Part shown: positions 1 through 64,000 of the stretch, piece after piece
Layout: each line of letters begins with the position of its first letter
How positions within the stretch are numbered: the first letter of the stretch is position 1
Source of the DNA: a virus
Taxonomy: Duplodnaviria > Caudoviricetes
Length of the DNA stretch: 64,000 nucleotides
Strand: one strand, 5' to 3'
Virus record (IMG/VR): IMGVR_UViG_3300029305_002828
Location: 31,278-95,277 of that record
The notes under the pieces: model-generated
The model's database searches: none
What the model saw: only the letters and a program-made list of their open reading frames with translations
What the model was told of the DNA's origin: nothing
Made by a program: the position numbers and the translations under genes

Positions 1-40
1 AGAAGATGTTGAATTATTAAATAACTCTGCAAAAGAGTTA

Positions 41-343
41 GTGCTTAATACTCTTCCTGATAGTTTAACTGATGATGATGGTGTACTACTAGATATCATT
101 GGTGGTCGTGATCAATTGGATACTGCTATAAAAATTATGATCGAGCAGTATGTCTATGAGTATAAAATTAAGTCAGCAAACGTAGATGTATATGGATCTT
201 CTAATACACAATCTACTGGTAGTGTACCTGTACAAGGTGGGTATGCTTATCCTACATCAAATGTGATTGCTACCTATACTAGAAAAGGTAATAAACCAGA
301 GTCAACTATGGTTAGTACTGAAACCACTGAAGCTAAAGGTTAA
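41..343 (+). CDS. Hypothetical protein, 3' part of a gene probably starting before the window
   Basis: Reading frame appears open back to the window edge; followed by a perfect palindrome/terminator. Confidence 0.55.
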   Translation: MLNTLPDSLTDDDGVLLDIIGGRDQLDTAIKIMIEQYVYEYKIKSANVDVYGSSNTQSTGSVPVQGGYAYPTSNVIATYTRKGNKPESTMVSTETTEAKG

Positions 344-346
344 CTA

Positions 347-382
347 AAATGATAGCGGAGCTAATTAGCTCCGCTATCATTT
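347..382. terminator. Perfect 36-bp palindrome, likely intrinsic terminator
   Basis: AAATGATAGCGGAGCTAATTAGCTCCGCTATCATTT directly after a stop codon. Confidence 0.7.
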
Positions 383-442
383 ATTTATTCAGGAATACCA
401 AGTTTATAATTGATTAAAATAAACAATAAAGGAGTTGATAAA

Positions 443-3259
443 ATGAAAATCGACATTCTTGATATTAATAAACTAATTGGAGTTAATAATCTACAAGAAG
501 TTACATCTCCTAGACTATTTTCAAATAAAATGATGTATGACCCACAAGGCATTTTATCTAATGATATCTTTGGTATTTCTAAAGGAGATAGGCGTGGAAC
601 ATTTGCATATGTTAATCTAAACCGTCACTTCATTCATCCTCATATCTATTCTAAGGTATTGAAGGATATGTTTAAGGGAATAATTTATATTGTATCTGGC
701 CAAAGATATTATTCCGTTAAAGATGGTAATTTAGTTGAAGATGAAGATAATGGTTGGACTGGCCTTGAAGAACTTTATAAACATTGGAATGAAATTAATT
801 GGAAGAATAAGAAGTCTGATAATGCTGTAAATAAACAGCTCTTATCTAATTTAACCAGAGATCAAGTATTCATTGATAAGATGATTATTTGTCCTCCTGC
901 ATATCGCGATGTTATGTTAGCTGGCACGGTTGACTCTTCTGACCATCTTAATGAATTAAATGATCTTTATGTAAAACTGATTCGTACTACGTCTTCTCTG
1001 AATGAGGGTGGTGTATTTGCTGCTAGACAGTATGCTACCCAAATGAAAGTTCAAGAGATTCTTGTTGATATTATGACTTACTTTAAGAATCAGATTTCTA
1101 AGAAGCAAGGTTTGATCCGCAAGAATCTTATTGGTAAGAGTGTAGACTATGGTGTACGTGCAGTTATCTCTGCTCCTACTTATAACAATAATCATATCAA
1201 TGATAATATGATTGACTTTGAGCATGTAGCATTACCAATCTCTCATTGCTGTTCTACATTCTATCCTTTCATTGAAGCGTGGTTAAAGAACTTCTTCACT
1301 AGAGAAATCATCAACGATCCGAATATGATTTCATTCTATGATTATGATCTCAAGAGAGAAATCACTGCTACATTAAAAGATCCTGATATTCAATTCTCTG
1401 AGAAGAATATCAAGAAGATGATCAATGACTATTGTTTGAACCCTGATAATAGATTTAAGGTTATCAATGTTGATGTTGAGATTCCTAATGCTAAGGGAGT
1501 CAAGATTAAGAAAGCATCTATTATCCTTAAAGGTAAAACAATGCTTGACAATAATATATCTCAGGTACTTAAAAGATCTATGACTGTCACTGATATATTA
1601 TATCTTGCATGCGTAGATGTTTGTGAAAAACGTCATGTTATGGTGTCAAGATATCCTGTTGGTACAGATAAAGGTATCTATTTCAATAAGATCAGAGTAC
1701 AGTCTACCACTCAGCATGTTAGAGTTATCTTCAATGGAAAAGAATATCCATTCTATCCTAAGATTGATTTTGATATTCCTCAGGATAAAGTTGGTGTTCA
1801 GTTCATTGATACTCTTGTAATGTCTAACTCTCACCTTGAGGGTATGGGTGCTGACTATGACGGTGACCAAGTTTCTATCCGTGGTATTTGGAGTGATGAA
1901 GCTAACCTAGAAGCAGAACAAATTATGGATCAGAAAATGTCTGTATTAAACATTACTGGCACTAATGCAATGGTAGTTGCTAAAGAAGTATTTAACTCTC
2001 TTTACGAACTTACTAAGATTGGTCCAGAACCTGGTAAACATATTTCTGATATTGATCAACGTAGATATTTAGCTTTACAACCTAATGGGATCACTCTAAG
2101 TCTATTGACTGAAATGTTTGCTGATACAGTAGATACTTCAAGTAAAGATAGAAACGTTGGTAAGCGTAAAGCTAAGCATAAAACTTGGGATATTATATCT
2201 GTACCTAAGGATCATTTCTTTGAAGGTTCTCCAGCTGTAGATCTTACAATTGGTAGATTCATCGCAAATAAATTTATGTTTGAATCTTGTGGAATTATTT
2301 CTATATTGGGGATCTTCAATAATGTAATGAATAAAGGTAGCATTGGTGCAATCGATAATTTGGTTGGTCAAATTCTCATGGAGAATAAAATTAATAAAAA
2401 GCAGTTTAATAGTTATCTTGAACATCGAGATACTTTAGGCTACTGGCTGAATGGTATGCTTGCTCATACTATTTCTGAAAGAATGTTGAAACCTCTTCCT
2501 GAGATTGAAAAGAAGAAAGCTGAACTTTGTAAAAAATATGAAAAGGAACTTGCAGAGGGTAATATTGATGTAATGACCAAGATTAGTGATGAACTGGTTG
2601 CATATGCAAAGGAAATTTTAAAAGGTGATCCTGGTATGGATCTCTATGACTCTGGTGACTTGGATTTCGGTAATAACTACAAAAACAATGCTATCTTGAA
2701 AGGTGCCGTAATCAATAAGATCACTAATGAATATGACTTTATCTCTAGCTCCTTTATGGGTGGTATTGAAATTAAAGATATACCTGCCCATGCAAACAGT
2801 ATTCTTGCAAGCCAGTATCCCGCATCTATTGCAACTGCTGCAGCTGGTTATATGGGTAAGAAACTACTTGCACTTTTACAGATGATCGAGGTAGATGAAC
2901 CTGGTACTGATTGTAGTACTAAACAATTAGTCCCAGTAAAGATTACTAAACATAACTCGAAAGATATGCTGTATACCAACATTGATAACGGAAGCGGTCA
3001 ACTGACTATGTTGACTAAAGAAAATATTAATTCTTACATAGGTCAAACTGTTAGAATGAGATCCCCAATGACTTGTGTAAATGATAAAATTTGTTCTAAA
3101 TGTGCAGGTAATCTTTTCTATATGCTTGATGTCAAACATGCAGGTCTGTTTGCTACGCAAATTTCCCACTCTGCATTAAACTTAGGACTTAAAGCAAAGC
3201 ACAATAGCTTGGTTGAACTGTTTACATTTAAACCAGAAGAACTTATTGAAGATATTTGA
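443..3259 (+). CDS. rpoC: Phage multisubunit DNA-directed RNA polymerase beta'-like subunit (N-terminus to trigger helix, catalytic)
   Basis: GILSNDIFG, CPPAYRD, KQGLIRKNLIGKSVDYGVRAVIS, SRYP, catalytic GADYDGDQV, bridge helix TAAAGYMGKKL, Zn motif RSPMTC...CSKC, trigger LNLGLKAKH; ATG 443 follows AAAGGAG. Confidence 0.93.
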   Translation: MKIDILDINKLIGVNNLQEVTSPRLFSNKMMYDPQGILSNDIFGISKGDRRGTFAYVNLNRHFIHPHIYSKVLKDMFKGIIYIVSGQRYYSVKDGNLVEDEDNGWTGLEELYKHWNEINWKNKKSDNAVNKQLLSNLTRDQVFIDKMIICPPAYRDVMLAGTVDSSDHLNELNDLYVKLIRTTSSLNEGGVFAARQYATQMKVQEILVDIMTYFKNQISKKQGLIRKNLIGKSVDYGVRAVISAPTYNNNHINDNMIDFEHVALPISHCCSTFYPFIEAWLKNFFTREIINDPNMISFYDYDLKREITATLKDPDIQFSEKNIKKMINDYCLNPDNRFKVINVDVEIPNAKGVKIKKASIILKGKTMLDNNISQVLKRSMTVTDILYLACVDVCEKRHVMVSRYPVGTDKGIYFNKIRVQSTTQHVRVIFNGKEYPFYPKIDFDIPQDKVGVQFIDTLVMSNSHLEGMGADYDGDQVSIRGIWSDEANLEAEQIMDQKMSVLNITGTNAMVVAKEVFNSLYELTKIGPEPGKHISDIDQRRYLALQPNGITLSLLTEMFADTVDTSSKDRNVGKRKAKHKTWDIISVPKDHFFEGSPAVDLTIGRFIANKFMFESCGIISILGIFNNVMNKGSIGAIDNLVGQILMENKINKKQFNSYLEHRDTLGYWLNGMLAHTISERMLKPLPEIEKKKAELCKKYEKELAEGNIDVMTKISDELVAYAKEILKGDPGMDLYDSGDLDFGNNYKNNAILKGAVINKITNEYDFISSSFMGGIEIKDIPAHANSILASQYPASIATAAAGYMGKKLLALLQMIEVDEPGTDCSTKQLVPVKITKHNSKDMLYTNIDNGSGQLTMLTKENINSYIGQTVRMRSPMTCVNDKICSKCAGNLFYMLDVKHAGLFATQISHSALNLGLKAKHNSLVELFTFKPEELIEDI

Positions 3260-3260
3260 T

Positions 3261-3270
3261 TATATATTCT
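3261..3270 (+). promoter_or_regulatory. Putative early phage promoter motif TATATATTCT
   Basis: Motif recurs at least 10 times upstream of genes on the coding strand; resembles the phiKZ early TATATTAC element. Confidence 0.55.
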
Positions 3271-3348
3271 TTAAATGAGGCACTGGGTAAATATAAAGAG
3301 CAAACCTGGTTAACTCTCTGATTAAATATTTACAAGGAGGAAGTACAC

Positions 3349-4125
3349 ATGAGTCAAGTAAAATTCAGTTCTGTGTGTCCGGAGTGCGGCAAAGATATTC
3401 TTCTATCTGCTGATATCCCCGATACATCGAAACCCTATCCGCGTGTTAGAGGAGGTCTTGAGCCAGTCGGGGATATTTTGGTTTATAGAATCTCTTCTGA
3501 ACAGATCAAGGAATTCCTTATTCAGAAGGCACGTCATTATGTTCCCGATGTAATGATGACTATCGTTCCCCGATACATCGAGAAGAAACGTCGGAACAAT
3601 AATGATCCTCATCGCTCTTATGCATCTTTCCGCATTGCATTCTCCGATCATGTAATCGAAAAGAAACAGGACCTTGGTTGGTTCGGTAGCATTGGCGAGA
3701 ATGGAAGCAATGTAAAGCTTCATGATGGTATCATGAAAGGCATGATCGACAAGTATAAGTTCAATCTCAAGAATGTTGAGGCATGGCTGAAGAGCTATAA
3801 GATTCTTGAGAACCTTGAAGATAGCCGTGGTATCACTGAGCCTTATATCAATGATATTCGTCAGTTTGCAACTCCTCGTAGGATCATTGCTGAGAATAAT
3901 GAACCTTGGATCATTTTCGCAGCTGCTGCTGAAAATATCATCAATGATATGCTAACTGATGTAAACACTGGTAAGATCAACGGTCGTATCCATATTCATG
4001 ATATTTATCCCATCTCTAATGAGATTGTTGAATTTGTCGTATACATTCATCCTTCTCAGATGAAGACTAGGGAGAATCCTCATGTACGTCAGATTCTTCT
4101 CGGTGAGAGTAAACCCAAGAAGTAA
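3349..4125 (+). CDS. Hypothetical protein with N-terminal CPECG knuckle
   Basis: 258-aa ORF, AAGGAGG RBS. Confidence 0.75.
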   Translation: MSQVKFSSVCPECGKDILLSADIPDTSKPYPRVRGGLEPVGDILVYRISSEQIKEFLIQKARHYVPDVMMTIVPRYIEKKRRNNNDPHRSYASFRIAFSDHVIEKKQDLGWFGSIGENGSNVKLHDGIMKGMIDKYKFNLKNVEAWLKSYKILENLEDSRGITEPYINDIRQFATPRRIIAENNEPWIIFAAAAENIINDMLTDVNTGKINGRIHIHDIYPISNEIVEFVVYIHPSQMKTRENPHVRQILLGESKPKK

Positions 4126-4236
4126 TATCCACAATAATCCCATAGATAAATACACGATATAACACAACAATTATATACGGCGTATTTATCTATGGGGACG
4201 CCTATAAATTATATTTATCATAGGAGGATGCTTATT

Positions 4237-4476
4237 ATGGCAACGAAAACTGGTAAGGTAAAATGGTTCGACGTTCGTAAGGGGTACGGTTATGTAACCG
4301 ATAGCGAGGGTAATGATTTCTTCTGTCATTTCTCTGGTATCACTGAAGGTCGTCATTATACTGGTCTTAAAGATGGTGATGAGATCACCTTTGAAGTTGT
4401 TCAGGGTAAGAAGGGCGATCAGGCTGGTAATGTAAAGCTTGTTGCTCCTGAAAAGACTGAGCAGGCTGACGCATAA
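4237..4476 (+). CDS. cspA: Cold-shock domain protein
   Basis: TGKVKWFDVRKGYGYV (RNP1), DFFCHFSGI (RNP2), GKKGDQAGNV; AGGAGG RBS before ATG 4237. Confidence 0.95.
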   Translation: MATKTGKVKWFDVRKGYGYVTDSEGNDFFCHFSGITEGRHYTGLKDGDEITFEVVQGKKGDQAGNVKLVAPEKTEQADA

Positions 4477-4493
4477 TCTAAACCATACTTGCT

Positions 4494-4530
4494 AAATATG
4501 AAGGAGGGATCTAATCCCTCCTTCATATTT
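4494..4530. terminator. Hairpin terminator
   Basis: AAATATGAAGGAGGGA-loop-TCCCTCCTTCATATTT followed by T-rich run. Confidence 0.7.
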
Positions 4531-4555
4531 TATTTTTATTTGGAGGATTTGAATA

Positions 4556-4786
4556 ATGAAACAAGTTATGATTGTATTTGAAATTCCTGATGATGAGATC
4601 ATTGATCAAAGTGTTGTTCCGAAACTTTCTCATTGCAGAATTAAAGAAGAAACCAAAGCAGATATGATCTGTTCTACGCCGGTAAGGATTATTGATAATC
4701 AAGAAATAGTAGGACAAGTAGTATCAATTTTATCAGCATATAATATTGATTGGAAAGCCAAAGCTTTTAGAGAAGAAGTGTTATAA
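4556..4786 (+). CDS. Hypothetical protein
   Basis: 76-aa ORF with GGAGG RBS. Confidence 0.65.
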   Translation: MKQVMIVFEIPDDEIIDQSVVPKLSHCRIKEETKADMICSTPVRIIDNQEIVGQVVSILSAYNIDWKAKAFREEVL

Positions 4787-4855
4787 CCGTATTTAATATC
4801 AACTCACTTATATATTTTAATTATAGATAATATATGAGAGAGGTTGTGTTATAAA

Positions 4856-5293
4856 ATGCCCTGTATCGCTTACTATCGTGACGGTTTCCCTGCCTATAAG
4901 GATGGTGACGAGGAGAGGTTGTTTGGTAAGGATGGTCAGAAGGTTCTGAAGATCTGCATTGATCTCTGCCATCGTTATTTCAAGCATCGTGATGATGGGT
5001 ACCCCATGGACCCTTCCATCACCAATACCCGCCGCCGTGACTATGAGACGTTCCAAGAGTGGAAAGAGGCTATGAAGCAGTGGCAGGATGAGCATCCCAA
5101 TGAGATGGCGATCTATAACGATGCTATCAATGAGTGGAATGCCAAGGATCAACGACTCCTGCGGAAGCTCTATGGGATTGCTAAACATCGGCATCTCCGA
5201 ATCGAGTGGGGAGCCCATGGGAGCTGTGTGTGCTACCCGGATCGCTTCTACATCTACCGCAAGGGCGATATCATCGCGATGGTTCAGTGCTAA
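4856..5293 (+). CDS. Hypothetical protein, GC-richer codon usage, probable early gene
   Basis: ORF downstream of TATATATT motif (4809); visibly higher GC than its flanks; start could be 4844 or 4856. Confidence 0.65.
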   Translation: MPCIAYYRDGFPAYKDGDEERLFGKDGQKVLKICIDLCHRYFKHRDDGYPMDPSITNTRRRDYETFQEWKEAMKQWQDEHPNEMAIYNDAINEWNAKDQRLLRKLYGIAKHRHLRIEWGAHGSCVCYPDRFYIYRKGDIIAMVQC

Positions 5294-5350
5294 CAACTTC
5301 AAGGGGTTCTCAGAAATGGGGCCCCTTATTTTTTACAAGGAGGAATAAAT

Positions 5351-6202
5351 ATGAGCGCAATAATGATGGATGGTAATGCATTAGCAAAAGCAATTAAAGC
5401 AGATATTGCTGAGAAAGTAAGTTCAATGTATAATAAACCTGGCCTTGCAGTAATTATGATTGGTAGTGATCCTGCTAGTAAGATTTATGTAAATGCTAAA
5501 AAGAAAGATTGTGAAGAATGTGGTATAAGGAGTTTTGATTATCCATTAGATGGACCTCAACTTGAACAACGTACCATTGAGTTGATCAGGATTCTTAATA
5601 AGGATAAGCATATTGATGGAATCTTAGTTCAACTTCCGCTTCCTCATTATATTGATACCAATAAAGTTCTATCTGCTATCATTCCAATTAAGGATGTTGA
5701 TGTGTTTACTGAAACTAATGTTGGAGCTTTAATGATTGGAAATCATGATATTGCTCCTTGTACTCCTTCTGGTATTATGGCTCTTCTTCACTCATATAAG
5801 ATTGATGTTGATGGAAAGAAATGTGTTATTGTAAATCGGTCTAATCTTATTGGAAAACCATTAGCAATGTTAATGACCCATAAGAATGCAACAGTGACAT
5901 TATGTAATAGCCATACACAGAATCTGATTGAAGAATGTAGAACTGCTGATATTCTAGTTACAGCAACTGGTGGAGGCGTAAAGGTTACTGCTGATTGGAT
6001 CAAAGAAGGAGCAGTAATTATAGATGCTTCTACTAATCGTAATGAGAACGGGAAACTTTGTGGTGATCTAATTATTGATGATGAAGTTCTTAATAAGGCT
6101 TCTTACATTACTCCTGTTCCTGGCGGTGTTGGACCAATGACTAGAGCAATGCTTATGTATAATACTCTATTTGCTGCTGTGAATTATAATGGTAAAAGAT
6201 AA
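5351..6202 (+). CDS. folD: Bifunctional methylenetetrahydrofolate dehydrogenase/cyclohydrolase
   Basis: PGLAVIMIGSDPASKIYVNAK, GILVQLPLP, KDVD, PCTPSG, RSNLIGKP, ITPVPGGVGPMTRAML. Confidence 0.96.
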   Translation: MSAIMMDGNALAKAIKADIAEKVSSMYNKPGLAVIMIGSDPASKIYVNAKKKDCEECGIRSFDYPLDGPQLEQRTIELIRILNKDKHIDGILVQLPLPHYIDTNKVLSAIIPIKDVDVFTETNVGALMIGNHDIAPCTPSGIMALLHSYKIDVDGKKCVIVNRSNLIGKPLAMLMTHKNATVTLCNSHTQNLIEECRTADILVTATGGGVKVTADWIKEGAVIIDASTNRNENGKLCGDLIIDDEVLNKASYITPVPGGVGPMTRAMLMYNTLFAAVNYNGKR

Positions 6203-6238
6203 AAAATAAGGGGAGCACCATCGCTCCCCTTATTTTTT
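6201..6238. terminator. Bidirectional terminator between convergent folD and recA-like genes
   Basis: AAAAAATAAGGGGAGC-loop-GCTCCCCTTATTTTTT; near-identical stem at 36419-36456. Confidence 0.8.
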
Positions 6239-7562
6239 AATAATCTAATCCGCGATCATCGAACTTAGCTTCCAGAGGTTCAACAAAACTTAGATGATCA
6301 TTCAAAGTAGGAACGATAAATTTATTAATATTCTCCCAAATAGGTTTCTCTTCTTTTTCCTTATAAACATCTTTCAAATTGAATGTAAATGAATCATCAC
6401 CTTTAAACTTCATTCGATTCTTATTACCTTCAATTATACCTTTATCTCTACCATACATGATGATAGTACGTAAAGGATCAAATCCATTCTTATGAGAGAA
6501 AACCATTTCAAATGAGATACCTTTAGAATTATTACCAGACTGATTAGAAGAACTCTTGATAGGTTCAACCATTACCATATGTCCAGCAAATCCATCAGAT
6601 TCTTCAGTAAAGTCATCACCAGGTTTAGCAACTAGCTTAATGATGTTGAAAGGATAGAAGATCATAGTCTTGCCACCAGGAATGATCTCATCCTGTTTTA
6701 GATAATTCTGCTGTTTAGCAACAGGAGTAAAGGCATTCATACTCATGTTAGTATTAATATGATTAATACCATAGACAATGATGTTAGCTTCTTTACAAAG
6801 TGGAATGATATCCTTAAAGAAACCTTTTAATGTTTTAGCATCACGAGCACCTTCAGTATTACTTCTCATCTTCTCTGCATCAGATGCTTCTTTAGTATTG
6901 TTAGGATTAAAGGTTTCATTCAATACAGTTGTAATAGAGTCAATGATAATGATAGTCGGCATAAATACCATAATATCTTTACCAAACTCATTCTTGGATC
7001 CACTTGGTACCATTAACTGGTCCTTTAACTTCATCTTGTTTACATAGGTCCTTACGATCATTTCCTGAATTGTATCAAGACCTACAAGACCAGTCTTAAT
7101 GAGGTATCGTTCAACTCCACCCTCTTCATTACTGAAGTACTTAGCAGGGAGTCTAGTAATATTCTCACATCTAGAAATATCAATTCTGTTTTCACAGTCA
7201 TAATGAATTACATTAGCATATGGGAACTGTCGAATGATATTACCTGCAATCTGAACAGCAAGAGTTGTCTTACCTGTACCAGAGTTACCAATAATAAGAT
7301 TGAATGTACCAGCGGCCTGACCAACTCTAGGCTCCTGTTTGATAATATTTCCTAGTTCATCATGAATGTTTACAACAGATCCGAAGTAATAGTCAAACAA
7401 ATGAAAACCAGTCTTATGAAAGGCTGTGGTAATATTTGTTTTGAACATATTCTTTTTATCGTTTTCACCTAATGCTACAAGTAGAGGATTGACGAGTTGT
7501 TTATTATCAAGCTCTGTCGCTAGCTTCTCTACAAGATCGGCGTCTTTCTTTTTTGCTGCCAT
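6237..7562 (-). CDS. recA: RecA/UvsX-like recombinase (jumbo-phage type)
   Basis: Walker A GNSGTGKTT, HYDCE, Walker B IIIIDSI, INHI, IPGGKT. Confidence 0.85.
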   Translation of the reverse strand: MAAKKKDADLVEKLATELDNKQLVNPLLVALGENDKKNMFKTNITTAFHKTGFHLFDYYFGSVVNIHDELGNIIKQEPRVGQAAGTFNLIIGNSGTGKTTLAVQIAGNIIRQFPYANVIHYDCENRIDISRCENITRLPAKYFSNEEGGVERYLIKTGLVGLDTIQEMIVRTYVNKMKLKDQLMVPSGSKNEFGKDIMVFMPTIIIIDSITTVLNETFNPNNTKEASDAEKMRSNTEGARDAKTLKGFFKDIIPLCKEANIIVYGINHINTNMSMNAFTPVAKQQNYLKQDEIIPGGKTMIFYPFNIIKLVAKPGDDFTEESDGFAGHMVMVEPIKSSSNQSGNNSKGISFEMVFSHKNGFDPLRTIIMYGRDKGIIEGNKNRMKFKGDDSFTFNLKDVYKEKEEKPIWENINKFIVPTLNDHLSFVEPLEAKFDDRGLDY

Positions 7563-7646
7563 ATAGACACTCCTCCTTATGAATATTTGAGATTAATGCT
7601 TTATATTATCGAGTTCAGAATATATCATTTTACTAAACAACTACAA

Positions 7647-7678
7647 ATATGATGGGGAGGTTAACCTCCCCATCATAT
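7647..7678. terminator. Perfect palindrome terminator
   Basis: ATATGATGGGGAGGTTAACCTCCCCATCATAT at the end of the 7678-8709 gene. Confidence 0.7.
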
Positions 7679-8709
7679 CATACACTTACTCTTGGAATAA
7701 AATTCGCTCCAAGATATACTGCTTGTTCCTTTTCTAAAATTAAGTTTCCCATTAATCCTTTAGAGAAACTAAATCCAAGTATGTTAGAATTTGTACATGG
7801 TCTGATCATCAATCTGAATTCCTCTTCAGATCTATATACATTGTCCTGATAAAACAGATGTTCAATATTATCGACAATATATGAGAATCCAGGATAACCT
7901 TTCTTTTCACCAATCACTTCTAGTTTATATTTGTTATTATGGAATGGATCAATGAAATCATCATAATCAATTAGTGATGATATACCTAATGACCATAATA
8001 CTCTCTGTACAATCTTCAACTTTTCTTGATTGTTACAAATAACACCAACTCTATTATTTGTAAATATCTTAGGAGAGTATCCCATATCAAATACACCACG
8101 AATGAATTTCTGTCTATTCTTAATAGTAGAATATACATATGAATCTGGAGTTACTGGATTTCCTTTGAATAATTGATCCCATGTAATTCTACTACCTTTA
8201 GGATCTCCAATAAATTTGAAGTATACTCGACCATCGAGACCAATAGAATCAGACGAATAATCAACACCATATTTATAGGCAAATAGTTCATTTGATCCAG
8301 AGAAATAGTACGGTAAGTTTACATGAGGATCATTAAGTGCTCCAAATGTTAATAATGCTCCAGCTAGATATGGATCTGGTGTTAGAGGTTTCTGTATGGT
8401 GGATTTAAATTCAACTGGATATTGTTTAATTTCCTTGAACAGATGATCTCTATGATTGATAGTCATCACAGATGTGATTCCATCTCCAATATATAATTGA
8501 TCCTGATCTCTAACTGAATCAGCTCTTCTATCATTATAGATAATATGATTGATGATAGTAGGAGTATTAGGAAGATCTATACCAATTACTTTCAGTAAAT
8601 TATTTGTGCCATATTCATATACATAATCACCAGGAACTACATCTTGTAATTCCAAGATGCCTCTCTGTGTTAATATATTTATAGGATAATATGAGTTAGT
8701 ACTAAACAT
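7678..8709 (-). CDS. Free-standing degenerate intein (Hint + LAGLIDADG endonuclease-like) protein
   Basis: ILTQRGILELQDVVPGDYVY (Hint block A-like), PDPYLAGALLTFG (block C), YSTIKNRQKFIRGVFDMG (block E), VQRVLWSLGI (block H), AVYLGANFIP (block F/G-like); no Cys1 and no terminal His-Asn. Confidence 0.7.
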   Translation of the reverse strand: MFSTNSYYPINILTQRGILELQDVVPGDYVYEYGTNNLLKVIGIDLPNTPTIINHIIYNDRRADSVRDQDQLYIGDGITSVMTINHRDHLFKEIKQYPVEFKSTIQKPLTPDPYLAGALLTFGALNDPHVNLPYYFSGSNELFAYKYGVDYSSDSIGLDGRVYFKFIGDPKGSRITWDQLFKGNPVTPDSYVYSTIKNRQKFIRGVFDMGYSPKIFTNNRVGVICNNQEKLKIVQRVLWSLGISSLIDYDDFIDPFHNNKYKLEVIGEKKGYPGFSYIVDNIEHLFYQDNVYRSEEEFRLMIRPCTNSNILGFSFSKGLMGNLILEKEQAVYLGANFIPRVSV

Positions 8710-8825
8710 ATTTTACACCTCCAAAAATATTATTCTATTGAATATTGGTCCAAATATTATCCATAGATTATTCTAAACAAGCCTATTAAAGTGGGAAAAA
8801 GAACTTATTAAGGAGGAATCTCGTT

Positions 8826-9962
8826 ATGGCTACTAAAACCACAAATAATACTAGTGAAGAAGTAAGAGCTTCAGTATCTTCTATATATGCTGAGTTATTG
8901 GCTAAGCGTAGAGAAGAGAAGGAGGCTAAAGAAGCTAAGAAACGTGAAGAAGAAGCACTTCGTGAACAAGAAAAAGAAGCTAAGAAGTATGATGATGAAG
9001 GTAAGAAGATCTCTAAGAAAGAGCGCCGTGAACAAGAACTTGCTAACTGGCAATCAGTTATCGTAGGTCTTACAGGTGAGGACTTAGAGTATTCAACTGA
9101 GACTAAAAAGTCTAAGAAGAAGTATAAGAAATGGATTGATGAAGAAAGTGATTCTTCTGTATTAATCCCCAAAGAGAAGAAAGCTAAGAAGAAAAACTAT
9201 AGTAAAGAATTTGCTCCTGAGCTTCAAATGTTAAGATCTATTGTAGCAGATCAGAATAGGTTTACTGCAGATCTTCAGAAGAGATTTAACACTATGGCTG
9301 GCCCTGCTACTAAGGATGCAATGCCTCCTAACAAGACTATGGTAGAACTTGCTAGTGTTATTAATGCTGGTCGTTCTAACTCTCTTGGTGTACTTCGAGA
9401 GATTGGTAATCTTAAGAAGGTTATTGCAGAGCTTTATATTAAACAGCGTAAAGAGGATGCAGCTAATGGTGGTACTGGATTACCTACCGATTTAGCATTA
9501 ATGGGTTCTGGTATTGCTTCTAGTCTATTCGCTGATGAACCTATGGGAAGTATGAGTTCATTATCTCAGGTACAGCAGCCTGTTCAAGCACAACCTGGTT
9601 GGTCTCCTACTCCTCCAGTAGCAACTGCTGTAGCAACACCTGTAATGGCAACTGCTTCTCCAGTTAATAATCCTATGGCTCCTTCTGTTCAGATTCAGGA
9701 ATTTGATCCTGATTCATGGGAAGGTCCTGATAATCTAAAATTAAATGCTTCAGTTGAATATGAGACTATTCCTCATCGAGTAGTAGTTGAATTAAATCAA
9801 GCTACTCGTGATGTGAGATTCAAAGCTATTCATAGTGAAACTGGAGAGGAACTTCCTAATTGTCCGGTTCCTACATATGATCCTAGGAATCTAAATCTTA
9901 ATGAGAAAGATATGATTGCGAAAGGTCAGTTTGATGAAACGTACAAATTAGAAATCATTTAA
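8826..9962 (+). CDS. Hypothetical protein (charged N-terminus, Pro/Ala linker)
   Basis: 378-aa ORF, AAGGAGG RBS. Confidence 0.75.
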   Translation: MATKTTNNTSEEVRASVSSIYAELLAKRREEKEAKEAKKREEEALREQEKEAKKYDDEGKKISKKERREQELANWQSVIVGLTGEDLEYSTETKKSKKKYKKWIDEESDSSVLIPKEKKAKKKNYSKEFAPELQMLRSIVADQNRFTADLQKRFNTMAGPATKDAMPPNKTMVELASVINAGRSNSLGVLREIGNLKKVIAELYIKQRKEDAANGGTGLPTDLALMGSGIASSLFADEPMGSMSSLSQVQQPVQAQPGWSPTPPVATAVATPVMATASPVNNPMAPSVQIQEFDPDSWEGPDNLKLNASVEYETIPHRVVVELNQATRDVRFKAIHSETGEELPNCPVPTYDPRNLNLNEKDMIAKGQFDETYKLEII

Positions 9963-9983
9963 TTTTTGAAAGGAGTGAATGTT

Positions 9984-12900
9984 ATGTACTCGAATATTGA
10001 ATCGAGACAAATGGATCCACTCCAGGATTTATTTTCAGATATTAAAAAGATTCTAGAGTTTATGGAAATCAAGGATCAGAGACAAGCTGATGATAATGAA
10101 ACACAATTCAGTCGAGATATGGCTGAGATGTGGGTCATGGCTAAAATGGAACAAGATACTTATACTACATATAGGAAGTATTGGACTACCGATATGTTCC
10201 AAGAAGTTCTACCGAATGTCAAGCTTAACAATGTTCGTTATTGGATGAATAATCCTCATAACGTTCCTCTTGATTTCCGTAACATTCTATTGATACGTGG
10301 ACGTCAAGCCTTTTTAGATTCTTATGAAGAGCAGAATGATTATTATAGAATGCTAAATGGTTTACCTCCACATGGAACTCCTCCGTCAGAATTCATATAC
10401 TTATCTGAACCTATGAGGAATCAGCTTCATGCATCAACTGATCCTTTACATATGTTATCTCCATTGATTCAGAATAACTATATGGGTACTGATGAATATC
10501 AGGAAGTACTTGCAGCTAACCCTGATAAAAAATATCTGAAGTATCTTGGAATGTATAAGATTGATACATTTACTGCTCGTCGAGCTAAAGATTTCGAAAT
10601 CATTCGTTACCCATTAAATCGATCTGACATCAATCCTAATCTGATAAATGTTTTCTCTTCATTATATGCAGATTATCGTGAATATGTAATGACTACACTT
10701 TATAATCCTCAATTTGAAGATCTATATACAAACTATAGAACCTTCATGGGTGTGTTAATCACTTCATTCACATTGATGCAGATTTCAAACAAGGGATTAG
10801 AATTTGCGAATGCTAGAAAGTTCCTAGATGACTCAGCTATTCATACAATCTTATCTATGTATAAAATTCCAGATGAGTTATTGATGACTGATGAAGTTAG
10901 ACGTAACCTTGTTATCAATCTACCTACATTAGTACTCAATAAAGGTATGAATGAAGTTTACTATAAACTCGTAGAGATTCTTGGATATGAAGATATTGAG
11001 TTTAGTAAACTACTGATGATGAAGGGTCAGAAATTCAGTAAAGATAATAACTTCAAAGCTGAGAACGATTCTGAACCTTATTTCATTCAGATTGGATTAA
11101 CTGATGAAAATCCGTATGATACTATCAGTAATGGTAATGCTCCTATTCATAGTTACAAAGATATTATTTCAGGAGACCCAACATGGTGGGATCTTCCTGA
11201 TACACAAAAGATACTGAAAGAAAGTAATTACACAGTATCTGATTCTAAGTATATTATGATGGAAGCAGTAATCCAACAGATCAAATATCTATTTGAATCA
11301 ATTTACTTCCCTAGATTGATTCTTGATAATAAAGAGTTTACCGATACATTTCTTATTGAATTACCAGAAATATTAGGCACTGAAACAGTTTCTATCTTTG
11401 ATATCATGGTATTCATTATTTCTGCTACTTGTATGAATAGTGGGATGACTGGTCAAATTATCTCAGAAGAATCTGGGTTACTTGCAACTGCTGGATTCAA
11501 CTTTGATATGGACTTTGATTCATTCACTGAATATATCAATAGCAGTAAATATCTTGATAAGGAAAGAATTGTGTCATTTATAGAGGATCTAACTGTCAGA
11601 ACTCCTTCTGATATAAATCGTCTATATAATGACGTAATGTATCCAATGAGAGAATGGATTGAACGAAAGATTGCTTCTGCAGATACTCGTCAAGAATATA
11701 TTGAGTATGAAAATATCTATAGGGCTATGTATACATATGACCTTAATAAGAATCCATTCTTAGCAGATTTTGAACTTCCCATAGAAGTAATCAGGAAGAA
11801 CTATAATCTTACTGAGGATGAGATGACTGCATTTAGACATTTTTATCCTCATAATATGAATGGTACAACTATTACTATTGATGAGTATAGTCCAACTGTA
11901 AGTAATACCCGTTATAGTAATCCATTCCTTGCCAGAAATCTTCCTGTTGATTGGTGGATCCATATTACTCTTGATACCCCATACGGTATTGATGATAGAG
12001 GATATGTATATTTTTATGATATTCTAAATCATCCCGATCTAAGAGAGTTAACTAACCGTGATGGTTCTAGAGTATTTATGGATTATGAAGATGGAGAGAT
12101 TGGCTGGCAGATAAATCAGCAAGCTGTTAATAAAGCTCTCGAGTTAATTGATTTACTTGATGAGGAAATGTTAAACAGTGCATACTTCCAAGTCTTTACT
12201 CCAGTTTTAGGAAGCAACGGTAAACAATATGAAGCTGGTGAAAAGTTACCTCCTGCTATTAGAACTGGCATCTTTAAGAATATTCTTAAAGATAAAATTC
12301 AAATGGATATGCAAGGTTTAGCTGTTCCTCCTAAAACATATCTAGAATATCTTTATCGCAAGAATGAGAAGCTCTATGATCTTCTAACAAAAGATGATAG
12401 ATTTAATAGAAACAAAGAAGCTTGGATGAATGATATTCTTCGTATAGTCCTCGCTGTTGAAACTGAACTAAGTATCCATATGAAGTATCTTGAACAGTCA
12501 GTAGTTGGTCAAGAGTTATTCTTCAAACCTCTAGTAACTCTTATTAATAGATTTAAATCTACAATGGTTAATCTAGCTAGAGTTAGTATGAGACATGTAT
12601 TTGGAGACAAGTCTGATGCTGGTGGTAATTCTAATATGTTTAAGTTATTCGATGAACTTGGGTTTACTATTAGATTTACTATGTTCGCAAATAAAGATCA
12701 TGATGCATCTTTTGGATTATATGATACAGAACATTTGATGAAGTATCATCTTATTCTAAAAGATAGATCTGAAATGTTCACACAGACTATTGGATATGGA
12801 TTTGCAGCAGAGACTAGGGATACTACAATGGGATCCATTTGTATGAGTGATGAAATTAAATTCTTTAAGAATGGAGAGCCTATTGATCCGGATGGTCAAC

Positions 12901-13055
12901 ATCCTTCTTGGTATACTGGTGATCCTGGTACAGGTAGATGGGATCAGGAGCATGATATCCTTATGAGAATAAGAAAAGGTACTGCTAATATAAAGAATCT
13001 ACCTGTAGACCTTGATGGATGGCAAGACTTTGTCGAATCTTATAATGCTGAATAA
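9984..13055 (+). CDS. Large jumbo-phage protein, probably virion structural
   Basis: About 1020 aa; YEEQNDYYRMLNGLPP and KYLKYLG motifs that I recall from AR9/phiKZ-like virion proteins; function not established. Confidence 0.6.
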   Translation: MYSNIESRQMDPLQDLFSDIKKILEFMEIKDQRQADDNETQFSRDMAEMWVMAKMEQDTYTTYRKYWTTDMFQEVLPNVKLNNVRYWMNNPHNVPLDFRNILLIRGRQAFLDSYEEQNDYYRMLNGLPPHGTPPSEFIYLSEPMRNQLHASTDPLHMLSPLIQNNYMGTDEYQEVLAANPDKKYLKYLGMYKIDTFTARRAKDFEIIRYPLNRSDINPNLINVFSSLYADYREYVMTTLYNPQFEDLYTNYRTFMGVLITSFTLMQISNKGLEFANARKFLDDSAIHTILSMYKIPDELLMTDEVRRNLVINLPTLVLNKGMNEVYYKLVEILGYEDIEFSKLLMMKGQKFSKDNNFKAENDSEPYFIQIGLTDENPYDTISNGNAPIHSYKDIISGDPTWWDLPDTQKILKESNYTVSDSKYIMMEAVIQQIKYLFESIYFPRLILDNKEFTDTFLIELPEILGTETVSIFDIMVFIISATCMNSGMTGQIISEESGLLATAGFNFDMDFDSFTEYINSSKYLDKERIVSFIEDLTVRTPSDINRLYNDVMYPMREWIERKIASADTRQEYIEYENIYRAMYTYDLNKNPFLADFELPIEVIRKNYNLTEDEMTAFRHFYPHNMNGTTITIDEYSPTVSNTRYSNPFLARNLPVDWWIHITLDTPYGIDDRGYVYFYDILNHPDLRELTNRDGSRVFMDYEDGEIGWQINQQAVNKALELIDLLDEEMLNSAYFQVFTPVLGSNGKQYEAGEKLPPAIRTGIFKNILKDKIQMDMQGLAVPPKTYLEYLYRKNEKLYDLLTKDDRFNRNKEAWMNDILRIVLAVETELSIHMKYLEQSVVGQELFFKPLVTLINRFKSTMVNLARVSMRHVFGDKSDAGGNSNMFKLFDELGFTIRFTMFANKDHDASFGLYDTEHLMKYHLILKDRSEMFTQTIGYGFAAETRDTTMGSICMSDEIKFFKNGEPIDPDGQHPSWYTGDPGTGRWDQEHDILMRIRKGTANIKNLPVDLDGWQDFVESYNAE

Positions 13056-13060
13056 AACAA

Positions 13061-13098
13061 AAAAATATAGAGCCCGAATCATCGGGCTCTATATTTTT
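13061..13098. terminator. Bidirectional terminator
   Basis: AAAAATATAGAGCCCGA-loop-TCGGGCTCTATATTTTT between convergent genes. Confidence 0.8.
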
Positions 13099-13720
13099 AT
13101 AACTGCCTAACATGCCTACGTTCCTGTTTACGTCTTGAATCACATATCCTTCCCCATACTTCATATTGGAACCACTCGATGATTCCTTCTTTATAAGTAT
13201 GAAGTTTATAGGTTCCAGTATAATCGAATTTTGTTACTGGAATCTTAATATGTTTATTGATAAACCTAAACACTGGTTTGAAAGCAATGTTCTTAGAATC
13301 TGGATAATACCATTTTGGTTTGCGAGTAGAGATATAGAAATCTGGAATATAGTAATACATTCTCTTGAATTGACTAGAAGTTGGATCTACGTACATAGTA
13401 ACTCCCATCATTTTTACTACTGCCCATGTATGTTGAACAGGCCATAGACAAGAGTTAAGTCTAGGAGAATGTTTTTGTTCACCATGAATTCCATGACAAT
13501 CAATACTCATATCATGCTCTTCAGCATATTTTCTTAATTTGAGAATGAGTAAGTCAACTGACATGTCACATAACCCTGTATAGTTTTCACACTCTCCTCG
13601 ATATACATTATATTGCTTTGCAAGTTCTTTGCGTACTTCCATCACAATATTGTATAAAATACTACTAACGTGTTCTTCAGTACTGTTTTTGAATTTTAAG
13701 CCTATACTATCAGATTTCAA
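13097..13720 (-). CDS. Transglutaminase/papain-like Cys-His-Asp protein (putative)
   Basis: GLCDMSV ... QHTWAVV ... YVDPTSSQF triad-like spacing. Confidence 0.5.
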   Translation of the reverse strand: MKSDSIGLKFKNSTEEHVSSILYNIVMEVRKELAKQYNVYRGECENYTGLCDMSVDLLILKLRKYAEEHDMSIDCHGIHGEQKHSPRLNSCLWPVQHTWAVVKMMGVTMYVDPTSSQFKRMYYYIPDFYISTRKPKWYYPDSKNIAFKPVFRFINKHIKIPVTKFDYTGTYKLHTYKEGIIEWFQYEVWGRICDSRRKQERRHVRQL

Positions 13721-13755
13721 GTTATCATACTCCTTTCTTGTTAAAATGGAGTATC

Positions 13756-13917
13756 TTATTCAGTAAAATACTCCAGTTGCTGTTCCTTATTTTTATTACC
13801 ATCTTCGGTAATGGGATTCTCTTTTTGTTTAATGGGATCATATTTATCTCCCAGTCCTGTTCGTAGCTTCAGATCATTGTTTACATTTGCAGGGATTTTA
13901 ATCTTCTTCTCTTCCAT
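13756..13917 (-). CDS. Small hypothetical protein (53 aa, MEEKKIKIP...LEYFTE), not in ORF track
   Basis: Translated by hand; AAGGAG RBS upstream. Confidence 0.5.
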   Translation of the reverse strand: MEEKKIKIPANVNNDLKLRTGLGDKYDPIKQKENPITEDGNKNKEQQLEYFTE

Positions 13918-14071
13918 TTGTGAACAACTCCTTATCTTTTATAATTTTCTTTTTATCGATTTTAACCATATGGGCATACCGACCTGCTTTAATAACACCC
14001 TTCCGGATGTCTAATATAATCTTATCAAAGCCTTGATTATGATACTCTTCGTATCTATCAATACATCTCAT
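13898..14071 (-). CDS. Small hypothetical protein
   Basis: AAGGAGG RBS before ATG 14071; TATATATTCT motif upstream (14112-14121, minus strand). Confidence 0.55.
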   Translation of the reverse strand: MRCIDRYEEYHNQGFDKIILDIRKGVIKAGRYAHMVKIDKKKIIKDKELFTNGREED

Positions 14072-14182
14072 ATAAATATTAACCTCCTTATTTAGCATCT
14101 GTGTTATATATAGAATATATAATTACAGCAGAACTCGAAGTTAATGCAATATATTTAATATAATAGAAAGGTGGATTTTGTT

Positions 14183-15298
14183 ATGAATACGTCTTTTTCA
14201 TTAACGATGGTTGATGATGTTATCCTTCATAATATGATTAATAGTAAAGAATTCAAAGAGTTTTCTAATTCATTGGATTATTTGGATACTTTATTCAATG
14301 AAAGTCTTATCACTGAAAAGGTTAATGATACAACTCCTAATGCAGGTAAGTTCTTTGGTGCAGTAAAGAAAAATACAGTTGATACAACCAAAGATGTAGT
14401 TAAGGTATATGGTGACGTTGTATCTGGTAATGCAAATGTGATTAAAGCTACTTGGGATTTAGCTGTTAAATCAATTGGTTTTATTGCCAAAGCACTAAAG
14501 TATGTTTTAAATAAGATATCTAATATTCCAAGAATGATTCTTAAGTTAGGTGCTAAAATAAGTGACTTAAGTCTTGATGTAAGAGCAAAAATTTCTGGTA
14601 ATATAACTCTACATGTCACTGCTTCTGATATTGAATTGATATATAACCATCACTTGATGCGTAGATTAATAGCATATGTTGGATATGCTTCATCCCTTTC
14701 TAAAGGGGATTTCTGGTCAACTCTTACACATCGTCGTAAAGCTGAGAGTGATGGTAAAGGAGTTAAAGATAAGATTCACGATTTAGTTGTTAGTGAAAAT
14801 GATATAAAGACATGTAAGAAGATGTCTTCTGAGTTTGCTCATATTAAGAATACTGAATTTAGACGTACTATAATTGATCTTCGAGATAAAACTAATGTTA
14901 ATATTTACTTTGGCGCAGAAAAGATGATTAAGTTTACTGATATTTATGGTAAGAAATATGAGGCTTCTTATACCGAGGCATTAGCTAAAATTATAGAAGA
15001 TCTTGAAGCTAAACGTAAAGAAATAGAAGATCTTCATCAAGCTATCGGTGAGAAGCTTCATTCCACTGAAGTAAATCAAGCATATAATCATCTTAGCGGT
15101 CATGCAAAGTATATATTAACTAATACAATTCTTGAGATCTCTAAAGTGTCTGGGATTATTGGAAACTTTATTAAGTATATATTACTAGATATCAATACTA
15201 TTAATGAAAATCTTGATAAGATTATTGGTATCAGTCGTGGTAAACTTGCTAATGCTAAAGAAAAAGAGAGATCTAAAAATATACCTAATCAGAAATAA
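14183..15298 (+). CDS. Hypothetical protein, possibly internal head/virion protein
   Basis: Helical basic ORF; AACT-N6-TA motif upstream. Confidence 0.6.
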   Translation: MNTSFSLTMVDDVILHNMINSKEFKEFSNSLDYLDTLFNESLITEKVNDTTPNAGKFFGAVKKNTVDTTKDVVKVYGDVVSGNANVIKATWDLAVKSIGFIAKALKYVLNKISNIPRMILKLGAKISDLSLDVRAKISGNITLHVTASDIELIYNHHLMRRLIAYVGYASSLSKGDFWSTLTHRRKAESDGKGVKDKIHDLVVSENDIKTCKKMSSEFAHIKNTEFRRTIIDLRDKTNVNIYFGAEKMIKFTDIYGKKYEASYTEALAKIIEDLEAKRKEIEDLHQAIGEKLHSTEVNQAYNHLSGHAKYILTNTILEISKVSGIIGNFIKYILLDINTINENLDKIIGISRGKLANAKEKERSKNIPNQK

Positions 15299-15299
15299 T

Positions 15300-15332
15300 A
15301 TATTGGGTGAGGGACAGTCCCTCACCCAATAT
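15300..15332. terminator. Bidirectional terminator
   Basis: ATATTGGGTGAGGGAC-A-GTCCCTCACCCAATAT. Confidence 0.75.
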
Positions 15333-15335
15333 TAT

Positions 15336-16043
15336 TTACTTACTCTCTTCAGGAATTATGTTTAATCCTGTATTGACAAGTTCCTTTGCCAGATTCTCAA
15401 TGGATTTACTCATGCTATAGGACCATTTTTCAATTGTCATTCTTCTTGCATTATTATGAATCTCATCCTTCATGAGTTCAGTAATCTCTTCAGGATGTTT
15501 TTCAATATAATTAGTAGCTGTACGTTCGAGAGCCCACTGAATTCCTCTACCGAAACACTGTGCATCTTCATCACCGACGAGAGGGACATCTGCGGTGATA
15601 GTCTTACGGAATATCTCAATCATCTGATCATGATACTCATTAATCATATCTGCTGCATATTTGTCAACAATCTCTTTGAGAACCTGTACAGGAATACTTC
15701 CACAAAAATCACTACGGTTATTGAATACATCATCCAAGAATGAATTTACCTTGGATTCATATATCTTCCTAGCAACATCTTTCATCTCATTTACAGAGAG
15801 ATAGTTGGTAATATCGAAACGATCTTCGAGATTAATACTACCAGGACAATACTCTCTGCAATCCTCAGCTTGAACAGTGATCTCTAACTTATTGACAGTA
15901 TCTTCATCACTGTCATCAATCTCCATGACATAGTCAATGAGACCGCAAGGAAGATGTTTAATCTCCTTTACTTCTGCAATCCAACCTCTCCATTTACCTC
16001 GTATGATGAGAAGTTTATTTCCAACATGCGTTATAGCTGACAT
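15336..16043 (-). CDS. Hypothetical protein with N-terminal KOW/SH3-like motif
   Basis: VGNKLLIIRGKWRGWIAEV; GGAGG RBS. Confidence 0.6.
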   Translation of the reverse strand: MSAITHVGNKLLIIRGKWRGWIAEVKEIKHLPCGLIDYVMEIDDSDEDTVNKLEITVQAEDCREYCPGSINLEDRFDITNYLSVNEMKDVARKIYESKVNSFLDDVFNNRSDFCGSIPVQVLKEIVDKYAADMINEYHDQMIEIFRKTITADVPLVGDEDAQCFGRGIQWALERTATNYIEKHPEEITELMKDEIHNNARRMTIEKWSYSMSKSIENLAKELVNTGLNIIPEESK

Positions 16044-16438
16044 TTGCTTTCCTCCTCCGGATTATGTCCTATGAAATTTATCTTGTTTCCTATGAATGAA
16101 GGAATTAAATCCTTCACATCTGCTTTATAACAACCAATTGCGCATTCATCTACAATTGCAGTAGATTTATAGAATTCGATATGGATGATTTCCCAAAGAT
16201 TTCCATTAGGTATAACTTCAATACACCCTCTAGTTGCTCCAGGAACTCTAAAAGGAATGTACCATTTACCAGAATGATCTTCAGGAGGCATCATATATGT
16301 TTTCATCCACTGATCATATGGAGGTCCCAACTCAGACTGATAAATCTGATATAGATCAAACATATCTGTGATACTACATTGATATTCATCATCATGGTTA
16401 GGTCTAATCCTAACATCAATAATAGCATCAGGATCCAT
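16031..16438 (-). CDS. Hypothetical protein
   Basis: Translationally coupled ORF in a minus-strand operon. Confidence 0.7.
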   Translation of the reverse strand: MDPDAIIDVRIRPNHDDEYQCSITDMFDLYQIYQSELGPPYDQWMKTYMMPPEDHSGKWYIPFRVPGATRGCIEVIPNGNLWEIIHIEFYKSTAIVDECAIGCYKADVKDLIPSFIGNKINFIGHNPEEESKCQL

Positions 16439-16902
16439 TAATCTTCCTCCTTAAATAATTTATCCCAATAAGAAATCTTATCGACCATATTGTCTCCTCG
16501 TTCATCCTTTTGGGAATCCCACATTTCTTCAAGCTTTTTGTTTTCCTCTGGAATAATGCTTAATGGAAATGACATCGGATATGTTAAAGAGAAATCAGAT
16601 GGAGTTATAGCATATCCATAAGGGATGGCACCTCTATTTTCAAAAATTGTTTCAAGAATATGATAGTATGTGACAATGGCCATTCCAGGATTGCCACCAG
16701 AACACATTGAAATGATATATCCAAGTTCAACAGGAATCTTTACATCATATGCCTCGGTTCTCTTAAAGATAATCTTAGAGATGAATTCATCCTCATCATT
16801 GGTGATATATTTCTGGGTTCCGGGCTTCATTTCATTTAAACCCCACATTATGAGTAGTCTAGAACATAACTCACTAGCGGACATCTGGTTCAGATCTTTC
16901 AT
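16438..16902 (-). CDS. Hypothetical protein
   Basis: Coupled ORF with GAGGAGG RBS. Confidence 0.7.
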   Translation of the reverse strand: MKDLNQMSASELCSRLLIMWGLNEMKPGTQKYITNDEDEFISKIIFKRTEAYDVKIPVELGYIISMCSGGNPGMAIVTYYHILETIFENRGAIPYGYAITPSDFSLTYPMSFPLSIIPEENKKLEEMWDSQKDERGDNMVDKISYWDKLFKEED

Positions 16903-16905
16903 TTA

Positions 16906-17136
16906 TTATTCCTCCTCAAGTGTTATAGGTACAACCTTAAATGTATTTTGCTGGATTTGCTCTTTCATATTTGCTTTAAACTTTTGGAGATATGGGCATG
17001 TAAACCCATCTTCTCCAATTTTACATGTATCCCTATTTCGAGATATTCCGCATTCACCTTTCCTAGTATCAGGTGATACTTTATAGAAGAAGCAATCATC
17101 TGGTTTAGATGGCATCTCAGTGACAATAAATTTCAT
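16906..17136 (-). CDS. Small Cys-containing protein (paralogue of 17139-17393)
   Basis: MKFIVTEMPSKPDDC...CKIGEDGFTCPYLQKFKA. Confidence 0.7.
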   Translation of the reverse strand: MKFIVTEMPSKPDDCFFYKVSPDTRKGECGISRNRDTCKIGEDGFTCPYLQKFKANMKEQIQQNTFKVVPITLEEE

Positions 17137-17138
17137 AT

Positions 17139-17393
17139 TTACTTTTCTCCTAAATATACAGGAATATCAGTTGCTCCAATAACTGAATCTCCTTGATAGT
17201 GATGCTTGAAGGCATGAGCTTTAAATTTCATCAAATGGGGACACTCAAATCCTTCTTTACCTATTTTACATTCGAAATATGGCTCTCTAGAAAGCATACA
17301 ACTATCAATGCTCCTAGTAAATGGATCAGTGAAATAATTGTGAAATGAACATTCATGAGGGTTTTCAGGTATTTCATCTACGATTATTTTCAT
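17139..17393 (-). CDS. Small Cys-containing protein (paralogue of 16906-17136)
   Basis: MKIIVDEIPENPHEC...CKIGKEGFECPHLMKFKA. Confidence 0.7.
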   Translation of the reverse strand: MKIIVDEIPENPHECSFHNYFTDPFTRSIDSCMLSREPYFECKIGKEGFECPHLMKFKAHAFKHHYQGDSVIGATDIPVYLGEK

Positions 17394-17776
17394 TATTCTG
17401 CCTCCACTTTAAGACCACAAGTAGCTTCAAACTTGATACCAACTGAACTATGTTTATCCATAAGACGTTTATTGAATTCCTGAACAAGTTCTGCATCGGT
17501 GATATGCTCAATGATACTAAATGGGGTTTCCCTATATTTATCAATACCACCATTCTGGAAAGCCCAATGAATTAATAGATTCAGTCGATCATCGTCAGAA
17601 AGTTCACAAACTTTCTTCTTATAGATATCATCAATTTTATCTTCAGTAATGTATTTATGAATTATATGAATTGCACCATTATTAGAATACCTGAATAGGT
17701 ATCTAATAAACTCCATAAATTCATTATAAGTATCACTGTTTACTTTTTTAACAATCTTCTTGTAATCATCATTCAT
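17393..17776 (-). CDS. Hypothetical protein
   Basis: Coupled ORF. Confidence 0.65.
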   Translation of the reverse strand: MNDDYKKIVKKVNSDTYNEFMEFIRYLFRYSNNGAIHIIHKYITEDKIDDIYKKKVCELSDDDRLNLLIHWAFQNGGIDKYRETPFSIIEHITDAELVQEFNKRLMDKHSSVGIKFEATCGLKVEAE

Positions 17777-18542
17777 TTATGATCTCCTCCTTTTGTGATT
17801 CATTATGATTGTTTTCATGAGACAATACTTCCTCATAGTGTTTAACAGGAATACCTCTAAGTTTACAGAAATCAATCTCTTCTTGAGTATTCTCACCAAC
17901 ATACCCATCTTCAGCAATAAGTATTACATAATCAGATGCAAGCATCTTTTGACGATGAAGTTCATCATAAACTTTATGTTGAGAAGGAGTTAGTGCGAAC
18001 TCAGGAGTGAAGAATAGAGGATGCTTGAATATAGCAGGTGTCAATACAATAAATCCTTTTTGAGATAGAGTAGTTTCAACCATCTCAAATGTATTCTTGA
18101 ATTTACCACTGCCAATCAATGTCACAACAGGGAAAGTTTGGATAGGTTCAAGATATTCAATCTCAATATATTTATGACTGGTCGCATACTCAATCTCTTT
18201 TTGAGTACTATTTCCAATATAACCTTCTTTGTTGATAACAAAGATCATATCAGAACGATCAATTCTTTTGAACTGAATATCTAGTAACTTCTTATGACGG
18301 GTTTCTTTTTCTTCTTGAGTCATATCTTCACTCATAGGTTGTCTGAATGGAGTGAGCACAATATGACCCTGCTCAGTAAGAATGGCTCCTATTCTTAAGA
18401 ATTCATTCCAGTATTTCATACTACCGCAAAGTGTAATAACCTTACTAGTAGATCTTCCAGGATCACTGGTTGGATCTACCATTGCTCGATTGAAATCTGG
18501 TTTGTTGACAATAGTTTCTTTGTTTTGACTGTTAACCCACAT
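17769..18542 (-). CDS. Tandem two-domain nucleoside 2-deoxyribosyltransferase-like (DUF4406-like) protein
   Basis: Two repeats: VITLCGSMKY...GHIVLTP...SDMIFVINKEGYIGNSTQKEIEYA and VTLIGSGKF...GFIVLTP...SDYVILIAEDGYVGENTQEEIDFC. Confidence 0.7.
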   Translation of the reverse strand: MWVNSQNKETIVNKPDFNRAMVDPTSDPGRSTSKVITLCGSMKYWNEFLRIGAILTEQGHIVLTPFRQPMSEDMTQEEKETRHKKLLDIQFKRIDRSDMIFVINKEGYIGNSTQKEIEYATSHKYIEIEYLEPIQTFPVVTLIGSGKFKNTFEMVETTLSQKGFIVLTPAIFKHPLFFTPEFALTPSQHKVYDELHRQKMLASDYVILIAEDGYVGENTQEEIDFCKLRGIPVKHYEEVLSHENNHNESQKEEIINE

Positions 18543-18556
18543 ATGTTATACCTCCT

Positions 18557-18895
18557 TTAATAATTCCATGCGACTCTTGCAGACAACTCAGTACGATGTA
18601 CAATAGAAGGATCATAATTAACATGACCACATCCATAACAGTGATAGCCGAAGCTTCCATCTTCATATGTTATAAGAGTTGGAAGACTTCCACATTTAGA
18701 GCATTTCTTAATTTTGGAATCAAATAGCTGCTCATCAGTAGTATCACTTTCTTTACGTAACCACTCAATGAAATCATCTACAGACGAACTCAAGAGTCTT
18801 CCATTTGCATAAAGTGCATATTGTTGCAGCTGTTTATACACATATGCAAACTCCTCTGGGCTACTTAGTTCCATAAGTTTGTCAAAGTTTCTCAT
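18557..18895 (-). CDS. Protein with Lar (restriction alleviation)-like zinc finger
   Basis: KKCSKCGSLP...CYGCG...ARVAWN. Confidence 0.55.
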   Translation of the reverse strand: MRNFDKLMELSSPEEFAYVYKQLQQYALYANGRLLSSSVDDFIEWLRKESDTTDEQLFDSKIKKCSKCGSLPTLITYEDGSFGYHCYGCGHVNYDPSIVHRTELSARVAWNY

Positions 18896-18974
18896 TTTAC
18901 ATTCCTCCATAATTTATATAAATAAAATAACGTCATAATATAATTTTAATAAATATGCAAGGGAGGTATTAGTT

Positions 18975-20159
18975 ATGTCACAATTGACTAATGACCAATA
19001 CGTTGCCTCTTCTAAACTTGAAAAATGGTATCGTAAATATAACCACCAGATCATAGAAATTTCAGCAGTTGTAGGTACTGGTGTTTGGGATCTAATTCAG
19101 AAGTTTATTGATGATGAAGAATTTGATCCTCGAGAAGTTATGTATTTATCATATAACCAGAAGCAAGTTCTAGAAATGGCAGCGAAACGTTACCATACAT
19201 ACTATATCAATGGAATAATATATAATTACACACGTATAGTAGATTTTGATACACTTCCAGTTATCAATCATACTTCTAAAGAATTAAAATATGAATGGAA
19301 AAAGGAAGTAAGAAAAAAGATTGATAAACGATATAAGTTGATGGTGGTATTTGACTCAGTATTATTAAATGAAAGAACATTGACTGATCTCTGTTCTTTT
19401 GGATTGCCGATAATACTGATAAGAGATCCGATGCTGTTGCCAGCACCGGACTCTTATACATATTTTCATGATCCAAATATAATACTAAGAGAACCTCATC
19501 CTGATTACATTCGTAATCCTTTAAATTACTTTGCTCATAAAGTTCTTAAGGATGAAACTTTTACACCTGGTAGCTATGATAATGTTACAGTTGTACAACG
19601 TAAACAGATGAATCTTTACAATCTTAAATCCTCTGATATGAATATCACTCTTACTGATGGATTAAGACATAATGTAAATCGAATGTATCGAGATCGAATT
19701 ATGAAATGTAAAGACTCAGTCAATGTTCCTAATGAGAGATTAATTGTTACAAGTGATATGTATGGACATCGGATTGTAAATCAAGATGAAAAGAATATTA
19801 AAGTTTATCTACGTAGAGGTGTAGTAGGAAATATTACCAGGATTTATAAACATGCTGAAAGTACAAGATTTGTACATTTTGAGTTTAAACCTGAATTTTA
19901 CTTTGAACCTTTTGAAGATTTAACTTTAGATAGATTCCATCTTAACAGAATAATTTACAATTCTAAACAACAGATTCCTGATGAATATGTACAGATGGAA
20001 TATGCATATGCATTAACACCATCACTTGCAAGATTGAGTCATTGGGATAAAGTTACAATGATTCTTGATCCAGTTAACGATGTAGACCCAGCAATACTTA
20101 AGTCAATGATTTATACAGGAATTACTAGAGCAAAGAAATCCCTAACTCTCATTGTTTAA
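18975..20159 (+). CDS. Dda/RecD-like SF1B helicase homologue with degenerate ATPase motifs
   Basis: ISAVVGTGVWD (Walker A without Lys), VVFDSVLL (Walker B without Glu), RDPMLLP, YAYALTPSLARLSHWDKV, intact MIYTGITRAKKSL (motif VI). Confidence 0.75.
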   Translation: MSQLTNDQYVASSKLEKWYRKYNHQIIEISAVVGTGVWDLIQKFIDDEEFDPREVMYLSYNQKQVLEMAAKRYHTYYINGIIYNYTRIVDFDTLPVINHTSKELKYEWKKEVRKKIDKRYKLMVVFDSVLLNERTLTDLCSFGLPIILIRDPMLLPAPDSYTYFHDPNIILREPHPDYIRNPLNYFAHKVLKDETFTPGSYDNVTVVQRKQMNLYNLKSSDMNITLTDGLRHNVNRMYRDRIMKCKDSVNVPNERLIVTSDMYGHRIVNQDEKNIKVYLRRGVVGNITRIYKHAESTRFVHFEFKPEFYFEPFEDLTLDRFHLNRIIYNSKQQIPDEYVQMEYAYALTPSLARLSHWDKVTMILDPVNDVDPAILKSMIYTGITRAKKSLTLIV

Positions 20160-21445
20160 GTAGAGCATTTCTTTAATGCAATACGAGAAGAAGGAGACAT
20201 ATATCCCTCAGATTCAATTAAGAAGAAATGATATGCATAAGCAATACGATATTTAAACTTACCATACTTTTCTTGCTTTAAAGTTTCATCGAATACTAAC
20301 TGGAAGATCTTATTAGGAGAGAAAGCACTAATATCCCAGTTCTCACCATTAATATAGAAGATAACTTCATTCTCTTCCATACGTGCTTTCATAATATCAG
20401 CATTGTATTTATTATCACTCTTCGTATTGTAGACAATCGTTTCATTACGTTGATTGATATAAGATTGATCTGCATCTTCAATATTAATGGCTGTATCATC
20501 AGTAATAACTACTTTAGCTTCACTACCAATATGCTCGTTATTAGTTTCAGTAAATTTCTGAGTACTAATATCAGCATCTGATAGAGCAACGTAGTTTACT
20601 TTCTCTCCTTCCTTTCTAATCATACCGTTACCAGGAACTGTATTCTCGATTGAGGTAACTACAAAAGTAGTTTCAACCCATTCACCTTCTCGTTTAGCAG
20701 TTACTTTATCGCCAGCACTATTGAGTATGTATAGGGTGTCTATATCATAAAAGATAGTTGCACCCTTCTTATAGATTCCATAGTATTGGTCCATATAGAT
20801 TAATGCTTTATAAGCAGGATGAGCAGGCATAATTAATTCTTTATATACTTCATCATTCTCTGCTTTACTCATTAACACTTTTTTATGTTTAGTAGCTGTA
20901 AGTAAACGACCAATGAATTGTTGAATGGTATTTTCAGTATACACTTCGTTGTATACTTTATTGGATGCATCTAATAATTCACGATTGAATAAGTATAGCG
21001 GTACAATGTTCTGAGATTCATAATAGTTTTCACTCTCAAGATCATTGAGTTGGAAATCTTCACTCTGATTCTGTTCAAGACGTGCTTCCATAGCTTGTAC
21101 GTCAACAGATTCATCATCATCGTTCAGATAGATAGAGAATTCACAGTTCCATACAAGCTCAGGAGATGTATTGAACATTTCAGTATCTACATCCATGCCG
21201 ATTTTGTTCAATTCAAACTTGCATACAATATCACGTTTGTTTTTAAGTATCCAAAGTCTCTTACGTATATCTAATCGTAATACAACTTTAAGGATTGCTC
21301 TGATATTAAATTCATAATCACAGAGATATTCAACTGAAAGAATATTAGTAGCATCCAGTTCAATTTTTTCATCTTTCATCATAAGTACCATGGTTGGTAG
21401 CTTATACTTACAAAGGTATCGTTTAGTGTTAGCATCATCAATCAT
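20156..21445 (-). CDS. Hypothetical protein, possibly baseplate hub/virion structural
   Basis: 429-aa ORF with AAAGGAG RBS; structural role is inference from context. Confidence 0.55.
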   Translation of the reverse strand: MIDDANTKRYLCKYKLPTMVLMMKDEKIELDATNILSVEYLCDYEFNIRAILKVVLRLDIRKRLWILKNKRDIVCKFELNKIGMDVDTEMFNTSPELVWNCEFSIYLNDDDESVDVQAMEARLEQNQSEDFQLNDLESENYYESQNIVPLYLFNRELLDASNKVYNEVYTENTIQQFIGRLLTATKHKKVLMSKAENDEVYKELIMPAHPAYKALIYMDQYYGIYKKGATIFYDIDTLYILNSAGDKVTAKREGEWVETTFVVTSIENTVPGNGMIRKEGEKVNYVALSDADISTQKFTETNNEHIGSEAKVVITDDTAINIEDADQSYINQRNETIVYNTKSDNKYNADIMKARMEENEVIFYINGENWDISAFSPNKIFQLVFDETLKQEKYGKFKYRIAYAYHFFLIESEGYMSPSSRIALKKCST

Positions 21446-21538
21446 GACAATAACTCCTTTCATAGAAATATGTATAAGTAGTTATATTATTGACCTAAAA
21501 TTAAAATTTATTTAATAAGTATAGAAAGGAATGATATC

Positions 21539-22489
21539 ATGAGTCGTTTAATTAAAATGAAAGACAGAGTGTCTACTATTGATACTCATAATGGTGGATT
21601 TCGTGGTGAAGTAATCTTTGGTATCGGTAAAAAAGAGATTCCATTTATTGATCCATATGGTAACCCTGCATATAGAACTGAATTTGATAAAGTTTTATAC
21701 AGAGATGAAAACATTGTTCCCATTGGTGGTTACCAATTCGCATTTAATAAGTTATTCAATATTGGATTAGATAAGGAAAGTACTCTCCGTGTTGGTGACT
21801 TAAATGACGAAGCTCCTCAGATGAAGATTGGTGTTCAAAGATCTGAATATCAATCTCTCAACTATAATGCAGAGACTAACTTAAATGGCATCAATGTTCC
21901 TCTGAATGGTCCTGTTAATATTTCTGCAATGAACTTCATTTTTGGTTTTATGATCGGTGATGGTGGCGCCCGTGAAGATAACATGACTGCTATTGCTCCT
22001 GACTATAAGAGACGTAGTTTATTTAGAGCTATTCCATTTCGTATGAGCAATGATGGTTATCCTATGCCTGAAGGTAAGTACTTTGGTAAAGTTGATTCTT
22101 TCCATGGGGTAGGTGCTGGATCTACTGTTACTTCTTACTATGTTAAAAAGTTTGATAATCCTGCTCCTCGAATTGTACATAGTTGGGTAACTGATAATCC
22201 TAATGAATTAACTATTGTGGATGATACAGTATTTGCATCTACTTCTTCTATGGCAATTGAATCTTATGTTGAAATGAATATTTCCGTAAGTGAATATGAT
22301 GGTAGAGGTTTCTTTACTTCTAGTAATGCTAGTCCTAGAGTAAATGAATTTGGTCTGGTAAGTGGTTGGTATAATGTGGATAAGAATGATTATGAATCTC
22401 TTCGTTTGTTTACCCACTTTACTCGTCCTAGTCTTGCTCTAGCTGAGAATGATTCTATCGAAGCAATTTATAGATTATACGCAAGATAA
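21539..22489 (+). CDS. Putative baseplate/tail-associated structural protein
   Basis: ENIVPIGG, IGDGG, PRVNEFGLVSG, LFTHFT and terminal IYRLY resemble tail-collar/baseplate proteins. Confidence 0.5.
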   Translation: MSRLIKMKDRVSTIDTHNGGFRGEVIFGIGKKEIPFIDPYGNPAYRTEFDKVLYRDENIVPIGGYQFAFNKLFNIGLDKESTLRVGDLNDEAPQMKIGVQRSEYQSLNYNAETNLNGINVPLNGPVNISAMNFIFGFMIGDGGAREDNMTAIAPDYKRRSLFRAIPFRMSNDGYPMPEGKYFGKVDSFHGVGAGSTVTSYYVKKFDNPAPRIVHSWVTDNPNELTIVDDTVFASTSSMAIESYVEMNISVSEYDGRGFFTSSNASPRVNEFGLVSGWYNVDKNDYESLRLFTHFTRPSLALAENDSIEAIYRLYAR

Positions 22490-22498
22490 GTAATAAAT

Positions 22499-22527
22499 AA
22501 TAGAGGGGCTTGTATAGCCCCTCTATT
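22499..22527. terminator. Hairpin terminator
   Basis: AATAGAGGGGCT-loop-AGCCCCTCTATT. Confidence 0.7.
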
Positions 22528-22610
22528 TAATTTTTTAAGACACATTAATAAAGTGGAAGGTGACCTCTGTCAAATTTCAAATATAATAAAAGTAAAGGAG
22601 ATGTATAAAA

Positions 22611-23231
22611 ATGAAACCGACACCGAAACGTTCGATCTTTAATATGGAAACATTATTGATCGTCCTTATTGCATTCTGTGTAGTTTTCCTTAATGGGTAC
22701 ACGACGAACAAGATTCAAGAACTAGAATCATCGGCGAATGGAGCAATGTTTGTACAAGAGGATATTATTTATCCTGAAAGTGACATGTTGGCAGAAGAAA
22801 TTGTTAAATATCGGCCTGGGTCGTGTAAGATGATTGAAATGTATAACGCTGATTTAGAATTGTTATTTGCAATTCAATTTAATGATGCAAATCCAATTCA
22901 TAGCGATAACATTATTGATCATCCAGAACTTGTTAAATTGCTAACAGAAAATGTCGAAGGACGAACTACAATTGAGACAGAAGAATATAAAGAAGAGATA
23001 CATTTTCAATGGATTCAAAATGATCATGGAGACGAACGACTAGTTATAGTGTATAGCTCAGTTGAACTTGTAAGATATCTTTGGGTATTCCAACTCATGT
23101 GTTATCTCATTCTAGTATTGGTATTTGTTCTTTTAATCAGATTACATTTAATAGATTATAGACGTACTGTTAAAAGATATGAAGTGACAACAAAAAATAC
23201 TCAGAATGAGCTAGTGAGTGGGAGATATTAA
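22611..23231 (+). CDS. Membrane protein: TM, extracytoplasmic (Cache/PAS-like) domain, TM
   Basis: Hydrophobic helices LLIVLIAFCVVFL and LMCYLILVLVFVLLI flank a domain of about 130 aa. Confidence 0.6.
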   Translation: MKPTPKRSIFNMETLLIVLIAFCVVFLNGYTTNKIQELESSANGAMFVQEDIIYPESDMLAEEIVKYRPGSCKMIEMYNADLELLFAIQFNDANPIHSDNIIDHPELVKLLTENVEGRTTIETEEYKEEIHFQWIQNDHGDERLVIVYSSVELVRYLWVFQLMCYLILVLVFVLLIRLHLIDYRRTVKRYEVTTKNTQNELVSGRY

Positions 23232-23925
23232 TGCTCAAAAAAATTTACACAGAAAGGTTGTGTTATCCTATATGGACGAAAAGAATTCCACACAGAAGAT
23301 AAAATCTAAAGGTAAATTAGGTTTTATAAGATATGAAATATTACTAATGTTAGGAATCATCGTATGTCTGTCATATATGACTATGTATGAATCCATGGTA
23401 CATAGATATAGTGCAATCAGTGCATCCCCGGCTGGAAATCTTGCGATTATTCATGATCAAGATACAGCTAAAGCATATAAAGAAATCGGCTGGCCTATAG
23501 TTGAATTCCATCATGACTCTACACAATTTGTTACTATGTATGGCCAGGATCAAGAAGAAATATATCAACTTATGCTTGGTAATATTCTTGATATGCATGA
23601 AGATATTAATGGACTTAAAAACTGGTGGCCTATATTTAATTCTAGGGATAATGGACATATAGACCTGCGACCAGACGGCGTTAACATGATAATTAACTAC
23701 AAATGGCTAAACTTCGAGGATGGTACTAGGTATTTGCTAGTATATAATACTGACATTAAAATAGATACCATGCTTAATGCATTTAGTATTGTATCTTACG
23801 TTGCTATGATTCTCAGTTTTGTGATGTTAGGTAGTATTATATACTGGAGATGGTTTAGCCTTATTAATAAATATAAAGCCATCAACGCCCAAGTGCAGGA
23901 TATTATTTCCCAACAAGTGAGGTGA
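23218..23925 (+). CDS. Membrane protein paralogous to 22611-23231
   Basis: Same topology; GHIDL...INYKWLNFEDGTRYLLVYN aligns with GRTTI...IHFQWIQNDHGDERLVIVYS. Confidence 0.6.
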   Translation: MGDINAQKNLHRKVVLSYMDEKNSTQKIKSKGKLGFIRYEILLMLGIIVCLSYMTMYESMVHRYSAISASPAGNLAIIHDQDTAKAYKEIGWPIVEFHHDSTQFVTMYGQDQEEIYQLMLGNILDMHEDINGLKNWWPIFNSRDNGHIDLRPDGVNMIINYKWLNFEDGTRYLLVYNTDIKIDTMLNAFSIVSYVAMILSFVMLGSIIYWRWFSLINKYKAINAQVQDIISQQVR

Positions 23926-23968
23926 TGTCTATGCACAAATTTTATAAATGAAAGGAGGATGATGCGTT

Positions 23969-24388
23969 GTGGACCAATATCTTTCCACTGTTATCATTGC
24001 ACTAATAACTGGCGTCTTCTCAGTTATTACTCTAATCATCCAAAAGAAGCAAGATAAAGTTATAAGTAAAATTGATGAACAAACGACTTTTATAGATAGA
24101 GAGAAAAGTCTCAAGCAGAAGCTAGCCCAAAAAGAAAAAGAAAGAGAACTATTGATTCAAGATATGATGATTCTTATTCTTGATACCAATATTTATATAT
24201 TAAAGAATTCTAATATTGGCGATGGTAATCTTTCTATAGAAGAAGTATATAAAGAATCGGATAAACTCAAAGAGAAATTTAAAGCACTCAGTGAAGAAAT
24301 CGCTGAGATTACTAATGAATATGCTCTTGTTCTAGATATCACTAATGAGGTACAACGTGGGTTAGAACGGAGTAATCCGAAGAAATAA
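23969..24388 (+). CDS. Single-TM coiled-coil protein, holin-like
   Basis: N-terminal TM STVIIALITGVFSVITLII then a charged coiled coil; AAAGGAGG RBS. Confidence 0.5.
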   Translation: MDQYLSTVIIALITGVFSVITLIIQKKQDKVISKIDEQTTFIDREKSLKQKLAQKEKERELLIQDMMILILDTNIYILKNSNIGDGNLSIEEVYKESDKLKEKFKALSEEIAEITNEYALVLDITNEVQRGLERSNPKK

Positions 24389-24394
24389 TACTTC

Positions 24395-24431
24395 ATTATT
24401 AAGTCCAGGGGATTCCCCTGGACTTAATAAT
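24395..24431. terminator. Hairpin terminator
   Basis: ATTATTAAGTCCAGGGGA-T-TCCCCTGGACTTAATAAT. Confidence 0.7.
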
Positions 24432-24577
24432 TTTATTTATATATTATTACAAGGAAATGTAAGGAATATTATATCATCTTCGGGACCAATACGTATATTA
24501 AAAATATTTCAGCAATATACTGAAGATGTAAGATATCCCTAACATGGAAATCTATTAATCTAAGGAGGAATACTCAC

Positions 24578-25144
24578 ATGAAAACTGTCAACGAGACTCT
24601 AGGCAAGATCAAGGGCGAAGGTAAGATCGACGAGGTTATGACCGGTAAGGGTGCATTCAGCAAGGTTGGTTTTTCTGATACCGTTAATGCACTGGTAAAC
24701 GATACTACCTTCAAGGTAAAGACCTACGGCAAGGACGGCAAGGTAAACGGCGAGGTTAACCTGAGTGAACTGATTCGTTCCGACCTGAAGAAGACCGTTG
24801 CAAGTGCCAAGTATCCTCAGAAGTCCGAGGCTGCTGTTCTCGACACTGTTGATATCTGCACTAAGGGTCTGGCTGAGGCCATTCCTTACATCGTAATGGA
24901 GCAGATGAAGGCTGGTAAGAAGTTTGATCTTCCTGCACAGGCTAATGTGTCTGGTAGCATTTACCTTGCTAATGTTCCTGGTAAGGTTAAGGAAATTCAG
25001 ATCCGTGATCCTAAGACTCAGCAGAATCTGGGTTCTGCTACTATCACTACTAAGGATAGTGTTCAGATTCGTGCTAAGTCTCCTGTTCCTGCTCATCTGC
25101 AGTCCAAGGTCCGCAAGGATCCCAATGGTAAGGTAATCGGCTAA
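24578..25144 (+). CDS. Probably highly expressed basic protein, possibly DNA-binding (HU-like fold is speculative)
   Basis: Strong AAGGAGG RBS, strongly biased codons (AAG, GGT, CTG), both promoter-like motifs upstream. Confidence 0.6.
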   Translation: MKTVNETLGKIKGEGKIDEVMTGKGAFSKVGFSDTVNALVNDTTFKVKTYGKDGKVNGEVNLSELIRSDLKKTVASAKYPQKSEAAVLDTVDICTKGLAEAIPYIVMEQMKAGKKFDLPAQANVSGSIYLANVPGKVKEIQIRDPKTQQNLGSATITTKDSVQIRAKSPVPAHLQSKVRKDPNGKVIG

Positions 25145-25175
25145 GAAACAGATTATCTCAATGGAGATTACCACG

Positions 25176-25310
25176 ATGAAAAAGAATGAAATCTATGATA
25201 TCTCTTTAGATGAAAATTCTAAAGATGATAAATCATATGAAAATGATAACCTCAATGACGTAGATGTTGAAGAGGTTTCCATGGGTATAGAGGTAGCAAG
25301 ACGAGGTTAA
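25176..25310 (+). CDS. Small acidic protein (44 aa), not in ORF track
   Basis: MKKNEIYDISLDENSKDDKSYENDNLNDVDVEEVSMGIEVARRG; GGAG RBS. Confidence 0.45.
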   Translation: MKKNEIYDISLDENSKDDKSYENDNLNDVDVEEVSMGIEVARRG

Positions 25311-25339
25311 CCACATCATAAAAAAGGATGTGATGACCT

Positions 25340-25582
25340 ATGTATCTGACTGAAGAAAAAGATAGGATTGCTTCTTACTTCAAATATCCATGTGAAGTAA
25401 TAAAGACTCGTGGTACTCAGGAAGGGATAATTCTCAAGTTCGCCACATTCTACCTAAAGATTTACGATGATAATGTTGAAAACATGTATATCGTTGAAGG
25501 ATACAGGTATGATAATACAGCTCTAGTCTTTCGAGATAGAGTTGCTGGTAACCGAATGAGAGAATATGCTGCGCAGTATTAG
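25340..25582 (+). CDS. Hypothetical protein
   Basis: 80-aa ORF, AAAGGA RBS. Confidence 0.65.
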   Translation: MYLTEEKDRIASYFKYPCEVIKTRGTQEGIILKFATFYLKIYDDNVENMYIVEGYRYDNTALVFRDRVAGNRMREYAAQY

Positions 25583-25594
25583 CTGCTAACCTAC

Positions 25595-25633
25595 ATATGA
25601 TAAGAAGGAGCTAAATGCTCCTTCTTATCATAT
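25595..25633. terminator. Hairpin terminator
   Basis: ATATGATAAGAAGGAGC-loop-GCTCCTTCTTATCATAT. Confidence 0.7.
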
Positions 25634-25752
25634 TTTTTATTACCTATATAACAATAATATTAAAGTTGCCTTATGTGGGCAGCGTTGACTATTATATCGC
25701 TTTATTGCCTTGCGAAAAATGATTATAAGTATTTATAGGAGATGAATTTATT

Positions 25753-26598
25753 ATGTATACGAGAAACATTTCAGAACTTATAAAACGAATATGCATCGTC
25801 GTAGCAGTTATTGTATTAATGGCAGTCAACATGAGTAGCAATGTGGTCAAGACAGGATATGCTTTAGAGATCCCTCATGATGTTGTATCTAATGTAGTCT
25901 CACCTGCTGTATCATTTATGATGAAACCATTTCTAAACAATAACCCAAGAGCAATGGCTGAGATAGTAGTTAATACTGTTAATCCAATAAGAGAAGAATT
26001 TGTAGAAAGTATTGAAAAAAAGATTATAATCAGTGAGATTATGGAGCATGAGCATGCCGAGGTACAGGCAGAAAATGTGGAAATTGAAACAGTATTAACC
26101 GAATCAGTGGTTGTTGAAGAAGTAATAGTTGAAGAGCCTGTTGTCTCTGAACCTATAGTGGTATCAATTGAATACCCAATTGCATCACTAAATGAAATTA
26201 GTATTACAGAGACATATGACTTTAGTTCAGTTCCACTAAGTGAGGAACTAATGCAAGCAACAATTGATCATTGTGATAAATTTGGTATACCAATTGCTAT
26301 TGCATTAGGACTTATGGATGTGGAAAGTGATTTCATCACTACTGCTGGTTCTCAATCTGGTTGTTATGGTTTGATGCAGTTAAACCATAAATATTTTGAT
26401 GTATATACCGAACCTGCTCAGCAAATACATGATGGACTAGAGTACTTATCTAGTAACCTAGAGAAGTGTGATGGTGATATGATGTTAGCATTGAATATCT
26501 ATAATGCTGGTCATATTACTGGTAATATGAGCTATTCAAATAAAGTTATGAATGACGCAGCTAAATGGTCTGAGATTACTGGAGCGCCGATGGTGTAA
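25753..26598 (+). CDS. Lytic transglycosylase (SLT domain) with N-terminal signal/anchor
   Basis: Catalytic MDVESDF, GLMQL, ALNIYNAG, YSNKV; hydrophobic N-terminus. Confidence 0.88.
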   Translation: MYTRNISELIKRICIVVAVIVLMAVNMSSNVVKTGYALEIPHDVVSNVVSPAVSFMMKPFLNNNPRAMAEIVVNTVNPIREEFVESIEKKIIISEIMEHEHAEVQAENVEIETVLTESVVVEEVIVEEPVVSEPIVVSIEYPIASLNEISITETYDFSSVPLSEELMQATIDHCDKFGIPIAIALGLMDVESDFITTAGSQSGCYGLMQLNHKYFDVYTEPAQQIHDGLEYLSSNLEKCDGDMMLALNIYNAGHITGNMSYSNKVMNDAAKWSEITGAPMV

Positions 26599-26612
26599 AG
26601 GAGGAAACATAC

Positions 26613-26753
26613 ATGGATCCAAATAAAGTTGAATATCCTTGTCCAGAACATAATAACGAGTTGACCACTATTGTTGAATGTGTAACCTGTGATAAATGTC
26701 TTGGTTGTGATGTGTATGCTACGATGCTTGACGAAGTTTACGACATGAAATAA
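26613..26753 (+). CDS. 46-aa Cys-rich peptide (CxxCxxCxxC), not in ORF track
   Basis: MDPNKVEYPCPEHNNELTTIVECVTCDKCLGCDVYATMLDEVYDMK; AAGGAGG RBS; terminator immediately after. Confidence 0.7.
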   Translation: MDPNKVEYPCPEHNNELTTIVECVTCDKCLGCDVYATMLDEVYDMK

Positions 26754-26792
26754 AAAATAAAGGTGGGGCAATGAACCCCACCTTTATTTTTT
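26752..26792. terminator. Bidirectional terminator
   Basis: AAAAAATAAAGGTGGGG-loop-CCCCACCTTTATTTTTT. Confidence 0.8.
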
Positions 26793-27150
26793 AATCAACT
26801 ACTTCAGATTTAGGGTTTTCAATTGGAGTAGGATCAGGATTAGACCCACCGAACATACAACCAATGAGTACACCAGCAACAACAATACCAGCAACACCGA
26901 GGCCAATGTTACGATTACGAACACGATTCTTATAAACCCTTTGCATAATATCCTCAAAGGAATATCTATCGGAATTCAGAAATAGACCATCAGGGATATA
27001 TACACCTTGATCAGGTTTAATAACATCGGGTGTACGAACCTTCTCCATTACTTGATTAAAATTCTTTTTTGTGGGAACCATGCCTTTGGTAACGTAGTCG
27101 ATGACATCAGTTTTGTACTCGAATATCACTCGTTCGGGATTACATAACAT
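26791..27150 (-). CDS. Hypothetical protein with C-terminal TM helix
   Basis: IGLGVAGIVVAGVLIGCMF; TATATATTAT motif upstream (27203-27212). Confidence 0.65.
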   Translation of the reverse strand: MLCNPERVIFEYKTDVIDYVTKGMVPTKKNFNQVMEKVRTPDVIKPDQGVYIPDGLFLNSDRYSFEDIMQRVYKNRVRNRNIGLGVAGIVVAGVLIGCMFGGSNPDPTPIENPKSEVVD

Positions 27151-27287
27151 ATGAACACATCCTTTCTAAAATATAAGCATTACAATACTCGTATGCTAAG
27201 TTATAATATATAATCGAGTAATATAAGTGTGAACGAGATTAATAATGAATAAATAACAAAATCTATGAAGAAGGAGGTATATACTCT

Positions 27288-29369
27288 ATGGCTGATTCAA
27301 GTCGAGTAAATGGTTCTATTCGTAGAGATCTATATGTATTTGAAGATGAGAATAATCCTAGGACTAGTCAAGCTGAAAATGTATTACCTAGTACTATCCT
27401 AGATCAAGTATATGATGATCTATCTCCTACGAAGAAAAATCTTAGAACTATTCTAGAAGAGCTTCGTCAGGAAATCATTACTGGTGGTAGAGGAAATATT
27501 AAGTTTCCAGTTACTTCAGTAAATGGTATGATGGACGATGTTATTCTGAATAAGAAAAACATTGGTCTTGATAAAGTTGACAATACGAGTGATATTGATA
27601 AACCTTTGTCTAATCCTCAAAGACAAGCTGTAATGGAAATTCTTAAAGGATATGATTTTAAGGTAAACTTGGATGAGTTATATACTCATTTAATGAATAC
27701 AGATAATCCTCATGATGTTACTTTAGAGCAGATCAACAAAGATGATGTTCTTGCTACCTTTGTTAGACATTATATTGGGTTGCATAATACATCTCAGAGT
27801 TCAACTGTACATGCTGATATCCGTGGTAGTTTAAGACGGTTATGGGTATTAGTAGATGGAATCAATGGTAATGTTGAAGAGAAGATTGAAACTGTATTAG
27901 AGTCTCTCGATAACCATTTGAATGATGAAAATGCTCATCTTGCTTTATTTGAAAAGAAAGAAAATATTGAGAATAAAGTAGTTGAGTTTAATTCTACTAC
28001 TAATGTAGACCACACTAAATATCCTACTACGAGAGCAGTTGTTGAATTTGTTGCTAAAAAGCTTGTTGAATTCGAAGAGACTTTACCTGATATTGAACAT
28101 TGGATTGATGATATCAAGGTAGTAGAAAAACGCAGTAGTCTTCCCAGGGCATCTATAACTACTTTCCATAAAGCCTATTTCATTAGGTATGGAGAAACTT
28201 CTCATCCTGAGATTGCTATTTGTAGAATGAATCCTGATGGTAAGACATTCGATTGGGATATCACTCCTTTTAGTACTTTTAGTAAGTATAATCAAAATCA
28301 CTTTGAAGATACTACTGAAGGTTTCTCTATTAAGATGGGAAGTATAGTAGATTCAATCTTAGGTGATAATGGTGCTTTAAATTTGTCTCTGTCAAATATC
28401 TTAAAAGGATATTATACTAAGACTGAGATTGATGATCTTAAATACATTAATCACATTAAGATTCTTCCTGGAACTACTGATGGTACGATTCGCTTCTATA
28501 CAAATAATGATATCATGACAATGTCTGAGGACATTGCTGTTGCAGGATTAAAACGTCTTGCATATCTTGAATGGGTTACAGAGAATGAAATTTGGGATAA
28601 TGCTATTCATGAGCGTCACATTGTTCATAAAGCAGTCGCTACTAAACATATTCAGGATAGAGCAGTTAAACCCTTGAATATTGAATGTCCTTATGGATTC
28701 ATTATTGGTAATGACCATGATACTGAAAATCCAACTGCGAATCATATCACTCTTGAACAGCTGGCAACTTATTTACGTCCATTGATTGGTGGATGGCCTG
28801 ATCCTAATGTACCTGGTGGAAACCCCTGGTATGATAGGTTATCAATCCAATTAATGCAAACCCAGAACTGGTTGATTGGTGTTGAATATTCTTTTGGTAA
28901 TGGTGGATATGGTATTCGCTTTACAGGTAATATTAGCTGTATTGAGAATATGCGTCATAAGCTATTACTTACTCAGAATATCACAACAACTACTGGTTTT
29001 ATTCTTCTGGATGCCGGTGGTGCATGGATGTATCAATCCGATCCTGATGAAGAATGGACTGTACTTGGTGGTTCTAATATCACTGGTCATACATTTGGTA
29101 CTGTTACTTTAGATAAGAATGGTTTGTATTTAGAAACCATTTCTACTGGTAACCGTATCAATGCTCCATTTGATGTATGGATTAAATATACAAAGACTAA
29201 GGATATCAATAAGTATCCTGTTATTCAACCTCCATATGAGGAAGAGGATCTTGAGGATGGTCCATATCCTAACTATTATAATATGACTGTCCAACAGGTC
29301 GATGAATCTGAAGTTGGAGTATTGGATAATGTGAAAGTTGAACGACTAGCAGTCAATGAAAATACGTAA
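27288..29369 (+). CDS. Tail fibre/baseplate-associated protein (paralogue of 40313-44197)
   Basis: PVTSVNG, IGLDKVDNTSDIDKPLS, NPHDVT, YPTTRAV, IQDRAV repeats typical of phage fibre proteins. Confidence 0.65.
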   Translation: MADSSRVNGSIRRDLYVFEDENNPRTSQAENVLPSTILDQVYDDLSPTKKNLRTILEELRQEIITGGRGNIKFPVTSVNGMMDDVILNKKNIGLDKVDNTSDIDKPLSNPQRQAVMEILKGYDFKVNLDELYTHLMNTDNPHDVTLEQINKDDVLATFVRHYIGLHNTSQSSTVHADIRGSLRRLWVLVDGINGNVEEKIETVLESLDNHLNDENAHLALFEKKENIENKVVEFNSTTNVDHTKYPTTRAVVEFVAKKLVEFEETLPDIEHWIDDIKVVEKRSSLPRASITTFHKAYFIRYGETSHPEIAICRMNPDGKTFDWDITPFSTFSKYNQNHFEDTTEGFSIKMGSIVDSILGDNGALNLSLSNILKGYYTKTEIDDLKYINHIKILPGTTDGTIRFYTNNDIMTMSEDIAVAGLKRLAYLEWVTENEIWDNAIHERHIVHKAVATKHIQDRAVKPLNIECPYGFIIGNDHDTENPTANHITLEQLATYLRPLIGGWPDPNVPGGNPWYDRLSIQLMQTQNWLIGVEYSFGNGGYGIRFTGNISCIENMRHKLLLTQNITTTTGFILLDAGGAWMYQSDPDEEWTVLGGSNITGHTFGTVTLDKNGLYLETISTGNRINAPFDVWIKYTKTKDINKYPVIQPPYEEEDLEDGPYPNYYNMTVQQVDESEVGVLDNVKVERLAVNENT

Positions 29370-29376
29370 GTAAATG

Positions 29377-29409
29377 ATAAAGTGGTGGGTATTACACCCA
29401 CCACTTTAT
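29377..29409. terminator. Hairpin terminator
   Basis: ATAAAGTGGTGGGT-loop-ACCCACCACTTTAT. Confidence 0.7.
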
Positions 29410-29469
29410 TTTCTTATTATTTACATTCCATTTAATTAAGTTAAAATATATCAAAGAGGTGAATGTAAA

Positions 29470-31284
29470 ATGAATGCATTTAAACTAGAAAAAGATATTA
29501 TACTGTACAAGGTGCAGTTTGATAAATATTGTCTAAATCTTTTTCATGAATATAGACTAGATAGATTGTCTCTAGATGTAGATGGATTATTATTTAGGAT
29601 CAAATATATGGTTAAAAATAATAAAGATCTTGATAAGATTCCAGAGTTACAAGATCAGTTTATTGAAAAGGCTAGACAACTTCACAATTCTTTCGGTGAA
29701 TTCCTATATCTTTTAATCGCTCAAGTTATTGGTATTCCGGATCCGTTTAAACTTGATGACTTAGAAGATATATTAGCACAAGATGTAAAGATCGATACTA
29801 CCTATGTGAAGTTTAAGATGGTAGTAGTATCAAGTAATAAAGAATTCCTTGAGTATATTGATAATAGTATTCCTGAGGATGAAGTCTATAATATTGATAA
29901 AACCGAATATTTTAGATTTAATACTGATTCTTATAATGATGGAGTATCTAAAGCATATCCAGAATTATTTGAAGATCGTCATCAGGATGTTGTCGGTAAA
30001 GGTGCAGATGGAGATGTCTTCGTTCATAACTTCACATTTCAAACATCAGAAAGATGTTCCCTTAACTGCACTTACTGTTATCAGTTTAATAAAACTCCAA
30101 TGAGAATGCCATTTGAAACAGCTAAAACTTTCATTGATAATCTTTTAGCAGATAAATATGGATATATTAACAGATATAATTCTCCTGCCATTATCATTGA
30201 ATTTATTGGTGGAGAACCTTTAATGGAGATTAAACTTACTAGGAAGATTTATGAATATTTCCTTGAGAGATGTTATGAGTTAGATCATCCTTGGTTTACA
30301 CTTCATAGAGTATCCATCTGCTCTAATGGTATGCAATATTTCAATCCAGATGTCCAAGCATTCTTTAATGATTATGCTCAGAATGTCTCCTTTAATATTT
30401 CAATTGATGGTAATAAAGAGTTGCATGATGCTTGTAGAATTCAGCCTAACGGTGAAGGTAGTTATGATATAGACATGGCTGCTCTTAATCATTATAACAA
30501 ACATTTTACTCCAGAGCGTAATTCTAAGATGACTCTTGCTCCATCTAATATGAAATACCTATTTGATTCTGTAGTAGATTTCATTAATAATGGAATGACA
30601 TGTATCAATATTAACTGTATCTTTGAAGAGGGATGGAATCAAGAAACTGCTTTAATTGAATATCAACAATTAAAGAAGTTAACAGACTATATCTTAGATA
30701 ACAATCTTGAGCATCTCTATATTGCTATCTTTAATGAGATACAGGAAGATATGTTTTCTAAGTATAATGATTCTGCTCCATGTGGTGGTCAAGGATCGAT
30801 GCTTGCATTAAGACCTAATGGCCAGTTCTATCCTTGTATTCGTTATATGCCTACATCAGTTGGTGATAATGTAAAGGATCTTTGTATTGGCCATATTGAT
30901 ACAGGTATTGTTGGGCGTGAGCAAGATTCTGAAATTCTTCAGATGATGGACAGAATTACTCGTAGAAGTTACAGTAATGATATTTGTTATGAATGTCCAT
31001 TGAGTAATGATTGTGCAAACTGTATTGCACTTGGCCATACTGTATTTGGTACACCTAATAAAAGACCTACATTTATTTGTATACAGATGATTGCAGAAGC
31101 ATTAGCTAATGTATATTACTGGAATAGATTATTGCTTAAACATCCTGAATATGATCTTCCTATACGAAAGAATGTAGTTCCTGATGAGTGGTCTTTATTG
31201 GTAATTGATAAAGATGAACTTGATTCTCTTAAACTATTAGAGTGTGCTGCAATCGCTTCTAAGATAGAGTTAGGAGGTAAATAA
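29470..31284 (+). CDS. Radical SAM/SPASM peptide/protein maturase, CXXX-repeat target family-like (TIGR04115-like), with about 180-aa N-terminal extension
   Basis: FTFQTSERCSLNCTYCYQ (CX3CX2C), EFIGGEPLME, SNG, ISIDGNKELHDACR, GSYD; SPASM cysteines CGG...YPCIRY...CYECPLSNDCANC...C. Confidence 0.9.
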   Translation: MNAFKLEKDIILYKVQFDKYCLNLFHEYRLDRLSLDVDGLLFRIKYMVKNNKDLDKIPELQDQFIEKARQLHNSFGEFLYLLIAQVIGIPDPFKLDDLEDILAQDVKIDTTYVKFKMVVVSSNKEFLEYIDNSIPEDEVYNIDKTEYFRFNTDSYNDGVSKAYPELFEDRHQDVVGKGADGDVFVHNFTFQTSERCSLNCTYCYQFNKTPMRMPFETAKTFIDNLLADKYGYINRYNSPAIIIEFIGGEPLMEIKLTRKIYEYFLERCYELDHPWFTLHRVSICSNGMQYFNPDVQAFFNDYAQNVSFNISIDGNKELHDACRIQPNGEGSYDIDMAALNHYNKHFTPERNSKMTLAPSNMKYLFDSVVDFINNGMTCININCIFEEGWNQETALIEYQQLKKLTDYILDNNLEHLYIAIFNEIQEDMFSKYNDSAPCGGQGSMLALRPNGQFYPCIRYMPTSVGDNVKDLCIGHIDTGIVGREQDSEILQMMDRITRRSYSNDICYECPLSNDCANCIALGHTVFGTPNKRPTFICIQMIAEALANVYYWNRLLLKHPEYDLPIRKNVVPDEWSLLVIDKDELDSLKLLECAAIASKIELGGK

Positions 31285-32244
31285 ATGAATTCGGTATCAA
31301 TTAAACCAAACAGTCTCTCTATAGGATACAATGTTACAGGTCAAGATTTTTTTGATACAATTTCTGGATTCTCTGATTTTGTTCATTCATATTTTTTCTC
31401 ACTAACTGAGGATGTTCATGGTAATAAGTTTGATTCCGATAAAACATTCAAGACTCTATGTGAATGTGAGAAGTATGGAATGAAAGGAAATCTATTACTT
31501 AACCGATTTGATTCTTCTGGTTTATATTGGCATCTGGTTCAAAAAGCAAGAGAAATCGACGGATTATCCGGTGTCACAGTTATTCATCCAAAGATTGCTG
31601 AATGTATTAAACAGGATTTTCCAGAATTAGAAGTTCATATTTCTGTTCGATATTGGGATTGGTTGGGTGATAGAGATGGAACAATCCGCACAAATCCATT
31701 CGACAAGATTAAACTTCTAGCTGAGTCTGGAGTAGATGTTGTAAATATATCTGGCGAACTTCATTTCAATAATAATGATGTAATTGAATATATCCATGAA
31801 GTTGGAATGAAAGCAAAAATCATTATTAATGAAGGATGTATTATTGGTAGGGAATATAACTATAATAAATTTCCGGAGTTTGAAGAATTTGATTGTAAGG
31901 GTGATAAAGGTGGTAAGGATGGTAAATGTGGACGACATTGTATAGATTTATTTGAAAAGTATCCTTGGATGAAATTATCTAGAATAGGATTATTTAAGGA
32001 AGATCTATTATATCATAATTATGATATTTTTAAAATTGCTTCCAGAATGATTTCGAATAAAGATCTATATGACATTTTAGTTAAATTCGTTCTAAGCCCT
32101 AGAACTATAAATCTCTTTGGAGTTCCTATAACTGATGATAATTATCAAGCATTTATGAATTGGATTGCTGACAGATCTAATTGTCCAATTGACTGCTATA
32201 ATTGTAGGAAATGTGAATACCACTATAATCAAATAACAAAATGA
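31285..32244 (+). CDS. U32 peptidase-family-like Fe-S protein
   Basis: FPELEVHISV, KIIINEGC followed by three further Cys, FKIASR, C-terminal CPIDCYNCRKC; starts immediately after the rSAM stop. Confidence 0.7.
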   Translation: MNSVSIKPNSLSIGYNVTGQDFFDTISGFSDFVHSYFFSLTEDVHGNKFDSDKTFKTLCECEKYGMKGNLLLNRFDSSGLYWHLVQKAREIDGLSGVTVIHPKIAECIKQDFPELEVHISVRYWDWLGDRDGTIRTNPFDKIKLLAESGVDVVNISGELHFNNNDVIEYIHEVGMKAKIIINEGCIIGREYNYNKFPEFEEFDCKGDKGGKDGKCGRHCIDLFEKYPWMKLSRIGLFKEDLLYHNYDIFKIASRMISNKDLYDILVKFVLSPRTINLFGVPITDDNYQAFMNWIADRSNCPIDCYNCRKCEYHYNQITK

Positions 32245-32247
32245 TTG

Positions 32248-32280
32248 ATTAGGATAGGGATTCTAAATCCCTATCCTAAT
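32248..32280. terminator. Hairpin terminator
   Basis: ATTAGGATAGGGATT-loop-AATCCCTATCCTAAT. Confidence 0.7.
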
Positions 32281-32292
32281 TTACTTAACTGG

Positions 32293-32304
32293 AACGACTT
32301 ATTA
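32293..32304 (+). promoter_or_regulatory. Putative late promoter motif AACG-N6-TA
   Basis: AACGACTTATTA; similar elements precede several structural-type genes; resembles the AR9 late AACA-N6-TA element as I recall it. Confidence 0.4.
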
Positions 32305-32341
32305 AGTCATGATTGAAATAAGTAACATGGAGGTGATTTAA

Positions 32342-35014
32342 TTGAATAGAGATTTATATTCTAATATAGAATTTACTGATCTCAAAGAAAGATTAAATCA
32401 AGAGATATTACGTAGAGGAACTTATCGATGGTGGGATCCTCTTACTACTCCATCAGTTGGTGAAGACCAAAGTCCACCATTAACTATACCTGCTTCTGGA
32501 GGGCAGATTATAGTTGATGATAAAACTTATACTGTCAATAATCCTTCTGAAGGATCTCTTGAAAGAACTAGGAATGTTCATTATCCAGCCCAAGGAGAAA
32601 ACCCTGCTGGACAAAACCCTGATCGAAAATCTACTGTACCTAATACATCTGCAGCTCAATTAAATGTAGATGAACTTCGAAACCTATTGATTGGTCTAGC
32701 TAAGATACAAGATATCAACCTATTCTATGGACGAGATGAAGTTCAATATCTTGCATTTAGAGATCCTCAAGGTATTGAAGATGCATTGATTGCTGCAGAG
32801 AAAGCTCCATTAAATAAACCTTTAAAAGAGTCTGATATCTTTCCTACAAAGAATGATCCAAATGGTGGTTTAACAAATTCATTACATGATAACTATCCTA
32901 ATGCTAAATTGAATGTAACATATCCTACAAATAATAGAGGGGAATATGTTATGCCATCTGGGGAGTTCGATGGTGAAGAGGTTAAACAATATGAAGGTTT
33001 AGGCCCATCTAACTTTTATGACGACTATGGTGCTAAACCTGGAGACAATAATTATCATCCTTATAATAGATTCATATCTGAAACTGTTAAACGAGATTGG
33101 CATGATCAAGATAATGAACGCAATGTTATTGTAACTAAAGTTAGACAAGGTGGAGTATCATCTAAACGATTTGGTACCAATCCTCGCAATCCTCAACAAG
33201 GTAATGAATATCAATCTCGTCCAGTATATGGTGGTGTAATTAATAACTGTAATAATGCATGTACAGGTTTATGTTACGTCACTTGTGATAATCAATGTTC
33301 GGAATCTTGTACTACTACATGTTGGAGTAGATGTGGTAATGCTTGTACTTCATCCTGTGGTAACGTTTGTACTGGATGTAGTACAATGTGCTATTCTTCT
33401 TGCAAGACTAAGTGTGAGAATAATACTGGATACTCATGTGTAACAGCTGGAGCTAAGGCAGTTAAGATTACTACTACTGGCGGTAAGAATGGAATTCCTG
33501 CAAAGAATAATATTGAAATCCAAACTTATTCTTGCACTGGATGCTCTTATAGCTGTCAATTCTATCCTAATAAGAAAACTGAATGTTGGGACTCCGGGTG
33601 TATGGGTAAATGTTTTACCTCTTGTACAACTTCTTGTTCTACTTCTTGTTATGGTGGATGTATTGATAATGCTGAGGAAAAGAGTACTGGATATCGTACG
33701 GGCAAGGGCAGAGGTTGTGATGGTGGATGTACTCTAAACTGTATTGCTCTCTGCCAGGGTATTTGTGAAGGATATTGTGTTCAGACTTGCTGGCATGCAT
33801 GTAAACAGAAATGTTCTGATAACTGCTCTTGGAAATGTACTACGAATTGTGGACATGGTTGTGCAACTGGTTGTACTCAATCTTGTACTGGTTGTGCTGG
33901 CGAATGTTCTGGTAGTTGTAAGGGAGAAGCAAGACAAGTAGCCTGTGTTGGTTGTTCTATGGAAGGTGGGTGTGTTTCCATTTGTGCATCTGACTGTAAT
34001 TCTAACTGTGTTGGTTGGGGTTGTAGATCTATCTGTGGTGTAGATGGTGGTGACGCATGTGAATCCAACTGTAGATTGAACTGTATGGGAACTTCCTGTA
34101 CATCTATGTGCTCTGATGCATGTAGTGAACAATGCACTACTTGTGTTAACAACTGTGGTTGGCAATGTGGTATGTGTTCTTCTCAATGCTCTACTGGATG
34201 TTCTCAGGAATGTAACATTACATGTAGTGCAGCATGTGAACATAGTTGTGAAACTAACTGTGTCATGTCTTGTACTGAAACATGTGGTGGATGTTCTAAC
34301 CTCTGCTACTCTTGTGTAGGCATGTGTATTGGAGTATGCTCTGTTAAGTGTGAGAATGGATGCTCTAGCTGTACTAATAATTGTGGTTACTGGTGTGATT
34401 CTACTTGTAGTCAGGCATGCTTCTCTACTTGTGATAATATGTGTATCCAGACTTGTATGAGCTCTTGTGTATCTTTCCTTGAATCTGATACTAAAACTAG
34501 ATTATCAGGGCCTGAAAGATTACCTACTTCAGCTGGGTACATTTATCCTGATCCTAAGAACAGATGGGAACAAAGAGAATCCTTTAAGTTAACTCGATTC
34601 ATTCCTAGACCTTATAAAGTTAAGGATGATGAAAAAGAAACACTTATCCATATTACTCTTGATGAGGATAAGAACTTAAAGATCATTTGTCCTGAAGCTC
34701 TTACATATGTTATCAAGCAAACTGTTGTCAATGGTGGTGTATTTACATATGACAATGATGGAAATATTCATATTGATGAAGATATGCTTCCTGCAATTGT
34801 AAATGTTAATAAACCTAATATTGATGATGGTGGAGGCATCTACATTATCATATTTGATAAGAATGATGAGATAACATTTACTGATGAAGATATTTCTTTT
34901 AATCTTCCGTTTGGAATTAATCTATTCCCTCTAATAAAAGATAAGAAGGATAACTCTCTCGTAATTGTACAAAAAGATCCATTCTTATATTTTGATGAAG
35001 AGGTGTTGCCATAA
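32342..35014 (+). CDS. Giant Cys-rich CXXX-repeat protein; putative radical SAM modification target
   Basis: 890 aa; about 88 Cys counted by hand in a 407-aa central segment with mostly C-x3-C spacing; Cys-poor N- and C-terminal domains; GGAGGTG RBS before TTG. Confidence 0.85.
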   Translation: MNRDLYSNIEFTDLKERLNQEILRRGTYRWWDPLTTPSVGEDQSPPLTIPASGGQIIVDDKTYTVNNPSEGSLERTRNVHYPAQGENPAGQNPDRKSTVPNTSAAQLNVDELRNLLIGLAKIQDINLFYGRDEVQYLAFRDPQGIEDALIAAEKAPLNKPLKESDIFPTKNDPNGGLTNSLHDNYPNAKLNVTYPTNNRGEYVMPSGEFDGEEVKQYEGLGPSNFYDDYGAKPGDNNYHPYNRFISETVKRDWHDQDNERNVIVTKVRQGGVSSKRFGTNPRNPQQGNEYQSRPVYGGVINNCNNACTGLCYVTCDNQCSESCTTTCWSRCGNACTSSCGNVCTGCSTMCYSSCKTKCENNTGYSCVTAGAKAVKITTTGGKNGIPAKNNIEIQTYSCTGCSYSCQFYPNKKTECWDSGCMGKCFTSCTTSCSTSCYGGCIDNAEEKSTGYRTGKGRGCDGGCTLNCIALCQGICEGYCVQTCWHACKQKCSDNCSWKCTTNCGHGCATGCTQSCTGCAGECSGSCKGEARQVACVGCSMEGGCVSICASDCNSNCVGWGCRSICGVDGGDACESNCRLNCMGTSCTSMCSDACSEQCTTCVNNCGWQCGMCSSQCSTGCSQECNITCSAACEHSCETNCVMSCTETCGGCSNLCYSCVGMCIGVCSVKCENGCSSCTNNCGYWCDSTCSQACFSTCDNMCIQTCMSSCVSFLESDTKTRLSGPERLPTSAGYIYPDPKNRWEQRESFKLTRFIPRPYKVKDDEKETLIHITLDEDKNLKIICPEALTYVIKQTVVNGGVFTYDNDGNIHIDEDMLPAIVNVNKPNIDDGGGIYIIIFDKNDEITFTDEDISFNLPFGINLFPLIKDKKDNSLVIVQKDPFLYFDEEVLP
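33248..34468 (+). repeat. C-x3-C / C-x2-C coding repeat tract
   Basis: TGT/TGC codon roughly every 12 nt with non-identical spacers. Confidence 0.9.
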
Positions 35015-35292
35015 TGGGAAAGATAACTGAAGTATTCTACAAAGAAATAGATCCTAAAGCATGTAGTGTACAAGATGCTTCTAAATATCATTATTTATTT
35101 AATCTCTTAAAGTATCATGAAATGTTTCAAACTGATTATGAGAAATATGAAAGAGATCAAATTCTATTAAGGAATTCATTAGTAGGTAATGCTATTGAAG
35201 CTGGAGAATTAAAATGTCCTCCAAAGATGAATACTACTATCTTTGGGATCTCTGCTCAAAAGAATAGAGCTGTATTAATTATTGAAACTTAA
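35014..35292 (+). CDS. Small protein coupled to the CXXX-repeat gene; possible accessory/chaperone
   Basis: TAATG stop/start overlap; 92 aa, helical with terminal beta strands. Confidence 0.65.
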   Translation: MGKITEVFYKEIDPKACSVQDASKYHYLFNLLKYHEMFQTDYEKYERDQILLRNSLVGNAIEAGELKCPPKMNTTIFGISAQKNRAVLIIET

Positions 35293-35295
35293 TTA

Positions 35296-35324
35296 ATGAG
35301 GAGGGGAGTTAATCCCCTCCTCAT
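35296..35324. terminator. Hairpin terminator
   Basis: ATGAGGAGGGGA-GTTAA-TCCCCTCCTCAT; core identical to 58380-58404. Confidence 0.7.
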
Positions 35325-35388
35325 CTTCGTATTTTTCTATTATTAGTTTATATATTCTATCTATAGACTATGATAGGAGGTAACCCTT

Positions 35389-36141
35389 ATGAAAGAACAT
35401 CCTTGGTGGAGAGCATTCCTACTTGATGCATTTGATGATAATCATGAGATTGTTAAAACATTTACAACCGGAGGTATTCAAAAAGTATTTTCTAAAATAT
35501 GTCCCAGAGAACAAGAAATGATACTGATGAGGTATCAATACAATTTTACTTATGATTACATAGGAAAACATTTCGGTGTTAGTAAAGAAAGGATCCGAGA
35601 GATCATAAGTAGAAATCGGCGTAGTATGAGAAGGCCATGGAATCTTGAACTATTGACTGGTAATGAAGCTCCAATGGAAGGAACTCCTCTTGCTGAACTC
35701 GGATTGTCTACAATGACTTTTAATGCATTGGTAAGAAGAAACATCTTAACAATTGAAGCTTTGAAATCCTATAAAATGGATGACATCTATAGGTTCTATC
35801 ACATTGGTAAGGTTGGAGTAAAGGAGATCATAGATAAAATTACTGAATACGATAAGGCTCATAATAACGAAATAACCGAAATGAGGGAGGCTAGTAAAAT
35901 GACTCTTAGAGCTGTCAGCAAGGTTATATATAATCCTGGCACTGCATCTGAAAACAGAAACATCAAGGTTATCACAATGAGTGATAATCGACTTCTTTGG
36001 GAGGGCCCTGCAAAAGAACTAAAGACATGTCCAGAAATTAAAAAGAATTGGGAGGTAGTTGAAATATTGGTAGATAGGACTACTAAGGTTGAAGCCAATA
36101 TTCCTGATTACAACCGAGGTAAAATCATTGTAGTTGTTTAA
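35389..36141 (+). CDS. Sigma-70 region 4 HTH fused to RNAP alpha-CTD-like domain
   Basis: PREQEMILMRY...TYDYIGKHFGVSKERIREI (sigma 4.2); LAELGLSTMTFNALVRRNILTI...IGKVGVKEI (alpha-CTD); TATATATTCT at 35349. Confidence 0.8.
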   Translation: MKEHPWWRAFLLDAFDDNHEIVKTFTTGGIQKVFSKICPREQEMILMRYQYNFTYDYIGKHFGVSKERIREIISRNRRSMRRPWNLELLTGNEAPMEGTPLAELGLSTMTFNALVRRNILTIEALKSYKMDDIYRFYHIGKVGVKEIIDKITEYDKAHNNEITEMREASKMTLRAVSKVIYNPGTASENRNIKVITMSDNRLLWEGPAKELKTCPEIKKNWEVVEILVDRTTKVEANIPDYNRGKIIVVV

Positions 36142-36155
36142 GGGGGATCTATATA

Positions 36156-36416
36156 ATGACTACCATTGATGAAAAGAAACAATATGACCACAATCTAGAG
36201 GTTCATGGATGTGGATACTGGTCAGTTTGTTTGGAACATGATTGTCCTTGTCACCCCACAGCTAGAGTAAATCAAGGGTTTTCAATTGATACATGGAGAT
36301 CATTAAAATCCCATATGGAATCTACTATTGATGGATATTATTCCGGTGGATATATAGATGATATCTGGCCTGAGGATGAAGATGATTTTCCTGAAGATGA
36401 TCCTGATTGGGATTGA
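36156..36416 (+). CDS. Hypothetical protein, Cys/His-containing with acidic tail
   Basis: 86-aa ORF, AAGGGGG RBS. Confidence 0.6.
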   Translation: MTTIDEKKQYDHNLEVHGCGYWSVCLEHDCPCHPTARVNQGFSIDTWRSLKSHMESTIDGYYSGGYIDDIWPEDEDDFPEDDPDWD

Positions 36417-36418
36417 TA

Positions 36419-36456
36419 AAAAAATAAGGGGAGCTATCATGCTCCCCTTATTTTTT
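36419..36456. terminator. Bidirectional terminator
   Basis: AAAAAATAAGGGGAGC-loop-GCTCCCCTTATTTTTT. Confidence 0.8.
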
Positions 36457-36757
36457 AATATGCCATACGATATACAGATACAGAATCTTTAGCTACTTCC
36501 CAACCATCATAGTTCCACATGTATTGAGGAGATCTAAACTCTTCAGGTACATGCTCATTGGTAATCTTGATCTTGATTGCTTCAATCTTAGCAGTGATAG
36601 GAATTAACATCTGCTCAGCTTGTTCATACTTGACCTGATCATCAATCAGCTGTAGAAGTAAACGCTCACGAATAGTCTGTTTAGTCAGAAGATCAGATAG
36701 TTCCTTAGCAAGTTCCTCAGGAATCTGGAAACTTCCAACAATGATTTGCTCTGCCAT
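36455..36757 (-). CDS. Small protein resembling CXXX-repeat modification system accessory protein (TIGR04116-like)
   Basis: 100 aa; N-terminal IVG..IPEE, long helical hairpin, C-terminal WNYD...VSVY; resemblance judged from memory of the family. Confidence 0.45.
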   Translation of the reverse strand: MAEQIIVGSFQIPEELAKELSDLLTKQTIRERLLLQLIDDQVKYEQAEQMLIPITAKIEAIKIKITNEHVPEEFRSPQYMWNYDGWEVAKDSVSVYRMAY

Positions 36758-36791
36758 AATGAATATCCTCCTTATGTTTCAAATTATCTTA

Positions 36792-37769
36792 TCAGATTAA
36801 CTTTAAGAGTTCCCCTCTGAAGCTTTTAATATTTTTAGCTTCTTTAACCATGTCAGCTGCAGAGATAGAAATAATGTTATTACCATTCAATAGAGTATTC
36901 ATCATGAATAGTAAATACTCAATATTATCCACAGCAAGCATGGAAGGAATATAGTAATAGTTAATCCAATTAGATAAGAAGGTCATCAAGTTAATAGCTC
37001 TCATTCTAGGAGTTGCTTGTTTCATTAACTCCAAAAGATCACTAAACTTTTGAGGATCGGCATTATCATAAATATTCTTGATCTCTGCATACTTCATCTC
37101 ATCAATGAATCTGAAATGCTTCTTAGCTAGGATCTCAAGATTCTCAGGACTATCATTTGCATTCATGATCCTAGTCAAGAAGAATCTACCAATCCAATAT
37201 TGAACAGTATCAAGTACTACCTTATCAGCAGCAATAGAGAATTCTCTATTTAGAATTCTAATTACCAACTTACAATATACTTCAAGCAGTAACTTTTGTA
37301 GATACTGATTAGAAGCTAATTGATCATAATGAGTCTTTAGACCATTAGCTACCAAAGCACCAGTCAATAGATCACGCAATACAGGCGCTTGCATACTCAT
37401 TACACCATCTCTAGTAATCGAGATATATTTATCAACGAATACATATGTGACATAACCACGAGGTGTTTTAAAGGTAATAAATGGAAGAGCTTGAGTAACA
37501 CTTAATGTTGGAACGTTATTATAGATCAATACAATACGTTCATCATCAAATGCTTTCATAGCAGCTCTAGTAAGAGTATCTGTAATTTGTTTTACAGAAA
37601 TATAGGCTGCTTCAATATCTTCATTTGTTAATTTTTTAGCAGTCTTAATTAAGTTAATAGCTTTTTTAGTTACAGAATCTTTACCTCCAGTATTATTTAA
37701 ACCATGATCTGGGTCATTAAATATTTCAGAGGTAATAAGAGAAGATTCATAAAACCCTTTAATTGCCAT
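36792..37769 (-). CDS. Hypothetical protein (possibly virion)
   Basis: 325-aa ORF, AAAGGAG RBS, GACC-N6-TA upstream. Confidence 0.65.
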   Translation of the reverse strand: MAIKGFYESSLITSEIFNDPDHGLNNTGGKDSVTKKAINLIKTAKKLTNEDIEAAYISVKQITDTLTRAAMKAFDDERIVLIYNNVPTLSVTQALPFITFKTPRGYVTYVFVDKYISITRDGVMSMQAPVLRDLLTGALVANGLKTHYDQLASNQYLQKLLLEVYCKLVIRILNREFSIAADKVVLDTVQYWIGRFFLTRIMNANDSPENLEILAKKHFRFIDEMKYAEIKNIYDNADPQKFSDLLELMKQATPRMRAINLMTFLSNWINYYYIPSMLAVDNIEYLLFMMNTLLNGNNIISISAADMVKEAKNIKSFRGELLKLI

Positions 37770-37803
37770 CTAGAACATCTCCTTTCTAACATTAAACTCT
37801 GGT

Positions 37804-38076
37804 CTATCTAAAACTCTCTTTGAGTGAGTAGATAATTACAGCAATATGTTGAGGTACTGAGGAGTCGCTTAAGAGTTGGACATTATTTATGTTATAATCA
37901 TTTCCTCCATGAGTATAGGCTTCATTTTCAAGATTTATAATAAATTCATTAATATCCCTTTCGAGTAGTCCAAGCTCTTTATGTTTAAGAATTTTTACAC
38001 GAGTCATATATTTATGCACCCTCTTTAATAAATTATTCTGGGAGTGCAAAGACCTCATTACTTCCAAATATTGCAC
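37804..38076 (-). CDS. Hypothetical protein
   Basis: 90-aa ORF overlapping the exonuclease 3' end; start uncertain. Confidence 0.5.
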   Translation of the reverse strand: MQYLEVMRSLHSQNNLLKRVHKYMTRVKILKHKELGLLERDINEFIINLENEAYTHGGNDYNINNVQLLSDSSVPQHIAVIIYSLKESFR

Positions 38077-38965
38077 TTTTCCCTATATAAATCGGTTCAC
38101 TTAACAATGAGTAGTTGAACACATTTATTAGAGAATGGATCTCGAGTTCTGTTATGATATCCATAATTTCTTTTCCATATTCGGTATCTTTATTTAAACT
38201 TTCATTAGTTAACCCAATGAGATTGTAGTTGGTAACAATAGTTACTAGTTGTCTAGTTAAATCTAAACTAGACTTACCTTTAGTAAGCATTCCCTGTAAT
38301 CCAGGCTTAAAATCATTAAGATGATTATAAATATTTTCAATAGAATCATACTGTTGCATTAGTCTTAATGCGGTTACTTCACCAATTCCCTGAATACCAG
38401 GAATATTATCAGACGTATCACCTTGTAACATCTTTAACTCAATCCATTGGTTTGGCATTAATTTATACTTTTCAATTAAGTATGCAGTATCGATTACATC
38501 ACTATTACGTGGAGATAGAATAAATGTATGATCGTTAATTAGTTGATAAAGGTCTCGGTCAGATGAAACAATTAGAGCATCCATATCATTATCAACTGCA
38601 TACTTTGATACCATACCAAGGATATCATCTGCTTCATATAATTCATTATTTAACATTGGATATCCTAGTAATGAAAGTATCTGACTTACATATTTCATCT
38701 GATTCATTACATCTTCATCTGTAGGTTTACGTTGAGCCTTATAAGGTTTATATAATTTTCTTCTAAAAGTCTTATCTCTACTTAAGTCAGATGCAAATAT
38801 AATATAATCAGGCATAAAGGATTCTTTTAACATCTTAAGTTTAAAGAAAAATCCCTTTATAGCATTTACATTCATACCCTTTGAGTTAAATAATTTCTGA
38901 CCATAATATGAAGCAAAGACTACGTTATTGAAGTCTATTGCTAAAAGTAACTTTCGTTTCTCCAT
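38033..38965 (-). CDS. 5'-3' exonuclease / flap endonuclease (PolA N-terminal-like)
   Basis: LLAID, FRRKLYKPYKAQR, YEADDILG, SSDRDLYQL, LQGDTSDNIPGIQGIGEVTA. Confidence 0.93.
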   Translation of the reverse strand: MEKRKLLLAIDFNNVVFASYYGQKLFNSKGMNVNAIKGFFFKLKMLKESFMPDYIIFASDLSRDKTFRRKLYKPYKAQRKPTDEDVMNQMKYVSQILSLLGYPMLNNELYEADDILGMVSKYAVDNDMDALIVSSDRDLYQLINDHTFILSPRNSDVIDTAYLIEKYKLMPNQWIELKMLQGDTSDNIPGIQGIGEVTALRLMQQYDSIENIYNHLNDFKPGLQGMLTKGKSSLDLTRQLVTIVTNYNLIGLTNESLNKDTEYGKEIMDIITELEIHSLINVFNYSLLSEPIYIGKSAIFGSNEVFALPE

Positions 38966-39032
38966 ATCAGATTACTCCCTTTCTTACAAATATTTCATAT
39001 ACCTTTATACGAGAAAATAATATATAAATTCA

Positions 39033-39066
39033 AATAGATGGAGGGAGATTGCTCCCTCCATCTATT
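39033..39066. terminator. Hairpin terminator
   Basis: AATAGATGGAGGGAG-loop-CTCCCTCCATCTATT. Confidence 0.7.
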
Positions 39067-39071
39067 ATACA

Positions 39072-39896
39072 TTAAACAATCTCGATAACAAATGGCATAT
39101 CTTTTCCGTTTAATGTTATCCTAACTATACTATGATCTAGTACACCATATGATCCTGTCATATTATAAATAGGAGTTTCCATATCACGAGCTATACCAAT
39201 TGTTGCGCATGTATCAAAGAATTCATCTCGCTCTTTAACTGGAAGGAGGATATATGGATTCAAATCAACACGTTTTCTATACAAGGTTTTATCAGGATAA
39301 ATAGTAGGATCGATGAAAGGTTTGGTATTAAATAAATTATTCCATCCAGCAAAATAATACCCATAATCTTCAAATAGTAAATATCCATAAAGTTTAATAT
39401 CGAAGCCATCTAGCTTACCTACATCATAAATGTTACTAAATTCCGATACTATCTCATCTTCTTTTTCTTTACCCTTATTATTACCTGTAGCTTGACATAC
39501 ATTGAATAATTTACCATCTTTATTCACAAAGTATAGTCTACCTTCATACATGATAGTTCCTTCCTCTTCAGAAAGTTCTCTCATATATTCGAAGACAACA
39601 CCTTTTTGAATATAATCCATTTCTCCAGCTGTATCACCTGTAAGTTTAAATTCATAAGGAATTTTAGGATTATATTTCAACCTAGGATTATCATGATGAA
39701 TACGAGATTTATTCAATGTATAAATTAATTTAAATCCAATAATGTTATCTAGATCAATACTCTCTTGGTGGGTTAATCTCCATACACCATTTACTTTACC
39801 CCAACCTTCGGTGTTATTTCTCCAGACTCCATTAACTTTAGAAGCTGATTCCATGGTGTCTCGATATACACCATTAATTTTGTTAGACACAGACAT
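39072..39896 (-). CDS. Tail-fibre-associated protein with three K(I/V)NGV(Y/W)R repeats
   Basis: KINGVYR, KVNGVWR, KVNGVWR at the N-terminus; directly downstream of the long fibre gene. Confidence 0.55.
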   Translation of the reverse strand: MSVSNKINGVYRDTMESASKVNGVWRNNTEGWGKVNGVWRLTHQESIDLDNIIGFKLIYTLNKSRIHHDNPRLKYNPKIPYEFKLTGDTAGEMDYIQKGVVFEYMRELSEEEGTIMYEGRLYFVNKDGKLFNVCQATGNNKGKEKEDEIVSEFSNIYDVGKLDGFDIKLYGYLLFEDYGYYFAGWNNLFNTKPFIDPTIYPDKTLYRKRVDLNPYILLPVKERDEFFDTCATIGIARDMETPIYNMTGSYGVLDHSIVRITLNGKDMPFVIEIV

Positions 39897-39908
39897 ATGA
39901 ATCCCTCC

Positions 39909-40292
39909 TTACTTAGAATACTTAGATTCCATCCACTCATCATATGTCATTTGAGCAAGTGTAACAACATTAATGGTTTCATAGGTTACTGGAACGATTT
40001 TACCAGGGAATGGAGTAACTTTGCGGGTTACTTCATCAATACCGACAACGATTGTATATCCTTCACCTATCTCGATTTTCTCTGGATTACCTCCATCTTC
40101 ATCCTCTTCATAAGTATAGATGTGAGCAAGACTATCAATATCCCCAAAGATCTTTTCAAGAGTTTCAATAGGAATGAGTTTAGGATCTACTTCGATTGTT
40201 AATACATCCCTAGTGATTCCTTCGAAATTAACTGGACCTCCGAGAATTGTTAATACATCAATTCGTATAGCATTAGCAAGTTCTAAAACCAT
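39909..40292 (-). CDS. Hypothetical protein, possible fibre assembly chaperone
   Basis: AAAGGAGG RBS before ATG 40292; follows the fibre gene. Confidence 0.5.
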   Translation of the reverse strand: MVLELANAIRIDVLTILGGPVNFEGITRDVLTIEVDPKLIPIETLEKIFGDIDSLAHIYTYEEDEDGGNPEKIEIGEGYTIVVGIDEVTRKVTPFPGKIVPVTYETINVVTLAQMTYDEWMESKYSK

Positions 40293-40312
40293 AAGTCTTA
40301 CCTCCTTTCTAC

Positions 40313-43300
40313 TTATGAGAATCTGAACCAAATATCGCCATTACGTCCACCACTAGGTCTATTAGGAGAAATGACAACATTTCGGAGAGATCTTTGCTCA
40401 TAATTACGAGTAGTTTTAACGATAGTTTCTTCAGGAAGAATAATATCTTCTGCTAACTTCCGACTGGTGATTGCATGATCCTGAATCTTATTTGTAGAGA
40501 CTGCATCATCGATAATCTTTTCATTTGTAACAGCATTATCTTGAAGCTTCTCTTTAGAGATTACATAATCATATAGTCTTAGCTCATCAATCAATGGGCC
40601 TTCGAACAGAGTTCTACTACTAATAGCACCAGTACCAATCTGGTTTTCAGTAATAGCTCTATCAGTAATATGACGATTTTCGACAGATAGATCACCAAGC
40701 ATCTTTGCAGTTACTTGAGTCCACATAGGACTATCTCCTGCAGTATGGACACCAAGGATACGTTCATCATTACCAGAAGAGAATAATGTACGACCATTGA
40801 TTGCTCTATCTCCAATCATTTCATTATTAGCCTGGAGATATACAGGAGAACTATTTGCAGAAAATACACCAAGTAATCTATTATGTGCAGCAGATGTAAA
40901 TAGTTTAGCACCAGTAACTGCACGATTCTGAAGATGAGCAGTTGTTACAGATCCTTGAGGAATGATTGTAGCAGAACTAGATCCAGAACCGGTACCAGGC
41001 ATACTTCCGCCATTAATTGCATCAGTGATACGATCAAGTACCCATTGACAATCAGGTATCTGTTTACCACTACCATCAGCATCAGATGCATTAGGGGAAG
41101 GTCTAATTTCAACCTCAGGAGATCCAAGTAAATGGATACTACGTTGAAGTTTATTAGTAGTTACTGCTCCATTAACAATTAGATCTTCCTCAATAAGGAT
41201 AAATTCAACTTCACCATTAGCAGAAGTGATACCAAGTACACGAGGACCATAAGGATGTGTAAATAGTTTTCTTCCATCAATTCCATGATCAGGAATATCA
41301 TCGAAATCAAATTTAGGAGGCCATCCTTCAATAGACTCACCAGTTAAGAATTCAACGATTTTATGATCAACAAATGTACGAACCCATGCAGTATTTGCAA
41401 GCTTAAGATCATTAGAATCTGCAGGAGGAGCATAAGTTAACTCAGGAGTACCAATAAGTACAAAGTCTCTTTCAAGTTTTTGAGGTTTAATAGTACCATC
41501 AACAATAAAGTGATGAGAGATCATTGTATACTCAGGAGGTACACCAGCTTGAGTAGCTGCTAATACATGATAAGGATATTTAGACTTAAAGATTTTCTCT
41601 TTAGTAACAGCTCCATCCTCAATCATACTTGTAATTACCTGAGTCCACATAGGTGTGGAATAAGGCAACCCAGCTACACCGAGTACACGTCCAGGAATAG
41701 GAGAAGTTTCAATTTTTGCAGGGGTAACTTCATTATCCTTAATATGTTCTTTAGTGATAGCATCCTGCATGATATTCCTAGACTCAATTGTAGCATCATC
41801 AATATTAATTCCCTTAATACCCTTCTCAGCAATGTTGATAGATTTGATAGTCTTTTCAGCAATCATATCACCAACAAGTTTAATCCAAGTAGGATTGTAT
41901 CCACTCTTGGTTAGGCCAAGAATTACATTATCATACTCAGATGTGAAGAGTTTAGACCCATCAATAGCTCTATCAGCAATCATCTGGGTCATTACTTTAC
42001 TCCACTCAGGTAGAGAATCTTTTAGACCAACTGCAAGTACTTGCTGACCAACAGAAGAAGATTGGAGTTTAGTTGTAGATAAACTACCATCCTTCACATG
42101 TTTAGTATCAACGGAGTTAGGAGCTAACATATCTTCAGTAACTTGAGAATATGTAGGATGTCCATCATCTGTTAAAGCTGCTAATACTCGATTAGCTTCA
42201 TGAGAAGGATAAATCTTTTCAGAAGTAATAGAGGAATCCTGAATATGAGCAGTACCAATAAGATTTTTATTGAGATGACGATCTTCAAGAATCTTATCAG
42301 AAAGCTTATCAGGGGTAATATTTTTATCAACAATATTTCGTGTCATGATAGAATTATCTTCTAGCATTTCATTGTTAATAGTACCCCATTCAGGATTAGC
42401 ACCAGGAATAGTTACAACCAATACTCTATTTCTTGCTTGAGAAGTAAATAATTTATCTGCGGTAACTGCCTTAGGAGCAATATTAGAAGTTTCAATTGTT
42501 AGACTCTCTTTAGCAAACTTTCTAATCCATCTAGTATCAGCGATAAGATTATCATCTGCACTGTCATTGGGAGTATTACGAAGTCTGGGTCTACCTTCTA
42601 ACATTAAATCTTCAGCAAGTAAGTCAGAAGTAACATTGCGTTCTTTGATCTTTTGAGTAGTTACTGCATCATTAGCAATTTTCTCGGTAGTAATTGCAAA
42701 CTCAGCAATCTTAGAAGTATCAATTGCTTTATTAGCGATCTTATCATATGTAACAGCACCTTTAGCAATATGGCGAGTTAAGACCGCATCATAGGCAATC
42801 ATATCAGATAGAACTTGAGTCCATACAGGATTAGCATCTGCTTTTAATGTTGCCAAAATACGATAGTTATCACCAGCAGAGAATAAAGTTCTACCATTAA
42901 CTGCCCTATCTGCAATATTTTCATTATCAACTGCAAATCTATCAATCTTTTGAGATGTAATACTACGATCAGCATATTTAATGGTAGTAATAGATAAATC
43001 TTGGATCTTACCTGTTCCTACTGCTTGATCTTTAATAGTTCTACCAACAATAGCATGATCAGCAATATCTGTAGACTTAATACTCTTTGGATTGATAATG
43101 GCTTTGATAATCTGGTTGCCAGTTACTTGGTTACCATCAATTTCAACTGTAATATTAGTACCAATTGAACCTACATACCTAATATATAGGTCAGCAAGAC
43201 TTAATCTAGAACCACTACTATCATTATGGATTAAGACTAACTCCTTCTTATCAAAGTCATATGTGATATTTTTAATAGATCTACCAAGAGGACTATCAAT

Positions 43301-44197
43301 TTCTAAAATAGATCCATTACGATAAACCAATTCAAGTTTACCAGTCTCAGGATTATATTGAATATTGGTGACAAAGTTAAGTTCACCAACATCATCCGTC
43401 ATACTATTGAATAGCTGAGCTAGATGATCAATAGCTGCCTGAGTAGCAGTAGATACAGGTTTATCTAAGTCTCTAGTATTATCAACATTACCTAAACCAA
43501 GGAATGCTGCACTAATACCATGAGGATTACGAGAATTAGCATGCTCATCAAATGCTTCAGCAGATGCTGCACCAATTTGAGCAATAGTAATATGATGAGG
43601 GTTATTCATATTTGTGACATGGTTATCTACTTTAGTCTGTAGAATACCAATCTCGTTAGAATGTCTCTCATCATTACCATCCATCTTATTGGTTAAATTA
43701 GTTAAGATTTTCGATAAAGCATTTTGGCTAATTAATCCATTATCATCTGATCCTAAAGAATTATAAATATTAGGTCTACCAATGATATCAGACCACCTAA
43801 CATTTATACTTGAATCAGGATTATTAGGATCAATACCAATTTTTCTAATTAAGTCACCAACTGCTTTCTCAGTAGGAATTCTATCATTAGATTGATCTTT
43901 TTCTTCCCATGGAATTTCAGTGGTTATCTTAATAGAACCAACTGCACCAGCCACTCCACCATATGTCATTAGATAATTAGCAGGTTTAGCAGGAATTAGC
44001 AATTGTCTATTCTTTAATTCCTGATGAAGTTTCTCTAATGCTTGAGTGAGAGTTTCACTGTCTTCATTAGTCATATCTCTTCTTACTGCATCAAATACAG
44101 TAATAGGAAATGCTAGTTTATAATTCAGATCAGGTGGTACAATTGTCGGATCAATATATGATCTAGATTGAATTATTTCATGACCAATAAGTCCCAT
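40313..44197 (-). CDS. Long tail fibre-like protein
   Basis: 1294 aa; NPHHIT/NPHGIS, LGLGNVDNTRDLDKPVS, many (I/L)AD.A(V/I)T..K repeats, repeated RVL.....P.W..V..MI module, terminal PSGGRNGDIWF. Confidence 0.75.
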   Translation of the reverse strand: MGLIGHEIIQSRSYIDPTIVPPDLNYKLAFPITVFDAVRRDMTNEDSETLTQALEKLHQELKNRQLLIPAKPANYLMTYGGVAGAVGSIKITTEIPWEEKDQSNDRIPTEKAVGDLIRKIGIDPNNPDSSINVRWSDIIGRPNIYNSLGSDDNGLISQNALSKILTNLTNKMDGNDERHSNEIGILQTKVDNHVTNMNNPHHITIAQIGAASAEAFDEHANSRNPHGISAAFLGLGNVDNTRDLDKPVSTATQAAIDHLAQLFNSMTDDVGELNFVTNIQYNPETGKLELVYRNGSILEIDSPLGRSIKNITYDFDKKELVLIHNDSSGSRLSLADLYIRYVGSIGTNITVEIDGNQVTGNQIIKAIINPKSIKSTDIADHAIVGRTIKDQAVGTGKIQDLSITTIKYADRSITSQKIDRFAVDNENIADRAVNGRTLFSAGDNYRILATLKADANPVWTQVLSDMIAYDAVLTRHIAKGAVTYDKIANKAIDTSKIAEFAITTEKIANDAVTTQKIKERNVTSDLLAEDLMLEGRPRLRNTPNDSADDNLIADTRWIRKFAKESLTIETSNIAPKAVTADKLFTSQARNRVLVVTIPGANPEWGTINNEMLEDNSIMTRNIVDKNITPDKLSDKILEDRHLNKNLIGTAHIQDSSITSEKIYPSHEANRVLAALTDDGHPTYSQVTEDMLAPNSVDTKHVKDGSLSTTKLQSSSVGQQVLAVGLKDSLPEWSKVMTQMIADRAIDGSKLFTSEYDNVILGLTKSGYNPTWIKLVGDMIAEKTIKSINIAEKGIKGINIDDATIESRNIMQDAITKEHIKDNEVTPAKIETSPIPGRVLGVAGLPYSTPMWTQVITSMIEDGAVTKEKIFKSKYPYHVLAATQAGVPPEYTMISHHFIVDGTIKPQKLERDFVLIGTPELTYAPPADSNDLKLANTAWVRTFVDHKIVEFLTGESIEGWPPKFDFDDIPDHGIDGRKLFTHPYGPRVLGITSANGEVEFILIEEDLIVNGAVTTNKLQRSIHLLGSPEVEIRPSPNASDADGSGKQIPDCQWVLDRITDAINGGSMPGTGSGSSSATIIPQGSVTTAHLQNRAVTGAKLFTSAAHNRLLGVFSANSSPVYLQANNEMIGDRAINGRTLFSSGNDERILGVHTAGDSPMWTQVTAKMLGDLSVENRHITDRAITENQIGTGAISSRTLFEGPLIDELRLYDYVISKEKLQDNAVTNEKIIDDAVSTNKIQDHAITSRKLAEDIILPEETIVKTTRNYEQRSLRNVVISPNRPSGGRNGDIWFRFS

Positions 44198-44265
44198 TAA
44201 TAATCACTCCTTCTTCTATAGATTTTGTGCATAATATTAAAGAAGGGTTTGGTTAATAAAGAAAA

Positions 44266-44295
44266 CAATAGGGAGCGGAATTCCGCTCCCTATTG
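44266..44295. terminator. Perfect palindrome terminator
   Basis: CAATAGGGAGCGGAATTCCGCTCCCTATTG. Confidence 0.7.
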
Positions 44296-44304
44296 ATATT
44301 GTTA

Positions 44305-46692
44305 TTATTGATACTCGTAGTCATTAACATTGAGGGTGAGATATCCACCACTGTATGCTGTAGACTTCTTGTAATTCCATAGATCATAGTCATAGTTAAT
44401 ACCAGAATAATCAGGGAATGCCACGTATACTTCAAAGTCATGATGTCCATTATCCCTAGCATATTGCATACGTTCATCAATCTGATTAACGATAGCAGTA
44501 GGAATTCTAACATTAACAACATTTTCAGAAATAGGACCATTTTGACTATTAGATCCATCAGCATACCAGGTGGTAGTGAAATCAATACTAATGCTATCAG
44601 AACCTTTGTCAAATGTACATACTTCAGCAAGATTCGGGAAAGAATTTGCATTCATGGTTACAGTATTACCACTTACAGATGTACTAATACCGGTTTCCCA
44701 ATATCCATTAGATAGATAGATGCCACCATCAACATTAGGTAACTCTATTGTTTTAGTTACTATTATCTGACAAGTAGCAGTTGCGGACTTGTAGTTAGTG
44801 CTCTCAGCAATAGTTGCAGTGAATCTATAAGTTGCATCAGCATTGGGAAGAGATACACTTCTACTATTACCTGAACCGGTCGGGTTATAACTAGTATTAT
44901 TACACTTAACAGTTGCACTTAATCCAGAAGGAATTCCAGTAAGAGTAAATGTTACAGTACCTGCACCCTCAAGAGAAGTGGTATTAGGAGTAATCTTAAA
45001 TCCACTAATGGTAGCCTTAGTAATACTCCAAGACTTAGTGATAGCTGTAGTACTACCATCACTCCACTGATAGTTAGTAGTATCAGGTAAGCTTACAGTT
45101 GCAGTATAACTTCCTGCATTTGTAGCACTTACATTACCACTTACACTAAGTTTACTATCAATATTGGTAATTACAGTCTTAGCGCTTCCATCATAAGTGT
45201 AAGAAGACGTACTTACAACAGTAGGTTTACTAATACTTTGTTTAGCAATAGTCCAGTTGACAGTTTTATTAGTCATAGTACCATCAGACCACTGGTAGTT
45301 AGTTACATCCTTCAATACAAAGGTTGCAGAATGAGTACCAGCGTTAGTGGCACTATTACCACTTACAGTCATTAAGCTGGAATTGTAATTATTGAATGTC
45401 TTTGTCTGCTGAGACCCATTGTAAGTAAGTGATGTATTACTTGCAGTAGGAACAGTTACAGACTGTTTCTTGATTACCCAGTTTACAGTCTTAGGCTCAC
45501 TGGTACCATCAGACCATACATAATTATCTTTCAAAGTAAATGTTACAGTATAAGTACCTGCATCAATTCCATTGGTATCACCAGACATAGTCATCTTATT
45601 AGAATCATAATTTATGAATGTGGGAGTCTGTGTATTACCATTATAAGTCTTAGTGCCACTTACAGTAGGAATATTAGCAGTCAATTGAATGATGGACCAG
45701 TTAAGGGTGATCGCCTCAACAGACTTATCAGGCCAACAATAACTAGATTTAGGAGTAATAGTAACTGAGTAAGATCCAATTGCAGTAGCTTCCTGATCAC
45801 CAGAGATATCCATAGTATTGGAATCAAATCCAGTAATGGTAGGAGTAATCACATTACCAGTATAGCTTACTTGACTAACAATAGTAGGTTCATTAATTAC
45901 TGCACGCTCAATGCTCCACTGAACAGTCTTAGAATCCTTGGTTCCATCAGGCCACTCATACTTCTCAGTAGGAGTAAAGGTAACATTGTAAATACCTACT
46001 TCAGTAGCACTAATATCTCCAGAGATAGTTAACTGTTCAGGATCATATCCATTCCAGCTAGGAGTTTGTTCCTCACCGGTATAACTTAGAGTTTCTGCAA
46101 TTGTAGGTACTCCTTCAATATCAATCTCATCAATATCGATACTAATAGTACCAGTTACAGACTTAAAGTTGGAACTACCAGAAGTAAACTTCCAGCTTAC
46201 TACCGCAGGATCACCAAGGTTTACAAATTCTTCATCAGTTGTTAACCATGAGAAGGTACCAGGAACCTCAACACCATTAAATGTTGCTTCACCAGTAATT
46301 TGAACAGAACTCAATAGTTCATTGAATTCAATATGGTATGCAGTATCAGGCGTTACAATGGGTTCAATAGGATTAATTGCCCAGATGACATGTACAGGAT
46401 CGGTAGTACCATCTTCCCATTTAGCAGTAGGATCAATTAGTGTAAATGTGGTATCATAACTACCAGCATCTGTAGCACTAAGATCGCCGCTCATAGTCAT
46501 CTTTTCTGTATCATAATTTACAAATACAGGACTAATAACTTCTCCAGTATATTCCAATACTTCATCAACAGTAGGAATCTTTACTAGAGGATTGACAATA
46601 TTAAGAATCGCTGTACCTTTAACAGGCTTAAATAATCTAGTATTCTCAGGATTAAATGCCCATTCAGCAGGTGCTTGTTTATAAATATCCAT
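44305..46692 (-). CDS. Ig-like/MBG-type repeat surface (decoration/adhesin) protein
   Basis: About six 73-aa repeats Y(T/N/D)G..QTP...SG...AT.AG.Y.VTFTL...Y.W.DGT...V.W.I. Confidence 0.75.
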   Translation of the reverse strand: MDIYKQAPAEWAFNPENTRLFKPVKGTAILNIVNPLVKIPTVDEVLEYTGEVISPVFVNYDTEKMTMSGDLSATDAGSYDTTFTLIDPTAKWEDGTTDPVHVIWAINPIEPIVTPDTAYHIEFNELLSSVQITGEATFNGVEVPGTFSWLTTDEEFVNLGDPAVVSWKFTSGSSNFKSVTGTISIDIDEIDIEGVPTIAETLSYTGEEQTPSWNGYDPEQLTISGDISATEVGIYNVTFTPTEKYEWPDGTKDSKTVQWSIERAVINEPTIVSQVSYTGNVITPTITGFDSNTMDISGDQEATAIGSYSVTITPKSSYCWPDKSVEAITLNWSIIQLTANIPTVSGTKTYNGNTQTPTFINYDSNKMTMSGDTNGIDAGTYTVTFTLKDNYVWSDGTSEPKTVNWVIKKQSVTVPTASNTSLTYNGSQQTKTFNNYNSSLMTVSGNSATNAGTHSATFVLKDVTNYQWSDGTMTNKTVNWTIAKQSISKPTVVSTSSYTYDGSAKTVITNIDSKLSVSGNVSATNAGSYTATVSLPDTTNYQWSDGSTTAITKSWSITKATISGFKITPNTTSLEGAGTVTFTLTGIPSGLSATVKCNNTSYNPTGSGNSRSVSLPNADATYRFTATIAESTNYKSATATCQIIVTKTIELPNVDGGIYLSNGYWETGISTSVSGNTVTMNANSFPNLAEVCTFDKGSDSISIDFTTTWYADGSNSQNGPISENVVNVRIPTAIVNQIDERMQYARDNGHHDFEVYVAFPDYSGINYDYDLWNYKKSTAYSGGYLTLNVNDYEYQ

Positions 46693-46712
46693 ATAGATCT
46701 CCTTTCTAGAAA

Positions 46713-46747
46713 GAATATATCGGGATATTTGTCATCCCGATATATTC
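46713..46747. terminator. Hairpin terminator
   Basis: GAATATATCGGGAT-loop-ATCCCGATATATTC. Confidence 0.6.
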
Positions 46748-46762
46748 AATTATTGTATTTTA

Positions 46763-47596
46763 TTAGACTTCAGGAGCTGCTTCTACTGCAGCAGCAAACT
46801 CTTCATCAGTAGTTTCCCAACTAAATGTGCCAGGTACTTCTACTCCATCATAGATCATGGTTCCTTCAATAGGAACATCTGATAGAGCAGTACCATATTC
46901 AACCTCAGAAGGAATAATAGGTTCACCTTCAGGTTCCATACGATAGTCTACTGCATTATTATTAAATGCGTCTTCTACTGCTTCAGTGATATCAACTTCA
47001 CTTACAGGTTCTACTAGATGAATACCTAAAGCTTCTCTTAACTCATCAGCTTCATCTTTAGACCAGATACCAGATAGATCTAATTCAGTATCACCTACAG
47101 GAATCCATACATGCTCACTACCAAATACATGGTAAATGTACATCATCCAAGTAGTATCTTGATCATTATCCCTCTGGAGATAAAGAATATCTTCACGAGG
47201 TTCAGTAATAGAAGTGATAGGACCAGTAACAGTCTGAAGAGTTAAGTGAGTAAATGTACCAACTCTATTAGAAGCATCAATTAGAGAAGTTTCAGAAGCT
47301 GTCAACTTTTCATCTTGTTCATTCTGATGAGTTTGAATACCAGCAATAGTTTCAGCATTAGCTGCTAATGTTTCAGCATTAGTATCCACATGAGAACTAA
47401 AGTTGGCATCTGCATCATTGAGAGTATTAATGAGATCATACAGAGCCTTAGCAGATAAAGATTGTTTATCAGAAGAAGTACTAGATAATGCTTGGACAAT
47501 ACGTTCATCCAATCTAGCATTAGTCTTAGTAAGAATCTGATTAACAAATATAGCTAAGCTTTGTTCACTCATGAATTGATATAATTCAATAGCCAT
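46763..47596 (-). CDS. Paralogous fibre/decoration family member; C-terminal partial Ig-like module
   Basis: Shared YQF...ERIV...SAKALY and YLQRD...WMMY...GDTELDLS domains; tail GVEVPGTFSWETTDEEF matches the downstream gene. Confidence 0.7.
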   Translation of the reverse strand: MAIELYQFMSEQSLAIFVNQILTKTNARLDERIVQALSSTSSDKQSLSAKALYDLINTLNDADANFSSHVDTNAETLAANAETIAGIQTHQNEQDEKLTASETSLIDASNRVGTFTHLTLQTVTGPITSITEPREDILYLQRDNDQDTTWMMYIYHVFGSEHVWIPVGDTELDLSGIWSKDEADELREALGIHLVEPVSEVDITEAVEDAFNNNAVDYRMEPEGEPIIPSEVEYGTALSDVPIEGTMIYDGVEVPGTFSWETTDEEFAAAVEAAPEV

Positions 47597-47642
47597 ATTA
47601 TGTAACCATCCTTTCGAAATTTATTTATATTATTGATTGAAA

Positions 47643-47678
47643 GAATACATGGGTCTATATGTATAGACCCATGTATTC
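47643..47678. terminator. Hairpin terminator
   Basis: GAATACATGGGTCTATA-loop-TATAGACCCATGTATTC. Confidence 0.65.
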
Positions 47679-47692
47679 ATGGGTGTTAATTA

Positions 47693-49060
47693 TTAAGCAG
47701 GGACGTAGTTGTATACCTTAGTAGCATTAGTTATGGGATCATTACTACTCTGAATACTAATAGCATTCCACTGTTCTTCTGTACCAGTGTAATTTACAGT
47801 ATTTAGAGTAGTACAATTCCAGAATGCACTATGACCAATACTAGTTACACTATCAGGAATAGTAACTTCAGTTAATGAAGTACAATTCCAGAATGCACTC
47901 TGACCAATACTAGTTACACCTTCAGGTATAGTAATACTAATTAATGCTGTACAATCATAGAATGCACTACCGCCAATACTAGTTACACTATCAGGAATAG
48001 TAACTTCAGTTAATGAAGTACAATTATTGAATACAGCAGTACCAATACTAGTTACATTATTACCAATAGTAACACTGGTTAATGATGTACAACCACTGAA
48101 TGTACCATTACCAATACTAGTTACACTATCAGGAATAGTAACACTAGTTAATCCGGTACAACCTTCGAAAGCACCATTACCAATACTAGTTACACTATCA
48201 GGAATAGTAACTTCAGTTAATGAAGTACAATTCCAGAATGCACTCTGACCAATACTAGTTACTTTGTAAGTAACTCCATCATCTGGATCAACAAAGGTTT
48301 CAGGAATATTCAGTACTTCACCTTCTGCACCAGTATAACCAATCATAGATCTATTATCTTTAGTTAGTGTAAAAGGAGTAGGTTCAACAGGTGTAGGCTC
48401 CTCAGGAGTAACACCACTAAATCCTAGATCAGTAGCAGCAAACTGCTCATCAATAATAGCAGTAATACGATCAAAGCTGATAGGCTCAACCTCGTGAACA
48501 TTCAGAGCATCTCTCATCTCTTCAATTTCATCCTTACTCCAGAGATGAGAGAGATCAATTTCAGTATCACCAACATTGATCCATTCACCATTCACATATA
48601 GATAGATCATCCAAGTTCTATCAGTTTCATTATCCCTCTGGAGATAGAACACCTCAGAAGAAGGATCAGTAATAGTGTCAATAGCACCAGTTACAGTTTG
48701 AATAGTAAAATGTTTCAATTCATCTACTAAAGTAGAAGTCTCAGCTAATTTAGTTTCTACTGTAGCAAGCTTTTCATCTTGACCAGGCTGACCTGCTTCA
48801 AGAGCTGCTAGTGCATCAGTCTGTTCAGTAATCCCAGGAACTTGAGCATCAATTCTACCTTCAATATCAGTATCAGTAGCCTGCTGAGCAGATACTAACT
48901 TATACAGAAGACGAGCAGAAGGAAGCTGTTTGTTACTGGAAGTTTCATTTACTTCTTTAACAATTCGCTCACTGAGACGAATGTTTAGCTTGGAAAACAA
49001 TGCATCTGCTAACACATATGCATTTTGTTTGTCCATAAATTGGAAAATTTCATTAGCCAT
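47693..49060 (-). CDS. Paralogous fibre/decoration family member with C-terminal BspA-type leucine-rich repeats
   Basis: Family N-domain plus seven VTSIG..AF..CTSLT.VTIPDS repeats and a YTGTEEQWNAI cap. Confidence 0.85.
   Translation of the reverse strand: MANEIFQFMDKQNAYVLADALFSKLNIRLSERIVKEVNETSSNKQLPSARLLYKLVSAQQATDTDIEGRIDAQVPGITEQTDALAALEAGQPGQDEKLATVETKLAETSTLVDELKHFTIQTVTGAIDTITDPSSEVFYLQRDNETDRTWMIYLYVNGEWINVGDTEIDLSHLWSKDEIEEMRDALNVHEVEPISFDRITAIIDEQFAATDLGFSGVTPEEPTPVEPTPFTLTKDNRSMIGYTGAEGEVLNIPETFVDPDDGVTYKVTSIGQSAFWNCTSLTEVTIPDSVTSIGNGAFEGCTGLTSVTIPDSVTSIGNGTFSGCTSLTSVTIGNNVTSIGTAVFNNCTSLTEVTIPDSVTSIGGSAFYDCTALISITIPEGVTSIGQSAFWNCTSLTEVTIPDSVTSIGHSAFWNCTTLNTVNYTGTEEQWNAISIQSSNDPITNATKVYNYVPA
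47805..48262 (-). repeat. Seven 69-bp tandem LRR-coding repeats
   Basis: Units 47849-47917 and 48194-48262 are identical in DNA. Confidence 0.9.
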
Positions 49061-49133
49061 GGATTATAACCTCCTATGATATTATTTTATAAGACTCATC
49101 GTCGTTATTGTTTTGTAACATTTCTTGATTAAA

Positions 49134-49167
49134 AAGATCCATGGGCCCGTTTGAGCCCATGGATCTT
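49134..49167. terminator. Hairpin terminator
   Basis: AAGATCCATGGGC-loop-GCCCATGGATCTT. Confidence 0.65.
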
Positions 49168-49189
49168 CATGGTATTAGATATTTATTAA

Positions 49190-49906
49190 TTAGACGACTG
49201 GAGGAATAGAAGCGTCGCCCTCAGCACCAGAAGGAGTATCAGTTAGATCAACACTAGTAGAACTAAAAGCAGCCTCTACAGCAGCAATGATCTTCTCATC
49301 AGGAATGGGCTCAGCATCATGTAGACCCAGAGCTTCCTTCATTTCCTCGATGTTATCTTTGCTCCAGTAGTTAGACAGATCAACTTCAGTATCACCAATG
49401 TTAATCCAGCTACCAGCTTCACCATCAACAGCAGGAGCCTGCCAGATATACATCATCCAGGTGGTGTCATTTTCATCATCACGCTGGAGATACATGATAT
49501 CGGTCTGAGGATCAGCAACAGTAGAAATATCACCAGTTACAGTTTCAATGGTCAAGTGAGTAAGACTGTTGACAGTATCAATCAGATCCTGAAGATTAGT
49601 CTCCAGAGCAGAGATCTTACCATCCTGAGTAGCCTGAGACTCATTCAGAGAAGCAATGGCAGAACCGTTGTTGGTCAGCTGAGTATCATGCTCATCGAGA
49701 CGAGAAGCAATCTCAGCATCCTTGGTCTGCAGAGCATTGATCAGGTTGTACAGAGCCTTAGCAGAAGCAACCTGCTTATCGGAAGCATTCGCATCAATAG
49801 AGGTTACAATACGTTCATGAATACGAACGTTAACCTTACTAAGCAGCTGTTCAGCAAGTTGCTGTACACCAAGCTCATTTAGAAATTGATAAGTTTCAAT
49901 AGCCAT
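49190..49906 (-). CDS. Paralogous fibre/decoration family member (core only)
   Basis: YQFLNELG...ERIV...SAKALY, coiled coil, YLQRDDENDTTWMMY...WINIGDTEVDLSNYWSKD. Confidence 0.75.
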   Translation of the reverse strand: MAIETYQFLNELGVQQLAEQLLSKVNVRIHERIVTSIDANASDKQVASAKALYNLINALQTKDAEIASRLDEHDTQLTNNGSAIASLNESQATQDGKISALETNLQDLIDTVNSLTHLTIETVTGDISTVADPQTDIMYLQRDDENDTTWMMYIWQAPAVDGEAGSWINIGDTEVDLSNYWSKDNIEEMKEALGLHDAEPIPDEKIIAAVEAAFSSTSVDLTDTPSGAEGDASIPPVV

Positions 49907-49945
49907 AATAGGTTATCTCCTTTCAAAATATATTTAATTTAATTA

Positions 49946-50917
49946 TTAAAATATGGGAGCAGTTTCAGTATAAGCAGCTTCTACACTAGCATTGATCTCA
50001 TCCTCAGTAATAGCAACCATCTGAGTTTCATCAACCTTATTAGCAAGTTCTTCTTCCAGACGAGCAACTTCAGCAGCCAGATTAGCAGCATCATTGAGGC
50101 ACTGCCAGCCAGAAGCTACGCTGCGACGGATGTAGTTGACATATGCCTTGCCTTCCTGATCAAAGAGCATAATCCAACCATACATCTTCTGGTATTCAGT
50201 AGTTGTATTAGGTTTAGACTGATCTTCAAGAAGATCAATATGACATAAGCCACGGAAGGAAGAATCAACAGGACTTACAGGGTTATCAGGACAACCACGC
50301 TGAGCATAAATGGTATACATACCAGGTTTCTCAAGAGTAAACATATAGTCTACTAGAGAGATATTATCTTCAGCTCTCAGATAAATTGCAAAGTCACCAT
50401 TCTCATTAAACAGAAGATTTACAGGAAGATCTTTAACGAGTTTCTTAACTTCAGCAAGACCTTCATCAATCTTAGTCTCAAGAGCAGCCAGAGCTTCAGG
50501 CAAACCAAGAGCAAGTTTTAGAGCTTCGACATCAGTAGGATCTTTAGACCAGTAGTTACTCAGATCAACTTCGGTATCGCCGATATTGATCCAACCAAGG
50601 TCCGCATCATAAACATACATCATCCACAGCTGGTCAGCCTCATTGTCACGCTGTAGATAAATATAACTAGAGTTGGGTTCAGTCACCTCATCAATCAGAC
50701 CAGTGTGGGTCTTGAACTTGATGTGGCTCATAGAATTAATTGCATTGAATACTGCAAGAGCAGAAGGTACATGATTATTATCAGCATGCTCATCCAGAGT
50801 AGTTACAATGCGCTCTTCAATACGGGCATTAACCTTGGTAAGTAATGCTTTACTTAACAGGCTAACGCCTTCCTTATTTAGAAACTCATAAATGAGTCTC
50901 TCAGTACTATCAGGCAT
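49946..50917 (-). CDS. Paralogous fibre/decoration family member with inserted globular domain
   Basis: YEFLNKEG...EERIV...YLQRDNEADQLWMMY...WINIGDTEVDLSNYWSKD plus an insert of about 110 aa. Confidence 0.75.
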   Translation of the reverse strand: MPDSTERLIYEFLNKEGVSLLSKALLTKVNARIEERIVTTLDEHADNNHVPSALAVFNAINSMSHIKFKTHTGLIDEVTEPNSSYIYLQRDNEADQLWMMYVYDADLGWINIGDTEVDLSNYWSKDPTDVEALKLALGLPEALAALETKIDEGLAEVKKLVKDLPVNLLFNENGDFAIYLRAEDNISLVDYMFTLEKPGMYTIYAQRGCPDNPVSPVDSSFRGLCHIDLLEDQSKPNTTTEYQKMYGWIMLFDQEGKAYVNYIRRSVASGWQCLNDAANLAAEVARLEEELANKVDETQMVAITEDEINASVEAAYTETAPIF

Positions 50918-50951
50918 TATAATAATCTCCTTTCTTTATATTTTATTAAGA

Positions 50952-51455
50952 TTATTCGGTGGGTTGCTCATCGTCATCATCAGCGATACCAGGGTCAGTC
51001 TCAGCATAAGAGGTAGAGACGATCTCGGCAATTACATTATTGGGGATAGCATTAACAGTTACATCTCCTGCTTCAACAGAAGTACCGCCACCACAAGCAA
51101 TATAGCCAATACCCTCAATCCAAATATACATAACTGCATTGGTATCAGATGCACTCTTACGGACAACATACAGAGCAGAAGGATCAGGAGCAACCATTGC
51201 TTCATTAATGTTGCCACTAGTAATAGTGAGATTCTTGATCTTGCTTAAGTTCTTCACTGCACTATAGACAGTGCTAGCAGCGGGAACATGATCCGCATCG
51301 GAAGCTTCCTCAAGAGAAGTGACGATACGCTCCTCAATACGGTTATTTACATTCTTAAAAATCTCTTTGGTAAGCTCAGCTAGACCAGCTCTATCAAGAA
51401 CGTAAATATCAGTCCCATTACTATTTGCCAATAAAGTTTCTAACGTAGTAGGCAT
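50952..51455 (-). CDS. Divergent short member of the paralogous family
   Basis: VLDRAGL...VNNRIEERIVTSLEEASDADHVPAAS...MYIWIEGIG. Confidence 0.7.
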   Translation of the reverse strand: MPTTLETLLANSNGTDIYVLDRAGLAELTKEIFKNVNNRIEERIVTSLEEASDADHVPAASTVYSAVKNLSKIKNLTITSGNINEAMVAPDPSALYVVRKSASDTNAVMYIWIEGIGYIACGGGTSVEAGDVTVNAIPNNVIAEIVSTSYAETDPGIADDDDEQPTE

Positions 51456-51524
51456 AATAAGTTTCTCCTTTCTTTAAATAATTATTTTAGATTTACTTAC
51501 CTGATTATATCAGAGTTCAGATTA

Positions 51525-53015
51525 TTATAATCCCTCAGGTTGACTATTAGCTTCTACAATATTCTGAATTGTTTCACTATCGATTGGAAGTACGTTCGGG
51601 AAATCTTCTAACTTAGATTCAAGATTGTCAACGTCAGATTCTAGATCATCAATTTGGTCTTGAAGTTCATCATGAATTTCATCAGGAGTTTGAGTAGTTC
51701 CACCAGTACTACCACCAGTATCAGGAGTTTCTGGTTCAGTAGTTGTAGAGTCATCTTCTTTAGGTTGTAATGATTGTACTAAAGTAGTTAACTCTTCTAA
51801 TTTACCAGTTAACTGATTAATGACCTGATTCTGTTGGTATTCCATATTCCTACTTTCCTCAAGCATATTGAGCATATTTTCATAATCAGGATAAATAATA
51901 TGATCAGGATGATGAGGAGGTTCATGATGATGACAATCACATTCATGTTTAAGAGGATGAGGAGGAATCATATGATGGTGATGATGATCACAATAAGGAA
52001 TAGGAGCTTCAAGAGCTCTAGCAACCTGAGATGCATCATGAACCACAGTTACATCATTCTTCCAGATAGAGAACTTAAATATGATTCTATGACCAGGATT
52101 AATCATAAATGTCCTATTAACTCGAACGATACCACAAGGAATCAATGCAACCTGAGTCATAGGATTATTGATTTCCTGATCATGTAAAATGATGTCCTTA
52201 CCATTATTATCAAATCTATAGAACCTATTGAACATAGACCAGGTATTGGGCATGATTCTATTAGGATCTTCAGGATGATAACTATTAGGATCCCAACCAG
52301 GTAATAGATGATGATTCTGCATCATCTGATGGTGATAATAGAGTTGATTATCACGACTCATAGGTTGAGTAGGTAGATAACCAGCATCTGCTCTTCCCAT
52401 TAGAGACTGTTTAATCCTAGGCATATGAGGAGAAGTTTTTACCATCTCATAGCACATCTGAATATTAGTCACACGAATCATCATAGGATCCTGACCATGA
52501 GTGAACTCATTAACTGTGGATACTAAAGTATTACAGAAGTTAACAATGATTCCATTGTCAGAAGTATCCCTAGGATTAATGTCCAGGAAGTAATTACGAT
52601 CCGTGATTCTAAAAGATTCAACAGCAGATCTGATAACCTGGCGAGTACGGTAGTTCTCAAGTTGGTAGTTAACCCTAATGACAATTCCACGTCTAAATAC
52701 ATTGAGTTGATGATTCATCATATGACAACTATCAGCAATCATCTTTAACAAGTTTCTATGTTTAGTATTGTTTCCAACAATTGCAGGATAACCATCACTA
52801 TGACGTTTGCCAATGTCATCAATACTAATATCGACAACAGCACGCATTGCATCACTCTGATCAACAATGATTTCACTATAGATTAGAGATCTATCAACCT
52901 GCTGGAATGTGTTACAGTCTAAGTATTCTGACAGTAGATATGGAATACCATTAAGGTCGACAAAAGCATTTACATGATTGGCGACTTCAAGATTCCCACA
53001 TTCACAATTATGCAT
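51525..53015 (-). CDS. Hypothetical protein with His/Cys-rich segment and C-terminal coiled coil
   Basis: CDHHHHHMIPPHPLKHECDCHHHEPPHH; C-terminal PIDSETIQNIVE resembles the family C-terminal helix. Confidence 0.7.
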   Translation of the reverse strand: MHNCECGNLEVANHVNAFVDLNGIPYLLSEYLDCNTFQQVDRSLIYSEIIVDQSDAMRAVVDISIDDIGKRHSDGYPAIVGNNTKHRNLLKMIADSCHMMNHQLNVFRRGIVIRVNYQLENYRTRQVIRSAVESFRITDRNYFLDINPRDTSDNGIIVNFCNTLVSTVNEFTHGQDPMMIRVTNIQMCYEMVKTSPHMPRIKQSLMGRADAGYLPTQPMSRDNQLYYHHQMMQNHHLLPGWDPNSYHPEDPNRIMPNTWSMFNRFYRFDNNGKDIILHDQEINNPMTQVALIPCGIVRVNRTFMINPGHRIIFKFSIWKNDVTVVHDASQVARALEAPIPYCDHHHHHMIPPHPLKHECDCHHHEPPHHPDHIIYPDYENMLNMLEESRNMEYQQNQVINQLTGKLEELTTLVQSLQPKEDDSTTTEPETPDTGGSTGGTTQTPDEIHDELQDQIDDLESDVDNLESKLEDFPNVLPIDSETIQNIVEANSQPEGL

Positions 53016-53065
53016 AATCTATATCTCCTTTCTTTAAATAATAATACCGCATTATATATTGGCAT

Positions 53066-53077
53066 TACTGAGTTGTT
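53066..53077 (-). promoter_or_regulatory. Putative late promoter AACA-N6-TA
   Basis: Minus strand AACAACTCAGTA about 50 nt upstream of the 53015 start. Confidence 0.45.
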
Positions 53078-53079
53078 CC

Positions 53080-54297
53080 TTAATTCATACCAAGGATTCT
53101 TCTGATAATGAAGATTACAATTGGAGTATATAAGAATGTATCAATATGTCTAACTGAGTTAATTAGTGTATCAGCAATTGTTAATGGTACATCTTTAAGT
53201 GACAACTGGTTTGGTTTATGCATGTACTTCCATAACAATTTCTCATACTCACCAAGAGGTTCATGTTTATCATCCATTAATGCATTTAAGGTTGTATCAT
53301 CAAAGAAAGAATAACGTTGATTATTAATATCTTCCTGTTGATTTGCAAATGGCTGCATTACTTGGATATCTCCTTCACCCCAACGAGCAAAAGAAGAATA
53401 AGGATACCCATCTGCATATATTAGATCAAAAAAGAAACGTCTAACCATACGAGTAGGAGCTCCTAATTCAATCCAGTTATAAACAGAATTAGTATAATAC
53501 CAGAGCTTCTGTTTCTCCTGGAGTTTGTCATGGAGTACAATTACTCTACCACTATTTTCAGAATTCATTAAACTGAATTTAGCGATAAATTCATTACCAC
53601 ACATATCAAACCAATCAAGTCCCATCTCAGGATGATGGTATAAGAAACAGTTATGTTTATCATTGTAATACATTGCTCGATAATTAGTAATCATCTGATT
53701 AACTAATTGACGAACTTGATTACGATAATGGAATTCATCTTCTCTAATGATAGGATTGATATTAGATCCAATTGCATTAAGCTCAGTCGAATATGTTTCA
53801 ATAACTTGATTCTGTATTTCAGCAATAGTATCTTCAGATGTACTAATTAATCTATAATGAATTTTATAGAATCCATCAGGTTTCATGGTATCATAATCAA
53901 TAGCAGTAACTTGGAATAATGCTGTCATTGATAAATGATTGACTTCGAAGAAATCTGATTGCCTTGGTGTAATTGTATTTGGAATGATCTGGCACATTCC
54001 TTCAATATTGATGTCTTCAACTTGTTGCTCATCAGTATTTTCTGGAATCGCTTGACCAAATCCATATAATGGTAGATTCTTAATTTTGTGATATCTTACT
54101 GGAGATTTCTTTCCAAACAATTGATCTATATCTTGAAGTCCTCGATCAACAGTAGTAGATGATTGTACCTGAGAATAGTAAGTGGTAAGAATAGCACCGT
54201 TTTCAATATATTTATTCATATGAGATTGAAGACGCTGCTCAAATTTAAAAATATTACCATTTATCATATTCTCTTCACTAAAAATCAATTCTGCCAT
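53080..54297 (-). CDS. Jumbo-phage protein, probably virion structural
   Basis: TTYY...STTVDRG...GKKSPVRYHKIKNLPLYG pattern that I recall from phiKZ/AR9-like virion proteins; AAAGGAG RBS before ATG 54297. Confidence 0.6.
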   Translation of the reverse strand: MAELIFSEENMINGNIFKFEQRLQSHMNKYIENGAILTTYYSQVQSSTTVDRGLQDIDQLFGKKSPVRYHKIKNLPLYGFGQAIPENTDEQQVEDINIEGMCQIIPNTITPRQSDFFEVNHLSMTALFQVTAIDYDTMKPDGFYKIHYRLISTSEDTIAEIQNQVIETYSTELNAIGSNINPIIREDEFHYRNQVRQLVNQMITNYRAMYYNDKHNCFLYHHPEMGLDWFDMCGNEFIAKFSLMNSENSGRVIVLHDKLQEKQKLWYYTNSVYNWIELGAPTRMVRRFFFDLIYADGYPYSSFARWGEGDIQVMQPFANQQEDINNQRYSFFDDTTLNALMDDKHEPLGEYEKLLWKYMHKPNQLSLKDVPLTIADTLINSVRHIDTFLYTPIVIFIIRRILGMN

Positions 54298-54399
54298 TAC
54301 AGTTCTCTCCTTTCTTCTAATATTAATAAAAACTATTATAAAGAAGTGAAACCGAATAAAAAAGAAAAGGCGCCCACCGAAATGGGCACCCAATTCTTT

Positions 54400-54666
54400 T
54401 TACAGGAGTGCAGCAACAGGTCCCAGCAACTCGATCAGAGTGATGGACTTACTCACACGACCCTTCAGAAGCAGGAGCTGGAGCTCATGATCACCGGCAT
54501 GATCAGATTCAAGGATTGCGTCGATCTTCTTCATAATGCCGTTAAGGCTTTTCAGCTTGCGATCGGATTTCTCCTGCATAGTCTCGCCAGGCAGATCGGA
54601 CTGAAGGCTCGTAACTTCATTCAGGATATCATCCATCAGTTTCTTGACATATTCATTCATAATCAC
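54400..54666 (-). CDS. Hypothetical protein, GC-richer, probable early gene
   Basis: GGAGG RBS; TATATATTAT at 54704-54713 (minus strand). Confidence 0.65.
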   Translation of the reverse strand: MIMNEYVKKLMDDILNEVTSLQSDLPGETMQEKSDRKLKSLNGIMKKIDAILESDHAGDHELQLLLLKGRVSKSITLIELLGPVAALL

Positions 54667-54743
54667 AGACCTCCAAAATTTTATTGTGATTTATTTCACT
54701 ATTATAATATATACAAGAATCATGCTCATATACGATAAAAAAG

Positions 54744-54768
54744 AAGGAGGGGATTAGCTCCCCTCCTT
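54744..54768. terminator. Hairpin terminator
   Basis: AAGGAGGGGA-loop-TCCCCTCCTT. Confidence 0.65.
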
Positions 54769-54801
54769 TATATTACTCAATTGTATTTTCCATTATTTAC
54801 C

Positions 54802-55074
54802 TCAATCCTTCTGAACAGATAGGACTATATTAGAGGAGTGAGAATAATATACTTCCCCATCTATTGTTACCTGGACCATATCACTGTCTTCATAATCTAA
54901 CCAGGAATCACACTTGCCTTCGATAATAGTTCCATTGCCAAGCTCAACATATGCATAGTTGAACTTGTAAGTAGTGTCGATGATTTGCCGGTTGCATCCA
55001 GATAGTATCATGGTGACAGACAGAACGACAAAGGTGATGATTGCGAACACTTTCAGCTTACGGTAATTTTTCAT
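54802..55074 (-). CDS. Small lipoprotein
   Basis: Basic N-terminus, hydrophobic core, lipobox LSGC. Confidence 0.8.
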   Translation of the reverse strand: MKNYRKLKVFAIITFVVLSVTMILSGCNRQIIDTTYKFNYAYVELGNGTIIEGKCDSWLDYEDSDMVQVTIDGEVYYSHSSNIVLSVQKD

Positions 55075-55076
55075 GT

Positions 55077-55451
55077 TTATATCTCCTTCAATTCAATTGT
55101 TATAGTACAAGATTTTTCTTCAGGTTTACTTGTATCAAGATTCAACGAATGATTCATAGATGTTACCATCATTGACTTGGGCTCATGTTCGTTTTCAGGT
55201 ACAATACCAGATTGGATTATTGCTTCAACAGCCTCTTTAGCTTCAGCCAGTTTACATCCATGAATTTCTCTGTATCGAATAACTCCTATGAGTTTACCAC
55301 CATTTCGAATACATTCTTCAACAGTTGGTTCAGGAACTTCTTCAAGCAAACCAGTATCGATAAGAACATCAATTATTCCTCTACCATAGATATAGTCCAA
55401 CTGGTAGGGATGGTTCATAATCGCATTGGTGATCTTAGATCTATAATACAT
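55077..55451 (-). CDS. Protein with ribosomal L7/L12 C-terminal-like motif
   Basis: GKLIGVIRYREIHGCKLAEAKEAVE. Confidence 0.55.
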   Translation of the reverse strand: MYYRSKITNAIMNHPYQLDYIYGRGIIDVLIDTGLLEEVPEPTVEECIRNGGKLIGVIRYREIHGCKLAEAKEAVEAIIQSGIVPENEHEPKSMMVTSMNHSLNLDTSKPEEKSCTITIELKEI

Positions 55452-55452
55452 A

Positions 55453-55878
55453 TTACTTCTCCTTCGTCATAAGATGACCAAGCATTGCGAGACTAGCAAT
55501 AGCCTTTTGAGAGAAAGGTCTTCTCTCATTGGGATTTGTTAATACAGAATAGTTAGGTTGAGAAAACATGTATATATTTCCAGCAACCTCTCCAAATTTT
55601 CCCATACTTACTTCTGCAGCATAGACCTGTTTACCCTTAGGACAGTCTTCAGGTTTCCAGTAGTAAACAGTCGGGAGCATCTGATCATCAATATTGTCAA
55701 CCTTAGAGTTTCTTTGTTTGATTTCATTCATTACTCCAGTGATGATAAGCTGGAGTTGTCTTTCATGATCATGAGAAATGATACATGTCTTATACGGGTT
55801 TGAATAGAGGACTTTAATTGCACCATTTATACTGTTGGCATAATATCCTCTTTCTTTAGCACCATAGATAGTTTCCAT
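55453..55878 (-). CDS. Hypothetical protein
   Basis: 141-aa ORF in operon. Confidence 0.65.
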   Translation of the reverse strand: METIYGAKERGYYANSINGAIKVLYSNPYKTCIISHDHERQLQLIITGVMNEIKQRNSKVDNIDDQMLPTVYYWKPEDCPKGKQVYAAEVSMGKFGEVAGNIYMFSQPNYSVLTNPNERRPFSQKAIASLAMLGHLMTKEK

Positions 55879-55884
55879 TATTTA

Positions 55885-56571
55885 TCACCTCACATACATT
55901 TTTCTATAAAGGTTAATATAAGTCCTATCAAAATGATAGACATTCCTTCTCTCAGAAATGAATTCCTCAATCTCTTTCAACTGAGGATCATATTCATTTG
56001 TGATAGAACGAAGTTTCATTATGCGAGCCTGAATAGAATCGAGCAGCATATCAAAAGGAGTGTCAGTCGAGCAAGGTCTCCATTTAGGCATTAACCGTTT
56101 ATCATATGCATCTTTCAGCTTTTTCAAGAAATCATAGTATTGTTCATAACGTTCATTGATTTCTTTAATCAGCTCATCTGCAGTATCAGCCTTAAGACGA
56201 TTGATGACTTTTGTCAGACTCGCATGATTTACTCTCCTGACATCATACTCTTCATAAACTTTTGGACATTTCTCATCCCAGAGATATACAGGAATTCCAA
56301 GATCCCATGACTGTTGTGCCCTAGCCTTAGTACTCCTTCCAATATGTTCAGGAGTTACAATCATACAGAGATCTGCAACAAGAAGCTTCTGATAACACAT
56401 ATCATCGATCATTTCTTTATGGGCTTCATAAAGTTCCAGATCATAGAAAGCAGGAGTAAAACAAATGAATCCTTTCTTAGTCAATTCCTGTTCAACATGT
56501 CGAAATTGCTCTTCATGTTCCCTTGCAATTCCAAGAAGATGTGCAATTTTATAGTTTCCTAACATAAGCAA
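55885..56571 (-). CDS. DUF4406/NDT-like N-terminal domain protein
   Basis: FRHVEQELTKKGFICFTP...KLLVADLCMIV...IGRST...LGIPV. Confidence 0.6.
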   Translation of the reverse strand: MLMLGNYKIAHLLGIAREHEEQFRHVEQELTKKGFICFTPAFYDLELYEAHKEMIDDMCYQKLLVADLCMIVTPEHIGRSTKARAQQSWDLGIPVYLWDEKCPKVYEEYDVRRVNHASLTKVINRLKADTADELIKEINERYEQYYDFLKKLKDAYDKRLMPKWRPCSTDTPFDMLLDSIQARIMKLRSITNEYDPQLKEIEEFISERRNVYHFDRTYINLYRKMYVR

Positions 56572-56599
56572 TTTCCTCTCTTTCTTATTCGTGATAATT

Positions 56600-56629
56600 A
56601 AAGAGGGGGCATTTATTTGCCCCCTCTTT
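56600..56629. terminator. Hairpin terminator
   Basis: AAAGAGGGGGCA-loop-TGCCCCCTCTTT. Confidence 0.7.
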
Positions 56630-56634
56630 GACGT

Positions 56635-58308
56635 TTATTTCAACATTGCGTAATATGCACCTTTCTTTGCTACAAGCTCTTCATGGGAACCACTTTCAAT
56701 GATACCACTTGATCCCATCAGATAAATCACATCACAATTTTTGATTGTGCTAAGTCTATGAGCGATGGTGATTATTGTCTTATCATGAAGAGCATCGATA
56801 GCTTCCTGGATGATCGTTTCGGATTCGTTATCGAGGGCACTAGTAGCTTCATCCAATAGAATGATCTCAGGGTCTCGAATGAATAGCCTAGCAAGTGCAA
56901 TTCTTTGTTTCTGACCACCAGATAGTTTCAATCCTCGAGGTCCAACTTCTGTCTCGAATCCTTTATCAAGACCCGTAATGAATTCGTAAATGTGAGCTTT
57001 CTTACATGCATGGATAAGATCGTCTTCTGTTGCACTTTGAGATCCATACATTACATTCTCACGAATTGAACCAGGGAAGATTGTATTTTCTTGATGAACC
57101 GACCCAATATATTTTCTGTAGCTCTCAAGTGAAATTTGGTCAATGGGTGTTTCATCAATAGTAATCGTTCCTTCATTCGGATCATAGAAACGATTAAGCA
57201 ATTTGAATAGTGTCGTCTTACCTCCTCCAGATACACCACAGATACCGATCTTCTGTCCTTTTCTGACTTCCATATTGATATTAGTCAGAGCATTGGTGAT
57301 ATTGTCATATGAGAATGATACATTCTGGAGTTTGATTTTGTCTTCAAACTTTTCCATATCAATGGGTCCATCTTTGGTAATATGGTCATAATCAATAATC
57401 TTCTTGTATTCATCTTTGAGTGTGAGGTTATCACTTAACTCATCAACGAAGTCAAGCATCATGATTAGAGGGTCAATAAGCTTGAAGACTAGCATTACCA
57501 AACTCATTGCTTGTGCTTGATTTATAAGTCCGGCTGCTAATTGTTTCAGGGTGTAGATCACTACCATTGTTAAACCTGCACCCTCAATAAGATCAAATGA
57601 TCCATACATGATTGAATTAGTCTTTGCTTTCTTAACCAAGTATGAATAGATCTTATTGTTTTTGAAATGGATTGACTTTCGATGTATTTCAGTCATTCCA
57701 AATGAACGTACTTCCGTGAATCCATTGATGATGTTCTCGAATTCTTGGTTACGGTCTTTCTTTATTACTTGGAAATTCCTATCAATCTCCATATACACCT
57801 TATAGATCCTCTTAAAGATTAAGAAGCCAATAAAGTAAATGATAATGACAGGTATGATCATTGCTCCTCCAATTGTGTACATTGTGTAAAGAGTAACAAT
57901 GATGGAAAATCCACGAATAAAGAATGTGCAAGTACTAATACCAAGGTTGACGATCTTACTGATGAATTCTTGAGCAGTGTTAATTCTTGCAATTGAGTAC
58001 TTGGTAAACATGTTGTAATCCGCATCAAGAATCTTATCGCAGTATTTGTTCATGAGAACAGTGAAGCAGTGTTTGTTAGTTGCTGTCTTCAGGTATCCTA
58101 CTATCATGCTTAGGATTAGATCGGCTACCAGAAGCGATACTAGGATAGTTAAATGGTACTGGTAGTTCCTGATGTCTCCGAACACGTCAGACACCTTGAT
58201 GATTAGCGAGTTACTGATTAGGACTATGGCCAGGTTACAAATGAACCAAATGGCAAGCATCACACATGCCTTCCTAACCTTTAGCCATTCTGATATGACA
58301 ATTTTCAT
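56635..58308 (-). CDS. ABC exporter, fused permease/ATP-binding (MsbA/ABCB-like)
   Basis: N-terminal TM domain; GVSGGGKTT, LSGGQKQRIALAR, ILLDEATSALD, IAHRLST. Confidence 0.95.
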   Translation of the reverse strand: MKIVISEWLKVRKACVMLAIWFICNLAIVLISNSLIIKVSDVFGDIRNYQYHLTILVSLLVADLILSMIVGYLKTATNKHCFTVLMNKYCDKILDADYNMFTKYSIARINTAQEFISKIVNLGISTCTFFIRGFSIIVTLYTMYTIGGAMIIPVIIIYFIGFLIFKRIYKVYMEIDRNFQVIKKDRNQEFENIINGFTEVRSFGMTEIHRKSIHFKNNKIYSYLVKKAKTNSIMYGSFDLIEGAGLTMVVIYTLKQLAAGLINQAQAMSLVMLVFKLIDPLIMMLDFVDELSDNLTLKDEYKKIIDYDHITKDGPIDMEKFEDKIKLQNVSFSYDNITNALTNINMEVRKGQKIGICGVSGGGKTTLFKLLNRFYDPNEGTITIDETPIDQISLESYRKYIGSVHQENTIFPGSIRENVMYGSQSATEDDLIHACKKAHIYEFITGLDKGFETEVGPRGLKLSGGQKQRIALARLFIRDPEIILLDEATSALDNESETIIQEAIDALHDKTIITIAHRLSTIKNCDVIYLMGSSGIIESGSHEELVAKKGAYYAMLK

Positions 58309-58340
58309 GGCTAATTCCTCCCTTCTTATTATACATTATT

Positions 58341-58350
58341 AGAATATATA
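58341..58350 (-). promoter_or_regulatory. Putative early promoter motif TATATATTCT
   Basis: About 30 nt upstream of the ABC exporter start. Confidence 0.55.
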
Positions 58351-58379
58351 ATCCGTAATGTAAAATATGCGAAAAAGAA

Positions 58380-58404
58380 AAGGAGGGGAGTTAATCCCCT
58401 CCTT
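58380..58404. terminator. Hairpin terminator
   Basis: AAGGAGGGGA-GTTAA-TCCCCTCCTT. Confidence 0.7.
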
Positions 58405-58408
58405 CATA

Positions 58409-59608
58409 TTATTCCTCAATGGGAGGAGCATCAACATGAGACTCAACAATGTCAGGTAACAGATCAATTACCTGATCAAGGAATGCCTTAATGTTAGTAA
58501 GTACTCGCTCTGTAGTTTCCTCATTCCAAGTCTTACGAATAATACCATCAAGAGCGAAGACCATACAAATTACCTTATTGCGACCTTCACCATCTTTATC
58601 AGACATACTGGAGTAAACAATAGTCTGCATAAAGTAAAGGAGCATCATGTTACTACACTTATGATACTTCTCTTCAAGATAACGCTTCTCAAACTGGGAG
58701 ATCTCGAGAATGAACTTCTCAGATACTTTGATCTGCTTCAGTTTATCACGAGTGCGCTGTAACCAATAGCTGATCTTCTTCTCATCCTTAAAGGCGTTTA
58801 CAAGTCTCTCTTTATCCTTATCAGTAAGGGGCTCTGCTAAGAATTCAAGATACTTGCGATTATAGTACAGCTTAATGGAAGCTTCCATCTTTGCCTTCTT
58901 CTCAGGATCTTCCTCTTTCTCAGCGATCTCTTTAAGCTGTTCAATGTTCTTTTGCTCTTCCATCTCAATCAGTTCAAGATAAGCATCATGAATCTGACGA
59001 TATTCCTTAACAGAAGCCATCCAACTGAAGAAATCATTTACACAATCTTTGATTCGATCAATGGTTTGAGTATGCATAACACCGATAATGGGATGACCCT
59101 CACCAAAGATCTCTTCAACAACTTCCTCAGGAATGCTATCAAGACCATTAAAACGATCCCACTTCTCCTGTTCTTCAGGAGTTGCATCATCTGCTAGTTC
59201 AGTACGATGAGTTTCATTATACTGATATAGTTTCTTCATATGAGTATCAGTTAACTTGAATTCATTCTTAGACATATTCCACTGATTCTCCATGATCTTA
59301 ACCATTTCAGCAACTTGCTTCATTAACTCTGTAATTTGTTTAACAGAGATTTCATTAATAGGATTCTCAGGATCCTCGATAGCAACCTGAGGTGCATTTA
59401 CATCAGCTGTAGGAACTTCACTAGATTTAATCTCTTCCTTTACTTGATCTAAAGGCTTAGTTGAAGTATCAGTTTCAGCCTCAGCATTAGCAATCATTTC
59501 TTTATCAACTTCATCGGGCTTTACTTCAGGGAATTGAATCACATTAGATTCTTTTTCCTCCTGAGCGATAGCCTCCTGTTCTTCCATATTTAGATCCTTA
59601 GGTTCCAT
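58409..59608 (-). CDS. Hypothetical acidic helical protein
   Basis: 399-aa ORF, GGAGG RBS. Confidence 0.7.
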   Translation of the reverse strand: MEPKDLNMEEQEAIAQEEKESNVIQFPEVKPDEVDKEMIANAEAETDTSTKPLDQVKEEIKSSEVPTADVNAPQVAIEDPENPINEISVKQITELMKQVAEMVKIMENQWNMSKNEFKLTDTHMKKLYQYNETHRTELADDATPEEQEKWDRFNGLDSIPEEVVEEIFGEGHPIIGVMHTQTIDRIKDCVNDFFSWMASVKEYRQIHDAYLELIEMEEQKNIEQLKEIAEKEEDPEKKAKMEASIKLYYNRKYLEFLAEPLTDKDKERLVNAFKDEKKISYWLQRTRDKLKQIKVSEKFILEISQFEKRYLEEKYHKCSNMMLLYFMQTIVYSSMSDKDGEGRNKVICMVFALDGIIRKTWNEETTERVLTNIKAFLDQVIDLLPDIVESHVDAPPIEE

Positions 59609-59628
59609 GACATGTCCTCCACTTTAAA

Positions 59629-60093
59629 TTATTCTTCTTCATTAATAGCCTTCTGAAGAAGTGTTTTAACATTAATCAATGCATTTTCTATGATGTATCC
59701 CTCATAGAATTCTTTAGTGAATAATGCACTGTCGAAATCAATATTATCAATATTAATCGACTTATTTACTGTTACTGCAATACTCTTTGCAAGCTCCTGA
59801 ATTTGTGCTCTAGTAACTTTATCCATATCATGTCCATCAATGAATGTTCTAAATTGAAGGATTGATATTTGGGATGTTAACATCTTGACAAACTCAAGGA
59901 GCTTCTCAGAGTACTCGGTTGAGACTTTACTATTCTCTTCCTCAAGTTCTTTACGAATTTCATTGTAGTCTCGTTCTTGATGTTTTAGTCTAATTAGGAT
60001 TATCAATGAATTGACAAACCATGCTGCAGACAGGATCATCAATACTAAAGTAATTAATGTTACACAAAGAACAATATAGTTTCCATCAAACAT
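59629..60093 (-). CDS. Membrane-anchored hypothetical protein
   Basis: Long N-terminal hydrophobic helix; AAAGGAGG RBS. Confidence 0.7.
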   Translation of the reverse strand: MFDGNYIVLCVTLITLVLMILSAAWFVNSLIILIRLKHQERDYNEIRKELEEENSKVSTEYSEKLLEFVKMLTSQISILQFRTFIDGHDMDKVTRAQIQELAKSIAVTVNKSINIDNIDFDSALFTKEFYEGYIIENALINVKTLLQKAINEEE

Positions 60094-60140
60094 AATGATG
60101 TTCCTCCTTTCTATTTAAAAGGTAGGTAGTAGTACAAGAG

Positions 60141-62519
60141 TTATTTAGAGAATGCTTCAAGATTATCTTTAAAGATTTTGATCATGTTATCAGTAAGATG
60201 CTTCTTCTTGAAAGGTAGGTTCTCCATGATATAATCCCATACTTCATCAACATCATCAATTTGATTTGGATGTTGTTTAATATACCGCTTATAGGTTTTA
60301 TGAAGCTTCTTCAAATAATACATCTCATCCTGTGTACAGAAGATGGTAGTATTATTAACAACATATCCAATAGTATCAGTTTGATGCTCAGGTTCTCCAA
60401 TAAATTCATCTTCATTGATTATAGTCTCCATGCGTACACCAAGAGATTTTAGGTATACCTGCATAATCTCTGCAGATCTAGAAGTAAACTTAGCAGGAAT
60501 CTCATATTCACCATCATCAGATAGAATAGATTCATACATAAATCTACGCCCATCAATAGAAGATCTATATAGTGCAGTTACTAATGCAAAGTCTTCAGGA
60601 TTAGTAATCACTAAGAAGTTAGGAGTTTCATATTCACCAAAGCGAATAGGCTTCTCGGAATGCCAAAGTTTACCAATCTTATTATCATGAGACTTTTCAG
60701 GAAGAGATTCATCAGAAATAGCACCAGCAGAACGTACAGAGAAACCGTTCTCACCAGACTGCTTGAGCATAAGGATATACTGATATCCAATATAGTCTTT
60801 GCCAATATAAATATCTCTTCCCCACTTCGGCTTAGGTACAAAGATATTATAAGGAGTAAAGATATTAGGATACTTTTCATAAACTTGAATGATTGCATCT
60901 CTGAGTTTATATTCATCATTGAAAGGTTCCCATCTGAGATATACTCCATTAGAAGTCATTAGATGACCATCTCTGGTAAGAGAAATACAATCAATCATAA
61001 ACTTCTTCTTTTCACGATCAGAGAATCCTTCGTAGAGGTGTCTCACTTCTGCACCTTGTTTAGGGTTAAGAATTGTGAGAATATCAAATAGGAACTCAGC
61101 TTGATCATTAATATCTTCGAGTTCACCTAAATGTTTCCTCATCTTATCAATGATGAAAGTAACACTACCTTCATACATAACCATAGGAATAGTTCTATTG
61201 ATAATTGCTAGAGGGTTAGTAATTAACTCAACTCTTTCTTGAACTCCTCTAGGATGCACTACACCATGTTCATCGGTATAAGTTTCAGTTGTAAGATAGG
61301 GCATTTCTTCATCAGGCCAAATGGCACAGACAACAGTCTTATTACCATGGCGGCCAACAATCTTACGACCAACCTTGAGAGGTTCTTTCTTTCTAAGTAG
61401 AATTTCTACCATTAAGTTGGAGAAGATATTATCATTGAATGCCCACAGAGCTTGGGTATCAAGATAATTCATAGCTTTTCTCATCCAACGATTGATCTCT
61501 TTATCAATATTCTTGGAACCGGATTTAGTGATCTGCTTACAGATCTTATATACATCAGTATAGAACCAACGAGCATCGTTGTAATACTCGATAAGCTGCT
61601 TGTTAACTTTATTAACTTTGATATTAGGATTATTGCAATAGATGTTAATATCTACTACTTCACACTCATCTTCACAATAGAAGATCTGATCTCCCTGCTG
61701 GTTAATAGTTCTGAGTGAAGCATCTCTCATATCAGAGAACATTCTAGATTCTTTAACATTACGAGTAGCGGCCACAATACCATCTTTGATTACATCACCA
61801 ATGTTTGGAAGACCTCTATATTCACCATCTTTACCATAAAGATTCAGAAGTACAGTATTCTCATTAATAGGAATAGTCTTAGATGTAACATTGGCAGCTA
61901 CCATTCTCTTTGCAAAGGATTCAGAAATGATAATAGCATCATCCTGAACACCGGGATGTACACCATAAAGGATTCTACCATTAACACCAATAGAGACATT
62001 ACCATAGTCATCATATGATGTAGAGGAATATAGTATAGTATCTTTAGGAATAATTTCTCCTACCCGTGCAGCATCAAGATAATCATTTTTATAATTGAAA
62101 CCGAATGATTCAGTTAAGTTTTCTACTTCTTTTCTTTCGACGACAGTATATGAGTCATCATCTTTACAATAAAGGAAGTATAAAGCATTATATACTCTGC
62201 CCTTCATGAGCTCATCATATTTCTTTACAATGCCAATTACTTTATACTCTTTATCGGTTCTCCCATAGAATGAAGAATGTTCACCTGTTAAATTTTCTTT
62301 TCCATCATAGAACATAGGAAATTCAGGATTATCAATAGCTAAATGTTGAATGTGGTGTTTGATATTCATTGTACCACGCATAACGTTATTACCACCAGTA
62401 AAGTCACCTTGACCAACCAGTGCTAACTTCTTTTTACCTTTTAGCTCTTCATTCTTCTTTTGGAGTTCTTGAATTAAATTATACTTTTCTCGCATTTGAT
62501 CTCCTCCTTGATATGCCAT
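60141..62519 (-). CDS. rpoB: Phage multisubunit RNA polymerase beta-like subunit (C-terminal half), probably non-virion RNAP
   Basis: MRGTMN..H..Q, QDDAIIIS, LKVGRKIVGRHGNK, EEMP, ELITNPLAIINR, YILMLKQ, PIRFGEYE, YLKSLG. Confidence 0.9.
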   Translation of the reverse strand: MAYQGGDQMREKYNLIQELQKKNEELKGKKKLALVGQGDFTGGNNVMRGTMNIKHHIQHLAIDNPEFPMFYDGKENLTGEHSSFYGRTDKEYKVIGIVKKYDELMKGRVYNALYFLYCKDDDSYTVVERKEVENLTESFGFNYKNDYLDAARVGEIIPKDTILYSSTSYDDYGNVSIGVNGRILYGVHPGVQDDAIIISESFAKRMVAANVTSKTIPINENTVLLNLYGKDGEYRGLPNIGDVIKDGIVAATRNVKESRMFSDMRDASLRTINQQGDQIFYCEDECEVVDINIYCNNPNIKVNKVNKQLIEYYNDARWFYTDVYKICKQITKSGSKNIDKEINRWMRKAMNYLDTQALWAFNDNIFSNLMVEILLRKKEPLKVGRKIVGRHGNKTVVCAIWPDEEMPYLTTETYTDEHGVVHPRGVQERVELITNPLAIINRTIPMVMYEGSVTFIIDKMRKHLGELEDINDQAEFLFDILTILNPKQGAEVRHLYEGFSDREKKKFMIDCISLTRDGHLMTSNGVYLRWEPFNDEYKLRDAIIQVYEKYPNIFTPYNIFVPKPKWGRDIYIGKDYIGYQYILMLKQSGENGFSVRSAGAISDESLPEKSHDNKIGKLWHSEKPIRFGEYETPNFLVITNPEDFALVTALYRSSIDGRRFMYESILSDDGEYEIPAKFTSRSAEIMQVYLKSLGVRMETIINEDEFIGEPEHQTDTIGYVVNNTTIFCTQDEMYYLKKLHKTYKRYIKQHPNQIDDVDEVWDYIMENLPFKKKHLTDNMIKIFKDNLEAFSK

Positions 62520-62557
62520 ATGTAAACATGAAAATCAATTGATTACATGTTACTGCG

Positions 62558-62567
62558 AGAATATATA
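62558..62567 (-). promoter_or_regulatory. Putative early promoter motif TATATATTCT
   Basis: About 40 nt upstream of the beta-like gene. Confidence 0.55.
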
Positions 62568-62595
62568 AATATTTTATAAAAGAAAAAATAAAAAA

Positions 62596-62622
62596 ATAAA
62601 GAGGGAAATGAACCCTCTTTAT
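62596..62622. terminator. Hairpin terminator
   Basis: ATAAAGAGGG-loop-CCCTCTTTAT with a T-run on the minus strand. Confidence 0.65.
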
Positions 62623-62623
62623 C

Positions 62624-62872
62624 TTAAGCCATCGCAGGCTGGCGGAAGAACGCGTCGACATCCTCGAGTGTGCGCAGGACCTGGCCTTCAGGGACACCAT
62701 CGATAACGGCCATCTCAGCGGAGATCATCAGGCCGATCTCAGGGTTCATCCCTTCGACCTTGTACAGAAGCTGGCGGAGTTTGCTATTCTCCTCACAGAC
62801 CTTCTTGTACTCATCGACGAAGTCGAGGCGGGTGTTGCTCACCTGGGTCTTCTCTCTGGTCATGCTCAGCAT
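62624..62872 (-). CDS. Hypothetical protein, GC-rich codon usage
   Basis: AGGAGG RBS; clearly higher GC than the rest of the window. Confidence 0.7.
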   Translation of the reverse strand: MLSMTREKTQVSNTRLDFVDEYKKVCEENSKLRQLLYKVEGMNPEIGLMISAEMAVIDGVPEGQVLRTLEDVDAFFRQPAMA

Positions 62873-62931
62873 CGGGGGTACCTCCTATTTTTTATTTGAA
62901 TGAATGGTTGCTAAGCATTCATTCAGTTTGG

Positions 62932-63100
62932 TTATCCTTTAAAGAAACCGATGACATCGTCAGAAGCGCGGTTAAACGCTTTATCTAAAGGCAGGTTATA
63001 TTCATTTGCATATACGATAGTTCCAAGCCCAATAGCAACCGGAGTAAGGAGAGCAAGCTTGGCAACGACGATAGCATCAACGACACAATTTTTTATCCAT
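62932..63100 (-). pseudogene. Small membrane-protein gene interrupted by a +1 frameshift in an A6 run (or a sequencing error)
   Basis: AGAAAGGA RBS and ATG give MDKKLCR*; removing one A gives a 55-aa ORF with hydrophobic VVDAIVVAKLALLTPVAIGLGTIVY. Confidence 0.35.
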
Positions 63101-63213
63101 GGTAAAAGTTCCTTTCTATAACTGAATTAGGGTGGATTTATTATACGGCAAAGTTATTTCTAACTTTATATTCACTCTTATAATATATATTGAAAACTCA
63201 GAAATATACGATT

Positions 63214-63248
63214 GATATGCAAGGGGCTATTGTAGCCCCTTGCATATC
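63214..63248. terminator. Hairpin terminator
   Basis: GATATGCAAGGGGCTA-loop-TAGCCCCTTGCATATC. Confidence 0.7.
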
Positions 63249-63292
63249 GTTTATATAGAGAAAGGAGGTCAGATAGGGTATCTAAACTTTTC

Positions 63293-64000
63293 TTACTCTT
63301 GGGAGAAACCATCCCAGCTCTGGTTGGGTCTATAGTTAGCCTGACCAGACAGCTTAGCAGTGTCGATGTGCTTCTCAGCAGTCATCTTAGTCTTAGGAGC
63401 ATTATTGGGATGGAATACAGGAACGTTACCGATGTTAGTACCAGTAGCACTATCAACGGGAACAGGACCGAGGGAGCGCTGGAACAGGTTAGCATTGTTC
63501 TCTGCATAAACAGCATCACCAAGCTCGGGATTGAAGTTCAGAGAGTTAGAAACAATGCGATACTGCTTCAGAAGATCGTTAGCAATTGCAGTGATGATAG
63601 GAGAACGATACATGACGCAGTTGAAAGTGATATCATAAGTAACGTTATCATGAGTACCACCCTGCTCCATATTCAGAATGTTACCCTGGGCAATACCCTT
63701 AGGATAGCAGTCTGCTAACAGAACAGCACGTTCAACCTGAGCACCAGAACGGTCATGCATTACATAGATGAACTCAGCAGTATGATTAGCCTCATTGAAA
63801 GGAATACCATCATCAGATTCACCAGCACGCTGGTATAGACGCTTCTCCTTCTTATTAACGGCATCATAACCACCAGAGATCCAACCACCGTAAGTAGCAA
63901 GACCAGAGTTCTCGTCACCAATAGCATTCATCCAACCATCGATAACAGTATAAACAGGAGCACCCACCATTTCATACAGACCAACAGTGAACTCCTGAGT
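63293..64000 (-). CDS. Major structural protein, tail-tube-like (5' end outside the window)
   Basis: Frame open to the edge (TQEFTVGLYEMVGAP); W...IGD..SG, NHTAEFIYV, LLADCYPK, YDITFNC resemble jumbo-phage tail tube proteins; strong codon bias. Confidence 0.6.
   Translation of the reverse strand, partial: TQEFTVGLYEMVGAPVYTVIDGWMNAIGDENSGLATYGGWISGGYDAVNKKEKRLYQRAGESDDGIPFNEANHTAEFIYVMHDRSGAQVERAVLLADCYPKGIAQGNILNMEQGGTHDNVTYDITFNCVMYRSPIITAIANDLLKQYRIVSNSLNFNPELGDAVYAENNANLFQRSLGPVPVDSATGTNIGNVPVFHPNNAPKTKMTAEKHIDTAKLSGQANYRPNQSWDGFSQE

What the first reader, a model, noticed from the sequence alone, without database searches (positions are those of the whole stretch)
29470..36757. Phage-encoded RiPP-like system that appears to modify a giant Cys-repeat (probably virion) protein
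Seen: a radical SAM/SPASM gene, an abutting U32-like Fe-S gene, an 890-aa protein with about 88 C-x3-C/C-x2-C cysteines, a coupled 92-aa protein and a nearby 100-aa protein, all embedded among tail-fibre genes of a jumbo phage. Known: bacterial CXXX-repeat systems (TIGR04114 target, TIGR04115 rSAM, TIGR04116 accessory) pair this maturase type with short Cys-repeat peptides, and related SPASM enzymes install Cys-to-carbon thioether crosslinks (sacti-/ranthipeptides). Inference: the phage has repurposed RiPP chemistry to staple a large structural protein with many thioethers. This could give a rigid, protease- and reduction-resistant fibre or receptor-binding element where disulfides cannot form (anaerobic cytoplasm, gut). 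No leader peptidase or adjacent exporter is present, which fits an intracellularly assembled substrate. I am not aware of an experimental description of such a system but cannot check the literature.
Basis: partly seen in the sequence, partly recalled or inferred. Interest (0 to 1): 0.92.

Follow-up and report, generated by a model that had tools for sequence, protein, structure and literature searches.

The report
Phage radical-SAM enzyme with giant cysteine-ladder protein
A giant gut or rumen-type bacterial virus encodes an 890-residue protein with 88 evenly spaced cysteines plus a matching radical-SAM enzyme, which probably cross-links it into a stiff particle part, though no experiment has shown this.

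Summary
Window 29470-35292 (+) encodes four genes.

- **Radical SAM/SPASM enzyme.** Its best family is the CXXX-repeat maturase TIGR04115 (329 bits, cut-off 350).
- **Abutting TIM-barrel Fe-S protein.** Profile comparison places it in a divergent branch of the U32 superfamily.
- **890-aa protein with 89 Cys.** 88 of them form a 407-residue ladder, and 68 of the gaps are CX3C.
- **92-aa gene** that overlaps the stop codon of the 890-aa gene.

The 100-aa gene on the other strand belongs to the neighbouring virion-protein operon, not to this system.

The ladder protein has more than 135 relatives with a nearly fixed Cys count (85-96). It occurs together with the rSAM gene in 5 of 5 complete 246-292 kb relatives, even where the two genes lie 60-90 kb apart. 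The U32-like gene is optional (3 of 5). The canonical helpers TIGR04116 and TIGR04119 are absent.

AlphaFold folds both flanking domains but not the ladder. The C-terminal domain is variable, as in receptor-binding fibres.

Thioether stapling and presence in the virion remain inference. No paper describing this system was found. The same scan has already noted the phage CXXX/rSAM theme on other DNA (241 notes, at least 97 genomes).

Verdict: a new variant of a known but uncharacterised kind, and of high interest.

The parts
29376..29410 (+). 15-bp GC-rich hairpin with T tail after the upstream 693-aa tail-fibre-like gene; marks the start of the rSAM + U32-like unit
29470..31284 (+). Radical SAM/SPASM maturase, 604 aa (P0001). 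Residues 1-186 are a clade-specific N-terminal extension (29470-30027). Residues 187-550 are the TIGR04115-like core.
   Evidence: weak PqqD-like lead for the extension
31285..32244 (+). 319-aa TIM-barrel Fe-S protein (P0002), a divergent U32-superfamily member. C185, C219, C300, C304, C307 and C310 are invariant in the family and C204 is about 90% conserved. An optional accessory.
32248..32280 (.). 15-bp hairpin between the U32-like gene and the ladder gene; separates two transcription units
32342..33247 (+). Ladder protein P0003, N-terminal Cys-free domain (aa 1-302). Includes a conserved leader-like helix (aa 8-24, motif FTxLKxxLNxEIxRR) shared with a 193-aa phage CXXX protein in L001.
33248..34468 (+). 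Cys ladder, aa 303-709: 88 Cys, mostly CX3C, nearly all invariant. Meets the TIGR04114 repeat cut-off when hits are summed. AlphaFold pLDDT about 25.
34469..35014 (+). Ladder protein linker plus variable C-terminal beta-rich domain (aa 710-890, one Cys). pLDDT 70-89. 35% mean identity among homologues, and the length after the ladder varies from 50 to 319 aa.
35014..35292 (+). 92-aa protein (P0004), overlapping the ladder gene's stop by one base. It follows the ladder gene in every relative examined where the contig continues past the ladder gene, including those where the rSAM gene is far away. Candidate chaperone or partner.
35296..35324 (+). 12-bp GC-rich hairpin that ends the ladder + 92-aa unit

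Best explanation
This is a phage-borne, trimmed-down version of the bacterial 'CXXX-repeat' radical SAM maturation system, applied to a large protein rather than a peptide.

The 890-aa protein is made in the cytoplasm without a signal peptide. Inferred: its N-terminal domain, with a leader-like helix, is recognised by the rSAM/SPASM enzyme, perhaps through the enzyme's own 186-aa N-terminal extension, which would stand in for the missing stand-alone helpers. Inferred: the enzyme then works along the 407-residue ladder and converts most of the 88 invariant cysteines into covalent cross-links. These are most likely thioethers of the sactionine or ranthionine type. The result would be a rigid rod between a conserved N-terminal domain and a variable C-terminal domain, from a segment that cannot fold by itself.

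The conserved N end and variable C end, the downstream small coupled gene, and the position beside tail-fibre-like genes fit a virion appendage with a receptor-binding end. The U32-like Fe-S protein is an optional accessory, either an electron-transfer partner or an O2-independent hydroxylase.

Shown here: gene content, family assignments, Cys invariance and co-occurrence. Inferred: the substrate relation, the chemistry and the location in the virion.
For: - The rSAM matches TIGR04115 end to end (329 bits). The next hits are all Cys-thioether enzymes: PapB 141 bits, QhpD 88, CcpM 88, SCIFF maturase 78. The CX3CX2C and 7-Cys SPASM motifs are intact.
- The ladder reaches the TIGR04114 cut-off when hits are summed (23.4 vs 20 bits) and carries PF27846.
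- 89 homologues hold 85-96 Cys, and nearly all ladder Cys are invariant while the residues between them vary.
- Co-occurrence: the ladder gene is found in 3 of 3 complete genomes picked by their rSAM gene, and the rSAM gene in 5 of 5 records picked by their ladder gene. That gives 5 of 5 complete genomes, in two of which the genes are 60-90 kb apart.
- AlphaFold with 90 sequences folds the N domain (pLDDT 60-86) and the C domain (70-89) but not the ladder (about 25).
- Identity is 62% in the N domain, 69% in the ladder and 35% in the C domain, whose length also varies.
- The 92-aa gene always follows the ladder gene.
- Neighbours: a 693-aa and a 1294-aa tail-fibre-like protein, a virion structural protein and an SLT lysin.
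- Inteins sit in both the rSAM gene and the ladder gene of relatives, which is typical of conserved, needed genes.
- Other phages pair CXXX proteins with rSAM genes: L001 from a human gut phage, and SPN3US. Some ladders are fused to a Peptidase_G2 fibre-chaperone domain or to surface-repeat domains.
- Precedent: CrpC installs ranthionine links on the 29-kDa Cys-rich protein CrpA (PMC13692751).
Against: - There is no experimental datum on any TIGR04115-type enzyme or on this protein.
- The rSAM scores below the curated TIGR04115 cut-off (329 vs 350 bits).
- PapB's CX3D/E acceptor pattern is missing. The positions between cysteines are mostly S/T/G/N, with D or E at about 4-6% each, so the acceptor carbon cannot be named.
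- No PHROG, Pfam or fold match ties the flanking domains to known fibre proteins.
- The gene sits next to non-structural genes too: a sigma-like protein and an exonuclease.
- In two complete relatives the enzyme and target genes are not linked.
Confidence: 0.55

Rival explanations
1. The rSAM does modify the ladder, but by other chemistry than Cys-to-carbon thioethers. Examples are oxidation of Cys to formylglycine-like or thioaldehyde species, as anaerobic sulfatase maturases do, C-C cross-links, or links between chains.
For: SPASM enzymes catalyse many reactions. The anaerobic sulfatase maturase model also hits (53 bits) and cyclophane-forming models hit at 40-60 bits. No acidic acceptor is conserved. 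The U32-like neighbour hints at a further redox or hydroxylation step.
Against: The five best-scoring characterised families are all thioether-forming. The invariance of Cys, but not of any other residue, fits Cys as the donor at each step.
Confidence: 0.2
2. The ladder is a metal-binding, Fe-S-binding or disulfide-bonded segment that needs no enzyme. The rSAM acts on another substrate and merely shares the genome.
For: A CX3C/CX2C density of 22% Cys resembles metallothionein-like proteins. The genes are 60-90 kb apart in two complete relatives. AlphaFold's failure on the ladder would also fit cofactor-dependent folding.
Against: The enzyme's closest family is defined by its pairing with exactly this repeat. 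Co-occurrence is 5 of 5 complete genomes. The same pairing is seen in unrelated phages (L001, SPN3US). No other Cys-rich or peptide-like candidate substrate was seen in the window.
Confidence: 0.12
3. The ladder protein is modified as proposed but is not a virion appendage. It could be an intracellular, injected or released factor, for example for host takeover, sulfur or metal handling, or adhesion after lysis.
For: No structural or family match to fibre, spike or baseplate proteins was found. The adjacent genes include a sigma-like factor and an exonuclease. Bacterial CXXX targets are Tat-exported proteins, not virion parts (L002).
Against: Identity is high in the N domain and low in the C domain, whose length varies. 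A small coupled downstream gene resembles a fibre chaperone arrangement. The gene stays beside the 1294-aa tail-fibre homologue in G001 after rearrangement. Ladders in other phage proteins are fused to Peptidase_G2 or surface-repeat domains.
Confidence: 0.3

Closest known systems
NCBIfam CXXX-repeat radical SAM system (TIGR04115 maturase, TIGR04114/04117/04118 targets, TIGR04116 associated protein, TIGR04119 second maturase). It was defined in silico and, as far as I know, has not been characterised. A canonical example is L002.
   Same: The rSAM aligns over the whole TIGR04115 model as its best hit. The target has the same Cys-every-fourth repeat, rich in S/T/G/N.
   Different: The rSAM is below the equivalog cut-off and has a 186-aa N-terminal extension. 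The target is 890 aa with two globular flanks and no Tat signal, against about 100-200 aa with a Tat signal in L002. There is no TIGR04116 and no TIGR04119. A U32-like protein sits in the second-enzyme position and is not homologous to TIGR04119. The system is carried by a phage.
CrpC/CrpA of Methanococcus voltae (TIGR04463; Dieter et al. 2026, PMC13692751)
   Same: An rSAM/SPASM enzyme acts on a Cys-rich repeat protein rather than a peptide. An N-terminal part of the substrate serves recognition. AlphaFold has low confidence on the Cys-rich part.
   Different: It is a different rSAM family (TIGR04463 scores only 41 bits here). CrpA has a 17-residue repeat with C-X-X-Q/D, is 29 kDa, and comes from an archaeon. 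Here the target has 88 Cys in CX3C units, is about 98 kDa, and comes from a phage.
PapB/PapA (freyrasin) ranthipeptide maturase
   Same: It is the second-best HMM hit (141 bits). It performs repeated short-range Cys cross-links within CX3X units.
   Different: The score is below the cut-off (340 bits). PapB needs Asp or Glu at position i+4, whereas here i+4 is the next Cys and acidic residues are rare. PapB's substrate is a peptide with a leader, not a protein.
Peptidase U32 superfamily (UbiU/UbiV, TrhP, RlhA; from my own knowledge these are Fe-S proteins of O2-independent hydroxylation)
   Same: A TIM barrel, the NEGC motif with conserved cysteines, and profile-profile probability 99.95% to a subfamily in which 13 of 15 members hit PF01136.
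   Different: There is no direct Pfam hit. It has an extra C-terminal CX3CX2CX2C motif. Its context is rSAM genes, including fusions. Its substrate is unknown.
Short CXXX proteins with rSAM pairs in SPN3US-like jumbo phages and in gut phage contig MT835573 (L001); PHROG 6085 and PHROG 1802, both without a known function
   Same: Phage-borne, next to tail-fibre-like genes, with a leader-like N-terminal helix followed by the ladder.
   Different: Those targets are 130-193 aa without a C-terminal domain. The SPN3US rSAM is only 24% identical.

Membership tests
TIGR04115 (CXXX-repeat rSAM maturase, equivalog_domain) | HMM score at or above the curated cut-off of 350 bits | tested here: not met
   329 bits, E 4.5e-98, model positions 3-359 of 359. 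It is the best hit by 188 bits, but it is under the cut-off. I treat it as a divergent close relative, not an equivalog.
TIGR04115 / SPASM rSAM | CX3CX2C radical SAM cluster motif plus the seven-Cys SPASM motif | tested here: met
   C196/C200/C203, and C438, C456, C506, C509, C515, C518, C537, conserved in 8 homologues.
TIGR04114 (CXXX target repeat) | Repeat HMM at or above 20 bits | tested here: met
   The best single repeat scores 19.6 bits, and 23.4 bits when summed with neighbours in the frame. hmmscan on the protein listed nothing, so this is met only by summing. Precomputed PF27846 is on the protein.
CXXX-repeat system | TIGR04116 associated protein present | tested here: not met
   No match at E <= 1 in the 95-kb contig. 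The contig is 32% complete, so a distant copy cannot be excluded.
CXXX-repeat system | TIGR04119 second maturase present | tested here: not met
   The only match is the rSAM's own SPASM region, 34 bits against a cut-off of 150. P0002 is not homologous to a TIGR04119 protein (hhalign probability 0.4%).
PapB-type ranthipeptide maturase (NF047865) | HMM at or above 340 bits, and CX3D/E acceptor motifs in the substrate | tested here: not met
   141 bits. D or E make up about 4-6% at each position between cysteines.
Peptidase U32 (PF01136) | Pfam HMM at or above the gathering score of 22.4 bits | tested here: not met
   No hit at E <= 0.01 for P0002. Remote kinship is shown instead: a profile search reaches U32 proteins, and hhalign gives 99.95%, E 3e-38, to a subfamily in which 13 of 15 members hit PF01136.
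U32-type Fe-S protein | Conserved cysteines able to hold a 4Fe-4S cluster on a TIM barrel | tested here: inconclusive
   The model is a TIM barrel (pLDDT 70). C185, C219 and the C-terminal C300/C304/C307/C310 are invariant in the 38-sequence family alignment, and C204 is about 90% conserved. Cluster binding was not tested.
Phage tail fibre / receptor-binding protein | Family or fold match to known fibre, spike or baseplate domains | tested here: inconclusive
   No Pfam match, and the only PHROG match is phrog_6085 of unknown function (E 7e-4). Foldseek against PDB and BFVD gave nothing at E < 0.01. VIA-align best Z was 4.2, and only the C domain was tested. Indirect signs only.
Phage virion protein | Detected in purified particles | not testable with these tools
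   No cultured relative was found in the phage collection.

The most novel reading that the evidence does not exclude
A whole clade of 250-300 kb phages of anaerobes uses a dedicated radical SAM enzyme to install up to about 88 consecutive thioether staples in one 98-kDa structural protein. This would make a covalently laddered rod that carries a swappable receptor-binding domain. It would be by far the largest RiPP-like modified protein, and the first virion component built by radical chemistry, replacing disulfides where oxygen is absent.
Probability: 0.35. Interest if true: 0.9.

Novelty: new variant of a known kind. Interest (0 to 1): 0.68.

Why it matters
Radical SAM peptide maturases are known mostly from small antibiotic-like peptides. 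Enzymatic thioether links in a full-size protein were shown only in 2026, for one archaeal 29-kDa protein (PMC13692751).

Here the same logic appears in a virus, on a protein three times larger with about nine times as many conserved cysteines as CrpA has repeats. The protein is conserved across a large clade of uncultured giant phages.

- If the chemistry is confirmed, it gives the still uncharacterised TIGR04115 family a substrate that is easy to follow.
- It would show a new way to build oxygen-independent, reduction-proof extracellular structures.
- It would add post-translational radical chemistry to the set of tools used in phage particle assembly.
- It would offer an enzyme that may staple very long designed repeats.
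- The optional U32-like partner and its rSAM fusions point to a second unexplored enzyme pairing.

Tried and rejected
- Megablast of the region against GenBank phages found no match. tblastn of the ladder protein hit only Mycobacterium phage Tweety gp54, a repeat-composition match I judged irrelevant.
- tblastn of P0002 against phages found nothing, and a single-protein pattern scan of viral contigs found nothing.
- The fold of P0002 gave generic TIM barrels, with U32 entry 5d88 only at rank 16. That is not decisive on its own. A profile of the P0002 family against PDB sequences gave nothing.
- The fold of the ladder protein gave no credible match in PDB, BFVD or VIA-wide. The N domain was barely tested.
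- I tested whether P0002 replaces TIGR04119 by homology. It does not.
- I tested whether the rSAM N-extension is a fused TIGR04116 or PqqD-like domain, or relates to the two small genes between target and enzyme in L001. There was no HMM support. Only a weak language-model lead to a PqqD cluster appeared (score 0.86, below the tool's trust level).
- The 92-aa protein had no family and no useful atlas hit.
- The 100-aa protein is rejected as a component, because it travels with the virion structural gene.
- The annotated neighbours of the SPN3US rSAM pair looked Cys-poor at first. A six-frame ORF scan showed two unannotated CXXX proteins.
- Literature searches for CXXX repeat, TIGR04115, U32 + RiPP, phage + SPASM + thioether, rSAM + tail fibre, and SPN3US + rSAM found nothing relevant.
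As a result, the contexts of most of the 135 homologues, a docking test of enzyme and N domain, and expression data could not be obtained.
- A pattern scan with the 38-sequence U32-like alignment failed for lack of conserved stretches.


Full report
**What is there**

Between 29470 and 35292 on the + strand, strong hairpins divide four genes into two units.

Unit 1 holds a 604-aa radical SAM/SPASM protein (P0001, 29470-31284). A 319-aa protein (P0002, 31285-32244) starts at the very next base.

Unit 2 holds an 890-aa protein (P0003, 32342-35014; TTG start behind a GGAGGTGA ribosome-binding site) and a 92-aa protein (P0004, 35014-35292) that overlaps its stop by one base.

P0003 has 89 cysteines. 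88 of them lie between residues 303 and 709. 68 of the successive gaps are CX3C and 9 are CX2C. Other long ORFs of the window (over 250 aa) have at most 3.4% Cys. The ladder is not a DNA tandem repeat.

**The phage**

The contig is a 95-kb virus record that CheckV rates 32% complete. It encodes split multisubunit RNA polymerase beta and beta' genes, virion structural proteins, a 1294-aa tail-fibre-like protein and an SLT lysin. Its nearest cultured relatives are only about 27-35% identical in RNAP. They are Fusobacterium, Bacillus, Listeria and Staphylococcus jumbo phages. Close uncultured relatives reach 246-292 kb with terminal repeats. 'Jumbo phage' is thus a sound inference.

**The enzyme**

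- Residues 187-550 of P0001 align with the whole TIGR04115 model (329 bits, E 4.5e-98, cut-off 350).
- The next hits are PapB (141 bits), QhpD, CcpM and the SCIFF maturase, all Cys-thioether enzymes.
- The CX3CX2C motif and seven SPASM cysteines are conserved in eight homologues.
- Residues 1-186 form a conserved extension that a canonical TIGR04115 protein lacks (L002). Its only lead is a sub-threshold similarity to PqqD-like clusters.
- In most relatives a Hint-type mini-intein sits inside the CX3CX2C motif. The window's copy is intein-free.

**The second gene**

- P0002 has no direct Pfam, NCBIfam or PHROG hit.
- A five-sequence profile found 113 cluster representatives. Of ten further hits scanned, nine of them distant ones, eight carry Pfam Peptidase_U32. 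The other two (P0172, a closer hit, and P0205) are fusions with a radical SAM domain.
- hhalign of the family against a U32-bearing subfamily gives 99.95% probability, E 3e-38, over 297 columns. 13 of the 15 members of that subfamily hit PF01136.
- AlphaFold gives an eight-stranded TIM barrel (pLDDT 70).
- C185, C219 and a C-terminal CX3CX2CX2C motif (C300, C304, C307, C310) are invariant in the 38-sequence family alignment, and C204 is about 90% conserved.

The gene is not a fixed part of the system, however. Among five complete relatives it is present in three. In two of those it lies far from both the enzyme gene and the target gene. It is absent from the other two. In other viral contigs its relatives sit among several rSAM genes with no ladder protein nearby. 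It is not homologous to TIGR04119.

**The ladder protein**

- A word-indexed search with the N domain found 135 relatives. All of those listed carry the precomputed Pfam family PF27846, which is not in the local Pfam copy.
- 89 homologues of 860-1020 aa hold 85-96 Cys, mean 88.8.
- In a 90-sequence alignment nearly every ladder Cys is invariant. The residues between them are mostly S, T, G or N and they vary.
- The TIGR04114 repeat model reaches its cut-off when repeats in the frame are summed.
- Identity to the window protein averages 62% in the N domain, 69% in the ladder and 35% in the C domain. The length after the ladder varies from 50 to 319 residues.
- AlphaFold with 90 sequences models the N domain (pLDDT 60-86) and the beta-rich C domain (70-89) but not the ladder (about 25).
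- No fold or family match identifies either flank.
- Thirteen homologues carry a Hint + LAGLIDADG intein. In the one scanned (P0012) it starts at the first ladder cysteines.
- The N-terminal helix motif FTxLKxxLNxEIxRR is shared with a 193-aa CXXX protein of a human-gut phage contig. There it precedes a TIGR04115-like rSAM gene and a collagen-like fibre gene (L001).

**Linkage**

The order tail-fibre-like gene, rSAM, ladder gene, 92-aa gene recurs in several related contigs.

- The ladder gene is present in all three complete genomes that were picked by their rSAM gene, although in two of them it is 60-90 kb away.
- The rSAM gene is present in all five records that were picked by their ladder gene.
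- Together this gives 5 of 5 complete genomes with both genes.
- The only records lacking the ladder gene are fragments, and the complete genomes G001 and G002, which carry near-identical rSAM loci, have it.

The 92-aa gene follows the ladder gene in every relative examined where the contig continues past the ladder gene, including the unlinked ones. The 100-aa gene (36455-36757, minus strand) instead stays with the 325-aa virion structural gene. I exclude it from the system. TIGR04116 and TIGR04119 are absent from the contig.

**Interpretation**

The best reading is that the rSAM enzyme modifies the ladder protein. The enzyme's closest family is defined by its pairing with this repeat. All its nearest characterised relatives make Cys thioethers. 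The pairing survives genome rearrangement. The ladder is the one part that cannot be folded from sequence alone.

Thioether stapling into a rigid rod is the most likely chemistry, but it is inferred. PapB's acidic acceptor is absent, so the acceptor carbon is unknown.

A virion-appendage role is suggested by four things:
- the conserved N end and variable C end;
- the chaperone-like coupled gene;
- the position beside tail-fibre-like genes, which holds even after rearrangement;
- ladders in other phage proteins that are fused to a Peptidase_G2 fibre-chaperone domain or to surface-repeat domains.

No direct evidence exists for this role. I put 0.55 on the combined reading. The rivals are other rSAM chemistry, an enzyme-independent metal or Fe-S ladder, and a non-virion role.

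**Comparison and novelty**

The system works like the in-silico-defined bacterial CXXX-repeat system, of which L002 is a canonical example with a Tat-signal target, TIGR04115 at 630 bits and TIGR04119 at 235 bits. It also works like CrpC/CrpA, the 2026 demonstration of ranthionine links on a 29-kDa protein (PMC13692751).

It differs in several ways:
- the enzyme scores below the cut-off and has an N-extension;
- both helpers are missing;
- a U32-like partner is present;
- the target is a 98-kDa three-domain protein without an export signal;
- the carrier is a phage.

SPN3US-like phages carry a small-protein version. Two CXXX genes there are unannotated.

No paper on phage CXXX systems was found. 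The same scan has already noted the theme on other DNA: 241 notes in at least 97 genomes. This window is therefore a further, unusually large variant and not a first sighting.

**Limits**

As a result I have no neighbourhood census of the 135 homologues, no docking test and no expression data.

Noticed in passing
L006:8001-10280, L007:7986-10307, L008:8001-10241, L010:8001-10322, L011:7974-10226: The rSAM genes of most relatives carry an in-frame Hint-type mini-intein of about 140 aa, inserted inside the CX3CX2C cluster motif (…CSLN | intein …HN | CTYCYQ). The window's copy and those of L004 and L005 are intein-free.
   Followed up: yes
P0012 and 12 other homologues of 1223-1346 aa: These ladder-protein homologues carry precomputed intein families. 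In the one scanned (P0012) a Hint + LAGLIDADG intein starts at the first ladder cysteines (residue 306). Both enzyme and target are thus intein targets in this clade.
   Followed up: partly
L003:3094-3486 and L003:3497-3901 (Salmonella phage SPN3US, NC_027402, about 143.4-144.2 kb): Two unannotated 130-aa and 134-aa CXXX-repeat proteins lie upstream of the two SPN3US radical SAM genes. The annotated gp100 (L003:3570-3905) overlaps one of them in another frame and is probably a wrong call.
   Followed up: partly
window 35389-36141 (+): A 250-aa protein joins a sigma-70 region 4 domain to an RNA polymerase alpha C-terminal domain. tblastn found no counterpart in the related loci.
   Followed up: no
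window 56635-58308 (-): A phage-encoded ABC half-transporter of the exporter type (ABC_membrane + ABC_tran; phrog_2392), 21 kb from the ladder system. No link to it was shown.
   Followed up: no
P0172 (680 aa), P0205 (644 aa); L021:4182-9748, L022:2628-8942: Members of the U32-like family occur fused to radical SAM domains, and in other viral contigs they sit inside clusters of two to three rSAM genes with no Cys ladder. This looks like a separate, unexplored U32-like/rSAM partnership.
   Followed up: partly
G008 (IMGVR_UViG_3300042922_000542) 14946-21194: This complete 246-kb relative has the orthologous rSAM gene plus three further rSAM paralogues (25-28% identity) clustered next to it and near its ladder gene.
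   Followed up: no
L004:2720-5938: This ladder homologue is 1072 aa. It has large insertions in the N domain and in the C-terminal domain that contain internally similar 'G(Y/C)L(I/V)' segments, so the flanks tolerate domain insertions.
   Followed up: no

Follow-up and report, generated by a model that had tools for sequence, protein, structure and literature searches.

An 88-cysteine ladder protein of a gut jumbo phage, a candidate protein-sized substrate of its neighbouring radical-SAM enzyme

A ∼292-kb jumbo phage, phiKZ-like and with anaerobic gut bacteria as hosts, encodes an 890-aa protein in which 88 cysteines form a ladder of conserved length and spacing, downstream of a gene for a radical-SAM/SPASM maturase. 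On balance, we favour the reading that a RiPP-type thioether maturase has this whole protein as its substrate, and that the protein is probably an appendage associated with the tail. With distinctly less confidence, we propose that the radical-SAM enzyme builds thioether rings from most of the 88 cysteines, giving a poly-stapled module of fixed length that would serve jumbo phages of anoxic habitats as a reduction- and protease-proof tail or baseplate appendage. Coordinates are positions in the window, the 64,000-nt stretch of IMGVR_UViG_3300029305_002828 that was analysed; residue numbers are those of the ladder protein unless the enzyme is named, and features lie on the plus strand unless called unstranded.

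To our knowledge, nearly all RiPP-type thioether formation by radical-SAM enzymes takes place on short peptides, and very few substrates of protein size are known (QHNDH and, in 2026, CrpA). If the favoured reading is true, a strictly conserved substrate with 88 Cys, encoded by a virus together with the maturase that serves it, would carry thioether chemistry into virion building. It would also help to explain how the particles of gut phages stay stable in conditions under which disulfides fail, and could provide a natural scaffold for poly-stapled proteins. If most of the 88 cysteines are linked, no known protein would be more heavily cross-linked by an enzyme, and RiPP chemistry would have been recruited for building virus particles instead of antibiotics.

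Layout and conservation of the cysteine ladder

The ladder gene (32342..35014, stop codon included) starts with TTG, ∼6 nt downstream of a Shine–Dalgarno motif read from the sequence (GGAGGTG, 32329..32335). The protein has three parts: residues 1–302, the ladder (303–709) and the C-terminal remainder. Its 89 cysteines are distributed with none in the first part, 88 in the ladder (407 residues, 21.6% Cys) and a single one, C783, in the tail. The ORF, the cysteine count and an AlphaFold model, in which the C part is beta-rich over residues 769–878, bear out the architecture described in the earlier note, with a Cys-free N part, a ladder of ∼88 cysteines and a beta-rich C part with one Cys.

The 87 gaps between ladder cysteines comprise 68 CxxxC, 9 CxxC and 3 Cx4C spacings and a few loop inserts of 8–32 residues; the CxxC punctuations CTGC, CVGC, CTTC, CGGC and CSSC are all present. 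Shuffling of the 407-aa segment (n = 20,000) gave a mean of 9.2 CxxxC (sd 2.9, maximum 21), against the 68 observed. These 68 units are mutually distinct both in DNA and in peptide, and Tandem Repeats Finder detects a single 12-bp × 3.3 array and nothing else, which indicates that the periodicity is maintained at the protein level, as had been supposed. The first half of the ladder (residues 303–526; 33248..33919) contains 44 cysteines and runs from block L1 (303–366) through a predicted beta-hairpin insert (367–397), block L2 (398–440), which carries the nearly invariant QFYPNKKTECWD, and a loop (441–458) to block L3 (459–526). The second half (residues 535–709; 33944..34468) also contains 44. 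Profile autocorrelation of the ladder shows no clear lag, i.e. no higher-order periodicity or internal duplication.

More than 170 homologues of the ladder protein were found; a tblastn search of cultured phages with the whole protein returned none. Cysteine periodicity, on which the earlier note had staked its reading, is kept across 120 homologues of 47–83% identity, where the pattern of ∼68 CxxxC, 9 CxxC and 3 Cx4C is nearly constant. About 80 cysteine columns are invariant in an alignment of 103 sequences, and conservation within the ladder's spacers is specific to each of them (for example D316, G332, T464, N466, D493, R578, W684 and D686). A distant member, P0261, retains one ladder half, the first. 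Repeat number, for which variation among homologues had been suggested as a check, does not vary (83–92 cysteines in intein-free homologues), and a variable-number repeat is rejected by the constancy of count and spacing over the 120 homologues. Fixed length and position-specific sequence make the ladder look like a defined fold, not an extensible rod. In the full-length AlphaFold model, pLDDT is <50 across the ladder, with several stretches weakly predicted to be helical, so no predicted fold backs a rod. Of the two readings in the earlier note, the crosslinked rod has more behind it than the metal-binding one, on account of the resemblance to CXXX-repeat targets and the conserved TIGR04115-like enzyme upstream.

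Homing inteins of the Hint/LAGLIDADG type begin, in different homologues, at ladder cysteines 306, 322, 495, 603 and 651, and the insertion sites among relatives thus amount to five or more distinct ladder cysteines. These insertions argue that the ladder ORF is translated, a point on which the earlier note had also made its reading depend.

Flanking domains and gene order

The N domain (residues 1–302; 32342..33247) is predicted to be of mixed alpha/beta structure (pLDDT 76.5 when modelled alone) and is rich in Asn (10.6%), Gly (8.3%) and Pro (7.9%). It appears to occur only in the ladder-protein family: a phmmer search of 1.84 billion representatives gave 24 matches, 23 from its own family and one marginal and unrelated. 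No similarity was detected to the N regions of the Termititenax and L242 ladder proteins, and no known fold was matched by VIA (Z ≤ 4.0) or by Foldseek against PDB and BFVD (E > 0.1). Within this domain, a helix is predicted in both models at residues 8–24 (…FTDLKERLNQEILRRG; 32363..32413), and R24 and R25 are invariant. A similar motif starts small CXXX peptides of other phages, in L137 (FTSLKNLINTEITRRS) and in SPN3US (LKELNNRLNTIDAN), and the helix is a candidate leader-like recognition element.

The ladder is followed by a conserved linker (residues 710–760, GPERxPTSxGYIYPxPxNRWEERESFK; 34469..34621), retained even by homologues that stop there, and by an optional C domain (residues 761–890; 34622..35011) with one Cys and predicted beta strands (pLDDT 65–90). 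The C domain is missing from 13 of the 120 homologues, which end ∼50 residues past the ladder; the earlier note was right that this part is beta-rich, but the 'tip' it proposed is dispensable. Swapped receptor-binding C domains are largely rejected: of the 107 longer C-terminal tails, 100 group into a single family, and homologues differ mainly in whether they have the domain at all. No known fold was matched by the C domain (Z ≤ 3.9), VIA-align in wide mode with the whole model stayed at Z ≤ 4.0, Foldseek with the full-length AlphaFold model gave no match in PDB or BFVD at E ≤ 0.001, and ESM Atlas scores for the N and C parts (≤ 0.82) were uninformative.

Upstream, a GC-rich terminator-like hairpin with a 15-bp stem and a T-rich tail (29376..29410) ends a fibre-like gene, 5′ of the radical-SAM unit. 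That unit consists of the maturase gene (29470..31284) and an accessory gene for a weakly U32-like protein of 319 aa (31285..32244), and a perfect 15-bp hairpin (32248..32280, unstranded) parts it from the ladder gene. The Pfam Peptidase_U32 matches are below threshold, at E 0.014 for this protein and E 0.0011 for its homologue in the complete relative G001, where the gene also lies between the radical-SAM and ladder genes. It is rejected as a core component because five of seven related loci examined, L002–L005 and L007, do without it.

Downstream, the ATG of a 92-aa ORF (35014..35292) overlaps the stop codon of the ladder gene, and a small ORF occupies the same position in relatives. The 92-aa ORF has no Pfam, NCBIfam or PHROG match, and was rejected as a TIGR04116 helper for want of any detectable similarity; the TIGR04116 'CXXX_rpt_assoc' protein is absent, even at E ≤ 10, from the 95-kb record, which covers 32% of the genome. 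A bidirectional GC-rich hairpin terminator (35296..35324, unstranded) closes the unit. Matches in a promoter consensus scan are no commoner than in shuffles, and an early-type TTATATATTCT motif is present upstream of several other genes, not of the ladder gene.

The radical-SAM enzyme and the fate of the cysteines

The maturase (604 aa) carries a CxxxCxxC motif (C196/C200/C203) and seven SPASM cysteines (C438, C456, C506, C509, C515, C518 and C537), all invariant among 25 orthologues, and thus combines the two features looked for in a thioether-RiPP (sactipeptide/ranthipeptide) enzyme; an N-terminal extension of ∼185 aa precedes them. It matches the whole TIGR04115 model at 329–331 bits (E 4.5e-98), 20 bits short of the curated 350. 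The second-best family is PapB (141 bits), the family of CrpC, TIGR04463, reaches 41 bits, and the closest solved structure is CteB (5WGG; profile match E 7.9e-21). JGI and NCBI annotations already call its orthologues CXXX-repeat target family maturases, and a 76%-identical one (P0194) bears the TIGR04115-family name at NCBI. In every related locus examined, an orthologue is found immediately 5′ of the ladder gene, with 65–73% identity in L002, L003, L004, L005 and L007 and, there ahead of the U32-like gene, with 82% in G001. Bacterial relatives were not found in a first pattern scan of genomes. The characterised relatives of the enzyme (CteB, PapB, QhpD and the SCIFF maturases) form cysteine thioether cross-links, and it is most likely that the adjoining enzyme cross-links the ladder cysteines.

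With the TIGR04114 repeat model (cut-off 20), the ladder's best repeat scores 19.6 bits and the in-frame sum is 23.4 bits; the match is marginal, because a whole-protein hmmscan at E ≤ 0.01 listed no family. All homologues carry a precomputed PF27846 (tSAM_targ_Cxxx_rpt) assignment, which is 'faint' wherever match strength is given. The repeat models thus assign the ladder, marginally, to the CXXX-repeat type of radical-SAM target.

Gene neighbourhood suggests that the protein is probably attached to the tail or baseplate. The fibre-like gene upstream, with PHROG tail-fibre matches, keeps its position in relatives, and the vicinity of the ladder gene also contains virion structural genes by PHROG and a tail-fibre gene of 1294 aa. 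In Salmonella phage SPN3US, radical-SAM genes and two CXXX peptides of 130–134 aa have as neighbours a tail assembly chaperone, a DUF4376 protein, the virion structural protein gp167, and gp168, which is a tail protein (PMC5105663). L242 encodes a 54-Cys ladder fused to a sub-threshold F5/8-type-C domain, with a radical-SAM gene downstream. Scans for a TGY-N9 × 9 DNA motif gave mostly simple-repeat noise among the matches listed, which serve as examples and not as counts. The ladder protein matches no Pfam or PHROG fibre family, and neither its N domain nor its C domain matches any tail-fibre fold.

In the mechanism that we propose, the N-terminal helix or domain would dock the enzyme in the manner of a RiPP leader, and the radical-SAM enzyme, with its full set of SPASM cysteines, would travel along the ladder. 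By taking a hydrogen atom from a neighbouring residue and bonding that residue to the cysteine sulphur, it would create many small thioether rings, and these would make the ladder a rigid module resistant to reduction and proteolysis. The finished protein would remain uncut, keeping its conserved linker of 50 residues and, where there is one, its C-terminal beta domain, and would probably sit on the tail or baseplate, where thioethers would be stable in the reducing gut and disulfides would not. Counted against this thioether reading, Asp and Glu, the acceptors used by PapB, are scarce in the ladder (28 in 407 residues).

It is unlikely, but worth weighing first among the alternatives, that a ladder left wholly or mostly unmodified coordinates metals or Fe-S clusters, as a store, redox buffer or electron conduit, while the radical-SAM enzyme acts on few sites or on another substrate. 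The high cysteine content of the segment would suit such a role, the weakly predicted helices would align cysteines on one face, and a metal-binding role is suspected for CrpA by the authors who described it (PMC13692751). The ladder has no Fe-S or metallothionein family match in Pfam or NCBIfam, however, and its spacing is mostly CxxxC, not CxC, CC or CxxCxxCxxxCP. We know of no cluster or metallothionein site built on regular CxxxC without CxC, CC or CxxCxxC…CP motifs. Position-specific conservation of the non-Cys spacers indicates a defined fold, and metal binding does not explain why a maturase with characterised thioether-forming relatives should be strictly co-conserved; nothing was found to support the poly-metal, Fe-S or conductive-filament option of the earlier note.

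A disulfide-knotted structural protein, its dense network oxidised after lysis as in beta-helical antifreeze or keratin-like proteins, with an unrelated role for the enzyme, is a good deal less plausible. The even number of cysteines (44 + 44 in the ladder halves) and the location beside fibre genes would fit. Yet a signal peptide is absent and synthesis would take place in the reducing cytoplasm; by source names, the samples that yielded the phage family are from anoxic gut and rumen, where disulfides are unstable; P0261 has just one ladder half; and the conserved maturase is given no reason. Least probable, by a little, is a polyprotein precursor of secreted RiPPs, with the N domain as leader only and a modified ladder cut into small Cys-rich bacteriocin-like or signalling peptides: the maturase falls in RiPP-type families and canonical CXXX targets include short peptides, but the conserved block holds no protease or exporter gene, the ladder units all differ and lack a repeated cleavage motif, the linker and C domain after the ladder are conserved, and in several unrelated phages the genes have tail genes around them.

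Relation to known systems

The closest counterpart of the proposed enzyme–substrate pair is the CXXX-repeat radical-SAM system, made up of the TIGR04115 maturase, the TIGR04114/PF27846 target repeat, the TIGR04116 associated protein and the TIGR04117/04118 target variants. The TIGR04115 family is defined in silico only, and a literature search for 'CXXX repeat' or the TIGR04115 system found no paper, its single TIGR04115 match being unrelated. Common to both are tandem Cys-Xaa-Xaa-Xaa repeats encoded beside a radical-SAM/SPASM enzyme whose best model is TIGR04115. The phage target differs in its size, its orphan N domain, its fixed ladder with conserved inserts, and the linker and optional C domain that follow; the phage maturase differs in its sub-cut-off score and N-terminal extension, and the locus in lacking the TIGR04116 helper, in having a U32-like gene in some members and in residing in a jumbo-phage genome. 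Other CXXX targets are phage versions of 130–193 aa and the Tat-signal peptides of L107.

Compared with CteB (PDB 5WGG/5WHY) and PapB (freyrasin), the closest solved and characterised enzymes, the phage maturase has a common radical-SAM core and SPASM domain with two auxiliary clusters. PapB forms repeated small rings along a periodic cysteine motif, CX3D, and substrates of the CteB/PapB type are peptides of ∼45–50 aa with six cysteines and Asp, Glu or Thr acceptors. Acceptor chemistry would have to differ in the ladder, because the i+4 position is Cys and acidic residues are rare.

For a substrate of full protein size, the precedent is CrpA of Methanococcus voltae, a 28.8-kDa Cys-rich protein on which the radical-SAM/SPASM enzyme CrpC has been shown experimentally to place ranthionine cross-links (PMC13692751). 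CrpA too has a repetitive region, at its C-terminus, and AlphaFold confidence is low for its Cys-rich part as for the phage ladder (PMC13692751). The archaeal protein has ten 17-residue repeats with C-x-x-Q/D motifs and far fewer cysteines, in contrast with the CxxxC ladder of the phage (PMC13692751), and CrpC belongs to TIGR04463, in which the phage enzyme scores poorly.

The small CXXX peptides of cultured jumbo phages, in SPN3US gp166 and an unannotated neighbour (not in the RefSeq annotation), resemble the ladder protein in having a 20–21-Cys CxxxC ladder after an N-terminal helix motif, beside radical-SAM genes (gp163/gp164) and among tail and baseplate genes. They have no flanking domains, their simple ladder has G/S/T spacers whereas the ladder here is position-specific, and SPN3US has two radical-SAM genes, the larger encoding an enzyme 24% identical to the one here. 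These small versions in SPN3US-like phages make both the chemistry and the phenotype testable with existing genetics.

Cysteine layout and conservation of the ladder

The open reading frame at 32342-35014 (+) comprises 890 open codons from a TTG start, with GGAGGTG before the TTG at the usual distance. Its product contains 89 cysteines: none in residues 1-302, 88 in residues 303-709 (the ladder) and one (C783) in the tail. The 87 ladder intervals include 68 CxxxC, nine CxxC and three Cx4C, the remainder being loops of 6-32 residues; across 20,000 shuffled versions of the 407-residue segment there are 9.2±2.9 of the CxxxC kind and never more than 21. All 68 CxxxC units are mutually distinct at both the DNA and the peptide level, and Tandem Repeats Finder reports only one trivial 12-bp array. 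Every descriptive statement in the earlier note is borne out; the note had depicted a periodic Cys ladder between two Cys-poor domains.

The same periodicity is kept in all of the best 120 of more than 170 homologues found (47-83% identity). Among these 120, intein-free members have 83-92 cysteines, and the spacing spectrum is near-constant throughout (66-71 CxxxC, 6-10 CxxC and 2-4 Cx4C). An alignment of 103 sequences has ∼80 invariant Cys columns. The spacers are unit-specific, with conserved residues such as D316, G332, T464/N466, D493, R578, L654 and W684/D686, and conservation extends to the irregular inserts, namely a predicted beta hairpin (367-397), a nearly invariant QFYPNKKTECWD at 406-417 and a loop (441-458). 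The ladder has two halves of 44 cysteines each (303-526 and 535-709), and a search for a higher-order period within it found none. P0261 (678 aa), the remotest member of the family recovered, has the first half only, followed by an acidic tail. The ladder is a fixed structure, as opposed to a variable repeat.

Homologues of 1244-1346 aa contain Hint/LAGLIDADG inteins, which start exactly at ladder cysteines 306, 322, 495, 603 and 651 in different proteins. The gene for the radical SAM/SPASM maturase is also invaded, at its CxxxCxxC site: orthologues in two related loci (L005:7100-9973 and L007:6842-9067) and in a complete relative genome (G001:C1:281351-283618) carry the insertion near residue 200, within the motif or beside it. 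Homing inteins have therefore colonised the enzyme gene as well as that of its substrate. Inteins are not known to persist outside genes that are translated and under selection, so the possibility that the ladder frame is not translated falls away.

The partner maturase and the flanking domains

The radical SAM/SPASM gene (29470-31284 (+)) lies upstream of the ladder gene. Among NCBIfam models it scores best with TIGR04115 ('radical SAM peptide maturase, CXXX-repeat target family'), at 329 bits against a cut-off of 350, followed by PapB (141 bits) and then QhpD, CcpM, HxsB and the SCIFF maturase; the nearest solved relative is CteB. The CxxxCxxC motif and seven SPASM cysteines are invariant, and in each of the five related loci compared, as well as in G001, an orthologue immediately precedes the ladder gene. 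The ladder itself reaches the cut-off of the TIGR04114 repeat model, and PF27846 (tSAM_targ_Cxxx_rpt) is a precomputed Pfam match on all ladder homologues. The associated helper, TIGR04116, is not detectable in the 95,277-bp record, which is 32% complete (CheckV). Between the two genes lies a weakly U32-like 319-aa gene, which is accessory because it recurs in G001 but is absent from the other related loci. Hairpins bracket two units, one of the maturase and U32-like genes and the other of the ladder gene and a 92-aa ORF.

In the best-supported model, the maturase would join residues within the ladder by numerous thioether links, producing a rigid module that could not be reduced. Metal or Fe-S binding by the ladder is the first of the rival explanations and disulfide knotting the second; a polyprotein precursor ranks last.

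The N domain (residues 1-302) is modelled as mixed alpha/beta (pLDDT 76.5). Fold searches found no match for it among solved or predicted viral structures, and the 24 matches of an exhaustive phmmer search all belong to its own family save one marginal hit. The protein begins with a helix at residues 8-24 (FTDLKERLNQEILRRG, with R24/R25 invariant) that is similar to the N-terminal ends of phage CXXX peptides of far smaller size, and it is read here as a candidate leader-like recognition element. A 50-residue linker 3' of the ladder is conserved in all homologues. The beta-rich C domain, which matched no known fold in a structure search, is optional rather than swapped, since it is missing from 13 of 120 homologues and 100 of the 107 longer tails form one single family.

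The phage and its host

The window belongs to the 95,277-bp IMG/VR virus record mentioned above. Its relatives recur in assemblies of ∼292.5 kb, and an IMG/VR entry of 292,119 bp has a completeness rating of 100%. Among the products of the window are a phiKZ-type split beta subunit of multisubunit RNA polymerase, several PHROG 'virion structural' proteins and tail-fibre proteins. A 949-aa protein (410-3259 (+)) matches phrog_2986 and phrog_2962 (phage multisubunit RNA polymerase beta), which places the phage among the phiKZ-like jumbo phages. Contigs of the same phage family are binned with Ruminococcus and Lachnospiraceae MAGs, so the host is likely to be an anaerobic gut Firmicute.

The gene at 35389-36141 (+) encodes a 250-aa protein in which a sigma-70 region-4 domain (residues 39-81) is fused to the C-terminal domain of an RNA polymerase alpha subunit (residues 99-153), an unusual combination in a phage with its own multisubunit RNA polymerase. 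The early-type motif TTATATATTCT stands 5' of this gene. Repeats of (T)TATATATTCT, which may be an early promoter, lie 30-80 nt 5' of several non-structural genes in the window (starts 3349, 7562(-), 35389, 46692(-), 58308(-) and 62519(-)), with none 5' of the maturase or ladder genes.

Other CXXX ladders and known systems

Architectures among the matches listed from a motif scan of viral contigs include small tandem CXXX peptides (L222), a 183-aa form (L220) and a 460-aa protein (L242:5656-7035) in which 54 Cys form a C-terminal ladder behind an F5/8-type-C-like domain that scores below threshold (E 1e-4). This last ladder ends within five residues of the C terminus, and a radical SAM gene 33% identical to that of the window lies 3' of it. 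Cultured jumbo phages such as SPN3US also encode radical SAM/SPASM homologues. In Salmonella phage SPN3US (L136, the reverse complement of NC_027402 134168-147313), two CxxxC ORFs stand just 5' of two radical SAM genes: L136:3094-3486 (130 aa, 21 Cys), unannotated in RefSeq or GenBank, and L136:3497-3901 (134 aa, 20 Cys; gp166/gp100), whose annotation uses a later start and so loses the N-terminal helix. Their neighbours are a virion structural protein, the tail protein gp168 (PMC5105663), a DUF4376 protein and a tail assembly chaperone. It is gene neighbourhood only, in several unrelated phages, that suggests a tail- or baseplate-associated ladder protein.

Protein-size ladders are not confined to phages, since Candidatus Termititenax aidoneus (BGZN01000007; L112:2254-4257) encodes a 667-aa protein with 122 Cys and 99 CxxxC intervals. 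A Cys-free N region of ∼130 aa precedes this ladder, and a 134-aa ORF and a 399-aa radical SAM protein (TIGR04115, 275 bits) follow 3'. An Acidobacteriaceae MAG (CAIKND010000171; L107:1680-3963) has two precursor-like ORFs with twin-arginine (Tat-type) signals and C-terminal CXXX/CXXC repeats, which would represent an exported variant; the adjoining radical SAM protein scores about equally with PapB and TIGR04115.

A CXXX-repeat target paired with a TIGR04115 maturase is a kind of system already curated, known from curation rather than chemistry, and a literature search turned up no account of it in a phage or at protein size. Ranthionine formation by CrpC on the 28.8-kDa CrpA, demonstrated recently (PMC13692751), shows that such enzymes are able to act on proteins. 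The ladder chemistry cannot simply be a copy of that of PapB, because acidic acceptor residues are scarce in the ladder and the i+4 position is always Cys. The present analysis contributes the anatomy of the 890-aa form. An orphan N domain bearing a leader-like helix precedes a fixed 44+44 Cys ladder whose spacers are position-specific; a conserved linker and then a dispensable C domain follow, and the ladder has multiple intein sites among homologues.
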